Assembly (NCBI GenBank): GCA_029250605.1
Contig: JAQXEZ010000001.1
Span: 2,498-66,497 of the forward strand
Direction: 5' to 3'
DNA: 64,000 nucleotides
From: Candidatus Thalassarchaeaceae archaeon
Lineage (GTDB): Archaea > Thermoplasmatota > Poseidoniia > Poseidoniales > Thalassarchaeaceae
Made by a program: the position numbers and the translations under genes. Positions 1-64,000 of this stretch are shown piece by piece (the first letter of the stretch is position 1; the number at the start of each line of letters is the position of its first letter). Below the pieces are notes generated by a model that was not told where the DNA came from, searched no databases, and saw nothing but the letters and a program-made list of their open reading frames with translations.

Positions 1-1
1 A

Positions 2-199
2 TTCGGGATAGGGCTCTCGGATGAGTTCAGAGGGGGAAGCACACTGATCGCAAAGTCAGGTGATATAGGCGAGCTGGAGATCAGACTCCCCTCGAACTCA
101 GACGCAAGCCAGTTCAAGGCCGGCTACGAAACAGAGATCTCCGTCACTATCTCCGATTGGAACGCCGTCAGACGCAGGATCATCCTGGAAGCGGCCTAA
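2..199 (+). CDS. C-terminal fragment of an unidentified protein whose gene starts upstream of the window
   Basis: Frame 2 is open from the window edge for 65 codons (...KAGYETEISVTISDWNAVRRRIILEAA) and ends at TAA 197-199. It is absent from the ORF track because no start codon lies in the window. No recognisable motif. Confidence 0.3.
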   Translation, partial: FGIGLSDEFRGGSTLIAKSGDIGELEIRLPSNSDASQFKAGYETEISVTISDWNAVRRRIILEAA

Positions 200-1038
200 C
201 TTGCAGCCTCGAACGACTCCTCGATCATCTCATCTAGGCTTATTGATGGTCGGAATCCGCATCTATCCTCCAAGAACCACGCGTCAACTACCCCCCAGAC
301 TTCCTCTCTGTCACTTTGGTTCAGCTCAATCTCACAACCAGTCCGGTCTCTGTACAATTCTGACAGATCAGACATCAGAATCGCCTTCCCCGAACCAACT
401 GCGAAGCTCTCCCTAGTGGGAGGAGGGTCCCTCAGGACCGCATCTACGACCCTAACAAGGTCCTGGACATGCACCATGTCCTTGACTTGGGAGCCATCGC
501 CCGGGACGTTGATCCAGCCCATCTGGCTCTCGAAGGCCCATCTGTGGAGGATCCCGTTCCCTGGCGGACCCGAGATTGGTACTCCTTGGACGTTTGAGGC
601 CCTGATAACGCTCACTGGGCGTTCTGACTCCGCTCTCTCCAATGCATTCTCCTCTATCCAAAGTTGCCCTTCTGCCGCAACGTCCCTCGGGGCTAGGGTC
701 GAGTCGAATCCGTAGTACTCCTCCCCCGGTTCCCATTGGGGGTGGACCCTTAGGGTGCCTAGAATAACCATGTGAAGGGAACCGTGCCTGTCAACCGCAT
801 CAAGAATCGGCCTAGCCTTCTCCCTCATGATGATCAGGGACTCTCTGTCATCCCTGTCAACCGAAGTGTCAACTGGTCGCGAATTAATGTGAATCAGCGA
901 GTTGCAAGGGGTAAGTAACGCATCTAGGGCACTAGGGTCTCCCAGCTTATCATCTGGAATGGGAACGGCCGAATCACCAAGCACCTCCATAATGTAAGGT
1001 GCGACGAAACCATCCGCGGCCGAGACTGCAACCTTCAT
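196..1038 (-). CDS. Extended-SDR / NAD-dependent epimerase-dehydratase-like protein with degenerate motifs
   Basis: ORF 196..1095. The likely start is ATG 1038 (MKVAVSAADGFVAPYIMEVLG), placing a Rossmann beta1 at the N-terminus. RASNVQG and DMVHVQDLVRVV resemble the R..NVYG and DFVHV.D blocks of the epimerase family. GxxGxxG is degraded to SAADGF and no YxxxK is seen. Confidence 0.55.
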   Translation of the reverse strand: MKVAVSAADGFVAPYIMEVLGDSAVPIPDDKLGDPSALDALLTPCNSLIHINSRPVDTSVDRDDRESLIIMREKARPILDAVDRHGSLHMVILGTLRVHPQWEPGEEYYGFDSTLAPRDVAAEGQLWIEENALERAESERPVSVIRASNVQGVPISGPPGNGILHRWAFESQMGWINVPGDGSQVKDMVHVQDLVRVVDAVLRDPPPTRESFAVGSGKAILMSDLSELYRDRTGCEIELNQSDREEVWGVVDAWFLEDRCGFRPSISLDEMIEESFEAAS

Positions 1039-1145
1039 GCTCGACCGTATCTCCTGACAGGTAATATACTGTGTGTTTGGAGAGAGCACCTCCATGAGAA
1101 ACCATTGAATTCCTCCTAGTCCGCAACCGATTCACAGGCGAGCCA

Positions 1146-2516
1146 ATGGTCGACCAAATCCCCAACCTTGGAAGAGAGTCGGAGATGCTAGGGGAACTAG
1201 GCATGTCGACCATGGATGAGCTATTCGCAAACATCCCGGAGGATGTCCGAAGGACCGACCCCCTACCCCTCCCCGAGCCACAGTCGGAGGAGCAGATTCT
1301 AGAGGATGCAACCAGGCTTCTGGGGGCAAACATCCATCTCGACTCCAGGCCGTCGTTCATCTCGGCTGGTCTCGCTAGGAACTTCGTCCCCACGATGGTC
1401 CCAATGTTGGCCACGAGAGGTGAGTTCCTTACATCTTACACCCCGTACCAACCAGAGGTCAGCCAGGGGATGCTCCAAGCTATGTGGGAGTTCCAGACAA
1501 TGGTCTCAGAATTGGTCGGTCTCCCGATATCCAATGTCTCGATGTACGATGCCAGCACTTCTGCCGCGGAGGCAATAACTTGTGCAGTCAGGGTAAAGTC
1601 GAAGAAGGCCACACAACCTAGTTCCGTGTACATCTCAGAACTTGTCCCGCCCCACAGGTTGTCCGTCATCGAGAACTACACCCAGGGAGTCGGGATAGAA
1701 ATCCACAAGCTCCCTCACAACGCGGATGGAACACTCGATCTGGGAGCCGCAGCCTCTGCTGCTGGCTCTTGTGCGGTTTACGTAGAGCAGCCGAATGCAC
1801 TGGGTCTACTCGACGAGGGGCTCATGGACCTCAGAGGGACGATCGGCGAGTCTACTGCAATTATTGTCGGAGTCGACGCAGTTTCCCTCGGAGTCATCGA
1901 GCCCCCTGGATCATGGGGAGCCGACATAGTGGTCGGAGAGGGCCAGCCATTCGGTATCGGCCCAACTGCCGGCGGGCCAATCTACGGGCTTTTCGCATGC
2001 TCCAAGGAGTTCCTGAGGCTGATGCCCGGGAGGATAGTAGGCCAGAGCATCGACTCCGAAGGAAGTACTGCATACACCCTTACCCTATCGACAAGGGAAC
2101 AGCACATTCGGAGGCATAGGGCTACGTCAAACATCTGCTCAAACGAGACGCTGATCGCATTGATGGGGGCCATGCACATGGCGCTGCTCGGCCCAGAGGG
2201 TCTAGAGAAACTGGCAACTAGGGTCTACTCGTCAACTTGTAAGACTCTGGAAGCCGTCATCTCGATCCCCGGAGTCGAACTAGTCAACCAAGGTGGGTGC
2301 TTCTTCAGGGAATTCGCAATCAGGCTGCCCGGCCAAGCCAAGGAGGCGCTCGAGAGCATGTACTCTGATGGGGTGATTGGGGGAGTCAGCCTAGGAAATT
2401 GGTGGGACGAGATGTCGGACTGCCTCCTAGTGGGCTGTGACGAGGGGACAACTGAGTCTGACATCTCTGCGCTGACAAATGCCATCGGCAACTGGATCGA
2501 GGGGGGCTCGGAATGA
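1146..2516 (+). CDS. gcvPA: Glycine dehydrogenase (decarboxylating) subunit 1, glycine cleavage P-protein alpha
   Basis: 456 aa. The N-terminus IPNLGRESEMLGELGMSTMDELFANIPEDVR matches the conserved GcvPA start. An ATGA overlap (2513-2516) couples it to the subunit 2 gene. Confidence 0.92.
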   Translation: MVDQIPNLGRESEMLGELGMSTMDELFANIPEDVRRTDPLPLPEPQSEEQILEDATRLLGANIHLDSRPSFISAGLARNFVPTMVPMLATRGEFLTSYTPYQPEVSQGMLQAMWEFQTMVSELVGLPISNVSMYDASTSAAEAITCAVRVKSKKATQPSSVYISELVPPHRLSVIENYTQGVGIEIHKLPHNADGTLDLGAAASAAGSCAVYVEQPNALGLLDEGLMDLRGTIGESTAIIVGVDAVSLGVIEPPGSWGADIVVGEGQPFGIGPTAGGPIYGLFACSKEFLRLMPGRIVGQSIDSEGSTAYTLTLSTREQHIRRHRATSNICSNETLIALMGAMHMALLGPEGLEKLATRVYSSTCKTLEAVISIPGVELVNQGGCFFREFAIRLPGQAKEALESMYSDGVIGGVSLGNWWDEMSDCLLVGCDEGTTESDISALTNAIGNWIEGGSE

Positions 2517-4024
2517 GCACGGTCTTCGATTTCCACGGAGCACCAGGCACTGGGTGGTCACAACCAGACCCAATCAGCTCAGAAGTCAATCCGATTCCCA
2601 AAGGCCTCCGTAGGAAGAGCCTACCCAACTGGCCGAGAGCAAGCGAACCGGAACTGGTCCGGCATTACACCGGGCTATCGCAGAAGACATTCGGGATAGA
2701 CACGGGATTCTACCCTCTTGGCTCCTGCACGATGAAGCATAACCCCAGGGTCAACGAGAGGATCGCCCAGATGCCGGGTATCGACCGAATCCACCCCCTA
2801 CAGGAGGACTCTCAGGTCCAGGGTCTCCTCTCGATATACTTCGAGATGCAAGAGATGCTAGCCACATGCTCCGGAATGGATGCAGTCACTCTGCAACCCG
2901 TAGCCGGTGCCCAGGGCGAGTTCACCGCGATTAGATGCATCCAGGAGTATCACAAGTCGAACGGAGAAAGCCACAGGGACAAGGTGATCGTACCAGACTC
3001 TGCCCATGGGACGAACCCCGCCTCTGCATCCATGTGCGGCTACCAGATAGTGGAGATTCCGAGTGCTTCTGATGGTAGGCTGGACATCGGGGCTCTGGAG
3101 GCCGCCGTCGGCCCCGATACGGCTGCAATGATGATCACCAACCCATCCACCTTGGGCCTCTTCGAGACGAACATCGCGGAGGCATCCAGAATTGTACACG
3201 AGGCTGGGGGCCAGATGTACTACGACGGTGCCAACTTCAATGCCATTATTGGGAAGACCGACCCTGGGATGATGGGCTTCGATGCTGTCCACTACAACCT
3301 CCACAAGACGTTCAGCCAGCCTCACGGAGGAGGAGGTCCCGGAAGCGGACCAATAGGCGTCAAGGACCACCTCGCGCGCTTCCTCCCGACTCCCGTGGCT
3401 TCTCGAAGGGAGTCAGACGAGGACGACTCAAATGGGGTGGGGGACGGGTACTGGTACTTCTGGGAGGAAGTCGGCGAGGCGAGCATCGGCAAGGTGCAGC
3501 AGTGGAATGGCAATGCCGGGGCAGTAGTCAGGGCATGGGCATTCTACAGGAGGTACGGGCGCGAATTAGAGAGGATGAGCGAGTACGCAGTCCTCAATTC
3601 CAATTACCTGCGGAACAGGATAATGAACCCAGCTGCCGATGTGGCCGCAAAGATTCACTGCATGCCTTCCGAAGGGGCCCAAGCCGATCTAGTGATGCAT
3701 GAGTTCACCCTCTCAATAAGCCCCATAAAGGAAATGAACGGCGTTACAGGCAAGGACGTCGCCAAGCGTCTCCTTGACTACGGATACATGTCGCCTACCC
3801 TTTACTTTCCTCAGATCGTCCCCGAGTGCCTAATGATTGAGCCCACGGAAACCGAATCCAAGGAGGTCTTGGACAAGTTCGCCGCTGACTTCCATGCGGT
3901 TCTCTCCGAGGACCCAGAAATAGTCACATCCGCACCTCACACGACTCCCGTAAAGAGGGTCGACGAGGTGTGGGCAGCTCGGAAACTCATCCTCAGGCAC
4001 CCAATCACTGATTCCGAGGACTAG
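2513..4024 (+). CDS. gcvPB: Glycine dehydrogenase (decarboxylating) subunit 2, glycine cleavage P-protein beta
   Basis: 503 aa. The PLP-lysine block NLHKTFSQPHGGGGPGSGPIGV and HGTNPASA are typical of GcvPB. Translationally coupled to gcvPA. Confidence 0.93.
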   Translation: MSTVFDFHGAPGTGWSQPDPISSEVNPIPKGLRRKSLPNWPRASEPELVRHYTGLSQKTFGIDTGFYPLGSCTMKHNPRVNERIAQMPGIDRIHPLQEDSQVQGLLSIYFEMQEMLATCSGMDAVTLQPVAGAQGEFTAIRCIQEYHKSNGESHRDKVIVPDSAHGTNPASASMCGYQIVEIPSASDGRLDIGALEAAVGPDTAAMMITNPSTLGLFETNIAEASRIVHEAGGQMYYDGANFNAIIGKTDPGMMGFDAVHYNLHKTFSQPHGGGGPGSGPIGVKDHLARFLPTPVASRRESDEDDSNGVGDGYWYFWEEVGEASIGKVQQWNGNAGAVVRAWAFYRRYGRELERMSEYAVLNSNYLRNRIMNPAADVAAKIHCMPSEGAQADLVMHEFTLSISPIKEMNGVTGKDVAKRLLDYGYMSPTLYFPQIVPECLMIEPTETESKEVLDKFAADFHAVLSEDPEIVTSAPHTTPVKRVDEVWAARKLILRHPITDSED

Positions 4025-4056
4025 CGAATTATACCTCGAAGCCCTCCCCGAGGGGC

Positions 4057-4902
4057 ATGGAGGCTGGCTTGGATCGACACTTCCTTTTGGGTGAGCCTGG
4101 GTGGTGGAATAGCCCCGACCTCCCCCCAGACTTCATGGCCGGAGAAATCCCTCCACCGCTCCCATGGGTGAGCACCACCCCTAGGGTTGGAAACTTCGGA
4201 TGGTGCCGGCAGAGGCTGAGGCCATTGGTCTGGCCCCTTCTCAAGCCATTGGCATGGGCCCCACTCTTTCTATTGCTGACCGCGATCCCGCTACTGCTTC
4301 CAGGGAGAACTCCCGATGACCAGGTCACTTCCATATTCTTCTTCTCCATCTCTTGGGGGTTGGTCATTCTGCCGATTGTATTCTCCAGGAACGCACAACC
4401 TATGTCCGACGACTCCCTTCTCTCATTGCCTGTGGATTGGCTCTCACTGGCATTGGCATCCGCCATTTTCCCCCTGCACCTCACGATCGACCCAAGGATC
4501 GTATGGCTCTCATATGCGTTGTACTGGGTTGCTTACTTCCGCACGGTGCAACTCGTCCAAGCAGCTATGCTGACCCCACCTGCAAGGTTCCTACTCCCTA
4601 TCGAGCCAGAAGACTGGTCCGGGGAACTCAGCCCTCCGTGGAGGGTTTCTTCGGCAACATGGTCGAGGAAGGTGCTTGCGAGCGTGGATTTGCCAAATGG
4701 GAGGGCCATTCTCTCGGGCTCCTCCAGATCCGGACAGGACTTCTTGTCCATGGCCTTCGTCCACAAATCGGGCTTCATTCAGGACCCCTTCCACGATCCC
4801 TCGCCAGGGGGGTCGGAACTATCTGAATTACTGGCAGACCCACTAGCGGTTGTGGGCAGGGGATGGCCAGACTCGCTCATCATTTCCTCGGAGGAGGAAT
4901 AG
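4057..4902 (+). CDS. Hypothetical polytopic membrane protein with a soluble C-terminal region
   Basis: 281-aa ORF with about four hydrophobic helices (LAWAPLFLLLTAIPLLLPG, IFFFSISWGLVILPIVF, WLSLALASAIFPLHL, IVWLSYALYWVAYF). It is co-directional with its flanking genes. Several other frames are also open here, so the call is tentative. Confidence 0.5.
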   Translation: MEAGLDRHFLLGEPGWWNSPDLPPDFMAGEIPPPLPWVSTTPRVGNFGWCRQRLRPLVWPLLKPLAWAPLFLLLTAIPLLLPGRTPDDQVTSIFFFSISWGLVILPIVFSRNAQPMSDDSLLSLPVDWLSLALASAIFPLHLTIDPRIVWLSYALYWVAYFRTVQLVQAAMLTPPARFLLPIEPEDWSGELSPPWRVSSATWSRKVLASVDLPNGRAILSGSSRSGQDFLSMAFVHKSGFIQDPFHDPSPGGSELSELLADPLAVVGRGWPDSLIISSEEE

Positions 4903-4947
4903 GCCTGGAAACGGCAGGCATTTGAACCGCCCACCTGCCGTAGAGGC

Positions 4948-5421
4948 ATGGACATCTGCGTGGTTCTTGGCTCAAAGTCTGACCTGCCCATAGCCGAAAA
5001 GTGCCGGAGCGTGCTCGACAAGTTCGAGGTATCGTACGAAATCAGGGTCGCCTCCGCTCATCGAGCGCCAAAGTACCTGGAGGGGATCGTCGAGGATGCA
5101 GAGGAAGGTGGTTGCAAGGTCTTCATCGGTATGGCTGGGGTAGCCGCAGCCCTTCCCGGGGTAATTGCTTCCATGACGGACAAGCCAGTCATCGGAGTTC
5201 CAGTAGGCGGCAAGGTCCCGTTAGACTCCCTCCTGTCCATCGTCCAGATGCCACCGGGGATGCCCGTCGCCACAGTCGGGGTGGACAGGGGCGACAATGC
5301 CGGAGCTCTAGCAGTTCAGATCCTAGCCACAAATGACGAGTCACTAGCAGCATCCTACTCAGAATTCAGGTCCGAGATGACCCAGAAGGTAATTGCAGAC
5401 GACAAATCGATCCAAGGGTGA
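4948..5421 (+). CDS. purE: N5-carboxyaminoimidazole ribonucleotide mutase (PurE)
   Basis: 157 aa with PurE blocks [19 protein letters not shown] and [22 protein letters not shown]. Confidence 0.92.
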
Positions 5422-5428
5422 TACGGCA

Positions 5429-6373
5429 ATGCAGACCCAGATACTGGTCGACGAGGCTATCGAGGCCCTCAGCTCCCAGATTGACGACACCGCGATCATC
5501 GCATGCTCGGGCGGAATAGATAGCTCCGTCGCTGCCGTCCTTGCACACAAGGCCGTAGGTAGCATGCTCCACTGCGTCTACGTCGATACGGGGCTGATGA
5601 GGAAGGGGGAGTCGGATGAGGTCTCCGAGATGTTCTCCGAGATGGGTATCAAACTCAAGGTCGTCGACGCATCACAGAGGTTCTTCCAGAATCTGGAAGG
5701 AGTCACCGACCCCGAGGAGAAAAGAAAGGTCATCGGTGAGCAGTTCATCAGGGTATTCGAGGAGGAGCAAGAGGGATGCGATGCGAAGTACCTGGTCCAG
5801 GGCACCATAGCCCCAGACTGGATCGAGTCCGGTGGCGGGGAGAGGGATGTGATCAAGTCTCACCACAACGTCGGCGGACTCCCAGATGACGTAGACCTGA
5901 CTATCGTGGAACCGCTCCGCGAGTTCTACAAGGACGAGGTCAGGGAGATGGCCAGGGAACTCGGAATCAAATCCAGCGAGAGGCAGCCATTCCCCGGCCC
6001 AGGGCTGGCAGTCCGAGTTCTCGGAGAGATAACCCTCGATAGGGTGGAATCATGCAGGGAGGCATGCCACATAGTGGAGACCAGGATCAGAGAGGCGGCA
6101 TCCGAGGGGAGATGCGATTTGCCATGGCAGTACTTCGCAGCACTCCTCCCTGTCAGAAGCGTGGGAGTCCACGGTGATGTGAGAGTCCACGGGGAGACTA
6201 TCGTAGTAAGGGCAGTAACTAGCCTGGATGGGATGAGTGCCCGATACTCGCCACTTCCCCACGACCTCCTCGCAGAAATTAGCACTGAGATAACCAACTC
6301 ACTAAAGGGCCAAGTTAACCGAGTAGTCTACGATATCACGCACAAACCACCGGGAACAATCGAGTGGGAGTAA
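5429..6373 (+). CDS. guaA: GMP synthase (glutamine-hydrolysing) subunit B, ATP pyrophosphatase
   Basis: PP-loop ACSGGIDSSVAAVL, HHNVGGLP and the C-terminal KPPGTIEWE. The size fits the stand-alone archaeal B subunit. ATG 5429 is preferred because the track start 5393 would overlap purE. Confidence 0.9.
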   Translation: MQTQILVDEAIEALSSQIDDTAIIACSGGIDSSVAAVLAHKAVGSMLHCVYVDTGLMRKGESDEVSEMFSEMGIKLKVVDASQRFFQNLEGVTDPEEKRKVIGEQFIRVFEEEQEGCDAKYLVQGTIAPDWIESGGGERDVIKSHHNVGGLPDDVDLTIVEPLREFYKDEVREMARELGIKSSERQPFPGPGLAVRVLGEITLDRVESCREACHIVETRIREAASEGRCDLPWQYFAALLPVRSVGVHGDVRVHGETIVVRAVTSLDGMSARYSPLPHDLLAEISTEITNSLKGQVNRVVYDITHKPPGTIEWE

Positions 6374-6413
6374 TCCGATTCTTTGATGAGTGATGTGCCC
6401 TGCCCCGAGTCAG

Positions 6414-6486
6414 GCCGACATAGCTTAGTTGGTGGAGCGGTGGACTGTTAATCCACAGGTCGCAGGTTCGAGTCCTGCTGTCGGCG
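6414..6486 (+). tRNA. tRNA-Asn (anticodon GTT)
   Basis: Acceptor GCCGACA/TGTCGGC, anticodon stem GTGGA/TCCAC with loop CTGTTAA, T-loop GGTTCGAGTCC. CCA is encoded at 6487-6489. No intron. Confidence 0.9.
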
Positions 6487-6534
6487 CCATCTCACACTCC
6501 CAACCCTCATTTGCTTCCCCCCCCTCAAACCACC

Positions 6535-7812
6535 ATGAGCAACAGGCAGACAGCCGACAACGTGGTAGAGGCAATAGGGGCATCCGGAAGGCACTACCGA
6601 GACAGCCTACCGATGATAGCAAGCGAGAACATCCTCAGCCCGATGGTCAGGAGGGCATGCGACTCTGATCTCCACGGACGATACGCAGAGGGACTTCCCA
6701 GGAAGAGGTACTACCAGGGGTGCGATGACTTCGACACGATCGAGGAGATCGGGATTGAGAGCGCCAAGAGGGTCTTCAACTGCCGGTTCGCGAACATACA
6801 GTCGACCTCAGGCACCAATTCTAACATCGGGTCACTGAAGTCACTGGCCAAGCCAGGTGACAAGATCACAGCCGTGTCCACCGCTGATGGGGGGCATATC
6901 TCCCATGCGAGGATGGGGGCAGTCGGGCTAAGGGGACTCGATCTGGTCACATACCCATGGGACGAGGAGAGGATGGAGCCGGACATAGATGCGGCAGCCT
7001 CCCTGATCCGCGAGGAGGAGCCGGCAATTGCCCTTTTCGGCCAATCGGTATTCCTCTTCCCAACGCCTCTCGAGGAGTTGTCCCAGGCCGCTCACGAGGT
7101 CGGTGCAACCGTGATGTACGATGCTGCGCATGTCATGGGACTCGTCGCCGGAGGGCAGTTCCAAGACCCACTAAGGGAGGGTGCAGACGTGATGACTGGG
7201 AGCAGCCACAAGACGTTCCCAGGGCCGCAAGGGGGGTTCGTGCTATCAGACTCGGAGGACGAGAAGCTGCATCGGAGGCTAAACAGCGGGATTTTCCCAG
7301 GGGTCTGCTCATCGTACCACCTGCATCACGTAGCTGGTAAGACGATAGCCCTCTCCGAGTTCGAGGAGTTCGGGAACTCATACGCCAAGGACATAGTCGT
7401 CAACGCCAAGGCACTCGGTGCGGCACTTTCCTCGGAAGGATTCGACGTTATCGCAGAGGAGAGGGGCTTCACCGCTAGCCACCAAGTGGTCACGAGGCAC
7501 GGGGAAGTCGACTCCGGAGCTGGCAGGGATGCTGCTGCAACCCTCGAGGAAGCAGGGATAATCACCAACATGAACATGCTTCCCGGAGACACCAAGGCAA
7601 TGACCCCGAGTGGCCTCAGGCTGGGCACCCCGGAACTGACGAGGGTCGGAATGGGGGCTGACGAAATGCAGGATGTCGCCCGCTTCTTCACCAGGGCACT
7701 GCTTGAGGGAGAGGACCCATCCTCCGTCAAGAGAGATGTCAGGGAGTTCAAGTCCGAGTTCCAGACCGTGCAGTACTGCTTCGAACCCGGTCCAGCCTAT
7801 CCTGGTCTTTGA
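6535..7812 (+). CDS. glyA: Serine hydroxymethyltransferase
   Basis: MIASENILSP near the N-terminus and the PLP-lysine block GSSHKTFPGPQGG. ATG 6535 (MSNRQ...) is preferred; the track start 6511 is 25 nt after the tRNA. Confidence 0.93.
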   Translation: MSNRQTADNVVEAIGASGRHYRDSLPMIASENILSPMVRRACDSDLHGRYAEGLPRKRYYQGCDDFDTIEEIGIESAKRVFNCRFANIQSTSGTNSNIGSLKSLAKPGDKITAVSTADGGHISHARMGAVGLRGLDLVTYPWDEERMEPDIDAAASLIREEEPAIALFGQSVFLFPTPLEELSQAAHEVGATVMYDAAHVMGLVAGGQFQDPLREGADVMTGSSHKTFPGPQGGFVLSDSEDEKLHRRLNSGIFPGVCSSYHLHHVAGKTIALSEFEEFGNSYAKDIVVNAKALGAALSSEGFDVIAEERGFTASHQVVTRHGEVDSGAGRDAAATLEEAGIITNMNMLPGDTKAMTPSGLRLGTPELTRVGMGADEMQDVARFFTRALLEGEDPSSVKRDVREFKSEFQTVQYCFEPGPAYPGL

Positions 7813-10800
7813 GGGATGCACAAGATATTCAGTTGGCACCCCCTGTGCGGCCCGTGCATAGGCAACACGTACTCGCCGTGACAATCTCACTACTCCTCCT
7901 GCTGCCCGGATGCGCATCTTTAACCGAAAGCGAAGTTGAAATTCCGGTAGAACCAGACTGCGCGATGGATCCAACTGCAGACGGATGCTTCGAGAACACC
8001 ATCACTGAGGAAGACTGCTCTCCGAAGCAGGTCTTCACCGGGGATATGTGCCGGACCATGATGAGGCCGGAGATGCTCGACTTCGGGGAGTCTGAGGTAA
8101 TACTGGAGATAGGTGAAGAGATCCAGCAGATGACGCCGAGCTTCCTTGGGGACGCCCCTAGTTCTTGGGCAGTCAACCCATCGTTCCCGGATGGGATCTC
8201 AATCGACCCAGATTCGGGGGTGATATCAGGAACCCCGGCCCATGAGTCATCCTCCAAGTCCTACACCATCATCGCATCCAACGCAATGGGGGTGTCATCG
8301 TTCAGGCTGGAAATCACAGTCCTCCCCCCTGAGATAATTTCCATCGACCTCCAGATGGAAACGCTCTACTGCACGAGGGGCGAGGTATGTCACTTGGAAA
8401 CCCCGTCGTTTCTGGGCGGAATCCCTGAAAACTGGGCGTCCGATCCCCCCCTGCCACCGGGAATCATGTTGGGCGCCGACGGCTCTGTCTCTGGGGAACC
8501 TTCCGAAATCGGCGATAGCAACCATACCATAACGGCCTACAATAGCGCAGGCGAGGCCTCATCCACACTCAGGATAATCACCACCCATGCATCCCCGGAA
8601 TCAATCGATTACGGGGTATCCCACTTCACATTCTCACTAGGGCAACCAATCTCGATTTCCCCCAGCACCACTGGTGGGGAAATCACTTCATGGCAGATTG
8701 CCCCTGATCTGACAGATGGCCTCTCCCTGTCTCCCTCCGGCACCATCTCGGGTTCGCCTGACGTGCTGCAGGAAGCCACTGGATACACGATCACCGCTGA
8801 GAACTCAGGTGGGGCAACCCAGTCCACCATATACATCGAGGTGATCGACCTGCCAGTCTGGGACCTCGAATACCAGCAAGTCACATTCGACCTCTCTCTT
8901 GGCGATGACATCGGCTCAGTGATGCCCTCGTGGGGCGGTGGGACCCCAACAATCTGGATGGCTCACCCACCACTGCCTACCGGATTCTCACTCGGACAGG
9001 AGAACGGTGTTATCTCGGGGGTCGCGACGCAGTTGCAGGAAACATCCTACCACACAATCTGGGCGAACAACTCCGCAGGGGGAGACTCAACCCAGGTATC
9101 TTTCCACGTCATCAGCCTCCCTCCGCTAGCCGTTACATGGCCCGGCAACGAGTTCGCACTAGCCTCAAACGAGAGCGCATCCATCCAACCCCAATACTCG
9201 GGACCCTCCATCGAAACCTGGGAGGTGGACCCACAACTCCCCGCCGGACTCGCAATTTCCGACTCCGGGACAATCTCAGGGACCCCTGATCAACGAACCG
9301 ATTGGTCCGAGTACACTCTCTGGGCCAACAACTCGGGAGGCACAACCTCCAGCAGCATCTGGATCGCAGTCCACGACCTCGCTGCAGATCAGAGTGACCT
9401 ACTCCGGGGGATGGGACAGACCAGTTGGGGTGGCTGGCCATCTCCCGTGCTCCCGATAGGAGAGTGGTCCTTCCCAGTGGCATTCGCCGAAGGGGGATAT
9501 ACCTCAGCCATCCCAGTGATATCCGCCAGTCACGTTGGCAAGGGGAGGATGCTTGGTTATGGGCACGAGAGCTGGGTTTCTGGAAGCGGCGGGACAGACG
9601 AGACCACCTTCTCCCTCAAGGCAGTTGAGTGGGTCTGTGGGGTCAATGCAGTAGTCGGTCTTGCCTATGGTGCCGGTTTCGATGGATTCCAAGACGATCT
9701 GGAGTCACAGGGCCACACGGTACGGAACTCAGTTTCCCCCGATAACCTGTCTGGACTGGACTGCCTTCTGGACGAGTTCTGGAATGGCCATGACGACGAC
9801 GACAACCAGAACATAGCCTCCTTCCTTCTCGATGGCGGAGGGGTGATAATGGGCGGTCACGCTTGGTACTGGTCGTACTCCAACACAGATCTGGCCCACA
9901 ACTACCCGGGTAACAAGATAGCCAAGGAAACAGGACTCTTCGTCTCCAGTGCATGGGGCTACAACGACGTGGACATGAGCGAGGTCCCCCATGAGCTAGC
10001 ACGGCCCAGGGCCGCCATCGAAGCAATCAGGGAAGACCGAATCGAAGGCAATGCGCTCTCAAACGCAGAGGCGACAATAGCCGACTCGACACTCTCCCTA
10101 TGCACTAGCGTGGTCTCCCTCGACTTCGATGACTTCTGGGCGCCCCTCAGGGATGTTGTGAACCAGACGGGATGGACTGTGATCGAGTACGGCACGCTCT
10201 GGGAGGACGTAGGTTACGATCTCGGGGAGGACCCAGTCGCAGACACCCTCCTCAGGGTCGAGACTGCCCTGACTCAGGGGCTGCCAGCAGACCAGCTACC
10301 ATCGCACCCGAGTCATCAGGAATTCCCCGGGGAAGTCCCTGCCAACGCCAGCAGGGTCGCTCGAACAGTTTCAGTGAATGGCAACCAGAGCGGACTCCCC
10401 TCGAACTTCGGCTACTCATCAGCGAGGGCTCACGTGAGGATGACAACCGGTACCTACGCTGCTCCGGGCGAGGTAGTCGCAGTCACACTCCCACCTAGCA
10501 TAGTGGATTCAGGGACATACATCCTCGTGGGTGCGCATAGTGACAGCCTGTGGGGGAAGGACCAGTTGCACCGGCATCCGGAGATAGTACGCTGGTGGTA
10601 TGTCGATGACACCGAAATGGAAGTCGGAAACGCATTCGGCGGACCCATCTACGTGGCCATCGAGCCGGGCTCGACTCTGGGGCTATTCGAAGTCACCATC
10701 TCCAATGCCGTAGTGGCGCCAACATACAACCATGGCGAGACCGACGTGGAGGATTGGATCCAGGTGAACCGGCACGCTCCGGCGCCATGGGCGGAAATAG

Positions 10801-11867
10801 GGAGCGACCAGTTCATCCTCTCCGTCCCTAGCCATGAGATCAGGGACCTAGATGGTCCGGAAGACCTCATGGAGTGGTGGGATCAGGCCCTGGGGATGGA
10901 GCACGAGCTGTACGGTTTCCTCCCATGGACGAGGGTCGAGAGGGCAGTCTTCGATGCCCAGATATCCGCTGGCTGGATGCACTCTGGCTACCCCTTCATG
11001 GCTCACGACCTCAGTGTCCCGGCAGTGGTCAACGTCACCTCCATGAGCACCGAGGGCGACTGGGGCATGTTCCACGAGCTGGGGCACAACCACCAGTGGA
11101 TGCCATCTACCCTGCCCGGTACGACCGAAACTGGGTGCAACTTCGCCAGCGTCTACCTGATGGAGGACCTAGTCGGCGTCTCTGGCCACGGGGCCATCTC
11201 CCCGGACCAGCGTGAGTCCAGGACCAGGACCTACTTCGACAACGGGGCGAACATCGCGGACTGGTCAGTGTGGGTCGCTCTGGAGACGTTCCTGATGATC
11301 AAGGATGAGTGGTCATGGGCCGAGATCACATCTGCCCTATCGGTGTACTACGACCTACCAGCAGCGGAAGTGCCTTCGACGGATGACGAGAAATTCAACG
11401 CATGGGTCCTCCATCTGTCTAATTCGACGGGATTCAACCTCGCCCCGTACCACGCTGCCTGGGGGTTCCCACTCGACCAGACCACTTTCGACGCGCTTTC
11501 CCACCTACCCGTTTGGACGGACGACCCCCTCAGAGGCGAGTTCTACGAGTACCCCGCAATCCTGAGGGACCTGTACTCGCCCAGCGTTTCGGAGGCATAC
11601 TCGGTCAACATCTCATGGGGGACCTATGACAATGGGACCAACATCACCCTGACCGTATTCTACGGCACGACCGATGGTGGGACGCAACCCTCGGCATGGT
11701 CTAACAACGTCGAGTTCGGTGAGACTCAAGTTGGAAACGAGTCACTGGAGATCACCGGGCTCTCCTGCTGCGGCACCGAGTACCATGCACGAATCAGGGC
11801 CGCCAATGACGCTGGGGAGACATGGTTCGGCCCGATATCATGGACCACGAACTATCTTCCCGACTGA
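7809..11867 (+). CDS. Secreted lipoprotein-like M60 (enhancin-like) zinc metallopeptidase with Ig-like repeats and an FN3-like C-terminus
   Basis: Start is TTG 7809, with alternatives GTG 7845 or 7854. Signal HRQHVLAVTISLLLLLPGC has a lipobox-like Cys. Five repeats of about 95 aa carry W..P.LP.G(I/L)S....G.ISG.P, resembling the He_PIG / dystroglycan-type Ig-like domain. Zinc site MFHELGHNHQW (HELGH at 11073-11087) matches the M60 HExxH context. The C-terminal module (NISWGT...YHARIRAANDAGE) looks FN3-like. Confidence 0.8.
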   Translation: MRDAQDIQLAPPVRPVHRQHVLAVTISLLLLLPGCASLTESEVEIPVEPDCAMDPTADGCFENTITEEDCSPKQVFTGDMCRTMMRPEMLDFGESEVILEIGEEIQQMTPSFLGDAPSSWAVNPSFPDGISIDPDSGVISGTPAHESSSKSYTIIASNAMGVSSFRLEITVLPPEIISIDLQMETLYCTRGEVCHLETPSFLGGIPENWASDPPLPPGIMLGADGSVSGEPSEIGDSNHTITAYNSAGEASSTLRIITTHASPESIDYGVSHFTFSLGQPISISPSTTGGEITSWQIAPDLTDGLSLSPSGTISGSPDVLQEATGYTITAENSGGATQSTIYIEVIDLPVWDLEYQQVTFDLSLGDDIGSVMPSWGGGTPTIWMAHPPLPTGFSLGQENGVISGVATQLQETSYHTIWANNSAGGDSTQVSFHVISLPPLAVTWPGNEFALASNESASIQPQYSGPSIETWEVDPQLPAGLAISDSGTISGTPDQRTDWSEYTLWANNSGGTTSSSIWIAVHDLAADQSDLLRGMGQTSWGGWPSPVLPIGEWSFPVAFAEGGYTSAIPVISASHVGKGRMLGYGHESWVSGSGGTDETTFSLKAVEWVCGVNAVVGLAYGAGFDGFQDDLESQGHTVRNSVSPDNLSGLDCLLDEFWNGHDDDDNQNIASFLLDGGGVIMGGHAWYWSYSNTDLAHNYPGNKIAKETGLFVSSAWGYNDVDMSEVPHELARPRAAIEAIREDRIEGNALSNAEATIADSTLSLCTSVVSLDFDDFWAPLRDVVNQTGWTVIEYGTLWEDVGYDLGEDPVADTLLRVETALTQGLPADQLPSHPSHQEFPGEVPANASRVARTVSVNGNQSGLPSNFGYSSARAHVRMTTGTYAAPGEVVAVTLPPSIVDSGTYILVGAHSDSLWGKDQLHRHPEIVRWWYVDDTEMEVGNAFGGPIYVAIEPGSTLGLFEVTISNAVVAPTYNHGETDVEDWIQVNRHAPAPWAEIGSDQFILSVPSHEIRDLDGPEDLMEWWDQALGMEHELYGFLPWTRVERAVFDAQISAGWMHSGYPFMAHDLSVPAVVNVTSMSTEGDWGMFHELGHNHQWMPSTLPGTTETGCNFASVYLMEDLVGVSGHGAISPDQRESRTRTYFDNGANIADWSVWVALETFLMIKDEWSWAEITSALSVYYDLPAAEVPSTDDEKFNAWVLHLSNSTGFNLAPYHAAWGFPLDQTTFDALSHLPVWTDDPLRGEFYEYPAILRDLYSPSVSEAYSVNISWGTYDNGTNITLTVFYGTTDGGTQPSAWSNNVEFGETQVGNESLEITGLSCCGTEYHARIRAANDAGETWFGPISWTTNYLPD

Positions 11868-12925
11868 TTCCTCAATAACCCCTCAAGGGACAGTCCGGGG
11901 ACGATCCTCTCATGCAGAACCGCAAGGGGTATCCAGACAAGCGTGTGCAAGATGGTGACCAGGAAAGCCGGGATCAGAGCCAGCCTCGGCTCCCCTTCCA
12001 TCAGAAGAGCCACAGCGCCCAGCACCGCGAAGTGAGACACATAGATTGTCAGGGAAAGCCTCCCTGCGGGTTCCAAAAGAGACAGCTTTTCACCCATAAG
12101 GGGCTCTCCCCCAGATTCCTCTTCCCCCTCTAGCACCCTAAGGGCCAGTGCCACCATAGTTCCCGAGACAACCAGGAAGGGCATGCTAGCAGGGAAGAAA
12201 GTGAGGACAGCATCTCCCGAAGTCAGAGCCCAGTCAACCCCCTCGGCTACGGACAATGCCAATGTCATCGAAGTCGCTAGTATTCCCAACACAACCCCCC
12301 TCTCCCTGGCTCTTGAATCCTCACGTAGGTCGTGAAGAACCGTGCCTAGGAGGATGTAGAAGACCCACGGCAAAACCGGATAGGTCCCGTTCCATAGTAG
12401 CCTGGTCACCCATTCCCTCATGCCACTAGCATCGACCCTTTCGAACCAACTGAGATCGGGACCAGAGTTGGACCCCAGAATCAAGGGTGACACGCAGAAC
12501 AGTAGCATCAACATCGATCTGGTCCCCATGCTAGTCCTCACTAGAGCGGGGCAAATAGCAGCCGAGATGGCAAGTAGGGTGAGAACGCCTGGTGTGTGCC
12601 ACTCGAACCTCCCTCCCCTCTCAACGTTCAGAAGTACGTTTACCAGAATCTGACACATGCATAGGAGGACAAACCTAGGCATTATCCAATTTGCCCATTG
12701 GCTTGCCGTGTGGCCCTCCGATAACCTCCTAGAGGCACTACTGTACATCCCCCATCCGGAAATCGTGACGAACATCGGAGCCGCCATCCCTCCGAAGGCA
12801 GCCGCAACGAATGCTGCAGGGTGGCCCACGGTAATCCCACTGGGGGGGACGATTGCCGCTGTGTGCACCTCGACCATGCAGAGGACTGCGATAGCCCTGA
12901 TTCTGTCTATATGCTTGAGCCTCAT
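11852..12925 (-). CDS. Polytopic membrane acyltransferase-3 / DUF1624 (HGSNAT-like) family protein
   Basis: The N-terminal MRLKHIDRIRAIAVLCMVEVH fits the R..(I/L)D..R(G/A).A...M...H opening of these families, followed by about 10 hydrophobic helices. ATG 12925 is preferred over the track start 12949. Its 3' end overlaps the convergent M60 gene by 16 nt. Confidence 0.6.
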   Translation of the reverse strand: MRLKHIDRIRAIAVLCMVEVHTAAIVPPSGITVGHPAAFVAAAFGGMAAPMFVTISGWGMYSSASRRLSEGHTASQWANWIMPRFVLLCMCQILVNVLLNVERGGRFEWHTPGVLTLLAISAAICPALVRTSMGTRSMLMLLFCVSPLILGSNSGPDLSWFERVDASGMREWVTRLLWNGTYPVLPWVFYILLGTVLHDLREDSRARERGVVLGILATSMTLALSVAEGVDWALTSGDAVLTFFPASMPFLVVSGTMVALALRVLEGEEESGGEPLMGEKLSLLEPAGRLSLTIYVSHFAVLGAVALLMEGEPRLALIPAFLVTILHTLVWIPLAVLHERIVPGLSLEGLLRNQSGR

Positions 12926-12999
12926 GCAGGAACCCCGCAACGGTTGCACCTAGTTGAGCGGTGACAGAATACGATGCTTCTGAAGAAGCACAAATCTAC

Positions 13000-15726
13000 T
13001 CACCCTTCATCTTCGTCTTTTCCGAATCCCAGCATCGACCTAGTGCTAGGATCTGATAGGCCGTATGCCAGGGACGCGATCGAGGTCACGTACATCAGAG
13101 CGACAACCGTGTGTACGGCAGTCAATGCGGTTCCAGCCGTTCCTCCGAAGTTGGTCCAACCCATGGGCCCCAGGTTGTCCGAGACTTGGCCTGTGAAGGT
13201 CTCTGCCCCCTCGTCATCGATCTCACTGAAAACGTGGATCTCGAATACTGGCATCGACTCGGTGCTATCTTCCGAAAGGTCCGGGTCCAAGAAACCGGGC
13301 CCGCGTGTGTCCAAGTAGAAAGTAACCTTGACCTTCCCATACATTATCGCTGTAGTAACGGGTTCGACCTTCAGTTCTATGTCCGCCCCGAGGTACACCG
13401 GTAGTGCACCGGGAATTACATCAACGTAGGTGGAAGAGCCAATCAACTTCCCTTGGATCTGTGTATTGGTGGGCTCGACTGTCACTGTATGCTCTACCAT
13501 GTCGATTCCCTTGTACGTCGTCTTGCTCCCCACCTCTGAGGTCGCAATTGCGTATCCTGCCACATTAAAGCTGAATGGATCGTTCGGACTCGCTAACGAA
13601 CCAGCGGTCCCCATCAACGAAGTATCAGAATTCCCAGCATGGGCGGTCAGGAGCCCGCTTGCCCCCTCTTCCCTGTGTGGAGCCCTCCAAGTCAGGTGCT
13701 CGGTCATTCCGTACACCTGCCCATCTTCGCATGGGAGATCATAGCCAATGAATGCTCCATTGACATCGTAGTCGAAGTCGCAAAGCCCATTCCCGTCAGA
13801 GTTGATGTAGCCCTGGGCCATCCTCTGGCCCAACGTGTCACCTTTTGTGCTCATCTTGAACACTGACCAGTCTCCGGTGCTGATGCCGTCCGATCCGTAA
13901 TAGGTTGCATTCGTCTCTAGACTGTTCCAGGAGAAGAATCCGAAGTACGCGCTAACAGCATCGTCCCAGCCGTATAGCCAGTTGCTGATTGGCATCGAGT
14001 AGTAGGGCGTGTTGCCAGTTACGAAGTTCAGCAGAACCGGCATCACCGTGTCGAAGTAGAAATTGGCGACCCAGTCCCTAAGTGCGTGAGCCGCATCCTC
14101 AGTAATGCCGTACAGGTTAGCGACATAGGCATCGTCCCAGACGTGCTGCACCCCTTCTGCATCAGGAAGGCTCAACCCGGAAAGCTCACCATACATGAAT
14201 GGCCCTGGGAATGATGACTTGAGCCCGATTTCCGGGTCATTTAGGATGAAATCAGATTGCTCCTGAGTCAGTTCCGCCATACCTGCGAAACCGTCTCTAT
14301 TCAGCCCTATTGGAATGTAAATGCCACCCAAGGGATCGTAGTCCCCGAATGCAGTTAGCCACCAATCATTGGAGGCCATGGTCCCCTGTCCACCAGCAAG
14401 AATCAACTCGAACTCAGTGGGAGCACCAGTTAACCCCAAGCCGACCCAAGGCTCCACGTAATCTGCAAGGCCAGCAATCGTGAGTAGGCCAACGTTGTAT
14501 GTCGTCATAGCCCCGAAGTAGTCTGCACTCTGGAGAGGCAGAAGTAATCCAACCACCATTCCCGGCAGGGGGATCCCACTGATTTCGAATGAGGTGAGCA
14601 TCCCAACGCTTTCGTTGAATAGCAGGTTATCTAGTGATGCCGGATCGCTGATGGTGAGTCCGCTAACCTCTGCGAACCTCTCCTTCAGTTGGGGAGTCTG
14701 GTTGTTCACCTCTGCTCCTCCTCCCTTCTCGACGAACTTTGAGGCTGCCAATGAATAAACAGCCCAGTCCATGTGTGTTGCGAAATCTCCAGAGTACCCA
14801 TAGAGGGCGGCTCTGGTCGCTGTGACAGTGTCACTTGGAGCACCCATCCCTGCAATCAGTACCGGTCCAATGTCGCACGTAATGGCAATGCAATTTCCAC
14901 TCCCGTCATTCGCATTGTAGAAAATTGACTTGATAGCTGCCGCATCATAATCCCCAGTTGACATCGAACCATCAAGTCCGCTCTGTGACAGGGAGGCTGC
15001 GTACGAACCTAGCAGTACTTGCTCCTCAACACTCATGTTGCCGAACTTCCCCCCACCAGCGGCGTCCGCCATTGCCCCGATGTCATCGGATGCCCAGATG
15101 CTAGGTGCCCTGTTGGAGAGGTCGAATTCAATCATCTGAGCTGCGAACATGGCCTTAGCGAATATCTCTCCGTACTCGATGCCGCTACCCATTCCCGCTA
15201 TCCTCTGGGTGTTCCAGAGGATGTTGATCTGGTTGACTACGGTGTCACCGGACAACGAATCGTGCTCCACTCCATCGTCATCCGCCCAGGTGCAATCCTC
15301 GCACCACTCGAAGGTCTCGTATCCAGAGTATGTGATCGAACCCTCGTCATAGTCGAATTCGATGACCTCTCGAGTCGTGTTCTCGTAGTAGATGAATGGG
15401 CCTAACATCTCATAGGTGGGCTCAACCGTCGCATCAGCCAGTATTTCCTCCAAATTGGTGATCGAGTTGCCGAAGTACGCCTTCTCGGAAGATGCGTTGA
15501 TCCAGTCGTCATCGAAGTCAGCCGTATAATCCTGGTTTCCATCATCATCCAAGCCGTCGTAGCTTCCTGCAACCGTATCTGCTACGGTTCCTTCGATGAT
15601 GCCGTCTATAGTCCCTGTGACTCCTATTCCGACGTTTACCATCAGTAGCAGTGCCCCAATTATAATTGCAATAGTTCCCTTGTTCTCCATAGTTTCACTC
15701 AGACATCCGAAAAGGGGACTAGGCAT
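13000..15726 (-). CDS. Two-pass membrane protein with a large ectodomain and CD36/LIMP-2 (scavenger receptor class B)-like motifs
   Basis: 908 aa. N-terminal TM GTIAIIIGALLLMVNVGIGV and C-terminal TM ALTAVHTVVALMYVTSIASLAYGL. AYFGNSITNLEEILADATVEPTYEMLGPFIYYE resembles the CD36-family block YFFNVTNPEEIL....E.GPYTY.E. NWLYGWDDAV resembles ELLWGY.DP. An alternative start is ATG 15690. Confidence 0.55.
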   Translation of the reverse strand: MPSPLFGCLSETMENKGTIAIIIGALLLMVNVGIGVTGTIDGIIEGTVADTVAGSYDGLDDDGNQDYTADFDDDWINASSEKAYFGNSITNLEEILADATVEPTYEMLGPFIYYENTTREVIEFDYDEGSITYSGYETFEWCEDCTWADDDGVEHDSLSGDTVVNQINILWNTQRIAGMGSGIEYGEIFAKAMFAAQMIEFDLSNRAPSIWASDDIGAMADAAGGGKFGNMSVEEQVLLGSYAASLSQSGLDGSMSTGDYDAAAIKSIFYNANDGSGNCIAITCDIGPVLIAGMGAPSDTVTATRAALYGYSGDFATHMDWAVYSLAASKFVEKGGGAEVNNQTPQLKERFAEVSGLTISDPASLDNLLFNESVGMLTSFEISGIPLPGMVVGLLLPLQSADYFGAMTTYNVGLLTIAGLADYVEPWVGLGLTGAPTEFELILAGGQGTMASNDWWLTAFGDYDPLGGIYIPIGLNRDGFAGMAELTQEQSDFILNDPEIGLKSSFPGPFMYGELSGLSLPDAEGVQHVWDDAYVANLYGITEDAAHALRDWVANFYFDTVMPVLLNFVTGNTPYYSMPISNWLYGWDDAVSAYFGFFSWNSLETNATYYGSDGISTGDWSVFKMSTKGDTLGQRMAQGYINSDGNGLCDFDYDVNGAFIGYDLPCEDGQVYGMTEHLTWRAPHREEGASGLLTAHAGNSDTSLMGTAGSLASPNDPFSFNVAGYAIATSEVGSKTTYKGIDMVEHTVTVEPTNTQIQGKLIGSSTYVDVIPGALPVYLGADIELKVEPVTTAIMYGKVKVTFYLDTRGPGFLDPDLSEDSTESMPVFEIHVFSEIDDEGAETFTGQVSDNLGPMGWTNFGGTAGTALTAVHTVVALMYVTSIASLAYGLSDPSTRSMLGFGKDEDEG

Positions 15727-15824
15727 AAACCATTACACTAGGTTTAGTCATGGATACCTGATGCCTCTGGGACAACCCGGCGCAAGATAAGGTTCATTTC
15801 GATACTCATGGGCGATGGCTACGG

Positions 15825-15898
15825 GGACCCGTAGCTCAGTTGGTTAGAGCGCTCGGCTCATAACCGAGTGGTCATCGGTTCAAATCCGGTCGGGTCCA
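15825..15898 (+). tRNA. tRNA with anticodon CAT (elongator Met, or Ile2 if C34 is modified)
   Basis: Acceptor GGACCCG/CGGGTCC, D-arm TAGCTCAGTTGGTTAGAGC, anticodon stem CTCGG/CCGAG with loop CTCATAA, T-loop GGTTCAAATCC. CCA is encoded at 15899-15901. Confidence 0.9.
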
Positions 15899-15958
15899 CC
15901 ATAATTGCAACCTGCAATATTGACACATTTAGGGTCCGACTTGGGCGAAGCCTCAAAT

Positions 15959-16918
15959 ATGGTTCGACCAGAGGATTTTGTGATGAGTGCATCGTTTAGA
16001 GTACCGTTGATGATACTGGTTGTCTATTTCATGAGCCTCTGCTCGGGAGTAGCCGCAGTTCAAGCACAGACATCTCCCGATGTCTCGCTCACTTGCGATC
16101 AACCAGCCCCGATCGAGGTTTACCCAGGCGCACTGAGGTCTACGATCATCTACTGCACTCTGACAAACCCTACCACCTTCTCCGAGAAGGTTGACCTGAC
16201 ATACCAACAGGGGATAATTTCGGTAGCCGGGCCTGGTTCTGCTACCGTCCCTCCGGGAGACACCTCCTTCCAGGTCGCTGCTAGGGCAGATTTGAGGCAG
16301 CCAGAAGGGCAACAGGTCGTCACAATCACAGCAACTGTGACCCAATGGAACGGAGCGCCTGTGACTGCAGCAACTTCCCCTACCGAGGCCAAGGTGATGA
16401 CTGTCTTCAAGCAGTTTAGCAGACTGAGGGTCGGTGCAGAGCTGGCCTTCATCCAACTGAGGCCGAAAGTCGACTACACCCTAGTGTTCGATGTATACAA
16501 CGATGGCAATGCAAGGGACAAGTTCAATGTGGAGGTCCAGAACTACGACGAGTTGAACGACGAGGGTTTCCAATTGAGCCTACCTCTGATCTCGCAGGAG
16601 ATTGACTCGCTCGCGCCTCCGGAGAAGTTCAGGGTGCAGATGCGTACTCCGAAGAACCAAGGATGGACTGACAAGTACTTCAATCTGCAATTCAAGGCCA
16701 CCTCTGAGTACTCGGTTAGGTCAGAAGGAATTCCGAATACCCAGATTCAGGTCATGACCATCTACATCAGAGGGGTCTACCTTCCTGGATTCGAACTAGT
16801 GGGAACGACGATGATGGCCGCTCTTGCTGGTGCTGCAATAGGACGGAATCAAGCCAATGACGAACGACTCGTCGATGAAGATGGAAACGTCACCCCCCTA
16901 GATAGTAGGATATTCTAG
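15959..16918 (+). CDS. Secreted Ig-like/CARDB-like protein with a C-terminal TM anchor
   Basis: The track ORF starts at 15905, only 4 nt after the tRNA, so ATG 15959 or 15983 is more plausible. Signal MILVVYFMSLCSGVAAVQA. Two beta-sandwich-like segments (e.g. VFDVYNDGNARDKFNVEVQ...PKNQGW). C-terminal LPGFELVGTTMMAALAGAAIGRNQ plus an acidic tail. Confidence 0.6.
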   Translation: MVRPEDFVMSASFRVPLMILVVYFMSLCSGVAAVQAQTSPDVSLTCDQPAPIEVYPGALRSTIIYCTLTNPTTFSEKVDLTYQQGIISVAGPGSATVPPGDTSFQVAARADLRQPEGQQVVTITATVTQWNGAPVTAATSPTEAKVMTVFKQFSRLRVGAELAFIQLRPKVDYTLVFDVYNDGNARDKFNVEVQNYDELNDEGFQLSLPLISQEIDSLAPPEKFRVQMRTPKNQGWTDKYFNLQFKATSEYSVRSEGIPNTQIQVMTIYIRGVYLPGFELVGTTMMAALAGAAIGRNQANDERLVDEDGNVTPLDSRIF

Positions 16919-16995
16919 AAGCCCCCTTCCAAGAGCCATAAGGCAACGGATTGATAACTACTAGTCCAACGTAGAAAGTTGAGGGGTGTGCGTTT

Positions 16996-18246
16996 TTGAG
17001 TGAAGGTGGTTTACTTGAGAAGGCTGCTGAGCAGAGTCCAAGCCAAACCCCAGTTGCTGTCATGCCTTCCGAGGAGGCTCCAAAAGTAGCAGGACCCGTT
17101 GAAGCGGCAAAGTCAGTGGCATTGTTCGGCTTGCTCCCAATCCTTCTCTTCCGGGCTATCTTAGTCTACTTGCCAGGGGGCATAGATGAACTGGTGCTAC
17201 CGTTCACATCGATTTCTCTGGTGATGGCAATAGTCTTCTTCGCCTCTCTCGCATTTGTCATGTGGAGGCTTGGCTTAGTGACGACTACAGGGCTCGCAGT
17301 TTCTGGCTCTGGATCAGTAGCAGCTTCTATAGTGGTAGTTTCATACCTGCTGATGCTCCTCTTGCCAATGGTGATAGGGGTTTTCTTGGAGGGGGAACTG
17401 TCCGTTGGCCAAATTGAGTATAGTGAGGACGGCGAGTCGATAACAGTCAACATACTACAAACTACCATGTCAGACAGGGAATTGGAAGCAGGACTCGTTG
17501 TTTTGCAGTCAGGATCCCAAGTCTGGAGTTCCACCGCTAATGTGACTATCGACAGCAGCGATGGAGAGAGTGAGATTACAATCCAAGTGAGTGAATTCTA
17601 TTCTTCAAACGCCCTCCCAAACTCCCCTTACACACTCAAGGTGACTATCGATGGAAAGGAGCACACTAGAGATTTGACTTACAGCACTATACAGTGGGAC
17701 TCATCACAATGGACAGGAGCCGACGCACTCACTCGTGACATCACTGGTGTTGATGGTATTGCCCGAGGTGTTGTGAAGGAGGATCCCGACAGATGCAGCG
17801 GAGATGCTCAGAACTGCCTTGTCGGGGTGGTGATGTCAGGTTGGGCGGGACTAGACACTGGGGCGGAATATCCGGCCAGGATGCCATTCGCTGATTTCAC
17901 CGTTGAAGCAGTGCTCATGGAAGGGAACGACGTAGCAATTGCATATCCTACAATTACGGTTGCGAACACAGTCGCCACTTGGGACTCTAATGGCGGTTTG
18001 TTTGGCTCTGGATCTGGATATTGGGGCGACTACGGTTCTGAGTTTGCAATGGGGGGCTCGGTCTTCGATGCAAACTTTGGGAAGTACGTACCGAAGGACG
18101 AGTTCGACTCTGCAGGTGACTATGGCTGCTATTCTTTTATCATCACAGTCAGCCAAGAAGGCTCTAACTCCCTTTCTGATACCTCCTACTACGAGTACAG
18201 CACGAGCAATTCAAACGATATCTGGGCATCAGTCTCAAGCTGTTAG
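16996..18246 (+). CDS. Hypothetical membrane protein with N-terminal TM helices and an extracellular domain of about 280 aa
   Basis: 416-aa ORF with a TTG start. It has 3-4 hydrophobic helices in residues about 40-130, then a Ser/Thr/Gly-rich soluble domain. No recognised motif. Co-directional with the preceding gene. Confidence 0.55.
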   Translation: MSEGGLLEKAAEQSPSQTPVAVMPSEEAPKVAGPVEAAKSVALFGLLPILLFRAILVYLPGGIDELVLPFTSISLVMAIVFFASLAFVMWRLGLVTTTGLAVSGSGSVAASIVVVSYLLMLLLPMVIGVFLEGELSVGQIEYSEDGESITVNILQTTMSDRELEAGLVVLQSGSQVWSSTANVTIDSSDGESEITIQVSEFYSSNALPNSPYTLKVTIDGKEHTRDLTYSTIQWDSSQWTGADALTRDITGVDGIARGVVKEDPDRCSGDAQNCLVGVVMSGWAGLDTGAEYPARMPFADFTVEAVLMEGNDVAIAYPTITVANTVATWDSNGGLFGSGSGYWGDYGSEFAMGGSVFDANFGKYVPKDEFDSAGDYGCYSFIITVSQEGSNSLSDTSYYEYSTSNSNDIWASVSSC

Positions 18247-18984
18247 TCAGTCATTGATGCTCGAGAGGAACTCCCTCATCCTTTCCGTCTTCGGTTCATC
18301 GATTATCGATGAAGGCCCCTCCTCGGCAACAAGACCCTGATCCATGTATATCACTCGGTCAGCTACGTCCCGGGCAAAACCTATCTCGTGGGTAACAACT
18401 ACCATCGTCATGCCTTCTTCCGCCAGCCCTTGGATAGTCTCGAGAACAGAACCTATTAGCTCGGGGTCTAGAGCACTGGTAGGCTCATCGAACAGCATTA
18501 CCTCCGGCTTCATTGCAAGTGCCCTAGCAATAGCAACCCTCTGCTTCTGGCCTCCTGAGAGGTTTCCTGGATAAGCATCGACTCTGTCAAGCATGTCTAC
18601 TCTATCCAGTACCTTTCGTGCCTGTGACTCTGCTTCTTCCTTGCTCATTCCCCTGACGTGAATTAGCCCCAGGGAGACATTGTCAATCACCCTCAAGTGG
18701 GCGAATAGCTCGAACGACTGGAAGACCATACCGATTCTGGAACGCACGTCATTGATGTCTGCTGCAGGGGTGTTTATCCTCTCGTCTTTCAGCTGGACTA
18801 TTCCCTTGGTCGGCTCGATCAGTCTATTGATGCACCTGAGGACTGTCGACTTCCCACTTCCAGACGAACCGATGATCGCCAGTGAATCTCCCTCGGATAC
18901 TTCGAACGAGACACCTCTGACTGCATGGACCCCTCCGACGTAGGTTTTCTCCATGTTCTTGACACTGAGAATTATCTCCGACAT
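18247..18984 (-). CDS. Polar amino-acid ABC transporter ATP-binding protein (GlnQ/HisP/ArtP-like)
   Basis: Walker [13 protein letters not shown] signature [15 protein letters not shown], Walker [13 protein letters not shown]-loop VVVTHE. Its start abuts the permease stop with no gap. Confidence 0.93.
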
Positions 18985-21396
18985 TCAAGCACCCCCTGAG
19001 ATTCCTAGTCCTGGAATCCTGGTTCTTTCCTCTAGATACCTTAGGAATAGAGCCAGTGTCCAAGTGATTAGGAAGTAGGACACTAGTACCATCCCCCATG
19101 TCCAGAATACTTGGAAAGTAGTCGCTACGATCAACTTGCCCTGCCTAGTTATTTCCGCATAACCTATGATCATAGCCAAAGATGAGTTCAGCACAAGATT
19201 GACCATCTCGTTACCCAATGGCGGGATGCAAATCCTTACTGCCTGTGGCATTACTACCAGTCTCATTGACTGCATATAGTTCAGGCCTATGCTCCTTCCT
19301 GCCTCCATCTGTCCAGAAGGGATGGCAGCAATCGCTCCTCTGATGGTTTCGCACTGGTAGGCTCCCGAGTTCAATCCTAGTGCGAAGATAGCGCTAATGT
19401 ACGCCCTATCTTCTAAGATTCCACCAACCGGACGCCCATAGGCAAGGGATTCCGGATTGGTCTCGTAGACAACGAAGATGTCCGTGAGGAAGTTCGCATT
19501 TCCCTGTAGGTATTCGAAGTTCAATAGCATTAGCCCTGGGTCCTGCATCCGCCTGCCCAGCTCGAATCCGAAGTGGATGAACATGAACTGCACTAGTAGT
19601 GGGGTATTGCGGAAGATATCTGTGTATGCCGTAGCGATTGCGTTTAGTGGCCTAATCCCCCACGGGTTTAATGAGAATTCTGACTTCCCCATCTTTAGGT
19701 CACGAATCGAGAAATTCCCATTGCAGGAGAGGAAAATCCCCCCTAGGATTGCTATAGCCAGTCCGACAATAATCCAGAAAACAGATGCCGGAGCCCCAAT
19801 CGGGGAGTATATATGCTCCCACCCATCTAGATTGAGCGCACTAATTTCATCAAGATTGGAGAGGATCCGGTAGACTCCGAAAACAAACAATATCATCCCC
19901 ACAACTCTAATCGCGAAAATGTTCAGCGGCTCACTAGCCGCAATCTCTGCTGACTTGCCTTTTATGGAAATCAATATTTTTTCGAGTTTGATAGGGTTTT
20001 CAATAGTCCGGTATTTGCTTCCGATCCCATAATGCCCGATGATATTTAGAACCGAAATGGGAACTTTCAGGATGACCCATAATGGACCTAATGTAGCCAT
20101 AACTAGTAATTGGAGAAATTGGTAACGGTTGGTCTGCGCGACGTTCTTCAGAGTGGTCGGGGAGGTCTTCAGCATCGAAAGAACGATTCCTAGTGAAAAT
20201 CCCATAATTATCCCGAAAAAGACGATTTTGGCGGTTGCAACCAGACCGTCCATCAGCCTCTCTTTGGAGTAGTCGACGAATTGCCCAAAGTCACCGAAGT
20301 CAGCAACCTCGAATCCAATGAACTCCTCCGAACCAGCATTTTCAGTCCTGAGAATGGCCCCTCCATCGCCTACTACAACTCCTGTGAAGCCATCTAGCAT
20401 CGCAAATGCATTGAAACCAGTTTCGTTCGAAACCGGAATCATCTGTTGTGAAACTATGTTGCCTCCATCTTTGCTCAGAGACAAGTAGCCATTCGGTCCG
20501 GCTAGCATAATCTTGGACTGGGATAGAACTTCCAGTGATGAAGCATCATTGTCAAGCTCGGTGCCTCCGGCAACGAACTCATTTCCACCTCCTGCGGGAT
20601 ACTCCCTTTCTATTTCCACTATGTTCCAGACGAAACCTACTGCTAGGTTACCTTCTCGGGACGATTTCAGTATATGCCCATCCTCGGAGATTGCGTATGC
20701 TCTGATGGAGCTATAGTACTCAATGCCAATGATATCCACTGCGGATAATTCCCCAGGGGCATCCCTGTAGTCCCAAGATGATCCTCCATCATCTGTAGCG
20801 AGAATAGTCCCATTCTCGCCCGAAATAATACCAGATTCTTCATCTAGAAAAGAGACACTAAGAAGATCATTCGAAAACCCGATCGAACGATTAATCCACT
20901 CATCGCCGTCAAATTCCCATATCTCCCCATTTTCTCCTACTGTGACAAACTCCTGGCTCCCTTTGAGAGCCACATCGTTAATGAGAAACTGACCAGGAAA
21001 AATTGGAATGTCCTGGTTGCTATCATCTTCGCCATTCCCAATGTTCTCAAGAATAATCAGTACTCCTCCATCGGTCGCAATTAGTATTGAATCATATCCT
21101 GAATCGGAATGCGACCATTCGTGACTCCCTGTGGAGTCCACTTCCCATGTTATGCCCTCGTCGAGACTCCTTAGCATAACCCCTTCATCTCCGAATGCCC
21201 AAATCTCACTGTTGATCGCCTCAGCGGTGTTCAAATTGGCATCGGGCCCCCCATCAACTCGTTCCCATCCACTCCTAACTTCCTGGGCCAAAACCCCACT
21301 GAACGATATCAATAGGAGGAATAGAGCGATCGGCAGAAAAATATTGGAGCCCTTGGGGAGCCTTCGCTCGCTCTCGGTAGATGCTTCCAGCGTCAT
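18985..21396 (-). CDS. Fusion protein: secreted Asp-box (BNR-like) beta-propeller domain plus an expanded polar amino-acid ABC permease
   Basis: 803 aa. Signal IFLPIALFLLLISFSGVLAQE. Asp-box-like SLDEGITW and TDDGGSSW sit in the first ~370 aa. The C-terminal part carries the HisMQ-type permease core (FRNTPLLVQFMFIHFG, LNSGAYQCETIRGAIAAIPSGQMEAGRSIGL...MRLVVMPQA). About 150 aa with extra hydrophobic helices are inserted after the first permease TM. Confidence 0.8.
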   Translation of the reverse strand: MTLEASTESERRLPKGSNIFLPIALFLLLISFSGVLAQEVRSGWERVDGGPDANLNTAEAINSEIWAFGDEGVMLRSLDEGITWEVDSTGSHEWSHSDSGYDSILIATDGGVLIILENIGNGEDDSNQDIPIFPGQFLINDVALKGSQEFVTVGENGEIWEFDGDEWINRSIGFSNDLLSVSFLDEESGIISGENGTILATDDGGSSWDYRDAPGELSAVDIIGIEYYSSIRAYAISEDGHILKSSREGNLAVGFVWNIVEIEREYPAGGGNEFVAGGTELDNDASSLEVLSQSKIMLAGPNGYLSLSKDGGNIVSQQMIPVSNETGFNAFAMLDGFTGVVVGDGGAILRTENAGSEEFIGFEVADFGDFGQFVDYSKERLMDGLVATAKIVFFGIIMGFSLGIVLSMLKTSPTTLKNVAQTNRYQFLQLLVMATLGPLWVILKVPISVLNIIGHYGIGSKYRTIENPIKLEKILISIKGKSAEIAASEPLNIFAIRVVGMILFVFGVYRILSNLDEISALNLDGWEHIYSPIGAPASVFWIIVGLAIAILGGIFLSCNGNFSIRDLKMGKSEFSLNPWGIRPLNAIATAYTDIFRNTPLLVQFMFIHFGFELGRRMQDPGLMLLNFEYLQGNANFLTDIFVVYETNPESLAYGRPVGGILEDRAYISAIFALGLNSGAYQCETIRGAIAAIPSGQMEAGRSIGLNYMQSMRLVVMPQAVRICIPPLGNEMVNLVLNSSLAMIIGYAEITRQGKLIVATTFQVFWTWGMVLVSYFLITWTLALFLRYLEERTRIPGLGISGGA

Positions 21397-21486
21397 GTTG
21401 CCCTATCACTCGCTGGACTCCGAGGATTTAGTCTAGCCGACCATCATGACCTAGATTCCCACAAAGAATGCCATTGGGCAATATTG

Positions 21487-22425
21487 ATGGGGGAAATCTC
21501 TCTGATGGTGCTTATGGGCGAATTATTGTACAGTGGGAAGGTAAAGCAGGTATGGAGCACAGAAGATCCAGATGTCATTGAATTCAGGTACACCGATCAG
21601 ATTTCCGTCTTCGATCAGGTCATTCCCAGTCTAATACCTCGGAAGGGAGAATCACTGAATCGGGCCTCCTGTCACTGGTTCGGGTTGATAGAAAAAGAGG
21701 AAATTTGCAAGACCCATGTAATCGAGATGAATGCTCCCGACAGGGTCCTTGCAAGGCGCTTCGACGTCATTAGGGAGCCAGGTGCTATTTCCAAGGACGC
21801 TGAGAACTTCTTCGTCCCCTTGGAAGTAATTTGCAGACACTACCTCGCCGGAACTGCTTGGAGGAGGTACCAGAGGGGAGAGGCCTCTGCAGAGCAGTTT
21901 GGATTCGACTCGGGAGACGTCCTTCACGAGGGGGCGAGACTTCCTGAGCCCTTCCTAGAAGTTTCCACCAAATTCGAGAAATTCGATCGTAACCTTGGGA
22001 GGGGGGAAGCGTTGGAAATTTCCAATCTCGATCCTGGGGAGTTGGACGCTATTCTGGAAATTGTTCTTGAGGTGGACTCTGTTATCGAACGCGAGACTTC
22101 TAAGAGGGGCCTAATTCATGTTGACGGAAAGAAGGAATTTGCATTGGGGTCGGGAAGGGAACCGATCCTGATCGACTCTTTCGGGACATTGGATGAAGAT
22201 CGATGGTGGGATGCAGAGGCATACGAGGAGGGGGAGATAGTCCAACTTTCGAAGGAAGCAGTAAGGAAGCACTACATCGAAACTGGCCATCATGCTGCGC
22301 TTTACGAGGCTAGGCAGTCAAACACCGATGAACCTCCAATACCTGCCCTACCAGATTCCATAATTGAAAGTACGGCTGAACTATACGCAAGTATGTTCCA
22401 GCGCCTCACTGGAGAGGCACTCTGA
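21487..22425 (+). CDS. purC: Phosphoribosylaminoimidazole-succinocarboxamide (SAICAR) synthase
   Basis: LLYSGKVKQVWSTEDPDVIEFRYTDQISVFD matches the PurC N-terminal block. The start is ambiguous (TTG 21484, ATG 21487, 21505 or 21514). The stop overlaps the next start (TGATG at 22423-22427). Confidence 0.88.
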   Translation: MGEISLMVLMGELLYSGKVKQVWSTEDPDVIEFRYTDQISVFDQVIPSLIPRKGESLNRASCHWFGLIEKEEICKTHVIEMNAPDRVLARRFDVIREPGAISKDAENFFVPLEVICRHYLAGTAWRRYQRGEASAEQFGFDSGDVLHEGARLPEPFLEVSTKFEKFDRNLGRGEALEISNLDPGELDAILEIVLEVDSVIERETSKRGLIHVDGKKEFALGSGREPILIDSFGTLDEDRWWDAEAYEEGEIVQLSKEAVRKHYIETGHHAALYEARQSNTDEPPIPALPDSIIESTAELYASMFQRLTGEAL

Positions 22426-23321
22426 TGGGGACTCATGAGTACGAAGATGACCCTAGAAACGAGACGGTACTAATATCCGTTAATGGAAAAATACTCCCTC
22501 GTAGCGAAGCCATGGTCTCCGTCTTCGATGCTGGATTCCTCCTGGGTGACGGTGTCTGGGAGTCATTCAGACTCCATGAGGGAAAACTCGTATTCATTGA
22601 AGAACACATGGATAGGCTCTTTCGCGGAGCTTCAGAGATCTCTCTTGACCCGGGCAAGTCGAGGAATCAGATTTTGGATGAAATCGACAAGGTAATCTCA
22701 GTGAACCAGATGCACGACCAAGTCCATCTGCGACTGATAATTTCCAGAGGTCTGAAGCCCACACCATACCAAGCACCTTGGGTAATCTCATCACCTCCAA
22801 CCATTGTCATCATTCCAGAGTACAAGGAAGCAAACCCCATGAGGGCAGTCGAAGGAATCAGTCTAGTCTCCGTGGAAGTAAGAAGGAGCGGACCCGAGAT
22901 TCAGGATCCAAGGATTAACAGCCTTTCCAAGCATAACTGCATTGCAGCTTGCATTGAGGCGGCCGAGAAGGGAGGAGATGAGGGTCTGATGATGGATCCT
23001 AATGGCTTTGTATCTACATGCAACTCAACGCACTTCTTCATGGTAAAGGGGGGCGAGGTCTGGACCTCGTCTGGAGAGTATTGCTTAGAGGGGATAACCA
23101 GGGGCAAGGTATTGGAGTTATGCGAGAGTAATGGGATCCCCTTCTCTGAGGGGGACTTCACATTCGAAGATGTGAATTCAGCCGAAGAGGCATTCGTAAC
23201 TGGGACGTTTGCAGGACTAACTCCAGTGGTTTCATTCGACGGAAGTCCAGTTGGAGATGGTAAGAGGGGGCCAATGTGCGAACAACTCCAGAATCTATAC
23301 CAGGATCTCGTTAGGGGTTAG
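22425..23321 (+). CDS. Class IV (fold type IV) PLP aminotransferase, of the branched-chain or D-amino-acid aminotransferase type
   Basis: 298 aa. VFDAGFLLGDGVWESFRLHEGKLVFIEEHMDRLFRGA is the typical IlvE/DAAT N-terminal block. LEGITRG lies near the C-terminus. Confidence 0.85.
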   Translation: MGTHEYEDDPRNETVLISVNGKILPRSEAMVSVFDAGFLLGDGVWESFRLHEGKLVFIEEHMDRLFRGASEISLDPGKSRNQILDEIDKVISVNQMHDQVHLRLIISRGLKPTPYQAPWVISSPPTIVIIPEYKEANPMRAVEGISLVSVEVRRSGPEIQDPRINSLSKHNCIAACIEAAEKGGDEGLMMDPNGFVSTCNSTHFFMVKGGEVWTSSGEYCLEGITRGKVLELCESNGIPFSEGDFTFEDVNSAEEAFVTGTFAGLTPVVSFDGSPVGDGKRGPMCEQLQNLYQDLVRG

Positions 23322-23349
23322 TGCCTTGTCTGACGGGGTAAAAATAGCA

Positions 23350-24060
23350 ATGTGGTCCGGTCCACGGAACATCTCCACTGCGATGATGTACGCCTTCGAC
23401 AATAGAGTAGACTGCCATGCCACTGATGAGCCACTATATGCGAACTTCCTAATGTCCACAGGGACCCATCATCCTGACGCAAAAGTGGTGATGGAGAACC
23501 ATGAGACCGACCTCGGCCAAGTAATCTCACAAATCACAGGCCCAATACCCGGGGGAAATCCAATCTGGTATCAGAAGCATATGTGCCACCATGTCATGGA
23601 CGATTCTGACATCTCATGGATCGGCGGGTTAACCAACTGCTTCCTAATCAGGGATCCTCGTGAGGTACTGCTTTCACTGTCTAAGATAACCGACTCAATC
23701 GATCTGAGGTCGACTGGCCTCCCACAGCAGATCAGGATAGTGGAATACGTCACTGAGGAGTTGGGATTGGACCCTCCAATTCTTGACTCGAAGGAAATCT
23801 TAGAGAATCCTGGTGCCTTACTAAGGAAACTGTGCGATTCGGTAGGGATCAAATTCGATGAGAAAATGCTGTCATGGGAGCCCGGACCAAGGAATTGCGA
23901 CGGAATCTGGGCGAAGTATTGGTACGCTTCAGTGTGGGCGTCTTCAGGATTCGCCGCACCATCTCCTAGAGAGGGGGAATTGAGTATCAATCTCTCAGAG
24001 GTCCTGGATGAGGCCATGCCATTATATCACAAACTCCGGGAGATTCGAATTTGTGCCTAG
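23350..24060 (+). CDS. Sulfotransferase-like P-loop family protein
   Basis: MWSGPRNISTAMMYAF, YQKHMCHH and CFLIRDPREVLLS resemble the stand-alone sulfotransferase-like family I recall from marine bacteria and algae. ATG 23350 is preferred; the track start 23251 would overlap the aminotransferase by 71 nt. Confidence 0.6.
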   Translation: MWSGPRNISTAMMYAFDNRVDCHATDEPLYANFLMSTGTHHPDAKVVMENHETDLGQVISQITGPIPGGNPIWYQKHMCHHVMDDSDISWIGGLTNCFLIRDPREVLLSLSKITDSIDLRSTGLPQQIRIVEYVTEELGLDPPILDSKEILENPGALLRKLCDSVGIKFDEKMLSWEPGPRNCDGIWAKYWYASVWASSGFAAPSPREGELSINLSEVLDEAMPLYHKLREIRICA

Positions 24061-24683
24061 GAATGCCTTCTCATCATTATCCCACATTTTCTTTTGCTCG
24101 CCGATCTCAGGAATACCAGCAGGTGTCTGAAGGCATCCTGAACCCCTCCGTCCAGTGGCTCATCCGACTTCACTGACCAACCTCCTCGCTCTATCTCCTT
24201 CCTCAGATCTCTCACATCTGCGGAGTCTAGCCAACCAAGTAACTCGATACCGCCTGCACCCTCGCTGAATCCGGATTGCCCCATGACCCCTTCGCTCAAA
24301 CCACTCGCTAGCTTTCTCAGAAGGGAATGAAGGCCAGACTCTCCCTTGCCCTCTATCGTGAATTCGAGAAGGTATTCTATCGCATTGCCGTCATTGCTTG
24401 GAAACCTCCCCAGGCGTTCTCTCGAATGGCCTCTGTCTAAGGCTCTCGGGGCACCGCCTCCATCCTGCCAATCCAGTGCCGAGATGAATAGCGATGTGGC
24501 TCTGTCAATCGGCGATGGGTCACCCTCTCTCAATTCAGGCAGCACGCCAAATCCTTCCATGAGTCCCAACAGATCTTCGTGGCTCCCTGTCATCGAGTCG
24601 TTTATGGCGCTAATCAAGGAGTCAGGCGCCAATCTAATTGGGTCGAAAGTATGGAACGAAGAAGGGCGAATGTAGCTCCCCAT
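24057..24683 (-). CDS. Hypothetical soluble protein
   Basis: 208-aa ORF lying 15 nt downstream of, and co-directional with, the FG-GAP giant gene. No recognised motif, signal peptide or TM helix. Confidence 0.45.
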   Translation of the reverse strand: MGSYIRPSSFHTFDPIRLAPDSLISAINDSMTGSHEDLLGLMEGFGVLPELREGDPSPIDRATSLFISALDWQDGGGAPRALDRGHSRERLGRFPSNDGNAIEYLLEFTIEGKGESGLHSLLRKLASGLSEGVMGQSGFSEGAGGIELLGWLDSADVRDLRKEIERGGWSVKSDEPLDGGVQDAFRHLLVFLRSASKRKCGIMMRRHS

Positions 24684-24698
24684 GATTCGTAATATTAG

Positions 24699-27600
24699 CT
24701 ATCTGTCAAGAAGCCTTCTGAGCCTCTGATCATACTCATCCCCATCCTCGACTTCTCCCTGTCGGACGAACTCCACTCCATCGCTATCCGGTTCTTCGAC
24801 CTCATCTTCAAACGATTGTTCAGTCTCTTCAGGAGTCTCGGACTCATCGTTATCGCCTTTTGGCACGTTCTTTGACATCTTCTCATCTATCGCTGCCTGT
24901 GCCAGGGCCATAAGTCGCCGCCCTTCCCTACGATTACTAGCGATCCAAGAAATGCCGAGGTACATTCCAACGACAAGGATGGCCACAATCAAACCTGTTC
25001 CGAACTCATCGAACTTGTCCTCCAACGCCGAACCGCCGCTAAGGACAAGGCTAGTCTCGTCGTCACCAGGGTCTGAATCCATGTCCCATGGGAATGAGCA
25101 ACCAATGGTCACAACCAATTGAGTCCCATCTTCCACATCCGGCCTATCGAATTTAGGAGCCGGCACGAATGCCTGGGTCATGTCGATCACATGCTCTGAG
25201 AAGTAGTCTCCAGCACTCATTGTGATGGTGCAGTCGGCATCGACCAAGACATTCTCGTTGAGTCTCTTTGTTCCGATGTTGATCTTCTGACTCGAACCCT
25301 CCCCTACCAATTCCACGACCCCAATGCCGACGTTCCAGTCGCTTCTTCTGACATCGAACATTTTTTCTTCTGATATGATCAATGCTCCCTTTCCGTCTAG
25401 CAGACGGATGCCGATGCTCCTCTTACCTGGGTCCGGGTTCCAATCAGAACCGCTAAGGTTGATGGATTGGGCGGTTTCGTTCTCCGATAGGATGCCGAAA
25501 CTGGAATCCAGAACAACTCCGTCATCCCCAATAAGCAGAATTTGGAATTCAAAAACCTCGCTTCCATTGGATATCGAGCATGATGCACGCACGTCTTCGA
25601 AACCACCCGAAAATGAGCAAATTGCACTTCTGGGCTCTGACTTAGAAATTGTCAGAGAGTAGCTAAGTGTAGTACCTCCGTCAACAGTCAGGCTTCCATT
25701 TGTTGTTGACTCGGCGGAGAGAAGCCACCCCATGCCACCCCACTCCAGTTGGTCTCCGGAAACCTCGTCGATCAATATTGAATTCTCACTTGTCCCATGG
25801 ACCCTGATTAGCGCATCGTCCCCCTCGTAGGAGAACAAGTACGGGGAACTCTCCCACGAGTGCTCGTTAAACTGGGCCTCTAGGGAGATCTCCCTCTGGT
25901 TTCCTATAGTGTCCATGGCCAAGATTCTGACACTCTCGCCGTCATCGCTCCAATCCTCGTCAGGAACGATCTCAATCGGAACGCCCCTAACTTCCCCAAC
26001 TCCGAGTACAACTCTCATGGCTCCCCTTGTTTCCCAATTAGGAGGTAGATCTAGTACTTGGAACTCTATTGTCGTTGGAGTGTTTCCTGTGTTCGCAACC
26101 ATTGCGTTGGGAAGCCCACCCAGGGGCGAAACGATCCAAGGTCCCGAACCCTCCATCGAGAAGTTGAACTCCGAAGACACCCTCAGGGGCAGGGTGATCT
26201 CCATTAGCCCAAGGGAGTCGCCCTCTCTCACCCTAATGTGCAATTCAACAGTCTTGCTTGGCGTAGCCGTTTCTGGAGGGGTGACATTGAATGCCAACGT
26301 AGTCGAAGAGCCTGGTTCGACTTCCGGCAGATCGTTCAATCCATCGATCAACCACCCGTTCTGGCCAGAAATATAGGCCGAAACGAAGGGCGTACTCGGA
26401 GTATTTCCTTCCTGAATTATCTCGATTTCTACCGACGAGCCATTGGCGTCTATTTCCAAATCAGCCATAGATGAGGAGATCCTCCAACCGGGGATCCTAG
26501 AAACTTCGACGAAGAAGTGGAATTCCATTACCACTTCATTCCTGGCATCAGCGATTACATCCACTCTCATAATTGACCCATTCCAGGAATCTTCAGGGAC
26601 CGAAGCGGAGATTGACAGTGACTCGGTCCCGTTGACCGCAACTCCAGTGGAAGAGCTTCCATTTGCTTTCCAGTCCTGTGATGAATCCGAACCGATCAGC
26701 AACAACTGGGTTTCAACAAAGAGAGATAGGTCATCAACCAAGTTCCCCGTATTTGTGGCATTTATCGACATTGTCTTGCTCTCTCCCGGAGATAGAAGGA
26801 AGGTCGAACCATTGATTGGAGAACCATCTTTCACCAGGTCAATCTCCCATCTATGGTCCTGCCTGACTTCGAAAACCACCACTTCCTCCTCAGACACCGT
26901 ATCATTACCCTGCGAAGTCATGGTGAAAGAGATGGAAATGGGAATCCTGGCTGGTGCGTCTTCAGACAATGTCACGCTAACTGGCACAGTCCTGAGGCTA
27001 CCTGCACCAAGTTCAACGGGGTTGCTGGAGAAAGAAACCTCAATCCCTGGGTCGGAAGTGATGTTCTCATCGAGGATTAGCTCATAGGAGAGTGAGTATG
27101 CATCATCGCCATTTCCAGGATTCTCAAGACGTAGTACAACCAGGTTAGAGTCTTCAACGTCCACTACGAATGGCTGTGTTGTGGGGGAGTTGATTTCCAA
27201 ACCAGCTCGGTGAATCTGCAGAACCTCGATTGAAAGGGCCAATGGCGACTCAGAACCCGCCGTCCCCCCACTGCCCTCAAAGAGATGGAAAGAAGGCCGA
27301 GCATCCTCTGGAAGGTCAAGCGAAAGCGTCCCACTAACTCTCGAACCAGGATTCCCAGATAGGGAAATCACATCCCCCGTGACTGATAGATGCCCGTTCC
27401 CGGCCCATGACCAGCCTTGGATGGCCATCTCAGAATCGGCCAGTGACCAATTAACATGGCCATCTCCCTCGGGCAAGTCTGCCAATATCTCCCAAGTCAG
27501 GTTCTGAGTGGGTACGGATCTGATGTGGCTTGGTTGTACGACTGATCTAGAAGCAACAAACTCTAGTTGGATCTGACTGCACTCTTGCTCTTCCCCAGAG

Positions 27601-30353
27601 CCGACGCACATGCTTAGTGGGGTGCTGACGCTCTCGCTGGGACTAGTGCCGCTCGGTACGGCTAGTCTCGCCGTCACCTCCTTCATCTCACCAGGACCAA
27701 GGGAAAGTGCGCTAATCTCATCCCCCTTGGAGTCAAAAATTCTGAGGTCAGAGCCCCAATCGGTGCCATCCCATGATATCGCAATCTGCTCCTCAGCCGC
27801 ATTGCCGACGTTCTCAATCATCAACCAAGCCCTAGCATCTTCGGACACTAGTCCTAAACCGGTACTTTGAGCCGTCCCGTCAGGGCCTCTGAGTGACATC
27901 CCTCTGGTCCTGTTCGCTTCTATAGGGATGTTAGCGGATATTTCAGCAGACCCGTCATCATGAGAGAGTGTGAGGGCCAGGAAACCGGAATCGGAGCCCA
28001 GAGCTCCCGAGGGAGAGACGATTTTGAGAACCGGACTCCATAATTCATCTACTTCAATCTCTACTGAGATAATTCCCCCGGGGGTCTCGTCCACCCACGT
28101 CCACCCGTTTGGCAAGGAAGAATCGTCCACGTCTAGTGACCAAGTTCCTGCCAGCCTCCCCGTCGACCTAATTCCAAATTCTGCATAACCCTCGCTACCG
28201 GGGTCGATTCGCAGAGGCTCGGTCGGGATTTCGAATGATGCATTGTAAGTCGGGATAATGGAAAGTGTACGAACCTGGATATCGTTGTCATATCTTGTTT
28301 GGCTCAAGTTGAGATATGGGTCCAGAACTAATTCGAACGTGTGTTCTCCCAACCCCCCGCTCCATTCTAAGCTAAAAGATGAGAACGAACCCGAACCACT
28401 GGGCTCCACCGGAGTCATGGACGAAATTCCAGCCCCTCCAATCTTCTCCCCGTTAGCATATAGGGCCACGTCTACAACCTCGTCAGTCTCCGCCGTCCCT
28501 GCATTCTCGATGTAGACGGTCACTGTGACATCTTCTCCCGGATCTGGGGCACTGGGATTGAACTCGATCCCCCTGCCATCCGTCAATGGCCTTACGTCTG
28601 GCATTGCAGTTGAAACAACCATGCTACCAAGAACTATGTCGAGAGTCGCATCCCCATCAACATCTGCCAAGGAAGGGGATGCCCAAGTCCTATGTTCGAG
28701 CTCGATCTCGTCTGACCATTCTGAGTTAATTCCCGCAGGAGATCCCGTAGAACCATCGAAAGCCCAAAGTGACCTTCCATAGGAAACCAGTAACTCTGGC
28801 TCATCCTCGGAATCAATATCCATCCACGTGGGAGCAGCAACCGCAATCTCGTCGTTTGGATTGCCACTACTCTGCTCTAGGTCCTGAGCCCATTCTTGAT
28901 TAGGGGTGCTCCCCCCAACGTCATGGCATCCAGCAGCACCATGCCTATCCGTTGTTGTCTGCCACCATGTATTCCAGCATACTCTATCATGAGTCCCATC
29001 GCCATTGGTGTCAATCGCGGTAGGAGGAGCATCAGCGAAGCCATTGGATGCATCGAATTCCCACAATTGAGAACCATCGGAGATCTCCAACCCTCTGAAT
29101 TCAGCCCCATCTACCGCTGTTGAGCCATCAGCATCACTGGGAATTGTAATGATGATTTCTGGGTCCCCATCTGAATCTAGATTTGCGATAATGGGGCCGG
29201 GTAGTCTGATGTGAGGAGAATTCGTATCTCCATCCAGGTTGTTCAGCGACAGCCCACCTTGCCAGATCGAACTCCCAGTTTCTGAATCTATCTTCCAAAC
29301 CCACATCCCGCCATTGTTCGCCTCAATGGTGGTCAGAATCACGTAACCAGTGTCGTCGTCAACCTGGGCGAAAGCCGGGTCGGAGGGGTGACTACCTTTG
29401 CTCAGTGCTACTTCCCAAATTGAATTCGGAGTCCCATTAACCTGAAGCGGCAAAGCGAGGACAACGGGGTCTTCAGAAACCTCGTCTATAGCAGCGATGA
29501 CCAATTCAGCATCTCCATCTAAATCGATGTCGGCAAGCAGGGGTTGAGTAGTAGGCTTGTGACCGCCAAGAATCCCACTTGTATACGGCCCCTCGTCACT
29601 GCTAATCATCAGAGAGTCGTCATTCCATGACCAAAGCAACTCCTCCGAATGTCCTGAGTATGACCATCCTGTAACCGTGCATGAGAGCCTCGGAGACCAG
29701 GCATCTACGTTCAATGACCCTCCGGCATCATACGTGACTAGAATCTCGGCCTTCCCATCTTCATCGATATCCACTATCACCGGAGCTGCCTTTATTTTCT
29801 CAGTTTCTCCCAAATCAACCTGCCATGAGAGTTCAGAATCTTCTCCCTCAATTAGACGGAGTATGCTGTGATCCGATCCCGACACATCCTCTGTTTGGAC
29901 CAATATTGTGAACAGAGAACTCTCTCCGCACCTCTGTGCTGCTCCAGGCCCCACTTCGATAGAACCTGAGAAATCAGCAACTGGAGTTGCAAGAGAATCA
30001 GTCCCAATCGAGTATGAGCCATAGGCCCAATTCACAGATGGCTCCACAATCGACAGAAGCGATTCAGAGTCGGCAGGGTTTCCCGTACCCGATCCGCCGG
30101 ATGGGCCATGATTGGGGATGTCTGCAATCCTAGATGCGGTTCTACCAGACTGAGGCCAGGGTTGGTCCCCATCGACCCAAACTTCGTCCTCCTCTCCTTG
30201 CGTGCCCATTATTGCACCTAGATACTCTCCGAGGAATTCTTCTTTGGACGTATCCAAATTGGTGGTTGCCAGCGGAGTTGTTAGTAGAGATGCAACCACT
30301 ATGGCGCAAATCGCTTTCCGCCGCGACGCTTGCACTAAGGTTGCTGGCACCAT
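24699..30353 (-). CDS. Giant cell-surface protein: FG-GAP/VCBS-type beta-propeller plus multiple CARDB/Ig-like domains, a C-terminal TM anchor and an acidic tail
   Basis: 1884 aa. Signal ICAIVVASLLTTPLATT. Repeated Ca-binding blade motifs are present (DIDEDGKAEILV, DIDLDGDAELVI, NLDSDGDPEIII, DTNGDGTHDRV, DIDSEDEPELLV, DVDGDATLDIVL). There is a CARDB-like segment (GEDVTVTVYIENAGTAETDEVVDVAL...RYDNDI) followed by many beta-sandwich-like units. TM is LIVAILVVGMYLGISWIA, then RREGRR and an acidic tail. Confidence 0.8.
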   Translation of the reverse strand: MVPATLVQASRRKAICAIVVASLLTTPLATTNLDTSKEEFLGEYLGAIMGTQGEEDEVWVDGDQPWPQSGRTASRIADIPNHGPSGGSGTGNPADSESLLSIVEPSVNWAYGSYSIGTDSLATPVADFSGSIEVGPGAAQRCGESSLFTILVQTEDVSGSDHSILRLIEGEDSELSWQVDLGETEKIKAAPVIVDIDEDGKAEILVTYDAGGSLNVDAWSPRLSCTVTGWSYSGHSEELLWSWNDDSLMISSDEGPYTSGILGGHKPTTQPLLADIDLDGDAELVIAAIDEVSEDPVVLALPLQVNGTPNSIWEVALSKGSHPSDPAFAQVDDDTGYVILTTIEANNGGMWVWKIDSETGSSIWQGGLSLNNLDGDTNSPHIRLPGPIIANLDSDGDPEIIITIPSDADGSTAVDGAEFRGLEISDGSQLWEFDASNGFADAPPTAIDTNGDGTHDRVCWNTWWQTTTDRHGAAGCHDVGGSTPNQEWAQDLEQSSGNPNDEIAVAAPTWMDIDSEDEPELLVSYGRSLWAFDGSTGSPAGINSEWSDEIELEHRTWASPSLADVDGDATLDIVLGSMVVSTAMPDVRPLTDGRGIEFNPSAPDPGEDVTVTVYIENAGTAETDEVVDVALYANGEKIGGAGISSMTPVEPSGSGSFSSFSLEWSGGLGEHTFELVLDPYLNLSQTRYDNDIQVRTLSIIPTYNASFEIPTEPLRIDPGSEGYAEFGIRSTGRLAGTWSLDVDDSSLPNGWTWVDETPGGIISVEIEVDELWSPVLKIVSPSGALGSDSGFLALTLSHDDGSAEISANIPIEANRTRGMSLRGPDGTAQSTGLGLVSEDARAWLMIENVGNAAEEQIAISWDGTDWGSDLRIFDSKGDEISALSLGPGEMKEVTARLAVPSGTSPSESVSTPLSMCVGSGEEQECSQIQLEFVASRSVVQPSHIRSVPTQNLTWEILADLPEGDGHVNWSLADSEMAIQGWSWAGNGHLSVTGDVISLSGNPGSRVSGTLSLDLPEDARPSFHLFEGSGGTAGSESPLALSIEVLQIHRAGLEINSPTTQPFVVDVEDSNLVVLRLENPGNGDDAYSLSYELILDENITSDPGIEVSFSSNPVELGAGSLRTVPVSVTLSEDAPARIPISISFTMTSQGNDTVSEEEVVVFEVRQDHRWEIDLVKDGSPINGSTFLLSPGESKTMSINATNTGNLVDDLSLFVETQLLLIGSDSSQDWKANGSSSTGVAVNGTESLSISASVPEDSWNGSIMRVDVIADARNEVVMEFHFFVEVSRIPGWRISSSMADLEIDANGSSVEIEIIQEGNTPSTPFVSAYISGQNGWLIDGLNDLPEVEPGSSTTLAFNVTPPETATPSKTVELHIRVREGDSLGLMEITLPLRVSSEFNFSMEGSGPWIVSPLGGLPNAMVANTGNTPTTIEFQVLDLPPNWETRGAMRVVLGVGEVRGVPIEIVPDEDWSDDGESVRILAMDTIGNQREISLEAQFNEHSWESSPYLFSYEGDDALIRVHGTSENSILIDEVSGDQLEWGGMGWLLSAESTTNGSLTVDGGTTLSYSLTISKSEPRSAICSFSGGFEDVRASCSISNGSEVFEFQILLIGDDGVVLDSSFGILSENETAQSINLSGSDWNPDPGKRSIGIRLLDGKGALIISEEKMFDVRRSDWNVGIGVVELVGEGSSQKINIGTKRLNENVLVDADCTITMSAGDYFSEHVIDMTQAFVPAPKFDRPDVEDGTQLVVTIGCSFPWDMDSDPGDDETSLVLSGGSALEDKFDEFGTGLIVAILVVGMYLGISWIASNRREGRRLMALAQAAIDEKMSKNVPKGDNDESETPEETEQSFEDEVEEPDSDGVEFVRQGEVEDGDEYDQRLRRLLDR

Positions 30354-30593
30354 CAGAATCGGAGATGCAATCTAGAGTCCACTTGAACATTCGCACCAAA
30401 CCCACATTCAGACCTACGGTCTGATGGACAAACCAATTAGCCGGGCAAATCTTCCAATCCGTTGTGCTTATACAGGAGGGGTCGGTGGCCGGGTCGCACG
30501 GACCTCTCCTCCAGAGGCATGGCCGATGAGGGACGGGAGGCGACTCCCACCTCTGTCCGGCTTCAGGAAGGGTTCCGCATAGGAGGAAAAAGA

Positions 30594-31142
30594 ATGTACA
30601 CCCTTGAGACAAGAGAGTCAACTATCCGCATACCTGCAGAGTACATCCGCAGAGGCCGCAGATTAGAAGACCACATAGATGAGCTAGCTCACGATGCATT
30701 TGAGTGCAGGTTTGACGAGGATGAGAACTTCACACTATTGACTTTCGATCATGAGGCTGTCGGACGGGGAAAAATAATCCACGGAGATGGTGCTATTTAC
30801 CAGAATGTTCGATTCAAGGCGCTGGTTTTCTCGATGGACAACAATGAGGTTGTCGATGGAGCCGTTTCCGAGGTATCGGAGTACGGTGCCTTTGTGAGGA
30901 TTGGCCCCATGGAGGCCCTACTACACAAGTCTCAGATTCTTGACGAACCAATTCAGGTCAACTTGGGAGTTAAGAGGATAGAGGGCTCTCAGAGTGGCCG
31001 GAATCTGGAAGAAGGGTCATTCGTCAGATCAAGGATTGTTTCCAAGTCGATCAACCACAATGACCCCCGTTCAAGTAAGATCGGATTAAACTGCAAGATG
31101 GATGGGCTTGGCTCATTCGACTGGGTCGGAGGGGATGAATAA
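30594..31142 (+). CDS. rpoE: DNA-directed RNA polymerase subunit E' (Rpo7)
   Basis: MYTLETRESTIRIPAEYI is the typical Rpo7 start and is preceded by AGGAGG 8 nt upstream. The S1-like C-terminal half contains VSEYGAFVRIGPMEALLH. The track start 30462 adds 44 implausible residues. Confidence 0.88.
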   Translation: MYTLETRESTIRIPAEYIRRGRRLEDHIDELAHDAFECRFDEDENFTLLTFDHEAVGRGKIIHGDGAIYQNVRFKALVFSMDNNEVVDGAVSEVSEYGAFVRIGPMEALLHKSQILDEPIQVNLGVKRIEGSQSGRNLEEGSFVRSRIVSKSINHNDPRSSKIGLNCKMDGLGSFDWVGGDE

Positions 31143-31143
31143 C

Positions 31144-31362
31144 ATGGTCAAGCAACCATTCGCATGTGGGGAGTGCAACATGATACTCCCGGACCCTGAG
31201 AAGAAGGCAGATCCCCCTCAGTGCAATTACTGCCCCAGTGCCCCGGTGACCACTGACTGGCAGGGGCTTGTTGTGATAATGCATCCAGACCGATCAGAAG
31301 TCGCCAAGAGGCTCCAGATCGATAGGCCCGGAAGTTATGCCCTAAAGGTAAATATCAGGTAG
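31144..31362 (+). CDS. spt4: Transcription elongation factor Spt4 (RpoE'')
   Basis: 72 aa with a zinc ribbon CGEC...CNYC followed by W.G.VVI..P..S.VAK.L. It starts 1 nt after the rpoE' stop. Confidence 0.85.
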   Translation: MVKQPFACGECNMILPDPEKKADPPQCNYCPSAPVTTDWQGLVVIMHPDRSEVAKRLQIDRPGSYALKVNIR

Positions 31363-31370
31363 GTGGAAAT

Positions 31371-31733
31371 GTGGAAGTCATTGAGAGAAAGGAAAATGCA
31401 GTGCTTGACAGAGTTGAACTGACGTTCCAGTGGAATCACTCTGGAGAGTCCACCCCATCACTATCACAGATGGTAGATGCAGCAGCTAAGGCCGAACCAG
31501 GGGCCGATAAGAAACTGGTCTTCGTCAAGAATGTCAACACTAGGTACGGCATGTCCAGAACATCGGGGATGGCTCTGATATACGGTGCGACAGAGTCGGC
31601 GTCAATTGAGCCGGACTATGTCATTGAAAGGCACAAGTCATTGAATGAAACCGAATCAAAGGAGAAAAAGGCCGCGGAACCAGAACCCGCGGAACCAGAA
31701 CCCGAGGAAGTCGGAGAGGAGGATGAGGCTTGA
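31371..31733 (+). CDS. rps24e: 30S ribosomal protein S24e with an acidic C-terminal extension
   Basis: GTG start. ERKENAVLDRVELTF......VFVKNVNTRYGMSRTSGMALIYGATESA matches S24e. The tail is KKAAEPEPAEPEPEEVGEEDEA. Confidence 0.88.
   Translation: MEVIERKENAVLDRVELTFQWNHSGESTPSLSQMVDAAAKAEPGADKKLVFVKNVNTRYGMSRTSGMALIYGATESASIEPDYVIERHKSLNETESKEKKAAEPEPAEPEPEEVGEEDEA
31674..31703 (+). repeat. Perfect 2 x 15-nt tandem repeat inside the rps24e tail
   Basis: GCGGAACCAGAACCC occurs twice in tandem, encoding AEPEP AEPEP. Confidence 0.9.
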
Positions 31734-31915
31734 TGGGTGGTGCTGGAGAGAAGTGGAAGAAATCCAAGCCATCAAAATACTCCGTAGAAGGTGGAGAACT
31801 GGTCAGGAAGGGTACCGAGTGCCCCAATTGCGGACCTGGGGTTTTCATGGGCGAGCACAGCGATAGAAAGGTCTGTGGCAAGTGTGGTCATTCAATAACC
31901 GGCGACTCAGAATAG
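31733..31915 (+). CDS. rps27ae: 30S ribosomal protein S27ae
   Basis: C4 zinc ribbon CPNCG...CGKCG after KPSKYSVEGGELVRK. The ATG overlaps the S24e TGA by one base. Confidence 0.85.
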   Translation: MGGAGEKWKKSKPSKYSVEGGELVRKGTECPNCGPGVFMGEHSDRKVCGKCGHSITGDSE

Positions 31916-32841
31916 TCCTGGAAACCACTCCACGAGCCATCATTTGCCAATACCATCCCGTCTATTATGGCGATGCCCACATTTTCTCTTTCCGAAATAT
32001 CTACTCCCGAACTAGACAGGATACCATCTTGCCTCCATCCAGTCCATCTCCAGTCACCATTTTCGAACTCGGCATCCAATACCGGCCTTCCGGTTCTGTA
32101 GATTCGATGTTCTCCCTCAATTTTGTCCATTATTGCAATAGATCCCTCATGGAGCATCACAAACCATCCCCCATCATCAGAAAAAATTACTCCGGAAACA
32201 CTGTCGCCGAAGTCAATTACTCTGGAGAAAATCTCTAGGCCATTAGAGGGATCTAGAACCGACAACCCCCCTGCTTTGGACCAAATTGATATGCCTCCCG
32301 GAAATTCCACAATCCCGACTATCTGGTCGTAAGCGGAAATACTGGATATAGGAGGCCACCTAGGTAGCAAACCTCTCCAAACCTCAGTCGCCCGAGCGTC
32401 TATCATATAAATTCCTGAAATAGTGGCAAAAACCACATTTTCCCCAGATTTCCCCATCTTCATTGGTTCCGAGTCCATTACCCTGTGCCACAATGATTTG
32501 GAGGGGACTAAATCAGATCCCTTCTGGGAGTTAATCGCGGTACGCAACTCCTCCCTACTGGAACCGTCCCCCCACACAATATCGATAGGTAGAGCAGCCA
32601 TTCTAGCTTGCCTGAATTCCCTATCTAACCAAATCCCAAACCAGATCTGGTCTATAATCAAACCATCAATTATTGGAGTTGGAAATGGGGTTGAAACGGG
32701 TTGTAAGGCCTCCCCCTTTCGATTTATCTTCACTAGTTCCCCCTGAGTTCCAGACAAAATGTGGATATCACTGCCTCTGGAGATTCTAACAGGGGAAAAA
32801 TCGACCTCGCTCCCCCTCATAGGCCCCCGAAGAAGAACCAA
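31888..32841 (-). CDS. Hypothetical protein, possibly a beta-propeller fold
   Basis: 317-aa ORF rich in short repeated beta-strand-like segments with Gly/Trp/Asp turns. No signal peptide. Its 3' end overlaps the convergent rps27ae by 28 nt. Confidence 0.5.
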   Translation of the reverse strand: MVLLRGPMRGSEVDFSPVRISRGSDIHILSGTQGELVKINRKGEALQPVSTPFPTPIIDGLIIDQIWFGIWLDREFRQARMAALPIDIVWGDGSSREELRTAINSQKGSDLVPSKSLWHRVMDSEPMKMGKSGENVVFATISGIYMIDARATEVWRGLLPRWPPISSISAYDQIVGIVEFPGGISIWSKAGGLSVLDPSNGLEIFSRVIDFGDSVSGVIFSDDGGWFVMLHEGSIAIMDKIEGEHRIYRTGRPVLDAEFENGDWRWTGWRQDGILSSSGVDISERENVGIAIIDGMVLANDGSWSGFQDYSESPVIE

Positions 32842-32892
32842 CTATTGAAAGAGTACCTGAGAATATTGAAGATACAATCGCCCTCACAGGCC

Positions 32893-33834
32893 ATGGTCTC
32901 ACTGCTTCTTGCTTCCTCAGAAGACCCCGCCTCGATGAATATTCTGACGGAGTTAATGGGGATAGGGGGGTGGGGGGACCCACAAGAATTTGAACATGGC
33001 CAGGTTACTAGGCATTCGTGCGGAAATGTCGAGGCACTTCTGATTGATGATTTGCACATCTGGGCAGACGGGATTGATGCTACTCACTCATCGTTGACCG
33101 GATCAATAGTAGACGAGGTTTTAGTCCTCTCAAGACACGTTTCCGCATCAGAGACCCCTGCCCTGACCCTCCATGCAATAGGGGTTCCAGGTGAATTTCC
33201 ACACGGTGAAAAGGCTCGATCAGGAGGAATAACCGGTACGGCCGTCCCCCCTTCTACGAGATTCGGAGAATTATTCAGAAATATGTGCAGAATAGCCAAG
33301 GAAGAACATCTCGAAAATGAGTACGACCTCACTTTGGAGGCTACTCACCATGGTCCGGTTCTAGTAGTCCCCACGCTATATCTCGAAATAGGATCAACCT
33401 TAGAACAATGGGAAGATATCAGAGCTGCTAGGGTGTGGTCGAAGACAATCGCCATTTGTCTGGGGATGTCAGAACGCTCTTCCAAGACGGATTGGGATGG
33501 ATGTGGTAGTGTGATGATTGGTCTTGGAGGCGGGCACTATGCCCCTCGCCACAAAGCTGTGATCTCTGAATCAGATGTCTGGGTTGGTCACATCTTGGCT
33601 AACTATGCAATCGTCTTCGAAGAAGAACAGACGAACAGCCCCTTGCCACAGGGCCCGTGGGCTCACTCTGTTCGAACTGCAGTGGAGTCAACCAGGCTTG
33701 CATTCCCCGGAGGGGATATTTTCGCCCACTTAGATCGTAAGTCATTCAAGGGGTGGCAAAGATCCGCATTGGCCACTCTTCTTTCCGAACTTGGAGTGCC
33801 AGTCCTACGGGGAAAGCAAATTTGCCCCCCGTAA
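32893..33834 (+). CDS. dtdA: D-aminoacyl-tRNA deacylase, archaeal type (DtdA)
   Basis: LLLASSEDPASMNI, EATHHGP, YLEIGS..EQW and GLGGGHYAPRH...GHIL match the archaeal tRNA_deacylase family. ATG 32893 is preferred over the track start 32761. Confidence 0.85.
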   Translation: MVSLLLASSEDPASMNILTELMGIGGWGDPQEFEHGQVTRHSCGNVEALLIDDLHIWADGIDATHSSLTGSIVDEVLVLSRHVSASETPALTLHAIGVPGEFPHGEKARSGGITGTAVPPSTRFGELFRNMCRIAKEEHLENEYDLTLEATHHGPVLVVPTLYLEIGSTLEQWEDIRAARVWSKTIAICLGMSERSSKTDWDGCGSVMIGLGGGHYAPRHKAVISESDVWVGHILANYAIVFEEEQTNSPLPQGPWAHSVRTAVESTRLAFPGGDIFAHLDRKSFKGWQRSALATLLSELGVPVLRGKQICPP

Positions 33835-33865
33835 TCGTCAAGTCTCTAGCCACTCTGTGGTAGGC

Positions 33866-34843
33866 ATGGGTCTCTTCGGCCGAACCATCGTCACCTTCCT
33901 CCCCTTTGCTCCGAGATTCATTGTAGGATGGGTTGCTAAGAGATACACTGCAGGAGAAAACCTGGGCCAGGCACTTGAGTTGATGGGGGAACTCTCGTCG
34001 GAAGGTGCGTGCTTCACGATTGACGTTCTGGGGGAGGAGATCAAGTCCATCGATGAGTCATCATGGTTCATCAATGAGTATGAGTCTGTCATCGACTCAA
34101 TCGCGGATAGCGGAATCGATGCCAACATCTCAATCAAACCTACTGCCCTTGGCCTCCTTATCGACGAGAAATCAGCCCTCTCAAACATTGAAAGAATAGT
34201 TCGAAAGGCGGCGAAAGACGACATCTTCGTTAGGCTAGATATGGAAGATAACAGAGTTACTCAGGCAACAATAGATGCGGCAATATTAATTCAGAATCAG
34301 GGTCTAGAGAACATCGGTGTTGTCCTTCAGGGAAGGATGTTCAGAACTCCAGATGATATCTCGCGCATGAGTAAATTGCTGGGTGCAAAGTCGGATTTTA
34401 GAATTTGCAAGGGGATATACCTAGAACCTCCAGAAATCTCCTACACAAGCTACCGGGACATCGTAGATTCGACTAATCGTGCTATCGATCTGATGTTGGA
34501 TTCCGGTTCCTATACAGCAATCGCATCCCATGATATTCCAGTCATTGAACATGCCCTGAAATCACTAGAATCTCGCGGTCTGGGCCCCGGAAAGGAAGAC
34601 CCTCGCCACAATCCTCCAGTTCCGATGAGAAAAGGAAAGGGCCCTGGCTACGAATTTCAGTTCCTTTTGGGCGTGAGGGGGAACATCAGGAGGGATCTTT
34701 CCAAGAAAGGACATAGGACAAGGGTTTACTTGCCATATGGTGAGAAATGGTACGAGTATGGGATGCGCAGGCTCCGAGAAAATCCTGGAGTCGCAGTACA
34801 CGTCACTAAGTCGCTATTGATGCCTTGGACTAATCGAAGATGA
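33866..34843 (+). CDS. Proline dehydrogenase
   Basis: VRLDMEDNR, CKGIY, IASHD and the C-terminal YLPYGEKWYEYGMRRLRENP are typical of monofunctional PRODH. ATG 33866 is preferred over the track start 33791, which overlaps dtdA. Confidence 0.85.
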   Translation: MGLFGRTIVTFLPFAPRFIVGWVAKRYTAGENLGQALELMGELSSEGACFTIDVLGEEIKSIDESSWFINEYESVIDSIADSGIDANISIKPTALGLLIDEKSALSNIERIVRKAAKDDIFVRLDMEDNRVTQATIDAAILIQNQGLENIGVVLQGRMFRTPDDISRMSKLLGAKSDFRICKGIYLEPPEISYTSYRDIVDSTNRAIDLMLDSGSYTAIASHDIPVIEHALKSLESRGLGPGKEDPRHNPPVPMRKGKGPGYEFQFLLGVRGNIRRDLSKKGHRTRVYLPYGEKWYEYGMRRLRENPGVAVHVTKSLLMPWTNRR

Positions 34844-35709
34844 TGCAGGGTTTCTTACACAGAAACGCCTCGCAATGGATCGTGAGCGACCAGATTTTGA
34901 ACATCGCAGGATATCGATTCGTCAATCTTCATGACCGGGACGAATTACGTGACCCATTCATGGAGAGATGCACCTCCTTGGAACTCAGAGGAACTATTCT
35001 ATTGAGCCCCAACGGGATAAACTTCTCTCTAGCCGGCTCTGATGGATCAGTGAGCGATTTCATCGAATATCTGGAGTCGGACAAGAGATTCTCCGGGATT
35101 CCAATAAAATTCAGTCGCACGGACTACCAACCCTTCCGTCGCATGCTCGTAAAGAGGAAGAACGAGATTATCTCGCTAGGGATGCCTGAAATCAAACCAT
35201 CCGAATTTACGGGAGCATATATCAAACCAATTGAATTCAAGCATCTCATGGATGAAGGGGGGGATCTCCTGGTTTTAGACACGAGGAACGACTATGAGGC
35301 TCGGATAGGATCCTTCGAGGGCGCCCTTGAGCTAGGCATTCCTTCATTCAGGGAGTTCCCAAATGCTATCGAATCCCTGCCCGAGGCGTATAAGTCAAAG
35401 ACCGTAGTAATGTATTGCACCGGCGGAATCAGATGTGAGAAGGCATCCGCAGTCATGCTGAATGCTGGATTTGAGGATGTAAAGCAGCTTGAAGGTGGTA
35501 TCCTGGGGTATTTCGAAGAATGTGGAGGCTCATACTGGGAAGGGGATTGCTTCGTTTTTGATCAACGTGTTGCTATAGATTCTGATCTGAAAGAGACGGA
35601 CATTCAGATGTGCTTCAAGTGCCGTGAACCATTGTCATTGGATGAGCAGAACTCCGAATACTACGTAATCGGAGAACATTGCCCCTATTGCTCCTCTATT
35701 CGGCAATGA
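34840..35709 (+). CDS. trhO: Rhodanese-domain protein of the UPF0176 family (tRNA uridine(34) hydroxylase TrhO/YceA-like)
   Basis: The N-terminus ILNIAGYRFVNL, active-site loop MYCTGGIRCEKAS and the C-terminal Cys cluster CFKC...CPYC are present. ATGA overlap with the PRODH stop. Confidence 0.85.
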   Translation: MMQGFLHRNASQWIVSDQILNIAGYRFVNLHDRDELRDPFMERCTSLELRGTILLSPNGINFSLAGSDGSVSDFIEYLESDKRFSGIPIKFSRTDYQPFRRMLVKRKNEIISLGMPEIKPSEFTGAYIKPIEFKHLMDEGGDLLVLDTRNDYEARIGSFEGALELGIPSFREFPNAIESLPEAYKSKTVVMYCTGGIRCEKASAVMLNAGFEDVKQLEGGILGYFEECGGSYWEGDCFVFDQRVAIDSDLKETDIQMCFKCREPLSLDEQNSEYYVIGEHCPYCSSIRQ

Positions 35710-35770
35710 TGTCACAGTCCAATAGTCTTGGAACCGTCTGATTCAAGTCTGACCACTTCTCGAACGAATC

Positions 35771-37681
35771 ATGCGACCCGCTTCGATAGCTATTCTCGTA
35801 GTCTTGGTTTCCTTCCCACTATCCTCATCCACCGTGGCCATCTCGGACCCGGCAGAAGACTCTCCATGGTGGGAGTCAACATCGATGGATTTGGATCGGG
35901 ATGGGATACATGACGCGATTTGGGTTGCAATTGAGAGTGATCTCCATGACTGGGTCGACATGAATGACACGATTAGCGTGATCGTAGATTTTGATCATCA
36001 GCCCACGTACGAGGATCAGGAGATGCTAGAGCGCGAGGTCGACTTCAGAACTCAATTTCGTTTCCATCTGATCGATAGTATTGCTGGAAGAGTAGCGGTC
36101 GATGATATCGTGGAAATGTCAACTCTTCCGGGGGTTGTCCTAATCGAACTAGACGGAATTCTAACAATCCAAATGAATGACGTGAAGGACATACATGGAA
36201 TCCCAATGATTTGGGAGGATACAGGTTACACGGGCAAGGGGAGTGTCGTCTCCATCATTGATACTGGGATTGACTCAGAACACGTTGGACTCGACGATAT
36301 GGATGACGACAACTCAACAAATGACTCGAAGGTTATCGCATTCTACGACGCAGTGAACAACCCAGACAAGACCAATGGCACTGAAGTGAAGGCATATGAT
36401 GATCAGGGACATGGGTCCCACTGCGCTGGGATTACTGCCGGAACCGGTGCACCAACTTACGAGTACGTCGGTGTCGCACCAAAGGCTCAGTTGGTTGGAG
36501 TAAAGGTCCTAGATGAAGGTGGATCAGGCTCCTTTGCAACCGTTATGGCCGGCATGCAGTGGACTGTTGACAAGAGACACGACTTCAATATCAGGGCTGC
36601 CAGTATGAGCCTTGGTGGCTTCGGACTAATTGAGTGGACTTCTAGTGAGGAGGAAAGCGTAAACAGGATGGCCAATGAAATGGTTAGATCTGGAGTGGCC
36701 CTGTTCATCGCTGCAGGAAACTCAGCGGTAAGTGCCCAGATAGGGACCCCTGGTTCTGCTGAAGACGTGATCACCGTTGGTGCCCTAGACAAGGACACTT
36801 CTATTGCAGTGTATTCAAGCCAAGGACCTACTGAAGAGGGGAGGGTGAAGCCCAACATTGCATTTGTAGGCTCGAGTGTAATGGCTCCGGAGGCCAATTC
36901 CGGAGACGGGTACGTAGGCTACTCGGGCACTAGTATGGCCACACCAGGTGCAGCCGGCCTTGCCGCTCTAATGTACCAGGCAAATCCAGATCTCTCGCCT
37001 TTTGATATCCGTAACATAATGCAGGAGACATCCACATATCGGCAGTGCCACTACATGCTAGCGAATGAGCCATGTGCTGAGGACTTGATTCCTAAGAATC
37101 GGCAGAACAACGTCTATGGTCATGGGCACGTCGAAGGTCTGCCCGCACTTCTTGAAGCCGCCAACTACGTTTATGGCCTAAACACAGATCTCAATCTGAG
37201 CATCGACGAAGAAATCCCGGAAGAAAATCGAATCAACCTATCTCCCGGCGAATCATTCCTCGTTTCCGTAGAGGGTTCTCCGATGGAGATCCAATGGAGG
37301 ACTTGGGATATGAGGGATAACTGGATGAGCCACCCTGAGTTCTCTGAAGGTGACTCAAATATTGGCATTACCCACACAATGCTTGTCGACAGACTCCAAT
37401 ACCTGCCAGGTAACCAGATTGAGGGGAATCAAACAGTTATGGTAAGGGCAATTCTTGACGATGATGCCTCGACAAACCTAGTCGCTCACGTTTTCGTCCT
37501 TGGCTCTGAGACCCAAAACGAGAATGGCCCAGGAGGGCAGAATTCCAGCTTCATTGTGACAGTTCTGTCTCTGGTCGTAGTCTTGCTAATCGGTTTGCTA
37601 ACTCTCTCAGTGATTCGTCTTAGGCAGAAAGACATGGATGAGTATGAGTTGGAAGATGAGATCAACATTTCCGAAAATTAA
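35771..37681 (+). CDS. Subtilisin-like serine protease (S8) with a signal peptide and a C-terminal TM anchor
   Basis: Catalytic triad contexts VVSIIDTGID (Asp), HGSHCAGI (His) and GTSMATPGAAG (Ser). Signal ILVVLVSFPLSSSTVA. C-terminal TM IVTVLSLVVVLLIGLLTLSVI is followed by RLRQKDMDEYELEDE. Confidence 0.9.
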   Translation: MRPASIAILVVLVSFPLSSSTVAISDPAEDSPWWESTSMDLDRDGIHDAIWVAIESDLHDWVDMNDTISVIVDFDHQPTYEDQEMLEREVDFRTQFRFHLIDSIAGRVAVDDIVEMSTLPGVVLIELDGILTIQMNDVKDIHGIPMIWEDTGYTGKGSVVSIIDTGIDSEHVGLDDMDDDNSTNDSKVIAFYDAVNNPDKTNGTEVKAYDDQGHGSHCAGITAGTGAPTYEYVGVAPKAQLVGVKVLDEGGSGSFATVMAGMQWTVDKRHDFNIRAASMSLGGFGLIEWTSSEEESVNRMANEMVRSGVALFIAAGNSAVSAQIGTPGSAEDVITVGALDKDTSIAVYSSQGPTEEGRVKPNIAFVGSSVMAPEANSGDGYVGYSGTSMATPGAAGLAALMYQANPDLSPFDIRNIMQETSTYRQCHYMLANEPCAEDLIPKNRQNNVYGHGHVEGLPALLEAANYVYGLNTDLNLSIDEEIPEENRINLSPGESFLVSVEGSPMEIQWRTWDMRDNWMSHPEFSEGDSNIGITHTMLVDRLQYLPGNQIEGNQTVMVRAILDDDASTNLVAHVFVLGSETQNENGPGGQNSSFIVTVLSLVVVLLIGLLTLSVIRLRQKDMDEYELEDEINISEN

Positions 37682-37694
37682 GCGATGACTAGGG

Positions 37695-38294
37695 CTACCA
37701 ATACTCTTTGTCCGGGGGATGCAAGTAAATTCTACGAATTTCATTTGCCATCCTACTCCCAGTCAGTGTCCTGCCCTTGCCAGTATGAATTGCCCTAATC
37801 CTCCACCTTGATTCCGCGAAGTCAATTATTGTCCCACAAGAGAAGACTCTGTCTGGTTCACATTCCAGTTTCCCAGACTCACTAATTTCGCTACTGGTCA
37901 TAGTAATTCCAACTACGGTTTTATCAGATCTGGTCGCCCACATTGAGAAAATCTTAGATGCACTGAGGACTTTCTTTGACCGTGAATCATTATTGTCAAT
38001 TCTTGTCACCATCCAAGTAATATCCTCATGCTCGAACATATCACCAACAGAAATCTCCTCATCCTCGTCGACCTCAATTTCTACACCGAAACTCTCCCCC
38101 CCATCCGACAAAGTAGTCTTCACCATCACTGGCTTAGGAGGGCGAATCATTATTTTATGAACAAATGAGCATGTAATGCATCTGACCAAGAAATCCTCCC
38201 CCTCTCCTTGGGGGGTCCTCTTGATTATCGAATGATCAGTCACTTCGCCGCAACTAGGGCATTCGGAAAAGGCACCCTCGTCTTCATCACTCAT
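37695..38294 (-). CDS. Zinc-ribbon protein with two internally repeated C-terminal modules
   Basis: 199 aa. N-terminal C4 ribbon CPSCG...CITCS. Two similar segments follow (HEDITWMVTRI...ASKIFSMWA and AESRWRIRAI...ANEIRRIYL). It resembles a conserved archaeal zinc-finger family, but I cannot name it with certainty. Confidence 0.55.
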   Translation of the reverse strand: MSDEDEGAFSECPSCGEVTDHSIIKRTPQGEGEDFLVRCITCSFVHKIMIRPPKPVMVKTTLSDGGESFGVEIEVDEDEEISVGDMFEHEDITWMVTRIDNNDSRSKKVLSASKIFSMWATRSDKTVVGITMTSSEISESGKLECEPDRVFSCGTIIDFAESRWRIRAIHTGKGRTLTGSRMANEIRRIYLHPPDKEYW

Positions 38295-38369
38295 GTTTTA
38301 TCGTGATGAGGCAGGGTATTCAACCCATCCTAGAGTATTATTCAAGAGCAACACTCGTCAGAACGAACT

Positions 38370-39164
38370 GTGGGCGATGACAGCAATGGCAATGGTCTCC
38401 CTCAGATGTCAGATGCAGATGTCATGACACGACTCCTCTCAGAGAATCTAGAGAGGGATCAGTCCGAGCCAGAGATTGCTTCCAGTATCGGGGAGCAGAT
38501 GCTTCACATGGACATACCACTGTTACCTAGATCTGTGAGGGCTCGAATTAGGGACGTATGCTCTAGAATCGAACCTAGAAACATCACTCTTGTCGGAGGA
38601 GGTATAGGGCATCTATCTGCATGGCTGTTTGATCTCTGGTCCAATAGTGATCAGAATGGCCGAGAAGGCTCTATTAATCCCCCTGATGCCTTCAGGATAA
38701 TTGAACCAGGGACTAGGTTTTGTGTGATTATAGACCGATTGATTAGGAGATACGAGGCAGAAGGTTGGGCGCAGTCGGTTTCCATGGCGTGGCAAGAGGT
38801 GTTTGCTGAGACCGCCTCATCACGAGCTTCTAACATCACAATTCCTGCGAACGCAGTAAATTCAATACTTCCAATGCCTCTGGATCTGATACTCATTGAC
38901 TTGCCCGAAGGGGAAAGGGTTGCAGCTGCATCAGCGGCCTTTGATTTGGTTTCTACTGGGGGGATTGTCCTTCTTCTCGAACCGACCGTACCCACTGGTG
39001 ACGTGGGCGATTTTTTCGATGACATGGAACCAACTCCTGCTCAGTTGAAGGTTCAGTCGTTCAATGAATGGATTGAACTGGTTAAAAGAATCAATGATAG
39101 TGACTCCGTTGGATTTACAGATTTGACGGGTGGAACTTTAGTCGCTCTTCTGAAGGATTCCTAG
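38370..39164 (+). CDS. Putative class I SAM-dependent methyltransferase-like protein
   Basis: GTG start, with ATG 38406 as an alternative. ITLVGGGIGHLSAWL is glycine-loop-like, and DLILIDLPEGE...LVSTGGIVLLLEP resembles the O-methyltransferase family 3 layout. The assignment is weak. Confidence 0.45.
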   Translation: MGDDSNGNGLPQMSDADVMTRLLSENLERDQSEPEIASSIGEQMLHMDIPLLPRSVRARIRDVCSRIEPRNITLVGGGIGHLSAWLFDLWSNSDQNGREGSINPPDAFRIIEPGTRFCVIIDRLIRRYEAEGWAQSVSMAWQEVFAETASSRASNITIPANAVNSILPMPLDLILIDLPEGERVAAASAAFDLVSTGGIVLLLEPTVPTGDVGDFFDDMEPTPAQLKVQSFNEWIELVKRINDSDSVGFTDLTGGTLVALLKDS

Positions 39165-40321
39165 CCCTCATCATTAAAATGTGAAACTAGTTTGTCAATC
39201 CTAAGGTGCCCGTAGCCATAGTGATCATCATGGGAGTCTTGGCCATCCATCATTTGTGAGGCCTGTGTAATTGCCACTTTGACTCCCTCTATCGATTCTC
39301 TGCCCGAAGAATTCTCTCTCTGAAGTTCCGGGTCATCCTGCAACAAGAGTGCTAGAGAGCCACTGACCCACGCCGTCGCAGCGGAAGTGCCACTGGACCA
39401 ACCCCACCATCCGCTGTTCCCTACTCCCGATGCCATCAGTACTGGTACTTCGTGCCCCGGCGCTACTATCTCCGGCTTTTTATCGGGATTATTTCGAGGG
39501 AGAATTGGATTTGGCCACAACCTCCCGTCGTTGTCTCCCTCAGAGCTGCCTGTCCAGATTCCCCCAGTGCGAGAAATCCCGCCAACACAAATGACATCCT
39601 CTACAGATCCCGGTGAACCCACGTCACCATCATCATCTTCACCGTCATTCCCTGCGGAAGCAATCACGAAAACTCCGCTATCCAGTGCTTCATCAACGGA
39701 TTGTTCCAATTCGTCGGTCGTGAAAAGTCCAGATCCGAAACTCTGTCCGCCACCAAGACTTAGTGAAATTATGTCCGCCTCCTGTTGAACACACCAGTCT
39801 ACAGAATTTGCAACCGAACCGGCGTCCCCCTGGCCTTCGTTATCAATCGCCTTCGCAACTAGCAGATCCACTCCTCTGGAAATCCCTCTCAGACCTCCAT
39901 CCGCTACAATAATCCCAGACATAGCAGTTCCATGACCCTCGTCGTCATATGGCTCATTGATACCATTAACAGCATCTAGCCACCCCCTAAGCACAAGACC
40001 TCTGAAATCTGGATGACTGAGGTCTATTCCTGAGTCGACGACACAGAGAACAACACCTTCGCCATTTAGCTCGGATAGTGATTCGTTGCTTACTCCGGTT
40101 AGACTCTTGTATTCAGTTTCCCAAGATGATAGGGCCTGGGACGGCCTCTCAATCACCAGAACTTCTCCCTTCCAAATGTAGAGTATCGCAATTGATGACG
40201 CCAATATTATTAGCAGTGATAGGCTGAAAGCGACAACCATACTCGCTGCATCTTTCCCCGATAAATCTTCGAAATCAACGATTTCAGAATCTATAATTTC
40301 ACCAGTCTGATCCTTCACCAA
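39161..40321 (-). CDS. Subtilisin-like serine protease (S8) with an N-terminal signal anchor
   Basis: Triad contexts CVVDSGIDLSHPDF (Asp), HGTAMSGII (His) and GTSAATAWVSG (Ser). N-terminal TM MVVAFSLSLLIILASSIAILYIW. It overlaps the upstream gene by 7 nt. Confidence 0.88.
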   Translation of the reverse strand: MVKDQTGEIIDSEIVDFEDLSGKDAASMVVAFSLSLLIILASSIAILYIWKGEVLVIERPSQALSSWETEYKSLTGVSNESLSELNGEGVVLCVVDSGIDLSHPDFRGLVLRGWLDAVNGINEPYDDEGHGTAMSGIIVADGGLRGISRGVDLLVAKAIDNEGQGDAGSVANSVDWCVQQEADIISLSLGGGQSFGSGLFTTDELEQSVDEALDSGVFVIASAGNDGEDDDGDVGSPGSVEDVICVGGISRTGGIWTGSSEGDNDGRLWPNPILPRNNPDKKPEIVAPGHEVPVLMASGVGNSGWWGWSSGTSAATAWVSGSLALLLQDDPELQRENSSGRESIEGVKVAITQASQMMDGQDSHDDHYGYGHLRIDKLVSHFNDEG

Positions 40322-41472
40322 GCCTCAACCCTACCAAAGTGACTCCCTACAGGAGTATTGGATCCGCAGTTCGCACAAACAACTCTCGATGGTATCCTAA
40401 TTCCACATTGTTCACATTCCGACCCAGTCACGCCCTTCCCAGAGCAGCCATCTGATTCGCAGGGAATGCTGATCTCCCCAGTCGTCTCCTGAATGGCATT
40501 TGTATTTTGGTTGCAAACCGGGCATTTGCCTTGTTCTGCCTTCTTTGGCTCGAAGACTTCTCCCGAAACCTCGCGTGCTCGGGATGTCTGGATTCTTGCT
40601 TCAGTCGAACCAAGCATGAATTCGGGAAACCAGACTATTCCTAGGAGCAGAAATGTTGCCACAATACCAGAAAAAATGTGTAGAAACACCAATGAATATC
40701 TGAAGTCCAAATCCCCCGGGCTCGGGGCTATGGAATGGGCGCTACTCCAGAAGCTGATATTGAGCACAATTATCCATACAGCAATTCCAAGACTCCAAGA
40801 TAGTAGGCTATGATCCTTCCATGCTCTGTCTATTACTCTTGGGTCGGGGTGGAAATGCTTCCTCTGGACATGCATGTCTCTCGTCTCAACAACGGCCCTC
40901 CTAACGACAAAAATCGATAGAAATAGCATCACTAGGTTAGAAACCACGATCCAGACCCAACCGCCAATTCCTGAATCCAACGGAAAAGAAGGATTGTCTG
41001 CATGTGATTTGATATGGCCAAATTGAATGAAACCCATGCCTATTAGGAGGTAGACCATGTTCTCTCTCATAATTGGATAACTATTCCAGAGCATTACAAC
41101 GAATCCTACCCAGCAAATTACTGAAAGTAAGGAAAGTATCAGGGCCAGGTCCTTCATGTGTAAGAAACCACTTTCCTCTCCTCCTAGAATGCCCCACCTG
41201 TTGTAGTCCCCACCGCTTGAAATCTCCCCAATCCCAAGGTCCCATGAACCTAGAAAGAATCCTGCAACGAACAAGCCAATCATTACTCCTTCCCTCACTC
41301 CCCAGAATTTGCTGACTAGGAGAATATTGTATTTTATTTCCGTCAATAGCAAATCAAGTATGCTAAGTCGCTGGTTCACTTGGGAGAAACTATTTCCAAT
41401 CGAGTAATCACTCAACCTATCCATCAGGAGTTCTTCGTTATCCGCCGAATCACCCTCTCCCGCCTGCTCCAT
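40315..41472 (-). CDS. Polytopic membrane protein with a C-terminal double zinc ribbon
   Basis: 385 aa with about 7 hydrophobic helices. The tail has four Cys pairs (CPVCN, CESDGC, CEQCG, CANCG). It is probably co-transcribed with the downstream S8 protease. Confidence 0.6.
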   Translation of the reverse strand: MEQAGEGDSADNEELLMDRLSDYSIGNSFSQVNQRLSILDLLLTEIKYNILLVSKFWGVREGVMIGLFVAGFFLGSWDLGIGEISSGGDYNRWGILGGEESGFLHMKDLALILSLLSVICWVGFVVMLWNSYPIMRENMVYLLIGMGFIQFGHIKSHADNPSFPLDSGIGGWVWIVVSNLVMLFLSIFVVRRAVVETRDMHVQRKHFHPDPRVIDRAWKDHSLLSWSLGIAVWIIVLNISFWSSAHSIAPSPGDLDFRYSLVFLHIFSGIVATFLLLGIVWFPEFMLGSTEARIQTSRAREVSGEVFEPKKAEQGKCPVCNQNTNAIQETTGEISIPCESDGCSGKGVTGSECEQCGIRIPSRVVCANCGSNTPVGSHFGRVEAW

Positions 41473-41551
41473 GTTCTTCTCAGGCCATTGACATTGAATA
41501 AGAAACTCATCCCCCGAGTGTTGTGATTGGCATCAATTTGGAGGATATTGG

Positions 41552-41635
41552 CGCCGAGGGCGAGATTTGAACTCGCGAGGGAAAAATCCCACGGGCTTTC
41601 CAGGCCCGCGCAATACCGGGCTATGCGACCTCGGC
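41552..41635 (-). tRNA. tRNA-Ser (anticodon GGA), type II with a long variable arm
   Basis: The reverse complement reads GCCGAGG..GGGC CTGGAAA GCCC..TGGGATTTTTCCC..GCGAGTTCAAATCTCGC CCTCGGC G. CCA is encoded (41549-41551 on the + strand). Confidence 0.88.
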
Positions 41636-41739
41636 TACTGGGGCGCACCAACCCATTGGTTTTCACCCTGACGTTCGAAGACAACCGGTCTTTGGATAGT
41701 CGCCACGATTAAACCACTCCCTTCGGTCGTCGCCGCGCT

Positions 41740-41811
41740 GCCACTGTGGCTTAGAGGTATAGCGTCGCCTTGGTAAGGCGAAGGTCGGGGGTTCAATTCC
41801 CCCCAGTGGCT
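41740..41811 (+). tRNA. tRNA-Thr (anticodon GGT)
   Basis: Acceptor GCCACTG/CAGTGGC, anticodon stem TCGCC/GGCGA with loop TTGGTAA, T-arm GGGGGTTCAATTCCCCC. CCA is encoded at 41812-41814. Confidence 0.9.
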
Positions 41812-41865
41812 CCACCCAAAAGTAATTTTTCGAGTAGTAACGTAGATTGGTTCATAACTGATACA

Positions 41866-44800
41866 ATGCACAGCATAAGCATGCCCAGTGAACGCGCTAG
41901 ACTTGCAATCGTAATGACCCTAATGATGATTCTATCTCCTATTTCATATGCTGGAGTCTCAAATTGGTCCGGACCTTCTATTATCAACAGCGAAGGAACT
42001 CCCACAGTAGTGGATGGGTTCACAGTCCCAACCAACTCTACAATCATGGATGGGTGGGTTCACGTAACTAATTCCCCATTGCCTTCTTCTTCCGATTCTG
42101 GGATAACCTGGGACGAAGACGACTTTTCCTCTGGAAATCTAGTTGGGGTTGAGTTGAACGATGAGGGCGAGATGGTCCTAAAGGACGACGGGACTCGCTC
42201 CAATGTAAGCACATTCGATGTAGGCGAAATCGAAGTAACCCTCAATTCTGCATATCAGTACTCCCCAGGATGGCAAAGGGTATTCATCAAATCCTCGTCT
42301 ACTAACTTGTCAGACTGCGGCGGGTCACCAGGGGACTACATCGATCATGGTCTAGATAATGACTTCGACCAGACTCTGGATGACGATGAAATCATCGAGA
42401 CCATAATCTACTGTGAGACGTTTGCTAATGGCGACGTCGTCACTTCCTTGTCAATAGACGACCCAGGGTCCGGATATGCCCCAGGGAACCTATCAGCTAC
42501 AGGTGGAGGCGGGTCGGGTTTCTCAGGAACATATGCTGTGAGCTCCGGCATAGAGAGCATCACAATCAATGACGGTGGTTCCGGATTTGACACTGCTGAC
42601 CAGGTTGTTATTCAGTGTCAATGCGATGGTACTGGTGCAGCGGCATCGATTGACTCGGTAGACTCCTCCAGCGGTGAAATTACTTCTATCACAATCGACT
42701 CTCCTGGATCTGGATACCAGGCCTCAGACACTATCGTAGTTGGTGTGTCGGGTGGGACCGGAGAATCTCTGTCGGCAGAAGTTTACTCGACAGGAGTCAT
42801 ACATTCCGTAGAAGTTACCGATGGGGGTGCCAACTACACCTCCTCCCCCACTATTGTTATCAGCGACTCTGGCGGTTCTGGAGGTGATGTTACTTCCATT
42901 CTCGGGGATTATTACGAGTACGAGATAGATATCATTTCCGAGCCCCGTGGAGATAATTGCACATATGCGGGAACCAAGTTTTTATCGGGCCTAGATTTGA
43001 ATGGGAATAGGAATCTGGATGACTCTGAGATCTCAGATACTTCCTTTATTTGTCACGGTAGCAAACTTTGGGGGGCTACGACATTTCAAGATATGAATGG
43101 AAGTATTGTCGGCAACGAACAGACTCTTGCACACGGCGTTGTCCCTTCTTCATCTACGCAAGGTCTTGTTTCCGCGGGGACCCTTCCCGGCGAACCCGTT
43201 CCGGCAGGGACGTCCGGCCATCTTCTTATTCCACCTCAGAATGTTCCAACAGGCCAATACATTAGCTCATACTACCTAACCTTCGATCACTGGTACCATG
43301 TAGACAGCACTTCCTCCGGAGGGGGGGATGGTACTTGGGTGGAATACCGCCTAAAATCAAACTCCACATGGGGTGACTGGAACTTCATTGAGCCACAGGG
43401 CGGGTATCCTAGTACCCTCTCTACAGATGCTCCAACTCCAAACGGGGCGACTTCCCCCGTCCCAGTATTTGCCTCTCCATCTCACAGTGGATGGGTTACT
43501 AGCAATTTCTCTATTTCATCACTTTCAGGCATAGATGACTCCGACAAGATCCAGTTCAGATTCTTAATCTGGACCCATCCAGATGCCGTAAACGAAAGGC
43601 CCGGCTGGTTCATTGACAACATTAACATTATCAATCAGGGAGTAGATTTGGATGTCTGGCATCACGGTTGCTACACCACAACAGCTACCTCTTGCACCTA
43701 TAACGCCATGGCATATGGTATTCTGCAGCGAAACCTCGATCTGACGGGCACCAACTCCACCTCCACGATTGAGTTCAACATGGAATGGGATCTGGAGGGG
43801 GGAACTAGTGACAACGCATGCGTCGAACTTTCGTTGAATGGGAACACATGGGCCGATATTTCCTCAAGCACAAGTAGCACCGCGTCAGATTGCGCTGTAA
43901 GGTCCGGCGCAATCCCTGGAAGCGGATACACCGCCGACAACGGACAATCTTACGGCGATCAGAGCAACGACTTCAGACTGGTGTCATTAGACATACCATC
44001 AGGATTCCAGGACCAATCCAGTGTGGACATCAGGATCGTTGTCGATACAAGTTCCTCATTCAATTATGGGGGGACTTCTCAAGACGAACGAGAGGGCCTG
44101 ACAATTTCTCATCTCAGAGTAGTAGACTATGGTGGCAGTACCTTGTTCGTCGATGAATTCAACTCCTCCTCTACAATGTCTCACTTCGGGCGGCTAGATT
44201 CCCAAGGGAACCCGTCTCCTGATGACTGGATTTACAGATCTATCCCCAAGGGTGAGAGTTCCCTGATGCTCGGTTTCGAGGACTCATCAGCCAACACCCC
44301 TTCAGTTTCCGATGCTCCAGGATGGTCTAGGTCGACCAGCGGAACGTGTAGTTCTGACAAATGCAAATTCACCCTTAACAGAGTCTCTTCTAACTCGGGA
44401 CCTCCAACGGCCGCTTCTTTCCCGTATGCGTACGGAGTCGGTTTCTCTGGCCTCTATGAAAACGGAATCAATGAGGCCAGGCTAATCTCGCCCGTCTATG
44501 ACATACCAATGAACGGGACCTCCTACCTCACATTTGACCACTGGTCCTGCTCCGAGGCCTCGTGGGATGGGGGCGCGGTGTTCATCAAGGTCAACGGCGG
44601 CAGTTGGCTGCATTTCGATCCCGGTTGGTACTCGAGCACAGCCTACACATCTGCCGGGCACAATTTGGCAGGAAACGCAATCTTTTCTATGGACCACTGT
44701 ACTGGAGCAGCATCGTCTGGTTCTTGGTCTTCAACCAGCCAGATGACTAATCTTAGGGCTAATCTAAATTCATACAAAGGAGACTCAGTCCAGTTCAAGT

Positions 44801-47800
44801 TCGCATTCGGATCTGACGCAATCTGGAGCCTAGCTGGATGGTTCATCGATAACGCCGGAGTACAGATTTCTAACTACGGCGCTCCTGGTAGTTGGGTCAG
44901 CCCCTCGTTCACTTTGGATAATGCAAAGCAATTCAATCTGGGGTTTGTTGATATCAAGGGCCAGGCACATGACGGGTGGATTCGTGGATCCATCTTGGAT
45001 GCGGGCTCTGGAACCCAAGTTCCCGGCTTCTCAAATTTGTCATTCCCCATCAGCCTCGCCGGTATCGACTCAGACCAATACCCACAGATCAGGGTGAAGA
45101 TACACATGGGTTCCAATGATATCGAGCAGACTCCTAGTTTGTCGAGGATCACAGTCGGCGGTAAGAGGATACTGAACGCCGACTCGGGACAAAATGGGTG
45201 GGATCTTAGTGCAGGTGTTGAAGTTGTGGATGGACTCCTAAATGCCACAGCAGTAACTGGGACGATTACCTCCGACTTCGTTTTCTCCCCACGCCCCATC
45301 AAGAGCGTAACAATCCAAGGAAACATCTCTAGTTCTGTTTCTGTAACAGTTTTCGATAAGTTGGGCAATTCTCTAGGTTCAGCGAATAAGGGCGGGACAA
45401 TACAATTCTCACACCAGCAGGTCGGTTTCGCGGCATCAGTAAATCTGCCTACCAATGGGTGGATAGACGTCCTTGGGATTTCCTCAACATTCTCCAACCC
45501 ACCCTCCAATTCCCGACTAGATGTTCTTAACGATGGAACTGATGATTGGTCCTTCCCTATGTTCGATGGCGACGATTATGCCTATGGGAATCTGGGGTGG
45601 CAGTCCTGGATTGATCTGGGAGACTCGGTATCGAGAAGCGCCCCCTTGTACCTAGATGGTTCGAACCCGGAGAGCCTTACAGTGATGATTCCCGAATCGG
45701 CGACCGTAAACTCTGGGTTCGTCAGCATCGCCCCCGATTCGGATGGTTTCGATGCCCCTGTCACGGTTACAATCGCTGGAGCTTCAGTTTCAGGTGGCAG
45801 TGGTGATTCGCCATTCACTAGCACCCTAAGTCTAGCACAAATGTCTGGCATTGGGCTTCTCAGCGCCAGTCATTTCGATTCATCTACCGGCAGGGATTGG
45901 GTAGAGGTTCCGTTGTCAGTAACATCAACATCCGCTCAGGCCGTTTCAGTCTCATCTTTTGGAGTCGGCTACATGTTCTTCGAGAATGTTTCAGGACTGG
46001 GTTCCTCAATAGGAGACTACCTCGAAGGCATCTCCGACGAAGATTTCGAAGAGGAGACCGACATCCCTCTGAGCATTACTTCTGACTATGGGGCGATCTC
46101 GGTGGATGGCTCCTTAATCTACGACTTCATGTTCGTAAATAGGGAGTTCACCGTTCCTAACACCTTCTACCCCGATGGAAATATCGTGGAGATAGTTACC
46201 AGCCATCACCATCTGACTGATAACTCACAGATAGCCGACATCACCCTCTTTGGGTCTTCTTCTGATGGGAACACAATCGGCTTCAAGGTCGATAATGGTG
46301 CAGACGGTCTCTGGGGGTCTGGATCAGTATCGCCTCTGTTCTCACAATCATACGGGTCATCAATAGCACCCCTTGATGCCGGCGCTAGCTATGTCGCAGA
46401 GACAACTCACACAGATGGTTATGTGGACATAGAAGTTCACTGGAAATTCAACATCGACTGGAACTGGGACGATGTTGACAGTATCACATGGGTGGCTAGA
46501 GCAAACGATGCGGATGGTGACACAATTTGGCCCGCCACATCTCAAAGTGGACGTTCAGGGGAGAACGCCGTCGAGAACGACCTACAGATAGACTCCTTCG
46601 AAATAAGAGATGAGTTTGAAAGATTGATTTCGAATACATATGACACACTGTTTTACCCATTCCCGGTACAAGATGACAGTATGCTAAACATTTCTGGAAC
46701 GGTCCGTTTCCAAGATCAGGAAGCAAAGAGGCCGTCTGCTTCCGACTTCTCGGTAGCACTGGATCTTTCTGGTGCCATTTATGCCTTGCAGACCGATGAC
46801 GAGGGGCAATTCTCCGGCATGGTCCCGACACATAGTGATGCTAGCTCGATGACGCTCTCGCCGCTGATGCTCAGAGTGGGGCCATCAAGCTCCACCAATG
46901 GGGCAGAAGACACCACGGGTACTCTCACCCCGGTTGAAATCGAAGTGGATACGAATCCACCTGTGGCCGGATTAATGCAGGTCCAAACACCTATCGGGCT
47001 CGAGTATGTTGATGGGATGGTCGTACCTCCTACGACCTTCTCCCCCTACATCACAATCAGTGAAGGTGAAGCCAGGGGGGAGACCCTGACTCTGAAGTAC
47101 TGGAGAGAGGGATTAGATGACCTGGATGGGGATGGAGTGGCCGATGAGGACGAGTACCAGTCACAGAGCAGTGATCTGAGCGTTGGCCTAACTGGCGAGC
47201 AGCAAGTGCAATTCTTGGGCATCGATGTCTCTTCACTTGATAACGAAATGATTCACCTATACGTCGAGGGGACAGACTGGGCCGGCCTGACTTACCAAGA
47301 TGGCGGGACTGGAGGTGGACCAGGTGCAGACAACTCCTGGGCTTCAGTAGTAGTGGCAGAGGACGTGATGGTGGAATTCGCAGGAGCAGGACTAGGCACT
47401 GGTTCAGGCGGGGGTTCAACATTCTCCCTGGATAGGGCAACTCAAGACAACATCGACTACTTCCTAATTCCAGGGGAGGAACACACGTTCAAGGTTCGCT
47501 TGGACGAGCCAAACGGCTTCCGTACCATTGACAACATCACGGTATTCCTATGTGGTTATAGCAGCGACTTCGGCGTCTTTTCCTACGAACCCTTCTCCTC
47601 CACATTGTCTACTCCAAGCAGTAGCATGCTGCAGACAATCAGTGCAAGCACCGAGAGCATCACCTCCTCCGTGACCGAGTTGAGTGTCCGCTTCAAGATG
47701 TCATGGGATATGCCATTCGAAGAGCAAGATTTTGATTGCAAGCCCAGAGTCTTGGTTGAGGATGGTCTGGATCAGATAGAGTCCGAAGTGCTAAGCTCAC

Positions 47801-49089
47801 TTTCCTGGCGACTAGATAACAGGATTGTCGCTATCCCGATCTACACTGAGGACCTCACTGCCCCGATAATTCCAGCACTGGGAACTTCACTTTATCTCGG
47901 CCAGGGCGATTCTTTCTCGGTAAGTGGAGCTGTTTATCACGAAGGAACCGGAGTCCCGATAGCAGAGGTCACTCCAGATTTGACTGTAGTACTATCGATG
48001 GTATACGGGAGTGGGAACTACGAGGCCCTATCTGCAGTGGAGCCATCCGGGAACTTCACAGTGGCGATGACCCTGCCAAACTTCCAGCCAGTTGAACCAA
48101 CAACCGTATTGACCACTTCCTTGATAGGGACTCCAGGATCTTCATATTCGGTGTCAAATTCTGATGCCACAGCAACCGTCGATACAAAGCCACCTACCGC
48201 ATTGTTCAATGTTGAGGCATACCCAGACTCATCCCTCACCGTCATAGAGACCGATTCAATGAATTCGGTCATGGTGACGATCACAATCAACGAGGAAATA
48301 GGGATGAACTACGGGTCACTGCAAGTATCTTGGGCATTCCAGAGGAGTGGCCAAATTATCCCTGGAACCGAAGAAACTGGGGAGATTCCTTGGTACTCCA
48401 GCACCGAGGGGACTCACGTTTATCGAGGGGAGATTGACTTCAGGCCATCTCTCGAGTTCAATATAGAAGATGGCGACAAGGTGTCATTCTGGATTACATC
48501 TACAGACAAGGCAGGAAACGAAGTGGCCGGTCTCGGAGGGCCGGACAACCCTCGGACCCCAACGGTCCGAATCGTTGAGTTCGAGGGCCAGTACTCTCGT
48601 TCCCAAATCACTCCTACGAAGAATCCACTAGTGGGAGATAGAATCACCATCGTGACATACTGGGAGAATCCCGGGAAGAGTGAGGGGACCATCACCGTGG
48701 GCCTCTACGAGCAGAGGATAGATGGGACATTCCAACCTTCAATTTCCACTATCATGAATGGCCCGGTCGAGTTGTACCTTGCCCCAGGTAGTTCCAGTGT
48801 GAAGGCCGAATTTGAGTACAGCCCAAGTCAGTCCGGACAACCGCTTCTGGTTCTTGTAGTGGACGATGACTATGGAAATGAGAACTACATGAATGTGGAG
48901 ATTAGCGATATTGAGGTAAGCTCTTTGTCCGAGGGTTCTGGCCCTAACAGTGGAATGTTTTGGATTGCCGGGTCTTTGGTTCTCTTGCTATCACTGATGG
49001 GTGCCGCGTTCTACATCATCAGGGGTTCCGGAGGAGGGGACGTCTATGACGAAGACTGGGACGACGACAACGACGAGGGATACGAGTAG
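41866..49089 (+). CDS. Giant adhesin-like cell-surface protein (about 2407 aa) with a signal peptide, a C-terminal TM anchor and an acidic tail
   Basis: The track ORF begins at 41770 inside tRNA-Thr; the first plausible start is ATG 41866 (MHSISMPSERARLAIVMTLMMILSPISYAG). There are four repeats of about 35 aa of the GSGY/GSGF type. Three beta-sandwich modules follow, two ending in GWFIDN (LTFDHWYHV...GWFIDNINI; LTFDHWSCSEASWDGGAVFIKVNGGSW...GWFIDNAGV). C-terminal TM is MFWIAGSLVLLLSLMGAAFYII, then DVYDEDWDDDNDEGYE. Confidence 0.8.
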   Translation: MHSISMPSERARLAIVMTLMMILSPISYAGVSNWSGPSIINSEGTPTVVDGFTVPTNSTIMDGWVHVTNSPLPSSSDSGITWDEDDFSSGNLVGVELNDEGEMVLKDDGTRSNVSTFDVGEIEVTLNSAYQYSPGWQRVFIKSSSTNLSDCGGSPGDYIDHGLDNDFDQTLDDDEIIETIIYCETFANGDVVTSLSIDDPGSGYAPGNLSATGGGGSGFSGTYAVSSGIESITINDGGSGFDTADQVVIQCQCDGTGAAASIDSVDSSSGEITSITIDSPGSGYQASDTIVVGVSGGTGESLSAEVYSTGVIHSVEVTDGGANYTSSPTIVISDSGGSGGDVTSILGDYYEYEIDIISEPRGDNCTYAGTKFLSGLDLNGNRNLDDSEISDTSFICHGSKLWGATTFQDMNGSIVGNEQTLAHGVVPSSSTQGLVSAGTLPGEPVPAGTSGHLLIPPQNVPTGQYISSYYLTFDHWYHVDSTSSGGGDGTWVEYRLKSNSTWGDWNFIEPQGGYPSTLSTDAPTPNGATSPVPVFASPSHSGWVTSNFSISSLSGIDDSDKIQFRFLIWTHPDAVNERPGWFIDNINIINQGVDLDVWHHGCYTTTATSCTYNAMAYGILQRNLDLTGTNSTSTIEFNMEWDLEGGTSDNACVELSLNGNTWADISSSTSSTASDCAVRSGAIPGSGYTADNGQSYGDQSNDFRLVSLDIPSGFQDQSSVDIRIVVDTSSSFNYGGTSQDEREGLTISHLRVVDYGGSTLFVDEFNSSSTMSHFGRLDSQGNPSPDDWIYRSIPKGESSLMLGFEDSSANTPSVSDAPGWSRSTSGTCSSDKCKFTLNRVSSNSGPPTAASFPYAYGVGFSGLYENGINEARLISPVYDIPMNGTSYLTFDHWSCSEASWDGGAVFIKVNGGSWLHFDPGWYSSTAYTSAGHNLAGNAIFSMDHCTGAASSGSWSSTSQMTNLRANLNSYKGDSVQFKFAFGSDAIWSLAGWFIDNAGVQISNYGAPGSWVSPSFTLDNAKQFNLGFVDIKGQAHDGWIRGSILDAGSGTQVPGFSNLSFPISLAGIDSDQYPQIRVKIHMGSNDIEQTPSLSRITVGGKRILNADSGQNGWDLSAGVEVVDGLLNATAVTGTITSDFVFSPRPIKSVTIQGNISSSVSVTVFDKLGNSLGSANKGGTIQFSHQQVGFAASVNLPTNGWIDVLGISSTFSNPPSNSRLDVLNDGTDDWSFPMFDGDDYAYGNLGWQSWIDLGDSVSRSAPLYLDGSNPESLTVMIPESATVNSGFVSIAPDSDGFDAPVTVTIAGASVSGGSGDSPFTSTLSLAQMSGIGLLSASHFDSSTGRDWVEVPLSVTSTSAQAVSVSSFGVGYMFFENVSGLGSSIGDYLEGISDEDFEEETDIPLSITSDYGAISVDGSLIYDFMFVNREFTVPNTFYPDGNIVEIVTSHHHLTDNSQIADITLFGSSSDGNTIGFKVDNGADGLWGSGSVSPLFSQSYGSSIAPLDAGASYVAETTHTDGYVDIEVHWKFNIDWNWDDVDSITWVARANDADGDTIWPATSQSGRSGENAVENDLQIDSFEIRDEFERLISNTYDTLFYPFPVQDDSMLNISGTVRFQDQEAKRPSASDFSVALDLSGAIYALQTDDEGQFSGMVPTHSDASSMTLSPLMLRVGPSSSTNGAEDTTGTLTPVEIEVDTNPPVAGLMQVQTPIGLEYVDGMVVPPTTFSPYITISEGEARGETLTLKYWREGLDDLDGDGVADEDEYQSQSSDLSVGLTGEQQVQFLGIDVSSLDNEMIHLYVEGTDWAGLTYQDGGTGGGPGADNSWASVVVAEDVMVEFAGAGLGTGSGGGSTFSLDRATQDNIDYFLIPGEEHTFKVRLDEPNGFRTIDNITVFLCGYSSDFGVFSYEPFSSTLSTPSSSMLQTISASTESITSSVTELSVRFKMSWDMPFEEQDFDCKPRVLVEDGLDQIESEVLSSLSWRLDNRIVAIPIYTEDLTAPIIPALGTSLYLGQGDSFSVSGAVYHEGTGVPIAEVTPDLTVVLSMVYGSGNYEALSAVEPSGNFTVAMTLPNFQPVEPTTVLTTSLIGTPGSSYSVSNSDATATVDTKPPTALFNVEAYPDSSLTVIETDSMNSVMVTITINEEIGMNYGSLQVSWAFQRSGQIIPGTEETGEIPWYSSTEGTHVYRGEIDFRPSLEFNIEDGDKVSFWITSTDKAGNEVAGLGGPDNPRTPTVRIVEFEGQYSRSQITPTKNPLVGDRITIVTYWENPGKSEGTITVGLYEQRIDGTFQPSISTIMNGPVELYLAPGSSSVKAEFEYSPSQSGQPLLVLVVDDDYGNENYMNVEISDIEVSSLSEGSGPNSGMFWIAGSLVLLLSLMGAAFYIIRGSGGGDVYDEDWDDDNDEGYE

Positions 49090-49216
49090 CGGGAAAATGG
49101 CCTCTCCTTGTTGCATCTGAAAAACCCCTCCGATACTGAAAAAGACCCTGACTTGTTTATAGGCTAATTTGGAATAAAAGCAAACGAGGGAGAGATCCCT
49201 CGGATGGGATGCGATT

Positions 49217-49378
49217 ATGACAGAGGTAACCAAGTTAGATGATATGAAGCAAGAGTTGGAAGAGCTAAGAGCACTGGTGAACACTCTGCTGACGATAATT
49301 ATGGAAGAGGCGGATGGCGTCCAATCGGGTTCCGCACAACCACAAACCAACTTACCTAGAATTGGATACTCAATGTAG
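49217..49378 (+). CDS. Possible small coiled-coil protein (53 aa)
   Basis: ATG 49217 to TAG 49376-49378 gives MTEVTKLDDMKQELEELRALVNTLLTIIMEEADGVQSGSAQPQTNLPRIGYSM. It is below the 60-aa track cutoff and is the only heptad-like open frame in a 310-nt gap. No homology is recognised. Confidence 0.3.
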   Translation: MTEVTKLDDMKQELEELRALVNTLLTIIMEEADGVQSGSAQPQTNLPRIGYSM

Positions 49379-49399
49379 TTCTAATTACCCATAGTTCAA

Positions 49400-49981
49400 G
49401 TGAAATGCCCATCTCGGTCACACATGGGAATAATTTCATTGACAACTGAGCAATGGCTACTTTCTGCAGCCGCAGTGGCCACTGTTGCTTTCTTGGGCGT
49501 CGCACTATTGCAACCGGGAATATTTGACCCTGAACCCGACTGGGAGGTTTCTGATGGGTGTCTCGGTGGCTTGGAGCACAGCGATGTCGGAATTTCATTC
49601 CACTACCATCCAAATCTGAAGGTAGTCATGGATGGCCAGCAGATTACGATTGACCCCAATACCGGGATCGATCAGATAGGTTGTCGAGAGGGGATGAGAT
49701 GGGTCCACGTCCACGATTCTTCAGAAACCGGATTCACGAAGCTGCATATCGAGACTCCCGACAAGATGAATGTCCCCCTCGGGGCTTTCTTTGAGATATG
49801 GGAAAGGGATGGGGGCCCATCTCTGGATGATGACAGAAACTTCGATATCGACCGAAGCGGCATTTCCGATTGGGAAGAGTATGACATCATCTTGAATGTC
49901 AATGGGGAGCCCAATGACAAATTCGAGGAATACATCATGTTGGATCACGATGACATAGAGCTGATCCTTATCTCAAAGTAG
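49400..49981 (+). CDS. Membrane-anchored or secreted protein with a His-rich putative metal-binding motif
   Basis: GTG 49400 or ATG 49424 (MGIISLTTEQWLLSAAAVATVAFLGVALL). FHYHPNLKVVMDG, WVHVHDSSETGFTKLHIE and LGAFFEIWE resemble a conserved but unnamed prokaryotic family (HxH...HxHD...H.E...FF..W). Confidence 0.6.
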   Translation: MKCPSRSHMGIISLTTEQWLLSAAAVATVAFLGVALLQPGIFDPEPDWEVSDGCLGGLEHSDVGISFHYHPNLKVVMDGQQITIDPNTGIDQIGCREGMRWVHVHDSSETGFTKLHIETPDKMNVPLGAFFEIWERDGGPSLDDDRNFDIDRSGISDWEEYDIILNVNGEPNDKFEEYIMLDHDDIELILISK

Positions 49982-49987
49982 ATTCCA

Positions 49988-51508
49988 CTACCCCTTGATT
50001 ACTATTAGTGGCCTTAGGCGAGCCACTGGTCTGGCAAGGCCCGCTTTCTCTGTGAGCCTGATTACCTCATCCACATCTTTGTATGCGTCAGGCGCCTCCT
50101 CAGACAGGTATTTTTCATGGGTCTCGTATATCGCGACCCCTTTCTCGGCCAACTCTCTTTTGACCGCCGCACCGTCAATCTTCTTCCTGGCCTCGGTTCT
50201 AGACATCGCCCTTCCAGCACCGTGGCAAGATGATCCAAATGCACGGTTTGTCCCACTACTCGGTCCGGCCATTACGTAAGACGCGGTCCCCATGTCCCCC
50301 GGTACCAGAACGGGCTGCCCGATTCCAGAGAAATTTCCAGATAACTCAGGATTATCCCCCCCAAATGCCCTGGTGGCCCCCTTCCTGTGGACGCAGCAGG
50401 TGCAAGAAGACCCGTGGACCACATGTTCCTCTACACGGGCAATGTTGTGGCAGACATCGTATACTACCCCAACATCTACCTCGGTCCCCATGTGGGCCCT
50501 AAGTGCGCTCCTCAGATGGTGAGTCACACTGCTCCTATTCGCAAATGCATAGTTTCCAGCCGCCTTCATCGCATCGAAGTAAGACTCCCCCTCTTTGGAA
50601 AAGAAAGGTGCAGAGGCGAGTTGCGGGTCAGCAATCGAGATCCCCCATTCTTCAGATCTCCATCTCCCATCAGATTTCCTAAATTTCCCTTCTAGTCCTT
50701 TGACATGCTCTGAACACACCTGATAACCAAGTCCCCTTGAACCTGTGTGGATCATTGCAGTAAGCCTCCCTTCCTCCAATCCAAATCTTCTAGCAGCTCT
50801 CTGGTCCAAAATCTGGTCTACTACTTGGATCTCAAGAAAGTGATTCCCCCTGCCTATTGATCCGAGAGCCGATATGCCCCTTCTTTTCGCTACATCCGAG
50901 ATACTCCCGGAGTCACCCTCCAATCTTCCTTTCATCTCCATTTTAGAGAGATCTTCTTCATGCCCTAGGCCAATCTCGGCAGCAGCCTTTGCACCATCGG
51001 ATAGGATTTCGTCAAGTTCGTTTGAACTAAGGCTGTACCCGCTCTTTCCTGACTCCCCAGCCGGAATCCTGGCCTTCAGTCGATTCCCAAATTCCTTACT
51101 TCCACTGCCTGATTTTTTTCTAGTCAGATGCCTTAAGTCTTCAATTCCAAGATCTATCGAGCAAAGCCTGACACCACAATTGATGTCGAATCCTACTCCA
51201 CCGGGCGAGATTACTCCGCCATTTTCTATGTCGGTAGCTACAACTCCACCTATCGGGAAACCAAATCCCTGGTGGAAGTCGGCCATGCCCCAGGCTTCTC
51301 CAACTATGCCTGGCAGAGATGCAGTGTTTGTCAGTTGTTCCAGAGACCTGTCATCGCTCTTCCCAACATGGCTACTATCCGAAACAATCACCGCATCGAC
51401 TAGCATCTCTCCTCGTTTCTTTATCCTCATCAGGGAATCCCCATCGTCCTCAAGAAACCGGGCCCAGTCTTCCATCAATCCCGCTGGCAAATGCTTTCCT
51501 TTCAACAC
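49988..51508 (-). CDS. rtcB: RNA-splicing ligase RtcB
   Basis: GVGFDINCGVR, GRGNHFLE, HTGSRGLGYQV, PGDMGTASYV and SSCHGAGR are RtcB signature blocks. 506 aa. Confidence 0.93.
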   Translation of the reverse strand: MLKGKHLPAGLMEDWARFLEDDGDSLMRIKKRGEMLVDAVIVSDSSHVGKSDDRSLEQLTNTASLPGIVGEAWGMADFHQGFGFPIGGVVATDIENGGVISPGGVGFDINCGVRLCSIDLGIEDLRHLTRKKSGSGSKEFGNRLKARIPAGESGKSGYSLSSNELDEILSDGAKAAAEIGLGHEEDLSKMEMKGRLEGDSGSISDVAKRRGISALGSIGRGNHFLEIQVVDQILDQRAARRFGLEEGRLTAMIHTGSRGLGYQVCSEHVKGLEGKFRKSDGRWRSEEWGISIADPQLASAPFFSKEGESYFDAMKAAGNYAFANRSSVTHHLRSALRAHMGTEVDVGVVYDVCHNIARVEEHVVHGSSCTCCVHRKGATRAFGGDNPELSGNFSGIGQPVLVPGDMGTASYVMAGPSSGTNRAFGSSCHGAGRAMSRTEARKKIDGAAVKRELAEKGVAIYETHEKYLSEEAPDAYKDVDEVIRLTEKAGLARPVARLRPLIVIKG

Positions 51509-51543
51509 ACCGGGGCCATTTCGCGCATTGACTTCAAGACCCG

Positions 51544-54435
51544 TTGTCCAATGGAGTGGCCGAGGGAGGCGTAGTGAACTTCGGAGAGGTGAATATTCCC
51601 TTCTGGTCGGAATCGGGGCATGTTTGCAAGAAATGTTCTGTGACTGGTGCCAGATTCTGGACTAGGGACGAAAATAGGAGGACCTGTGGGGATAGCACTG
51701 ATGATCCATACACATTCATCGGAAATCCAATTATCTCTGGATTTACGATTAGGGGGAAGGAACTGAAGGATGCGATGCGAGAGAAATTCCAAGACTTCTT
51801 CGAAAAGAGAGGTCACTCTAGAATTCCCCCATTTCCTGTTATAGCGAGATGGAGGGATGATATCCACCTCACAATTGCCAGTATAGCAGACTTCCAACCC
51901 CATGTGACTAGCGGACTCGTGCCTCCTCCGGCAAATCCACTGGTAATCAGCCAACCCTGCATTAGGCTAACCGATGTTGCTGCCGTGGGAAGGTCTGGAA
52001 GGCACCTATCAACATTTGAGATGATGGCTCATCACGCCTTCAACAGACCAAAAGAAGATGACACGATATACTGGATTGACCAATGCGTAAGGTATTGCGA
52101 TGAGATGCTCATCGGAGAATTCGGCATCAGTCCAGCGGAATTGACCTATGTTGAGAATCCTTGGTCAGGGGGGGGTAATGCAGGCCCAGCTTTGGAAGTG
52201 ATAGTTGGGGGGTTAGAGTTGGCCACACTAGTTTTCATGAACCTAGAGGAACATGAAGGGGGTGAAGTTGAGATTAAGGGGCTCAGATATCGTGAGATGG
52301 ACTTGCAGATAATCGACACTGGTTACGGACTTGAGAGATTCTGCTGGGCCGCAGCAGGTACGTCGACGATATATGATGCAATTTATCCGGAGTCGGTAAA
52401 TTGGCTGAAAGATCTGGCCGGATTCGAGGAGATGGTTAGGGGACTCGAACTCTCTTCCAATACTGATCTTCTATTGGGGGAGTTATCACGATTAGCTGGG
52501 ATCCTGAATATCGATGTAGGAACGGATGTCGAGGCCCTGTTCTTGAAACTGTCAGAGAGGCTACTAGAGTCGGGCCTGGAAGTTTCGATCGAAGAACTCA
52601 AGCGCCTCACTGAGCCATTATCCAGCATCTATGCAATACCGGATCATATGCACGCTATCTGCAATATGTTGGGCGATGGATTGGTTCCAAGCAACTCAAA
52701 GGCCGGATACTTGGTCAGGATGCTGGCAAGAAGGGTGTGCAGGATGAAGGAAGAACTGGCACTTGGGGTCTCACTATCTGAACTCGGTATTCATCACATT
52801 GAAAAACATCTAGAATTCACCAATTTTACCCAATCTAAAGATGGTGTGATGAGAATCTTGGAACTCGAGGAAATAAGATACCATGAAATGCTTCGAAAGG
52901 GCGAAGCAGCGGTAAAGACGGCCTTCAGAGAATTGCCATTTGAATCAACAGAAGCTCCAGATGAGACTCTCTTTAGATTGTCAGAGGAACGTGGCTTGAA
53001 TCCAGAAATGGCAATTTCCATAGCCAAAATTGCAGGCTGGACAGAGTTGGCTGTCAGAGTCGGCTTCGCCGCGGACATGGCATCTAGGAATGCAGAAAGG
53101 ACCAAGGCCGCGGCCAAAGAAAAGACCCAGTCCAATATATTCCCCCTCGATGATTATCCTTCAACATCAATGGACTACTATGATGATACCAGCAAGACTT
53201 CTTTCGAAGCATCTGTATTAGGTTGCGGCAATCTATCCGAATCGCAATTATCTTCTCTAAATCCATCTAGTGAGGTCACTAAAATTCCTACTCACTATGT
53301 AGTTCTGGATCGAACACTATTCTATCCCGAGGGAGGGGGGCAATTGGGGGATCAAGGCTCCTTAGGTGATGTTCTGGTCTGTGACACTAGAGTCGAAAAT
53401 GGCACCATATACCATCTCACCGATGGTTCGATACCAATCGGCGAGGTCTCTGGAACTGTTAGTTGGGACAGACGCCGTCAGTTGATGGACCATCACACAG
53501 CCGTGCACATTGTCGGAGGAAGCGCTCGAGCACTACTGGGTCCGCATATTTGGCAAGCAGGCTCCAACAAGGGAGCACGTTACGCTAGGATAGACCTCAC
53601 TCACTTTTCCCGTCTTTCGAGAGATGAGCTTAATCGAATTGAGGATCTCTCTAACGATGTAATTGCCTCTGATGCCACGGTCGAGAAACTCGAAATGTCT
53701 CGTGCCGAAGCGGACGAATTATTCGGTTTCGAGTTGTATCAGGGCGGCCCTCCAAAATCCAGTCGGATTAGGGTGATCAGAATCGGTGATCACGATGTCC
53801 AAGCCTGTGGGGGGACGCATCACGACAAAGTCGGTAAAATTGGGGAGTTACGCATCATTCGGTCCAGTCAAGTCCAAGACGGGGTGGAGCGTCTGCAAAT
53901 CGTGGCAGGTGAGACGGCACGCGAGCATGCAAGGGAGCAAGAGCGACTATTGAAAGAATCAAGCGAGGTTCTCGGCGTCTCCTCTGAAGATTTACCAACA
54001 GCCGTTTCCCGATTCTTTGACGAATGGAAGTCACAACAGAAGAAGATAGAGTCATTGGAGGCCGAAATCGTCAGACTAAGGACCAGTGGCGGTGGCGATG
54101 GAGCTATTGAGAGAGATGGAATTCGTTATTCAATTATGGAAGTAGAGGGTGGCATTAAGGCACTAATGTCAATGCTTGGGGAACTAACTAGAGACCCATC
54201 AAAACCAACACTTGCGGTTCTCGGCACTAAGGATGACGGAGGGAAACTTATCGTCGCTATAACCGAAGGCACTCCAGCCGCAGAGGCCCACAATGCCGTA
54301 GAAATACTAAATTCAATTTCTACCCACATTGGCGGGGGTGGGGGGGGAAGCCCGACCATGGCACAAGGGGGCGGTTCCAATTCAGATGGAATTCCAGCAG
54401 CCCTAGACTCTGCACGACAACTCCTAGGTTTGTGA
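51544..54435 (+). CDS. alaS: Alanine--tRNA ligase (archaeal type)
   Basis: The N-terminal Cys-containing FWT....CGD segment, FEMMAHHAF, editing-domain HTAVHIV and CGGTH, and a C-terminal DHHA1-like GGGGGGSPTMAQGGG are present. TTG start. Confidence 0.93.
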   Translation: MSNGVAEGGVVNFGEVNIPFWSESGHVCKKCSVTGARFWTRDENRRTCGDSTDDPYTFIGNPIISGFTIRGKELKDAMREKFQDFFEKRGHSRIPPFPVIARWRDDIHLTIASIADFQPHVTSGLVPPPANPLVISQPCIRLTDVAAVGRSGRHLSTFEMMAHHAFNRPKEDDTIYWIDQCVRYCDEMLIGEFGISPAELTYVENPWSGGGNAGPALEVIVGGLELATLVFMNLEEHEGGEVEIKGLRYREMDLQIIDTGYGLERFCWAAAGTSTIYDAIYPESVNWLKDLAGFEEMVRGLELSSNTDLLLGELSRLAGILNIDVGTDVEALFLKLSERLLESGLEVSIEELKRLTEPLSSIYAIPDHMHAICNMLGDGLVPSNSKAGYLVRMLARRVCRMKEELALGVSLSELGIHHIEKHLEFTNFTQSKDGVMRILELEEIRYHEMLRKGEAAVKTAFRELPFESTEAPDETLFRLSEERGLNPEMAISIAKIAGWTELAVRVGFAADMASRNAERTKAAAKEKTQSNIFPLDDYPSTSMDYYDDTSKTSFEASVLGCGNLSESQLSSLNPSSEVTKIPTHYVVLDRTLFYPEGGGQLGDQGSLGDVLVCDTRVENGTIYHLTDGSIPIGEVSGTVSWDRRRQLMDHHTAVHIVGGSARALLGPHIWQAGSNKGARYARIDLTHFSRLSRDELNRIEDLSNDVIASDATVEKLEMSRAEADELFGFELYQGGPPKSSRIRVIRIGDHDVQACGGTHHDKVGKIGELRIIRSSQVQDGVERLQIVAGETAREHAREQERLLKESSEVLGVSSEDLPTAVSRFFDEWKSQQKKIESLEAEIVRLRTSGGGDGAIERDGIRYSIMEVEGGIKALMSMLGELTRDPSKPTLAVLGTKDDGGKLIVAITEGTPAAEAHNAVEILNSISTHIGGGGGGSPTMAQGGGSNSDGIPAALDSARQLLGL

Positions 54436-54439
54436 GAAA

Positions 54440-55645
54440 ATGGGCGTTTCAGTTGATGCTTCCAAGAGGGCCTCTTCTATCGAGTACGCGATCAGGGACG
54501 TCGTCGTTCCAGCAATAGAGCTGGAGAAGCAGGGGCACGAGATTATCAGGTTGAATATCGGGGATCCGCTGGCATACAAGGGACTCCAGACTCCGAGGCA
54601 CATGATTGATGCATACAAGAGAGCCCTTGACTCCCAAGACAACGGGTATGGCCCATCATATGGGATAACCCCTCTAAGAAAGGCAATTGCTTCCACCGAG
54701 TCCAGGAAAGGATGGGTATGCTCGGAGGAAGATGTTTACGTGACCCACGGAGTAACTGAGGCATTACAGATATTGTTTGCAGCCTTCCTAGAACCAGGAG
54801 ATTCCATTCTTGCTCCCGGGCCGCACTACCCTCCATACATGGCATATCCACAAATGTACGGGGCTAAGACGATCGAATACAAGTTAGACTCGGAGGATTG
54901 CTGGCGCATCGACTTCGATGACATTCGCTCAAAGATGGACGAAAAGGTACGACTCTTGGTTCTAATTAACCCAAATAATCCTACGGGCAACGTCCCCCTT
55001 CCATCTGAAATAGACTCGTTAATTGAAATCGCCAGAGATTTTCCAAAGTGCACATTAGTCTCAGATGAGATATACGACGGCCTAGACTTCTCAGGAAATT
55101 TTGTCTCTCTCGCATCAAGATCAACGGATGTCCCAGTAATCACCCTAAACGGAGTCTCTAAGGTCTATTTCGCACCAGGATGGAGGATTGGGTACATGGC
55201 ATGGCATGATCCTATGGGGGTGCTGCATAATGTCAGAGATGGGGTCGAGAGGCTGCTCCGTAGTCGTCTTTGTGCCTCAACTCCAGCTCAGTATGGTTTT
55301 CTTGCAGGTCTCGTTGAAGATCAAGATTGGCTGGTCGCTCATCGAGAACTAATTAAGAAAAGACTGGATTACTCACTTAGTCGAATAGAATCCATAGATG
55401 GATTAGAGTGCCAGTCCCCGGGAGGATCATTCTACTTATTTGTAAGAATCACAGATCCAACGTTAGCATCGGATGACAAGAACTTCGTCTTAGACCTCCT
55501 CCACAAGAAGCATGTCCTGCTCGTCCATGGTTCTGGTTTCTCCCCCGAGATGGGCAAAGGGCACTTCAGGATGGTATGCCTGCCGGAAGTGGAGTTGCTC
55601 TCAGAGGCATTCGACAGAATCGATGCATTCCTACGGGGTGAGTGA
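54440..55645 (+). CDS. Class I/II pyridoxal-phosphate aminotransferase (alanine or aspartate aminotransferase-like)
   Basis: YGPSYGITPLRKAIA, INPNNPTG and the PLP-lysine context GVSKVYFAPGWRIGY. It starts 4 nt after the alaS stop. Confidence 0.88.
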   Translation: MGVSVDASKRASSIEYAIRDVVVPAIELEKQGHEIIRLNIGDPLAYKGLQTPRHMIDAYKRALDSQDNGYGPSYGITPLRKAIASTESRKGWVCSEEDVYVTHGVTEALQILFAAFLEPGDSILAPGPHYPPYMAYPQMYGAKTIEYKLDSEDCWRIDFDDIRSKMDEKVRLLVLINPNNPTGNVPLPSEIDSLIEIARDFPKCTLVSDEIYDGLDFSGNFVSLASRSTDVPVITLNGVSKVYFAPGWRIGYMAWHDPMGVLHNVRDGVERLLRSRLCASTPAQYGFLAGLVEDQDWLVAHRELIKKRLDYSLSRIESIDGLECQSPGGSFYLFVRITDPTLASDDKNFVLDLLHKKHVLLVHGSGFSPEMGKGHFRMVCLPEVELLSEAFDRIDAFLRGE

Positions 55646-55761
55646 TGAAAAATCACCACGCTGAACACCAAATCCCCAGTTTTCCAGCAGTCAATCCCCA
55701 TTAATCATTATAGCCGAACCCAAGTTGCATGAAACGCCCTCCATGAGGGCGGGGTGTTTGT

Positions 55762-58700
55762 ATGGCCTTAACACACAATCAATATGCAGTCGCAGCGATT
55801 ACTGCAACGCTGTGCTTGGCAGGTCTTTACACCGTAGTTGGTGCCGGACTTTCAAGCACGAATAGCGGTGGTTTCGAATCAGCTGTGGAAGATTTGGAGT
55901 TGAACCCTGGGAATCAGAGAGAGTGCCCGCCTGACATTCCAACGATAGGTTGTGATTGGGATGGCGATGGGATTGCAGATCGTATGGAAAGCACCCTCTA
56001 CGGGACCAATTGGCAGGAAGCGGATACCGATGGGGATGGCCTAGACGATGGATGGGAAATAGAGAATGGGCTCGATCCTCTCGATACTGGGCAGCCATGC
56101 ATCACGATAGGAGAGGGACTCACTGAGGTAGAATGCGAAGACATCCCAGTAGCTTCGGTAGACACCGAGAGGGAGACGGGAGAGCAGAATGAGACATTCC
56201 CAAATCCGGACAACGGACCACTTGGAGACCCAGATAGAGATGGGCTGACAAATCTAGATGAGGCGGAGTTGGGGACGAACCCCCGTCTGAAGGACACCGA
56301 TGGGGATGGCCTGAATGATCGGTGGGAATCTAGGCACACTCACGAAATTACTACTCCGGCAGGAGTCATTACCCTGCTAGACCCACTTGATGGGAATTGG
56401 AATTGCCCATTGCTGACTCCCTCGATGAAGGCAGAGATTAAACTGGACATCGGCGACGATTTGTGGGAGGAGATGGGTTCTCAATTCGGCCATTCCTGTG
56501 ATGCTATTCTGGATCTAGAACTTCCCGAGCCAGACACGCTAAGGAACTTTGTGGAGGAGAAATATGATACAAATCCGCGAGATTCCGACAGCGATGGGGA
56601 TCTTATAGACGATTTAGTTGAGATTTCTACTCATCTGGTGGATCTGGAATCTTTCTGTGGCCGTCCAACCTTCGGGACCCTAACATTACCAGCCCCGCAC
56701 CTCCGTGCATTTGCTTCAGAAATCCAATTCACTGCTCAGGCTCTGCCAAATGGCGGAATTCAGACAACTCTTCAGAAGAAGAGCCCGCTGGACAACCCCA
56801 ACTGGTTCAATGAGGATATGGATGGCGATGGCAGGTTGAACGGACCAGGGGACTGGGACACGGATGGCGATGGGATGCCCGACGGATTCGAATTCTGCTA
56901 CTCATTTGATTCAGATTACAACTGGTTCCTTAACCCGGCAAACTCGACGGATTCATATGGTGATTCTGACGGAGACGGACTGAACAATGTCGAAGAATTC
57001 GAAGTTTCTTACGATTGGGGGCCTTCAAACTTCACTAACCCCCTAAATCCAGATACTGACCAAGATGGTATGCCTGATGGCTGGGAGTTCCAAAGCGGAA
57101 TCCACCCCAATGATGGCAGCAATGCCGATGATGACCCAGACTTCGATGGCTACGACGCTGACAACGATGGTTCTGTAACTTACAAAGATATGATTGGTGC
57201 GACTACGATTGAGAGGATAGACGTCACCCCCGGTGAATATGTTCAGGCGAACAAGACAGTACTCTGGGTCCGAACGGTCGTGGATAGCAATTACGTCAAT
57301 ATCCCCGTCAAGACTGAAACCGCTGGCTGGGTTTACCACATCAATGTGGAGATTGATCAAGAGGTAAAAAGCCGACTACAATCACTAATCACCGTCGTCG
57401 AGCAGCACGAGAGGTTCACAAACCTGGATGAGTACAATGCCAGAGACAGAGATGGAGATGGGGTTGTTGACGGGAGGTCTACCGATCCACTGGTCGCAGA
57501 CACCGATGCAGACGGGCTAATAGACGGCATCGAAGTCATCGGATGGAAGATTCGCATCGTCGACTTCGGCGTACGAGAGGTCATTGTACGCTCGGATCCC
57601 GGAGTCTTCGATACGGACAAGGATGGTCTTTCTGACTCGGTTGAGTACTACGAGACATTCACTAACGCAACGGACAAGGATACCGATAACGATGGACTGG
57701 AAGACTATAGGGAGGCCGTTGATGGTCACCCTTGGTACGATAACGGGACATTGGTTTACTATTTCACGAATGCCTCAGCCTTTGATACAGACAACGACGG
57801 CCTTGAGGATGGGGAGGAGGTTGTAGACGGGCTTGACCTTTACATCACCCATGGCAACAATGCCGACACCGATGGTGACGGCCTTAACGATGGAAGCGAG
57901 GTCCTCTTTGTCCCTCGCCCTTGGCAGGGCTCAACTAATCCACTCCTCAATGACACCGATGGGGACGGGCAACCCGATGGCTGGGAGATGCAGGTTTTCT
58001 CAGTCCAGGAGAACACAAACAGCCACAGCCTCTGGATTTCTACAAACAACTGGCTCCCTCCTGGGTGCGAATCAATGATTGAATGCGGCAAGGGTCCCGG
58101 GGGTTGGATCTGGATTAACTATGTCTCAGGATTCGATTCTTCGGGTGATAGGGACGGCGATGGGGTTCTAGACCCCCAATACTTCCTACATGAGATGAAC
58201 CTGTCTGGATTTTCGGTACCTGAGCAGGGTAGATGGGCACTAGACCCATCATTCGGTTCTCCAGTGGACTCGATATACGATATCGACAACGACACCCTCC
58301 AGAACTCTCTAGAGGCCCCGGATAGATGGGACACCAACCCCGTAGACGACGACTCAGATGGAGACAGGCTCCCTGACGGCTGGGAGGTGAGCTATTCTGA
58401 GCAGGCAATTGAGCTCGGACTCGTCGACAACAACACTCTGAATGCACTTGGTTCCAGGGGCCCAATGGACCCGAGGATGCCAGACTCGGACCTCGATGGG
58501 ATCAACGATGGTAGCGAGGATATGGATAATGACGGCCTCAACAGGACCAATCTGATGTACCGATACTGCCCAGGATGGGATGACCCCCAAGATTTCGAAT
58601 GCCACATCGACCCTACTACTCCTGCTGGATCACTGTTCTATGATGACTTGGAGAATTATACCAATTTCGAAGAGTACCAGAATGGCACTAGCCCGATCAA

Positions 58701-58944
58701 TAACGACACTGATGGGGACAAGTGGAACGATGGATCCGAGGTCTTCCACCAAGATCAGGACGAGGATGGCATGTGGGCTGGGTGGGAGTACTATTTCGGA
58801 TACGATCCATTCGACTCATCAGATTCCCTAATTGACTCGGATGGGGATGGTTTTGTGAATCGGTGCGAGAGTCAATGGAACACCAATCCGAAGGATCCAA
58901 CAAGCTTCCCTTCCCAAGGCGAACTATGCAACGACTTCGACTAA
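55762..58944 (+). CDS. Secreted or anchored protein built from thrombospondin type 3-like calcium-binding repeats
   Basis: 1060 aa. N-terminal hydrophobic segment [22 protein letters not shown]. There are more than 20 copies of D.D.DG..D..E motifs ([60 protein letters not shown] and others). No C-terminal TM. Confidence 0.8.
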
Positions 58945-59990
58945 TCGACGTTGAATTTCTGGAATACTTCATTCGTAGTCATGCTAACCCGAATGAATGT
59001 GGTGCATTTGGGGAGGTCTTTGATCCTCCTGGCACCTACGTATGAACAGGCCGATCTCAACCCTCCTAGAATCGATTGGATGGTGGTCTCGAGAGCTCCT
59101 CGATAGGGGACTCTGACCTCTTTCCCCTCCGGAGCCCTGTGTCCAGCAATCTCTCCATAGTGAGTCTCCATTGCCCTTGCCGAAGACATTCCGTAGAACG
59201 ACTTGTATTTATTCCCGTCCTTATCATCAATCACTTCTCCCCCGGACTCGTCATGACCTGCTAGCATCCCTCCGAGCATCACAAAGTCAGCCCCAGCCGC
59301 GAATGCCTTGGAAACGTCACCAGGTGATGAGCAACCACCATCTGACATCACATGCCCATTAAGTCCGTGAGCAGCATCAGCGCACTCTGAAATTGCCGAT
59401 AGTTGCGGGTAGCCAACACCCGCAACCTTCCTAGTCGTGCATACAGAACCAGGGCCAATTCCAACCTTTACTATGTCTGCCCCAGCCAGTATCAGGGCCT
59501 CTGTCATCTCCCTGGTTGCAACATTCCCTGCAATGATTATTTTGTCAGAGAATTCCTTTCTGACCTTCCTTACAAATTGTAGGAATACTTCTCGGTACCC
59601 ATTTGCAACATCAATGCAAATCATCCTCAGATCTTTGTTGGTCGCCACCTTTCTCTTCAATAGGTCGAAACTCTCGGCTGTTGAACCACATGTAACTGCG
59701 ATACATGTTGGGTCTACCCCTTCTCCCCATGCCTCTGAAAATTCTCTGGTGGAGTAGAATTTTTGCGTACAGGTCAGCATTTTGTGCCCTTGTAGCACTC
59801 TAGCAATCGAAAACAATCCTGTTGTATCCATGTTTGCAGCTACTATTGGTATTCCTGTCCAAGTTCCCTCTGTGTGTCTAAACTTGAATTCCCTGACTAG
59901 ATCTACATCCGATCTTGAGACCAACGTGCTCCTCTTGGGACGTATTAGTACATCATCGAAAGTTAGCTTCAGATCACGCTCTATTCGCAT
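58941..59990 (-). CDS. guaC: GMP reductase (IMPDH/GMPR family)
   Basis: [31 protein letters not shown] closely follows the canonical GuaC N-terminus. The Cys loop is [11 protein letters not shown]. 349 aa with no CBS insertion. Confidence 0.88.
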
Positions 59991-60050
59991 ATGACCTTAC
60001 TACTCCAACGAAGGTGGACTTATGACTGTAATCATCATACTCCAATTTGG

Positions 60051-60125
60051 TGCTCGTGCCGGGATTTGAACCCGGGTCGACGGATCGAGAGTCCGACATG
60101 ATGGACCGAACTACACCACACGAGC
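60051..60125 (-). tRNA. tRNA-Glu (anticodon CTC)
   Basis: The reverse complement reads GCTCGTG TG GTGTAGTTCGGTCCATCAT G TCGGA CTCTCGA TCCGT..CCGGGTTCAAATCCCGG CACGAGC A. CCA is encoded (60048-60050 on the + strand). Confidence 0.88.
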
Positions 60126-60187
60126 GGTAACTTGGGGAGGCCCCATCTCTATTTCAAAACGTTGTATTTCGCCATAGTTCTCCTAAC

Positions 60188-60205
60188 TTCACTTTCACTT
60201 TCACT
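60188..60205 (+). repeat. (TTCACT)x3 hexanucleotide tandem repeat in the tRNA-Glu / small-ORF intergenic region
   Basis: Read directly: cTTCACTTTCACTTTCACTta, 25 nt upstream of ATG 60230. Confidence 0.9.
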
Positions 60206-60229
60206 TACGCCCCTTTTGGCTCGATTAAT

Positions 60230-60529
60230 ATGTCAATGACCAGACATAGGGTCATGATTGGAAGAAGAAAGCAACACACTGCAATAAGATATAGGAAGAG
60301 GCCAGAACCACATCAAGTTGTCCCCTTGTCTAGTCTAAAGATGACTGAAAACAAAATGGGAAGAGACAATTACGGCATCATAGTCAGCCATTCAGGAGAT
60401 CTAGATTGCAGTCAATCTTGGTCCCCAATGGTGGTGCACAACAGTCTTGTTGAGATCAGCCCCAATGGGTGGGCCGGTTTGCATCGTAGGATGCTATCAT
60501 CCATTCCCGCCAAAGCGGAGGTATCTTGA
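60230..60529 (+). CDS. Hypothetical small basic protein
   Basis: 99-aa ORF with an Arg/Lys-rich N-terminus (MSMTRHRVMIGRRKQHTAIRYRKRPEP). Its stop overlaps the next start (ATGA at 60526-60529). No homology is recognised. Confidence 0.4.
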   Translation: MSMTRHRVMIGRRKQHTAIRYRKRPEPHQVVPLSSLKMTENKMGRDNYGIIVSHSGDLDCSQSWSPMVVHNSLVEISPNGWAGLHRRMLSSIPAKAEVS

Positions 60530-60786
60530 TGTCACGGACAAGGAGGCTTAGGGGTGAGGTTCTTGCTCTCTTAGAGGATAAAGGGACAGCAAATACAGTG
60601 GAGATTTTTGATCACTTGAATGACAGATTCCGATGGGGGGCTACCATGAACCAGGTAGGAAATATCATGGCAAAGGACTCTAGATTCTCCAAAGTAGGAC
60701 ACGTCAGGGGGCCATTCAGAGGGAGCGTATACACCGTCTGTGTCTGGGGTCTTTCCCAGAAGGAAACCACTCTGGTAATATCTTAG
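60526..60786 (+). CDS. Hypothetical small protein, possibly a winged-helix DNA-binding protein
   Basis: 86 aa. RLRGEVLALLEDKGTANTVEIFDHLNDRF....MNQVGNIMAKDSRFSKVG has the helix-turn-helix plus wing spacing typical of small wHTH regulators. This is inference only. Confidence 0.45.
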   Translation: MMSRTRRLRGEVLALLEDKGTANTVEIFDHLNDRFRWGATMNQVGNIMAKDSRFSKVGHVRGPFRGSVYTVCVWGLSQKETTLVIS

Positions 60787-60826
60787 TCAGGGAAGGGATG
60801 AAGACTCTCCTCTTCGTCAATGAGTT

Positions 60827-61741
60827 GTGAAAGCACCCCCATCAGTCCATTCATGGGCATCCTTATTCCGAGCAGGAAACTCTGTGTCTGGGGTATTTGG
60901 GGTATTTCTGGGATCAATATTGGCATCAAGAGGACTGCCCAGTGGAGACTATGCTATAATCACGGTACTGCATTCTATATCAGTAATGACGTTCATGTTC
61001 TCATGGAACGCCCTCAATGACTACGTGGACATTGAGATCGATAAGACAAACAGGCCAGATAGGCCACTTCCTTCGGGAGCAATAGCTTTGGAATCCGCTA
61101 GAAGGGGGATCCAAATCACCGGGATTATTTCAGTAATCTCATTGATGCTTGCTGGCTATGTTTCCTCGACTGGGAGTTCGGGGGTAGGGGATTGGATACC
61201 ATCATTGGCAATATGGTCATTTGCACTAGTTCTATTGTTTAACTACGAATCAAGCTCAAGATTCAGCTACAAGATGAAGGACAAGGGCCTACCAGGAAAT
61301 ATCGCAATCAGCCTATCTGTAGGCCTAGTGATAATATTTGGTGCTGCTAGTGTTTCTAAGCCACTGGATGCTAGGTCCTGGGTGGTCTTCCTGATCGGAT
61401 TCTTTTACAATCTTTCAAGGGAGATTGTGAAAGACATAGAAGACATTGATGGAGATGAGGGGAGGAACACGTTTGCAATGAGGGCGGGCGTGGATAGGGC
61501 ACGCGCAGTAGCCGCAGTTTTGCTTGCATTGGCTCTAGCCGCTATACTTGCTCCATTCTTGCCATTTTTCCAGATTTTCACTGACTGGCATGTGATTTTT
61601 GTTATCCCAGCAGTAGTTTCTCTGATGATGGTGAAGCCCAGATTATTCGCTACCGAAGATAACGCTGCGCAGAAATTAATCAAAATATCGATGCAACTTT
61701 GTCTATTTGCGTTCTTGACGATGTCCCTGGTTCCGAGTTAA
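60827..61741 (+). CDS. UbiA-family prenyltransferase, probably digeranylgeranylglyceryl phosphate synthase
   Basis: GTG start. First Asp-rich motif NALNDYVDIEIDKTNRPDRPLPSG and second KDIEDIDGDEGRNTFA. About 8 TM helices. The size and motifs fit archaeal DGGGPS. Confidence 0.8.
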   Translation: MKAPPSVHSWASLFRAGNSVSGVFGVFLGSILASRGLPSGDYAIITVLHSISVMTFMFSWNALNDYVDIEIDKTNRPDRPLPSGAIALESARRGIQITGIISVISLMLAGYVSSTGSSGVGDWIPSLAIWSFALVLLFNYESSSRFSYKMKDKGLPGNIAISLSVGLVIIFGAASVSKPLDARSWVVFLIGFFYNLSREIVKDIEDIDGDEGRNTFAMRAGVDRARAVAAVLLALALAAILAPFLPFFQIFTDWHVIFVIPAVVSLMMVKPRLFATEDNAAQKLIKISMQLCLFAFLTMSLVPS

Positions 61742-62697
61742 CGCAGTTCCCAGTAGGTCTGCCATGCTGCTTCGTTGCATAGTAATGTTAGTATCGACAT
61801 TTGGGCCCACATTCTATTCTCTGCTTGGTCGAAAACCACACTATTCTGCGAATCTATCACTCCATCTGTAACTTCATCGCCTCTATGAGCAGGAAGGCAA
61901 TGCATGAAGATATAACTCTCGTCAGCTTTGGCGACTAGTTCCTCATTTACCTGGAATCCATCGAATGAACTCATTTTGCCATCCAAATGTTCCTCCCCCA
62001 TGGAGACGAAAACATCGGTATAAATCACACCGGCATCAGTAACAGCATCCTCCGCACTGTTACATCCCTCAATTTTCGATCCAGACCTTTCAGCAATCTT
62101 CTGAGCTCTCATGATGATATCCGGATCGGGTTCAAAACCCACAGGTGTGGCGAATTTGATGTCTAATCCTAGTATTGCACATCCCAATGCCAAATCATGC
62201 AAAACGTTGTTTCCATCGCCCACCCATGCAACATGCCCATTCACTCTATCTGAATTCTCCACAATCGTCATCATGTCCGCTGCTGCTTGGCAGGGATGAT
62301 GGAGATCGGAAAGAGCATTGATTACTGGGATTGTAGAGTGCTTTGCAAGCTCCATGACGTCGTCATGCCCGAAGCATCGATATGTGATGCAGTCCAAATA
62401 CCTCGAGAGAACCGAAGCAGTATCTGCGATAGTTTCACTTTTTCCTAGTTGCAGATCACCTGAAAGAAGAGTAATCGGTTGCCCACCGAGTCTATTTACC
62501 CCCACTTCAAACGACACTCTCGTTCTGGTTGATGGTTTCTCATAGATTGAACCTACAGACATGCCATCGAGAGGCTTGAAATCATACAAGGCCTCATCAT
62601 CATTCTTTATCCTAATAGCCCAATCTACTATTTCGGATAATTTTTCGGAAATATCATCAATCGCCAGAAGGTCTACCTTCTGTTCATTGTCTTTCAT
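61738..62697 (-). CDS. argF: Ornithine carbamoyltransferase
   Basis: EKPSTRTRVSFE (carbamoyl-phosphate site), VGDGNNVLHDL and FMHCLPAHRGDEVT are diagnostic for OTCase rather than ATCase. ATG 62697 is preferred; the track start 62745 overlaps the upstream gene by 62 nt. Confidence 0.88.
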   Translation of the reverse strand: MKDNEQKVDLLAIDDISEKLSEIVDWAIRIKNDDEALYDFKPLDGMSVGSIYEKPSTRTRVSFEVGVNRLGGQPITLLSGDLQLGKSETIADTASVLSRYLDCITYRCFGHDDVMELAKHSTIPVINALSDLHHPCQAAADMMTIVENSDRVNGHVAWVGDGNNVLHDLALGCAILGLDIKFATPVGFEPDPDIIMRAQKIAERSGSKIEGCNSAEDAVTDAGVIYTDVFVSMGEEHLDGKMSSFDGFQVNEELVAKADESYIFMHCLPAHRGDEVTDGVIDSQNSVVFDQAENRMWAQMSILTLLCNEAAWQTYWELR

Positions 62698-63526
62698 GTT
62701 CAATATCTCCTGCAAAACCATCCTTGGCATCTGACATTCCACCAAAAATATTCTGTGCGAAACTTAGCACATCGGCTTGCCCTTCCTCCATCTCACTAGA
62801 TAGTGGAATTAGGCCAGGCTGAATTGCGGCATGTTGCATCATCCTAAGTTGCCCTATTGCAAACTCTGCCCTCTGCCCGCCCCCGTCAAAGCTGCTCTGC
62901 ATAGAAGACTCCTCAAACAAAGCAGCCTCCAAAACATCCAAGTTATCGCCCCATTCTAGGATTCTTTCCAGTTTTTCGGGCTCTAGTAGGTCTGATTTTG
63001 ATAAGAAATTTGCAGTTGGAAGGCCAAGCCTGAAGTGAACTATGGATGACAAAAGCATCTGGGAGACAAATCCACTAGGTGTACTAGATAACAATGGATC
63101 AAACAGGAAAATAAGGCATGCCCTGCCCTGTCCAAGAACATGAACAAGATGACTGGAAGCCTCTCTAAACGCAAAAAGCTCAACTTGACCAGGAGTATCT
63201 ACAACCATAATGTCGCCAGCAAGACCCTCAATCTCTTCGAAAACCTCCTCTGCTTGAGAGGCTACTAGATCGGCTGCCAGAATCTGGGCCCCATTTGGCC
63301 CTAGGTCATATTCATCCATTACTTCAGATAGTGAGATTAGATCCCTGACGTCGAACTCTGGGTCATAATGGACTCTCTCTGCCCCTGGATCAAGATTTAC
63401 TGCTAGCACATCTATGTCCAAGAACCTCGCCCATCTCTGGAAAGAAGTAACTAGCGAGCTCTTTCCGGCTCCCGCGGTCCCAACTACGAATAGCACTGGT
63501 GGATTTGTCCCATCATTGGAGCTCAT
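62684..63526 (-). CDS. GPN-loop GTPase
   Basis: P-loop VVGTAGAGKSS, VNLDPGAE, the GPNGA motif (LGPNGAQI) and DTPGQVELF. Confidence 0.85.
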   Translation of the reverse strand: MSSNDGTNPPVLFVVGTAGAGKSSLVTSFQRWARFLDIDVLAVNLDPGAERVHYDPEFDVRDLISLSEVMDEYDLGPNGAQILAADLVASQAEEVFEEIEGLAGDIMVVDTPGQVELFAFREASSHLVHVLGQGRACLIFLFDPLLSSTPSGFVSQMLLSSIVHFRLGLPTANFLSKSDLLEPEKLERILEWGDNLDVLEAALFEESSMQSSFDGGGQRAEFAIGQLRMMQHAAIQPGLIPLSSEMEEGQADVLSFAQNIFGGMSDAKDGFAGDIEHERQ

Positions 63527-63620
63527 ACGGTCGCCGAGAACGTTCCCAACTTCAACGTTCTCAGAGAAACAACCACATTCTTCATCAGGTAACCGTTAAA
63601 CGAACCCCGCACTCGTGAGA

Positions 63621-64000
63621 ATGTACCCTGAGGGCCATTTCATGGTTGAAGACTCTGATTCTTATGAAGAAGAAGAAGTGGCAGAAAAACAGGAAAGTGA
63701 CTCTAGTCCACCTCCTGCACCTCTAGGGTTTGAATTGCCACCACCACCTCCAGCAGGTTTCGCACCACCACCTCCAGCAGGTTTCTCCTCGCAAGAGTTA
63801 CCAGATCTTGACGAAAGCCAAACATCAGAGCAGGACCTCCCCATTGACCACGAAGCAGCGAGGAGGATGCTCCTTGGTCTGGATGATGAAGACAGTGAGG
63901 ATGCCAGCCATGAAACAGAGGGGGACGATCATCTGGGAGAAACAGAAGCTCACCAAGATACCTTCGAATCGGAAGACGAGATGAGTGAAAATGACATAGA
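63621..64000 (+). CDS. N-terminal part of a highly acidic, Pro-rich (likely disordered) protein; the gene continues past the window
   Basis: ATG 63621 opens a frame with no stop to the window end (MYPEGHFMVEDSDSYEEEEV...PPPPPAGFAPPPPAGF...DDEDSEDASHETEGDD...). It is not in the ORF track because no stop lies in the window. Confidence 0.45.
   Translation, partial: MYPEGHFMVEDSDSYEEEEVAEKQESDSSPPPAPLGFELPPPPPAGFAPPPPAGFSSQELPDLDESQTSEQDLPIDHEAARRMLLGLDDEDSEDASHETEGDDHLGETEAHQDTFESEDEMSENDI
63739..63785 (+). repeat. Two copies of a 23-nt direct repeat (24-nt period) inside the terminal partial CDS
   Basis: CACCACCACCTCCAGCAGGTTTC occurs at 63739-63761 and 63763-63785, encoding PPPPAGF twice. 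Confidence 0.9.

Follow-up and report, generated by a model that had tools for sequence, protein, structure and literature searches.

A Ycf48-like beta-propeller fused to the permease of a polar-amino-acid-type ABC importer in Poseidoniales archaea

What does a secreted beta-propeller do when it is joined to the permease of an ABC importer, and what supplies the importer with its solute if no gene for a solute-binding protein (SBP) lies nearby? The question is raised by a two-gene locus within a 64-kb stretch of DNA from a Candidatus Thalassarchaeaceae archaeon, here called the window. The first-pass annotation of this stretch recognized a GlnQ/HisP-like ATPase and a polar-amino-acid (PAAT) permease core, both of which are borne out by Pfam and NCBIfam, and put forward the propeller as a possible substitute for, or recruiter of, the missing SBP.

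The fusion gene and its surroundings

The permease ORF of 803 aa and the ATPase ORF of 245 aa appear in the ORF list exactly as first described (Table 1). The fusion gene is one intact ORF encoding, in this order, a signal peptide, a Ycf48-like propeller, the first transmembrane helix (TM1), an insert, and the PAAT permease core. Its TGA stop codon (18985-18987) is directly followed by the ATG of the ATPase gene, and the two genes are likely to be translationally coupled. All motifs of the ATPase can be read intact in the sequence: two Walker motifs, the signature LSGGQ, and the H-loop VTHE. SAICAR synthase is encoded 87 nt upstream of the fusion gene in the window's lineage. Two neighbouring genes for conserved proteins, at 16996-18246 and 15905-16918, were considered as cryptic binding proteins and rejected; neither resembles any Pfam or PDB sequence, and whether they occur is not correlated with the absence of an SBP. 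It is also worth recording that many giant secreted proteins and peptidases are encoded in the neighbourhood.

Table 1. Features of the propeller-permease locus in window coordinates, with the evidence for each.
Feature	Residues	Coordinates	Strand	Evidence
Fusion gene, 803 aa		18985..21396	minus	ORF list; Pfam and NCBIfam; full-length two-domain homologues down to 39% identity
GlnQ/HisP-type ATP-binding subunit, 245 aa		18247..18984	minus	ABC_tran 4.8e-37; GlnQ model 6e-86; sequence
Spacer to SAICAR synthase, 87 nt, divergent intergenic		21397..21483	.	ORF coordinates; locus census; SBP HMM searches
N-terminal signal or anchor segment	1-37	21286..21396	minus	Hydropathy; alignment A1
Seven-bladed Ycf48-like (BNR/Asp-box) beta-propeller, extracellular	38-352	20341..21285	minus	AF2; Foldseek; profile vs PDB; Asp-boxes
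Fast-evolving mosaic N-terminal blades	44-180	20857..21267	minus	Identity to L009; blade types; dS
Conserved linker GFEVxDFxDFGQFVDYSKER, propeller to TM1	353-384	20245..20340	minus	A1; identity; AF2
Permease TM1 (= TM1 of GlnP/HisQ)	385-412	20161..20244	minus	Hydropathy; alignment; 68% mean identity
Lineage-specific membrane insert	413-582	19651..20160	minus	Hydropathy; AF2 secondary structure; homologues
PAAT permease core, TM2-TM5	583-803	18988..19650	minus	BPD_transp_1; GlnP/TcyL/EhuC models; 84% mean identity in the 663-803 core

The propeller and the membrane domain

The N-terminal signal segment and the Asp-box propeller of the BNR/Ycf48 type, both noticed in the first pass, were confirmed by hydropathy, motifs, an AlphaFold2 (AF2) model, Foldseek, and a profile match. 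The signal segment ends in a conserved SAQE motif, in which A37 and Q38 are invariant in alignment A1; this is probably a signal-peptidase site at which the segment would be cleaved. The propeller, which follows this segment, must lie outside the cell. Asp-boxes are found at residues 77-84 (SLDEGITW) and 201-208 (TDDGGSSW), and Pfam detects PSII_BNR/Ycf48 (PF14870) over one blade pair, at residues 165-228 (3e-12; 46.9 bits against a cut-off of 27). The region does fold as a propeller in the AF2 model, in which residues 44-352 are all-beta with block pLDDT mostly 80-90, and its top PDB matches in Foldseek are the Ycf48 structures 2xbg/5oj5 (E 7e-15, target-normalised TM-score 0.71-0.73 over about 330 columns), with an identity of only about 15%. 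A profile of the propeller likewise retrieves Ycf48 chains from the PDB at 3e-19 across the greater part of the domain, and peptide-bound Ycf48 (5oj5, 5ojp, 5ojr) is among the nearest solved structures. The same profile search against the PDB yielded no significant similarity to sialidase or glycoside hydrolase propellers (best sialidase 1eur, E 0.41), and the NCBIfam model of the F510_1955 glycosylhydrolase gave the fusion protein 18.8 bits against a cut-off of 175. Outside the fusion family, the nearest relatives of the propeller are giant multi-BNR surface proteins.

The closest matches in both structure and sequence are thus Ycf48 and HCF136, which share the seven-bladed BNR/Asp-box design and differ in being stand-alone lumenal (lipo)proteins of oxygenic phototrophs that bind D1, whereas the propeller described here is always fused to a permease and occurs in an archaeal host. 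Photosystem II is not known from Poseidoniales. These archaea have been described as (photo)heterotrophs with proteorhodopsin (PMC9723583).

The linker connecting the propeller to TM1 contains invariant columns in A1 and has a mean pairwise identity of 57% across the family, with AF2 pLDDT below 50; the propeller-permease junction is among the best-conserved parts of the aligned fusion proteins. The extra hydrophobic helices noted earlier after TM1 are present, in an insert that measures about 170 aa and not about 150. Hydropathy reveals three hydrophobic segments in it: a variable helix-A region (413-486) is followed by hydrophobic helices at about 487-512 and 535-558, with the conserved loop LNLDGWEHIYSPIG between them. 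The homologues P0138 and P0102 retain only the two-helix module and lack helix A. In the permease core an enlarged outer loop (625-662) precedes the EAA coupling loop at residues of about 697-723 (nt 19228-19308), which reads EAG-RSIG...MPQA in the sequence. BPD_transp_1 (PF00528) covers residues 583-793 (6e-14; 52.6 bits against a cut-off of 26.4), and the HEQRo_perm_3TM signature (TIGR01726) scores 45.8 bits against 42.2. The best full-length permease models in NCBIfam are GlnP, TcyL, and EhuC, and all of these scores are below the equivalog cut-offs, so that the substrate is not assignable; as a class, a polar amino acid or a related small solute is predicted.

The system can be compared with importers of the Art(QN)2, GlnPQ, and HisQMP2 type (TC 3.A.1.3). 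It shares with them the permease core with the HEQRo signature, the EAA loop, the GlnQ/HisP-type ATPase and, beside some relatives of the fusion, a family-3 binding protein. One permease gene and one ATPase gene imply a homodimeric transmembrane domain (TMD). In contrast to those importers, a propeller of about 350 aa stands outside the cell before TM1, at least two extra helices are placed between TM1 and TM2, the outer loop between TM2 and TM3 is larger, and the window locus has no binding-protein gene. The five-TM plan of PAAT permeases is thereby departed from, with the extracytoplasmic N-terminus retained in the predicted topology, and the architecture differs from the textbook type I importer, as the first-pass annotation had observed. 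The membrane part of the AF2 model of the fusion protein is of low confidence (pLDDT 40-60, pTM 0.45), and a placement of the propeller over the pore is hypothetical.

Distribution, binding proteins, and exchange between lineages

The fusion is present as a single ORF in at least 152 species-level genomes of Poseidoniales (Marine Group II), and all its hosts belong to this order; a search for the same fusion in other archaeal metagenome-assembled genomes (MAGs) had been proposed in the first pass. None of the complete related loci that were examined splits it, and the single ORF recurs across independent assemblies of numerous samples; the ATPase gene is directly downstream in every related locus that includes downstream sequence. 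Apparently propeller-less permeases of 476-542 aa (P0105-P0112) were rejected as separable genes: locus L090 has a scaffold gap of 100 N, with the propeller half upstream in another frame. Similarly, the propeller-only entries P0145, P0164, and P0208 are not a stand-alone ancestor, being fragments of the fusion that run into TM1. Both short and propeller-only versions are artefacts of scaffold gaps or contig ends.

The absence of a binding-protein gene near the ATPase and permease, as first reported, holds for everything detectable in the whole window. A Pfam scan of 31 window ORFs, comprising most of those that reach 180 aa, found no SBP_bac_3 gene, and when every six-frame ORF of 80 aa or more in the window was searched with unfiltered HMMs, the best E for a family-3 SBP was 0.1. 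SBP HMM searches found no SBP remnant in the 87-nt spacer, and neither Pfam nor two SBP HMMs detected an SBP_bac_3 signal within the fusion protein. However, what is a spacer in the window is occupied elsewhere: of 80 species-level relatives, 17 carry an SBP_bac_3 gene that divergently adjoins the same propeller-permease/ATPase pair, as do three additional metagenome contigs. The remaining 63 loci, including the whole super-clade of the window, have no SBP gene within 10 kb. Given this coexistence, the proposal of the propeller as a binding-protein substitute is not upheld: since relatives with an adjacent SBP keep the same propeller, an origin of the propeller as an SBP replacement is unsupported. 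A binding-protein gene just outside the operon, which the first-pass annotation had named as a refutation, is a feature of some relatives and not of the window's lineage.

The adjacent SBP is dedicated, membrane-anchored, and circularly permuted. Its profile matches the amino-acid-binding proteins AncQR, ArtJ, and GlnH with E-values up to 3.5e-15, and also 6h30, the SBD tandem of GlnP; its AF2 model, built from 11 sequences, reached a mean pLDDT of only 49.9. Orphan copies of this clade-specific SBP were not found, the 8 close matches of a single sequence and the 12 of a profile all coming from the same clades; as the sensitivity of the word index is limited, this is a weak negative. In a tree of SAICAR synthase, loci with the SBP gene fall into two clades, so that in two organismal clades the fusion unit is accompanied by its own membrane-anchored family-3 binding protein, encoded by a divergent gene. 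An ancestral SBP with repeated losses, suggested by the fusion-protein tree, was withdrawn as an explanation, the fusion gene being discordant with its flanking genes. The entire fusion-ATPase cassette has been swapped between lineages. The SBP does not co-evolve with the fusion protein and its propeller: loci L038 and L082 agree at 85% in the SBP and at 50% in the fusion, and L082 and L034 at 35% and 82%, respectively. This argues against a specific interface between SBP and propeller, although one built on conserved residues could exist.

Purifying selection acts on the propeller (dN/dS 0.02-0.33) in SBP-bearing as well as SBP-less lineages, including that of the window, and neither its constraint nor its sequence changes detectably with the presence of an SBP. 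Over the whole gene dN/dS is 0.11-0.18 in the window's clade. The exception in rate is the N-terminal part, residues 44-180, limited to blades 1-3, where identity to L009 is 32% as opposed to 83-99% elsewhere in the protein and dS reaches 0.40-0.67 compared with 0.13-0.22 elsewhere, with dN/dS of 0.13-0.17. The blade types are discrete and discordant with the remainder of the protein; together with the raised dS, this shuffling indicates recombination of a surface-exposed region.

A role for the propeller and its alternatives

The reading that we tentatively prefer, with a probability of about 0.45, is that of a PAAT importer peculiar to this lineage and equipped with an accessory ectodomain; the propeller would work beside a binding protein and not in its place. 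In its simplest form the importer would contain two fusion proteins, paired as a homodimer, and two GlnQ-type ATPases, each membrane subunit consisting of the outer propeller, the linker, TM1, the insert with minimally two extra TM helices, and TM2-TM5 with the EAA loop. The propeller may serve as a platform over the translocation pathway that captures or concentrates the substrate or its source, such as peptides and proteins, or that helps to position the receptor; canonical docking of the receptor on the TMD would then determine solute specificity and gate the ATPase. AztD, an accessory protein of a zinc importer, has a beta-propeller fold. A role comparable to that of the MalF-P2 domain or of the AztD chaperone can be envisaged. 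In MalFGK2 the large extracytoplasmic P2 domain of MalF binds the binding protein and recruits it throughout the cycle (PMC6906923), the very role proposed here for the propeller; P2 is, however, Ig-like, about 185 aa long, and located between TM3 and TM4, whereas the present domain is an N-terminal seven-bladed propeller and its interaction is hypothetical. AztD of AztABCD passes its substrate to the SBP from the extracytoplasmic side (PMC7731109), but it is a separate soluble protein of a cluster A-I metal system, unrelated in sequence, and not a propeller covalently fused to an amino-acid-type TMD.

For the window's lineage, an importer with an accessory propeller would have to borrow its receptor from elsewhere, an AapJ-type protein being a candidate, or else be receptor-independent. 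In a published MGIIb-O1 MAG whose fusion gene has no SBP gene beside it, aapJ belongs to an operon of its own and its transcript counts are very high; the fusion is entered there as "Ycf48-like protein / polar amino acid permease", with very low transcript counts in that one data set (PMC9723583 supplement). AapJ has its own permeases and ATPase, and its sharing with the fusion transporter is a conjecture. Against the accessory reading stand these low counts, the 63 of 80 loci without an adjacent SBP, the search for orphan copies, which found none within its limited sensitivity, and the lack of co-evolution between SBP and fusion protein.

It is also conceivable, if somewhat unlikely, that transport is conventional and that the propeller acts outside solute delivery, as a tether of the transporter to the S-layer, the envelope or a secreted hydrolase, in the assembly or quality control of membrane complexes in the manner of Ycf48, or as a module in conflicts with viruses or grazers. 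The N-terminal blades, fastest-evolving, shuffled among discrete types and raised in synonymous divergence, would suit such a role, as would the exchange of the cassette between lineages, the lack of co-evolution with the SBP, the kinship with giant multi-BNR surface proteins, and the abundance of giant secreted proteins and peptidases around the locus. On the other hand, the propeller is obligatorily fused to this one permease in every genome, and its linker and C-terminal blades are highly conserved, which points to a function tied to the transporter; only blades 1-3 are hypervariable.

That the propeller itself is the substrate receptor in SBP-less lineages, the window's included, is unlikely. 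In such a natively binding-protein-independent type I importer the propeller would pick up a solute, or peptide termini much as Ycf48 does with the D1 peptide, and pass it on to the translocation pathway. The lack of SBP genes in the window and, for 63 of 80 relatives, within 10 kb agrees with this, as do the failure to find orphan copies, within the limited sensitivity of that search, the purifying selection on the propeller where no SBP is present, the peptide-bound Ycf48 among the closest solved structures, and its attachment at the outer face of TM1, the position of the fused SBDs in GlnP-type transporters. In GlnPQ of Lactococcus lactis and in OpuA, an extracytoplasmic substrate-binding domain is fused in-frame to the TMD behind a signal sequence, N-terminally in GlnP, and the same arrangement is seen here; the fused domain, however, is a beta-propeller and not of the periplasmic-binding-protein fold, and in relatives a separate SBP coexists with the fusion. 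In wild-type type I importers, moreover, ATP hydrolysis is triggered only when a binding protein docks, which counts against a receptor propeller. The propeller either predates the loss of the SBP or is independent of it, given the dedicated SBP in two organismal clades; its constraint and sequence are the same with or without an SBP, hypervariable mosaic blades are ill-suited to a fixed small-molecule site, and other family-3 SBPs occur in MGIIb genomes. More doubtful still is the specific version for SBP-less MGIIb lineages, including the window's, in which the propeller captures either an amino acid or the end of a peptide and itself controls ATP hydrolysis, its hypervariable blades tuning specificity.

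An artefact, in which a frameshift or misassembly joins two genes, or an SBP-less operon that is a non-functional remnant, would fit the propeller-less database entries and the low transcript counts of one study but is scarcely credible, because those entries stem from a scaffold gap with the propeller half just upstream, the single ORF with its well-conserved junction recurs in independent assemblies, the whole gene is constrained in the window's clade, and all ATPase motifs in the window are intact.

Full-text literature searches found no published fusion of Ycf48 to a permease or of a beta-propeller to an ABC importer permease; the propeller-fused importer is a real, widespread, and undescribed design, which annotation pipelines label only "ABC transporter permease" or "Ycf48-like protein". 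In the surface ocean Poseidoniales rank with the most abundant archaea, and they are believed to feed on proteins, peptides, and amino acids; no member has been brought into culture, so that annotation is the only source for their transport biology. The mosaic, fast-evolving outer blades and the exchange of the cassette suggest that selective pressures beyond transport act on this surface module. With the same propeller-permease present both with and without a dedicated SBP, the family constitutes a natural experiment and a tractable system for the role of extra ectodomains in type I importers and for the dispensability of the classical receptor. Were the propeller to prove a receptor, a natural type I ABC importer would for the first time be found to work without a receptor of the periplasmic-binding-protein fold.

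The fusion protein and its operon

Two ORFs are present on the minus strand, with exactly the boundaries marked in the first-pass annotation (see the table). Because the TGA of the fusion gene runs straight into the ATG of the ATPase gene, the two constitute one operon, and they are likely to be translationally coupled. The fusion protein matches BPD_transp_1 in Pfam (residues 583-793) and exceeds the cut-off of the HEQRo_perm_3TM signature in NCBIfam, and the ATPase matches the GlnQ model at 6e-86; the earlier assignment of a permease with a GlnQ-type ATPase is thus upheld, and the transporter is a type I importer of the polar-amino-acid family (PAAT). In NCBIfam the C-terminal half of the fusion protein groups with the GlnP, TcyL and EhuC permeases, and since all these scores fall below the equivalog cut-offs, the permease family is clear and the substrate is not.

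The signal peptide and the BNR/Ycf48-like propeller proposed for the N-terminal part were both recovered. Hydropathy revealed a signal-like hydrophobic segment at the N-terminus, behind which the alignment of relatives shows an ...SAQE motif with invariant A37 and Q38, suggesting signal-peptidase cleavage at this motif. The two Asp-boxes named previously lie at residues 77-84 and 201-208, and a Pfam PSII_BNR/Ycf48 match covers residues 165-228. In an AlphaFold2 model built from a 32-sequence alignment, residues 44-352 are all-beta, most blocks having a pLDDT of 80-90; the poorly modelled membrane part (pLDDT 40-60, pTM 0.45) was left out of the geometry. The best PDB matches of the propeller found by Foldseek are Ycf48 structures (2xbg, 5oj5, 5ojp, 5ojr, 8am5 and 5oj3; E down to 7e-15, target-normalised TM-score 0.68-0.73, about 330 alignment columns at about 15% identity), and a propeller-only sequence profile matches the Ycf48 chains at 3e-19; these matches identify the domain as a seven-bladed Ycf48-like BNR propeller. 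In the HisQ/HisM/ArtQ permease family the N-terminus of TM1 is extracytoplasmic, so the propeller, located between the signal segment and TM1, must be extracellular.

TM1 lies at about residues 385-410. The additional hydrophobic helices said to follow it are indeed present: hydropathy identified three segments between TM1 and the canonical permease core, and alignment with relatives places the extra residues between the TM1 and TM2 equivalents. Residues 413-486 are variable among relatives, and the homologues P0138 and P0102 are devoid of the first extra segment, keeping only two helices connected by a conserved loop, LxLxGWExIYxPxG; because two added helices leave the canonical topology intact, the minimal design is a 7-TM permease. 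The TM2-TM3 outer loop is also enlarged, by about 35 aa. It is also worth mentioning that the homologues P0117, P0119 and P0120 have an additional insertion of ~100 aa between the insert and TM2 (columns 614-730 of A1, the alignment of relatives), holding several more hydrophobic helices.

Features of the window and of related loci (L-numbers)
Feature	Position	Strand	Remarks
Fusion gene	18985-21396	minus	803 aa (ORF list)
N-terminal blades	20857-21267	minus	residues 44-180
ATPase gene	18247-18984	minus	245 aa (ORF list)
Conserved membrane or secreted protein	16996-18246	plus	function unassigned
Conserved membrane or secreted protein	15905-16918	plus	function unassigned
Large secreted/surface protein	7809-11867	plus	1352 aa
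Large secreted/surface protein	13000-15726	minus	908 aa, CD36-like
Large secreted/surface protein	24699-30353	minus	1884 aa
Large secreted/surface protein	41770-49089	plus	2439 aa
S8 subtilase	35771-37681	plus
S8 subtilase	39161-40321	minus
Binding-protein gene	L079:8830-9804	minus	equivalent position in L034, L035, L038-L040, L042, L046, L048, L078, L080-L086, L091-L093
Region of P0109	L090:4984-7629		100-N scaffold gap, duplicated flanks

Distribution and conservation

A word-indexed search yielded 232 homologues, every full-length one with both domains, at identities down to 46%. Other archaeal MAGs, in which the first-pass annotation had proposed to look for the fusion, do carry it: a scan of species-representative genomes gave 152 relatives (39-94% identity), all from Poseidoniales (Marine Group II) and, where family or genus is given, from Thalassarchaeaceae, Thalassarchaeum or MGIIb. 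Each of the 80 loci retrieved, and six metagenome loci as well, has the propeller and the permease in one ORF with the ATPase downstream of it, so that the frameshift or stop named earlier as a way of splitting the gene does not occur in them. When 1.8 billion cluster representatives were searched exhaustively with a profile, only these fusions matched the propeller once and over its full length; the remaining relatives of the propeller were giant multi-BNR proteins.

Shorter database entries were rejected as genuine variants, being explained by a scaffold gap or contig ends; the "permease-only" proteins of 476-542 aa (P0105-P0112, P0116) are not real propeller-less forms, and P0109, the one examined, contains such a gap.

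In the window's clade the propeller has dN/dS values of 0.13-0.22 and the membrane part has values of 0.11-0.18; for nine of ten other pairs, from clades with and without a solute-binding protein (SBP) gene, they are 0.02-0.33 and 0.04-0.08, and for the tenth, L038-L040, 0.20-0.27 in all three regions. The fusion is limited to Marine Group II archaea and is under purifying selection, the Ycf48-like extracellular propeller and the extra TM helices are obligatory in the importer, and an artefact or pseudogene is effectively excluded.

No part of the protein evolves faster than the N-terminal blades, which are hypervariable and mosaic, with 32% identity between the window and its sister L009 compared with 83-99% elsewhere. 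They sort into discrete types: that of the window, L007, L008 and L030 is common to a distant clade (L004, L011, L022, L023, L026), and L009 has a different one. Their dS exceeds the value for the remainder of the gene about threefold, at a dN/dS of 0.13-0.17. Fast change, discrete types and raised dS at low dN/dS together point to recombination of a surface-exposed blade module.

Binding-protein genes, lineage history and surroundings

The reported lack of an adjacent SBP gene holds for the entire window: Pfam revealed no family-3 SBP among 31 of its larger ORFs, two SBP HMMs run unfiltered against all six-frame ORFs gave a best E of 0.1, and the 87-nt spacer between the SAICAR synthase and fusion genes contains no SBP-gene remnant. 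A search with the same SBP HMM through about 1.4 Mb of sequence from related loci disclosed an ORF of ~325 aa, SBP_bac_3 by Pfam, divergently adjoining the fusion gene in 17 of the 80 loci; this arrangement is also present on three more metagenome contigs. The order there is SAICAR synthase, SBP, then the divergent fusion gene and ATPase; in the remaining 63 loci, as in the window, the fusion gene has SAICAR synthase as its immediate neighbour. Since the propeller thus occurs together with a dedicated SBP, it did not originate as an SBP replacement; some lineages have a dedicated SBP and others none at the locus. Of the first-pass proposal that the propeller may replace or recruit the substrate-binding component, the observations (ORFs, domains, fusion) stand, and the interpretation survives only in part, replacement as the origin of the propeller being unsupported in view of the SBP beside the same propeller-permease.

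The adjoining SBP combines a signal peptide with a hydrophobic transmembrane anchor at its C-terminus. Its profile matches amino-acid-binding proteins (AncQR at 3.5e-15, a Thermus binding protein, ArtJ and GlnH), residues 32-144 aligning to canonical 126-231 and residues 194-292 to canonical 25-115, and this swapped order of the halves indicates a circular permutation of a family-3 SBP. Opposite the Arg of the AncQR TEER motif, which we take to be the canonical carboxylate-binding Arg, the SBP has Met, Lys or Glu.

An ancestral SBP with repeated loss, read from the fusion-protein tree, was dropped, as pairwise comparison showed that this tree misleads on organismal history. L038-L040 and L082/L085 come from close genomes (SAICAR synthase 95%, SBP 85% identical), and their fusion permeases are only 50% identical over the full length (fusion gene at ~10001-12300 in each locus); the ATPases of L038 and L082 are 84% identical. 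For L082 and L034 the identities are 78% (SAICAR synthase), 35% (SBP), 86% (ATPase) and 82% (fusion). SBP identity tracks that of SAICAR synthase (r = 0.93) and fusion identity does not (r = 0.44); the SBP association is therefore old within its clades, and the lack of co-evolution between SBP and propeller speaks against a specific interface of the two. The discordance spans the entire fusion gene, suggesting that this gene, perhaps with the ATPase gene, has been swapped among MGIIb lineages by recombination. Loci with the SBP gene fall into two clades when the tree is built from SAICAR synthase, and the gene is missing from the window's whole super-clade.

Neither Pfam nor PDB sequences gave a match for the two unassigned proteins, which are encoded convergently to the ATPase gene and are confined to the window's super-clade and a single basal clade; at least in the MGIIb clade O1 and one SBP-bearing clade, their place is taken by a glutamate dehydrogenase gene. 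The first 12 kb, encoding glycine-cleavage P proteins, GMP synthase, SHMT and the 1352-aa protein (in whose syntenic position L001/L004 have an M60-like peptidase), have a GC content of 0.56-0.60, compared with 0.55 at 12-14 kb and 0.46-0.52 from 14 kb on. Many of the proteins encoded in the window are very large and secreted or surface-located, which, with the two subtilases, fits the protein-degrading lifestyle proposed for the group.

Role of the propeller

Tentatively, with a probability of about 0.45, the propeller can be considered an accessory ectodomain working alongside a receptor; its functional analogues would then be MalF-P2, which recruits the binding protein MalE (PMC6906923), and AztD, which supplies the SBP AztC (PMC7731109). 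A surface function apart from solute delivery, made plausible by the mosaic outer blades, is rather unlikely, and slightly less likely again is that the propeller turned receptor in lineages devoid of the SBP.

Should the accessory role apply, a receptor could be shared, and AapJ serving the fusion transporter as well is a conjecture. L-amino-acid SBPs are found in most MGIIb subclades (Tully 2019), and the supplement of Damashek et al. 2021 (PMC9723583) includes an annotated MGIIb-O1 MAG without an adjoining SBP; with the fusion listed there, it is already visible in public annotation tables, and full-text searches found no literature on it or on any propeller fused to an ABC importer. MGIIb genomes have a second PAAT system, genes 91-94 in the MAG SIMO Bin 19-2 (PMC9723583), comprising aapJ, an ATPase and permeases of ~800 and ~577 aa, far exceeding the canonical length of about 220 aa; PAAT permeases of unusual size may thus be typical of MGIIb as a whole.

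The importer is abundant in an important uncultured group, and its SBP, present in some lineages and absent in others, constitutes a natural experiment.
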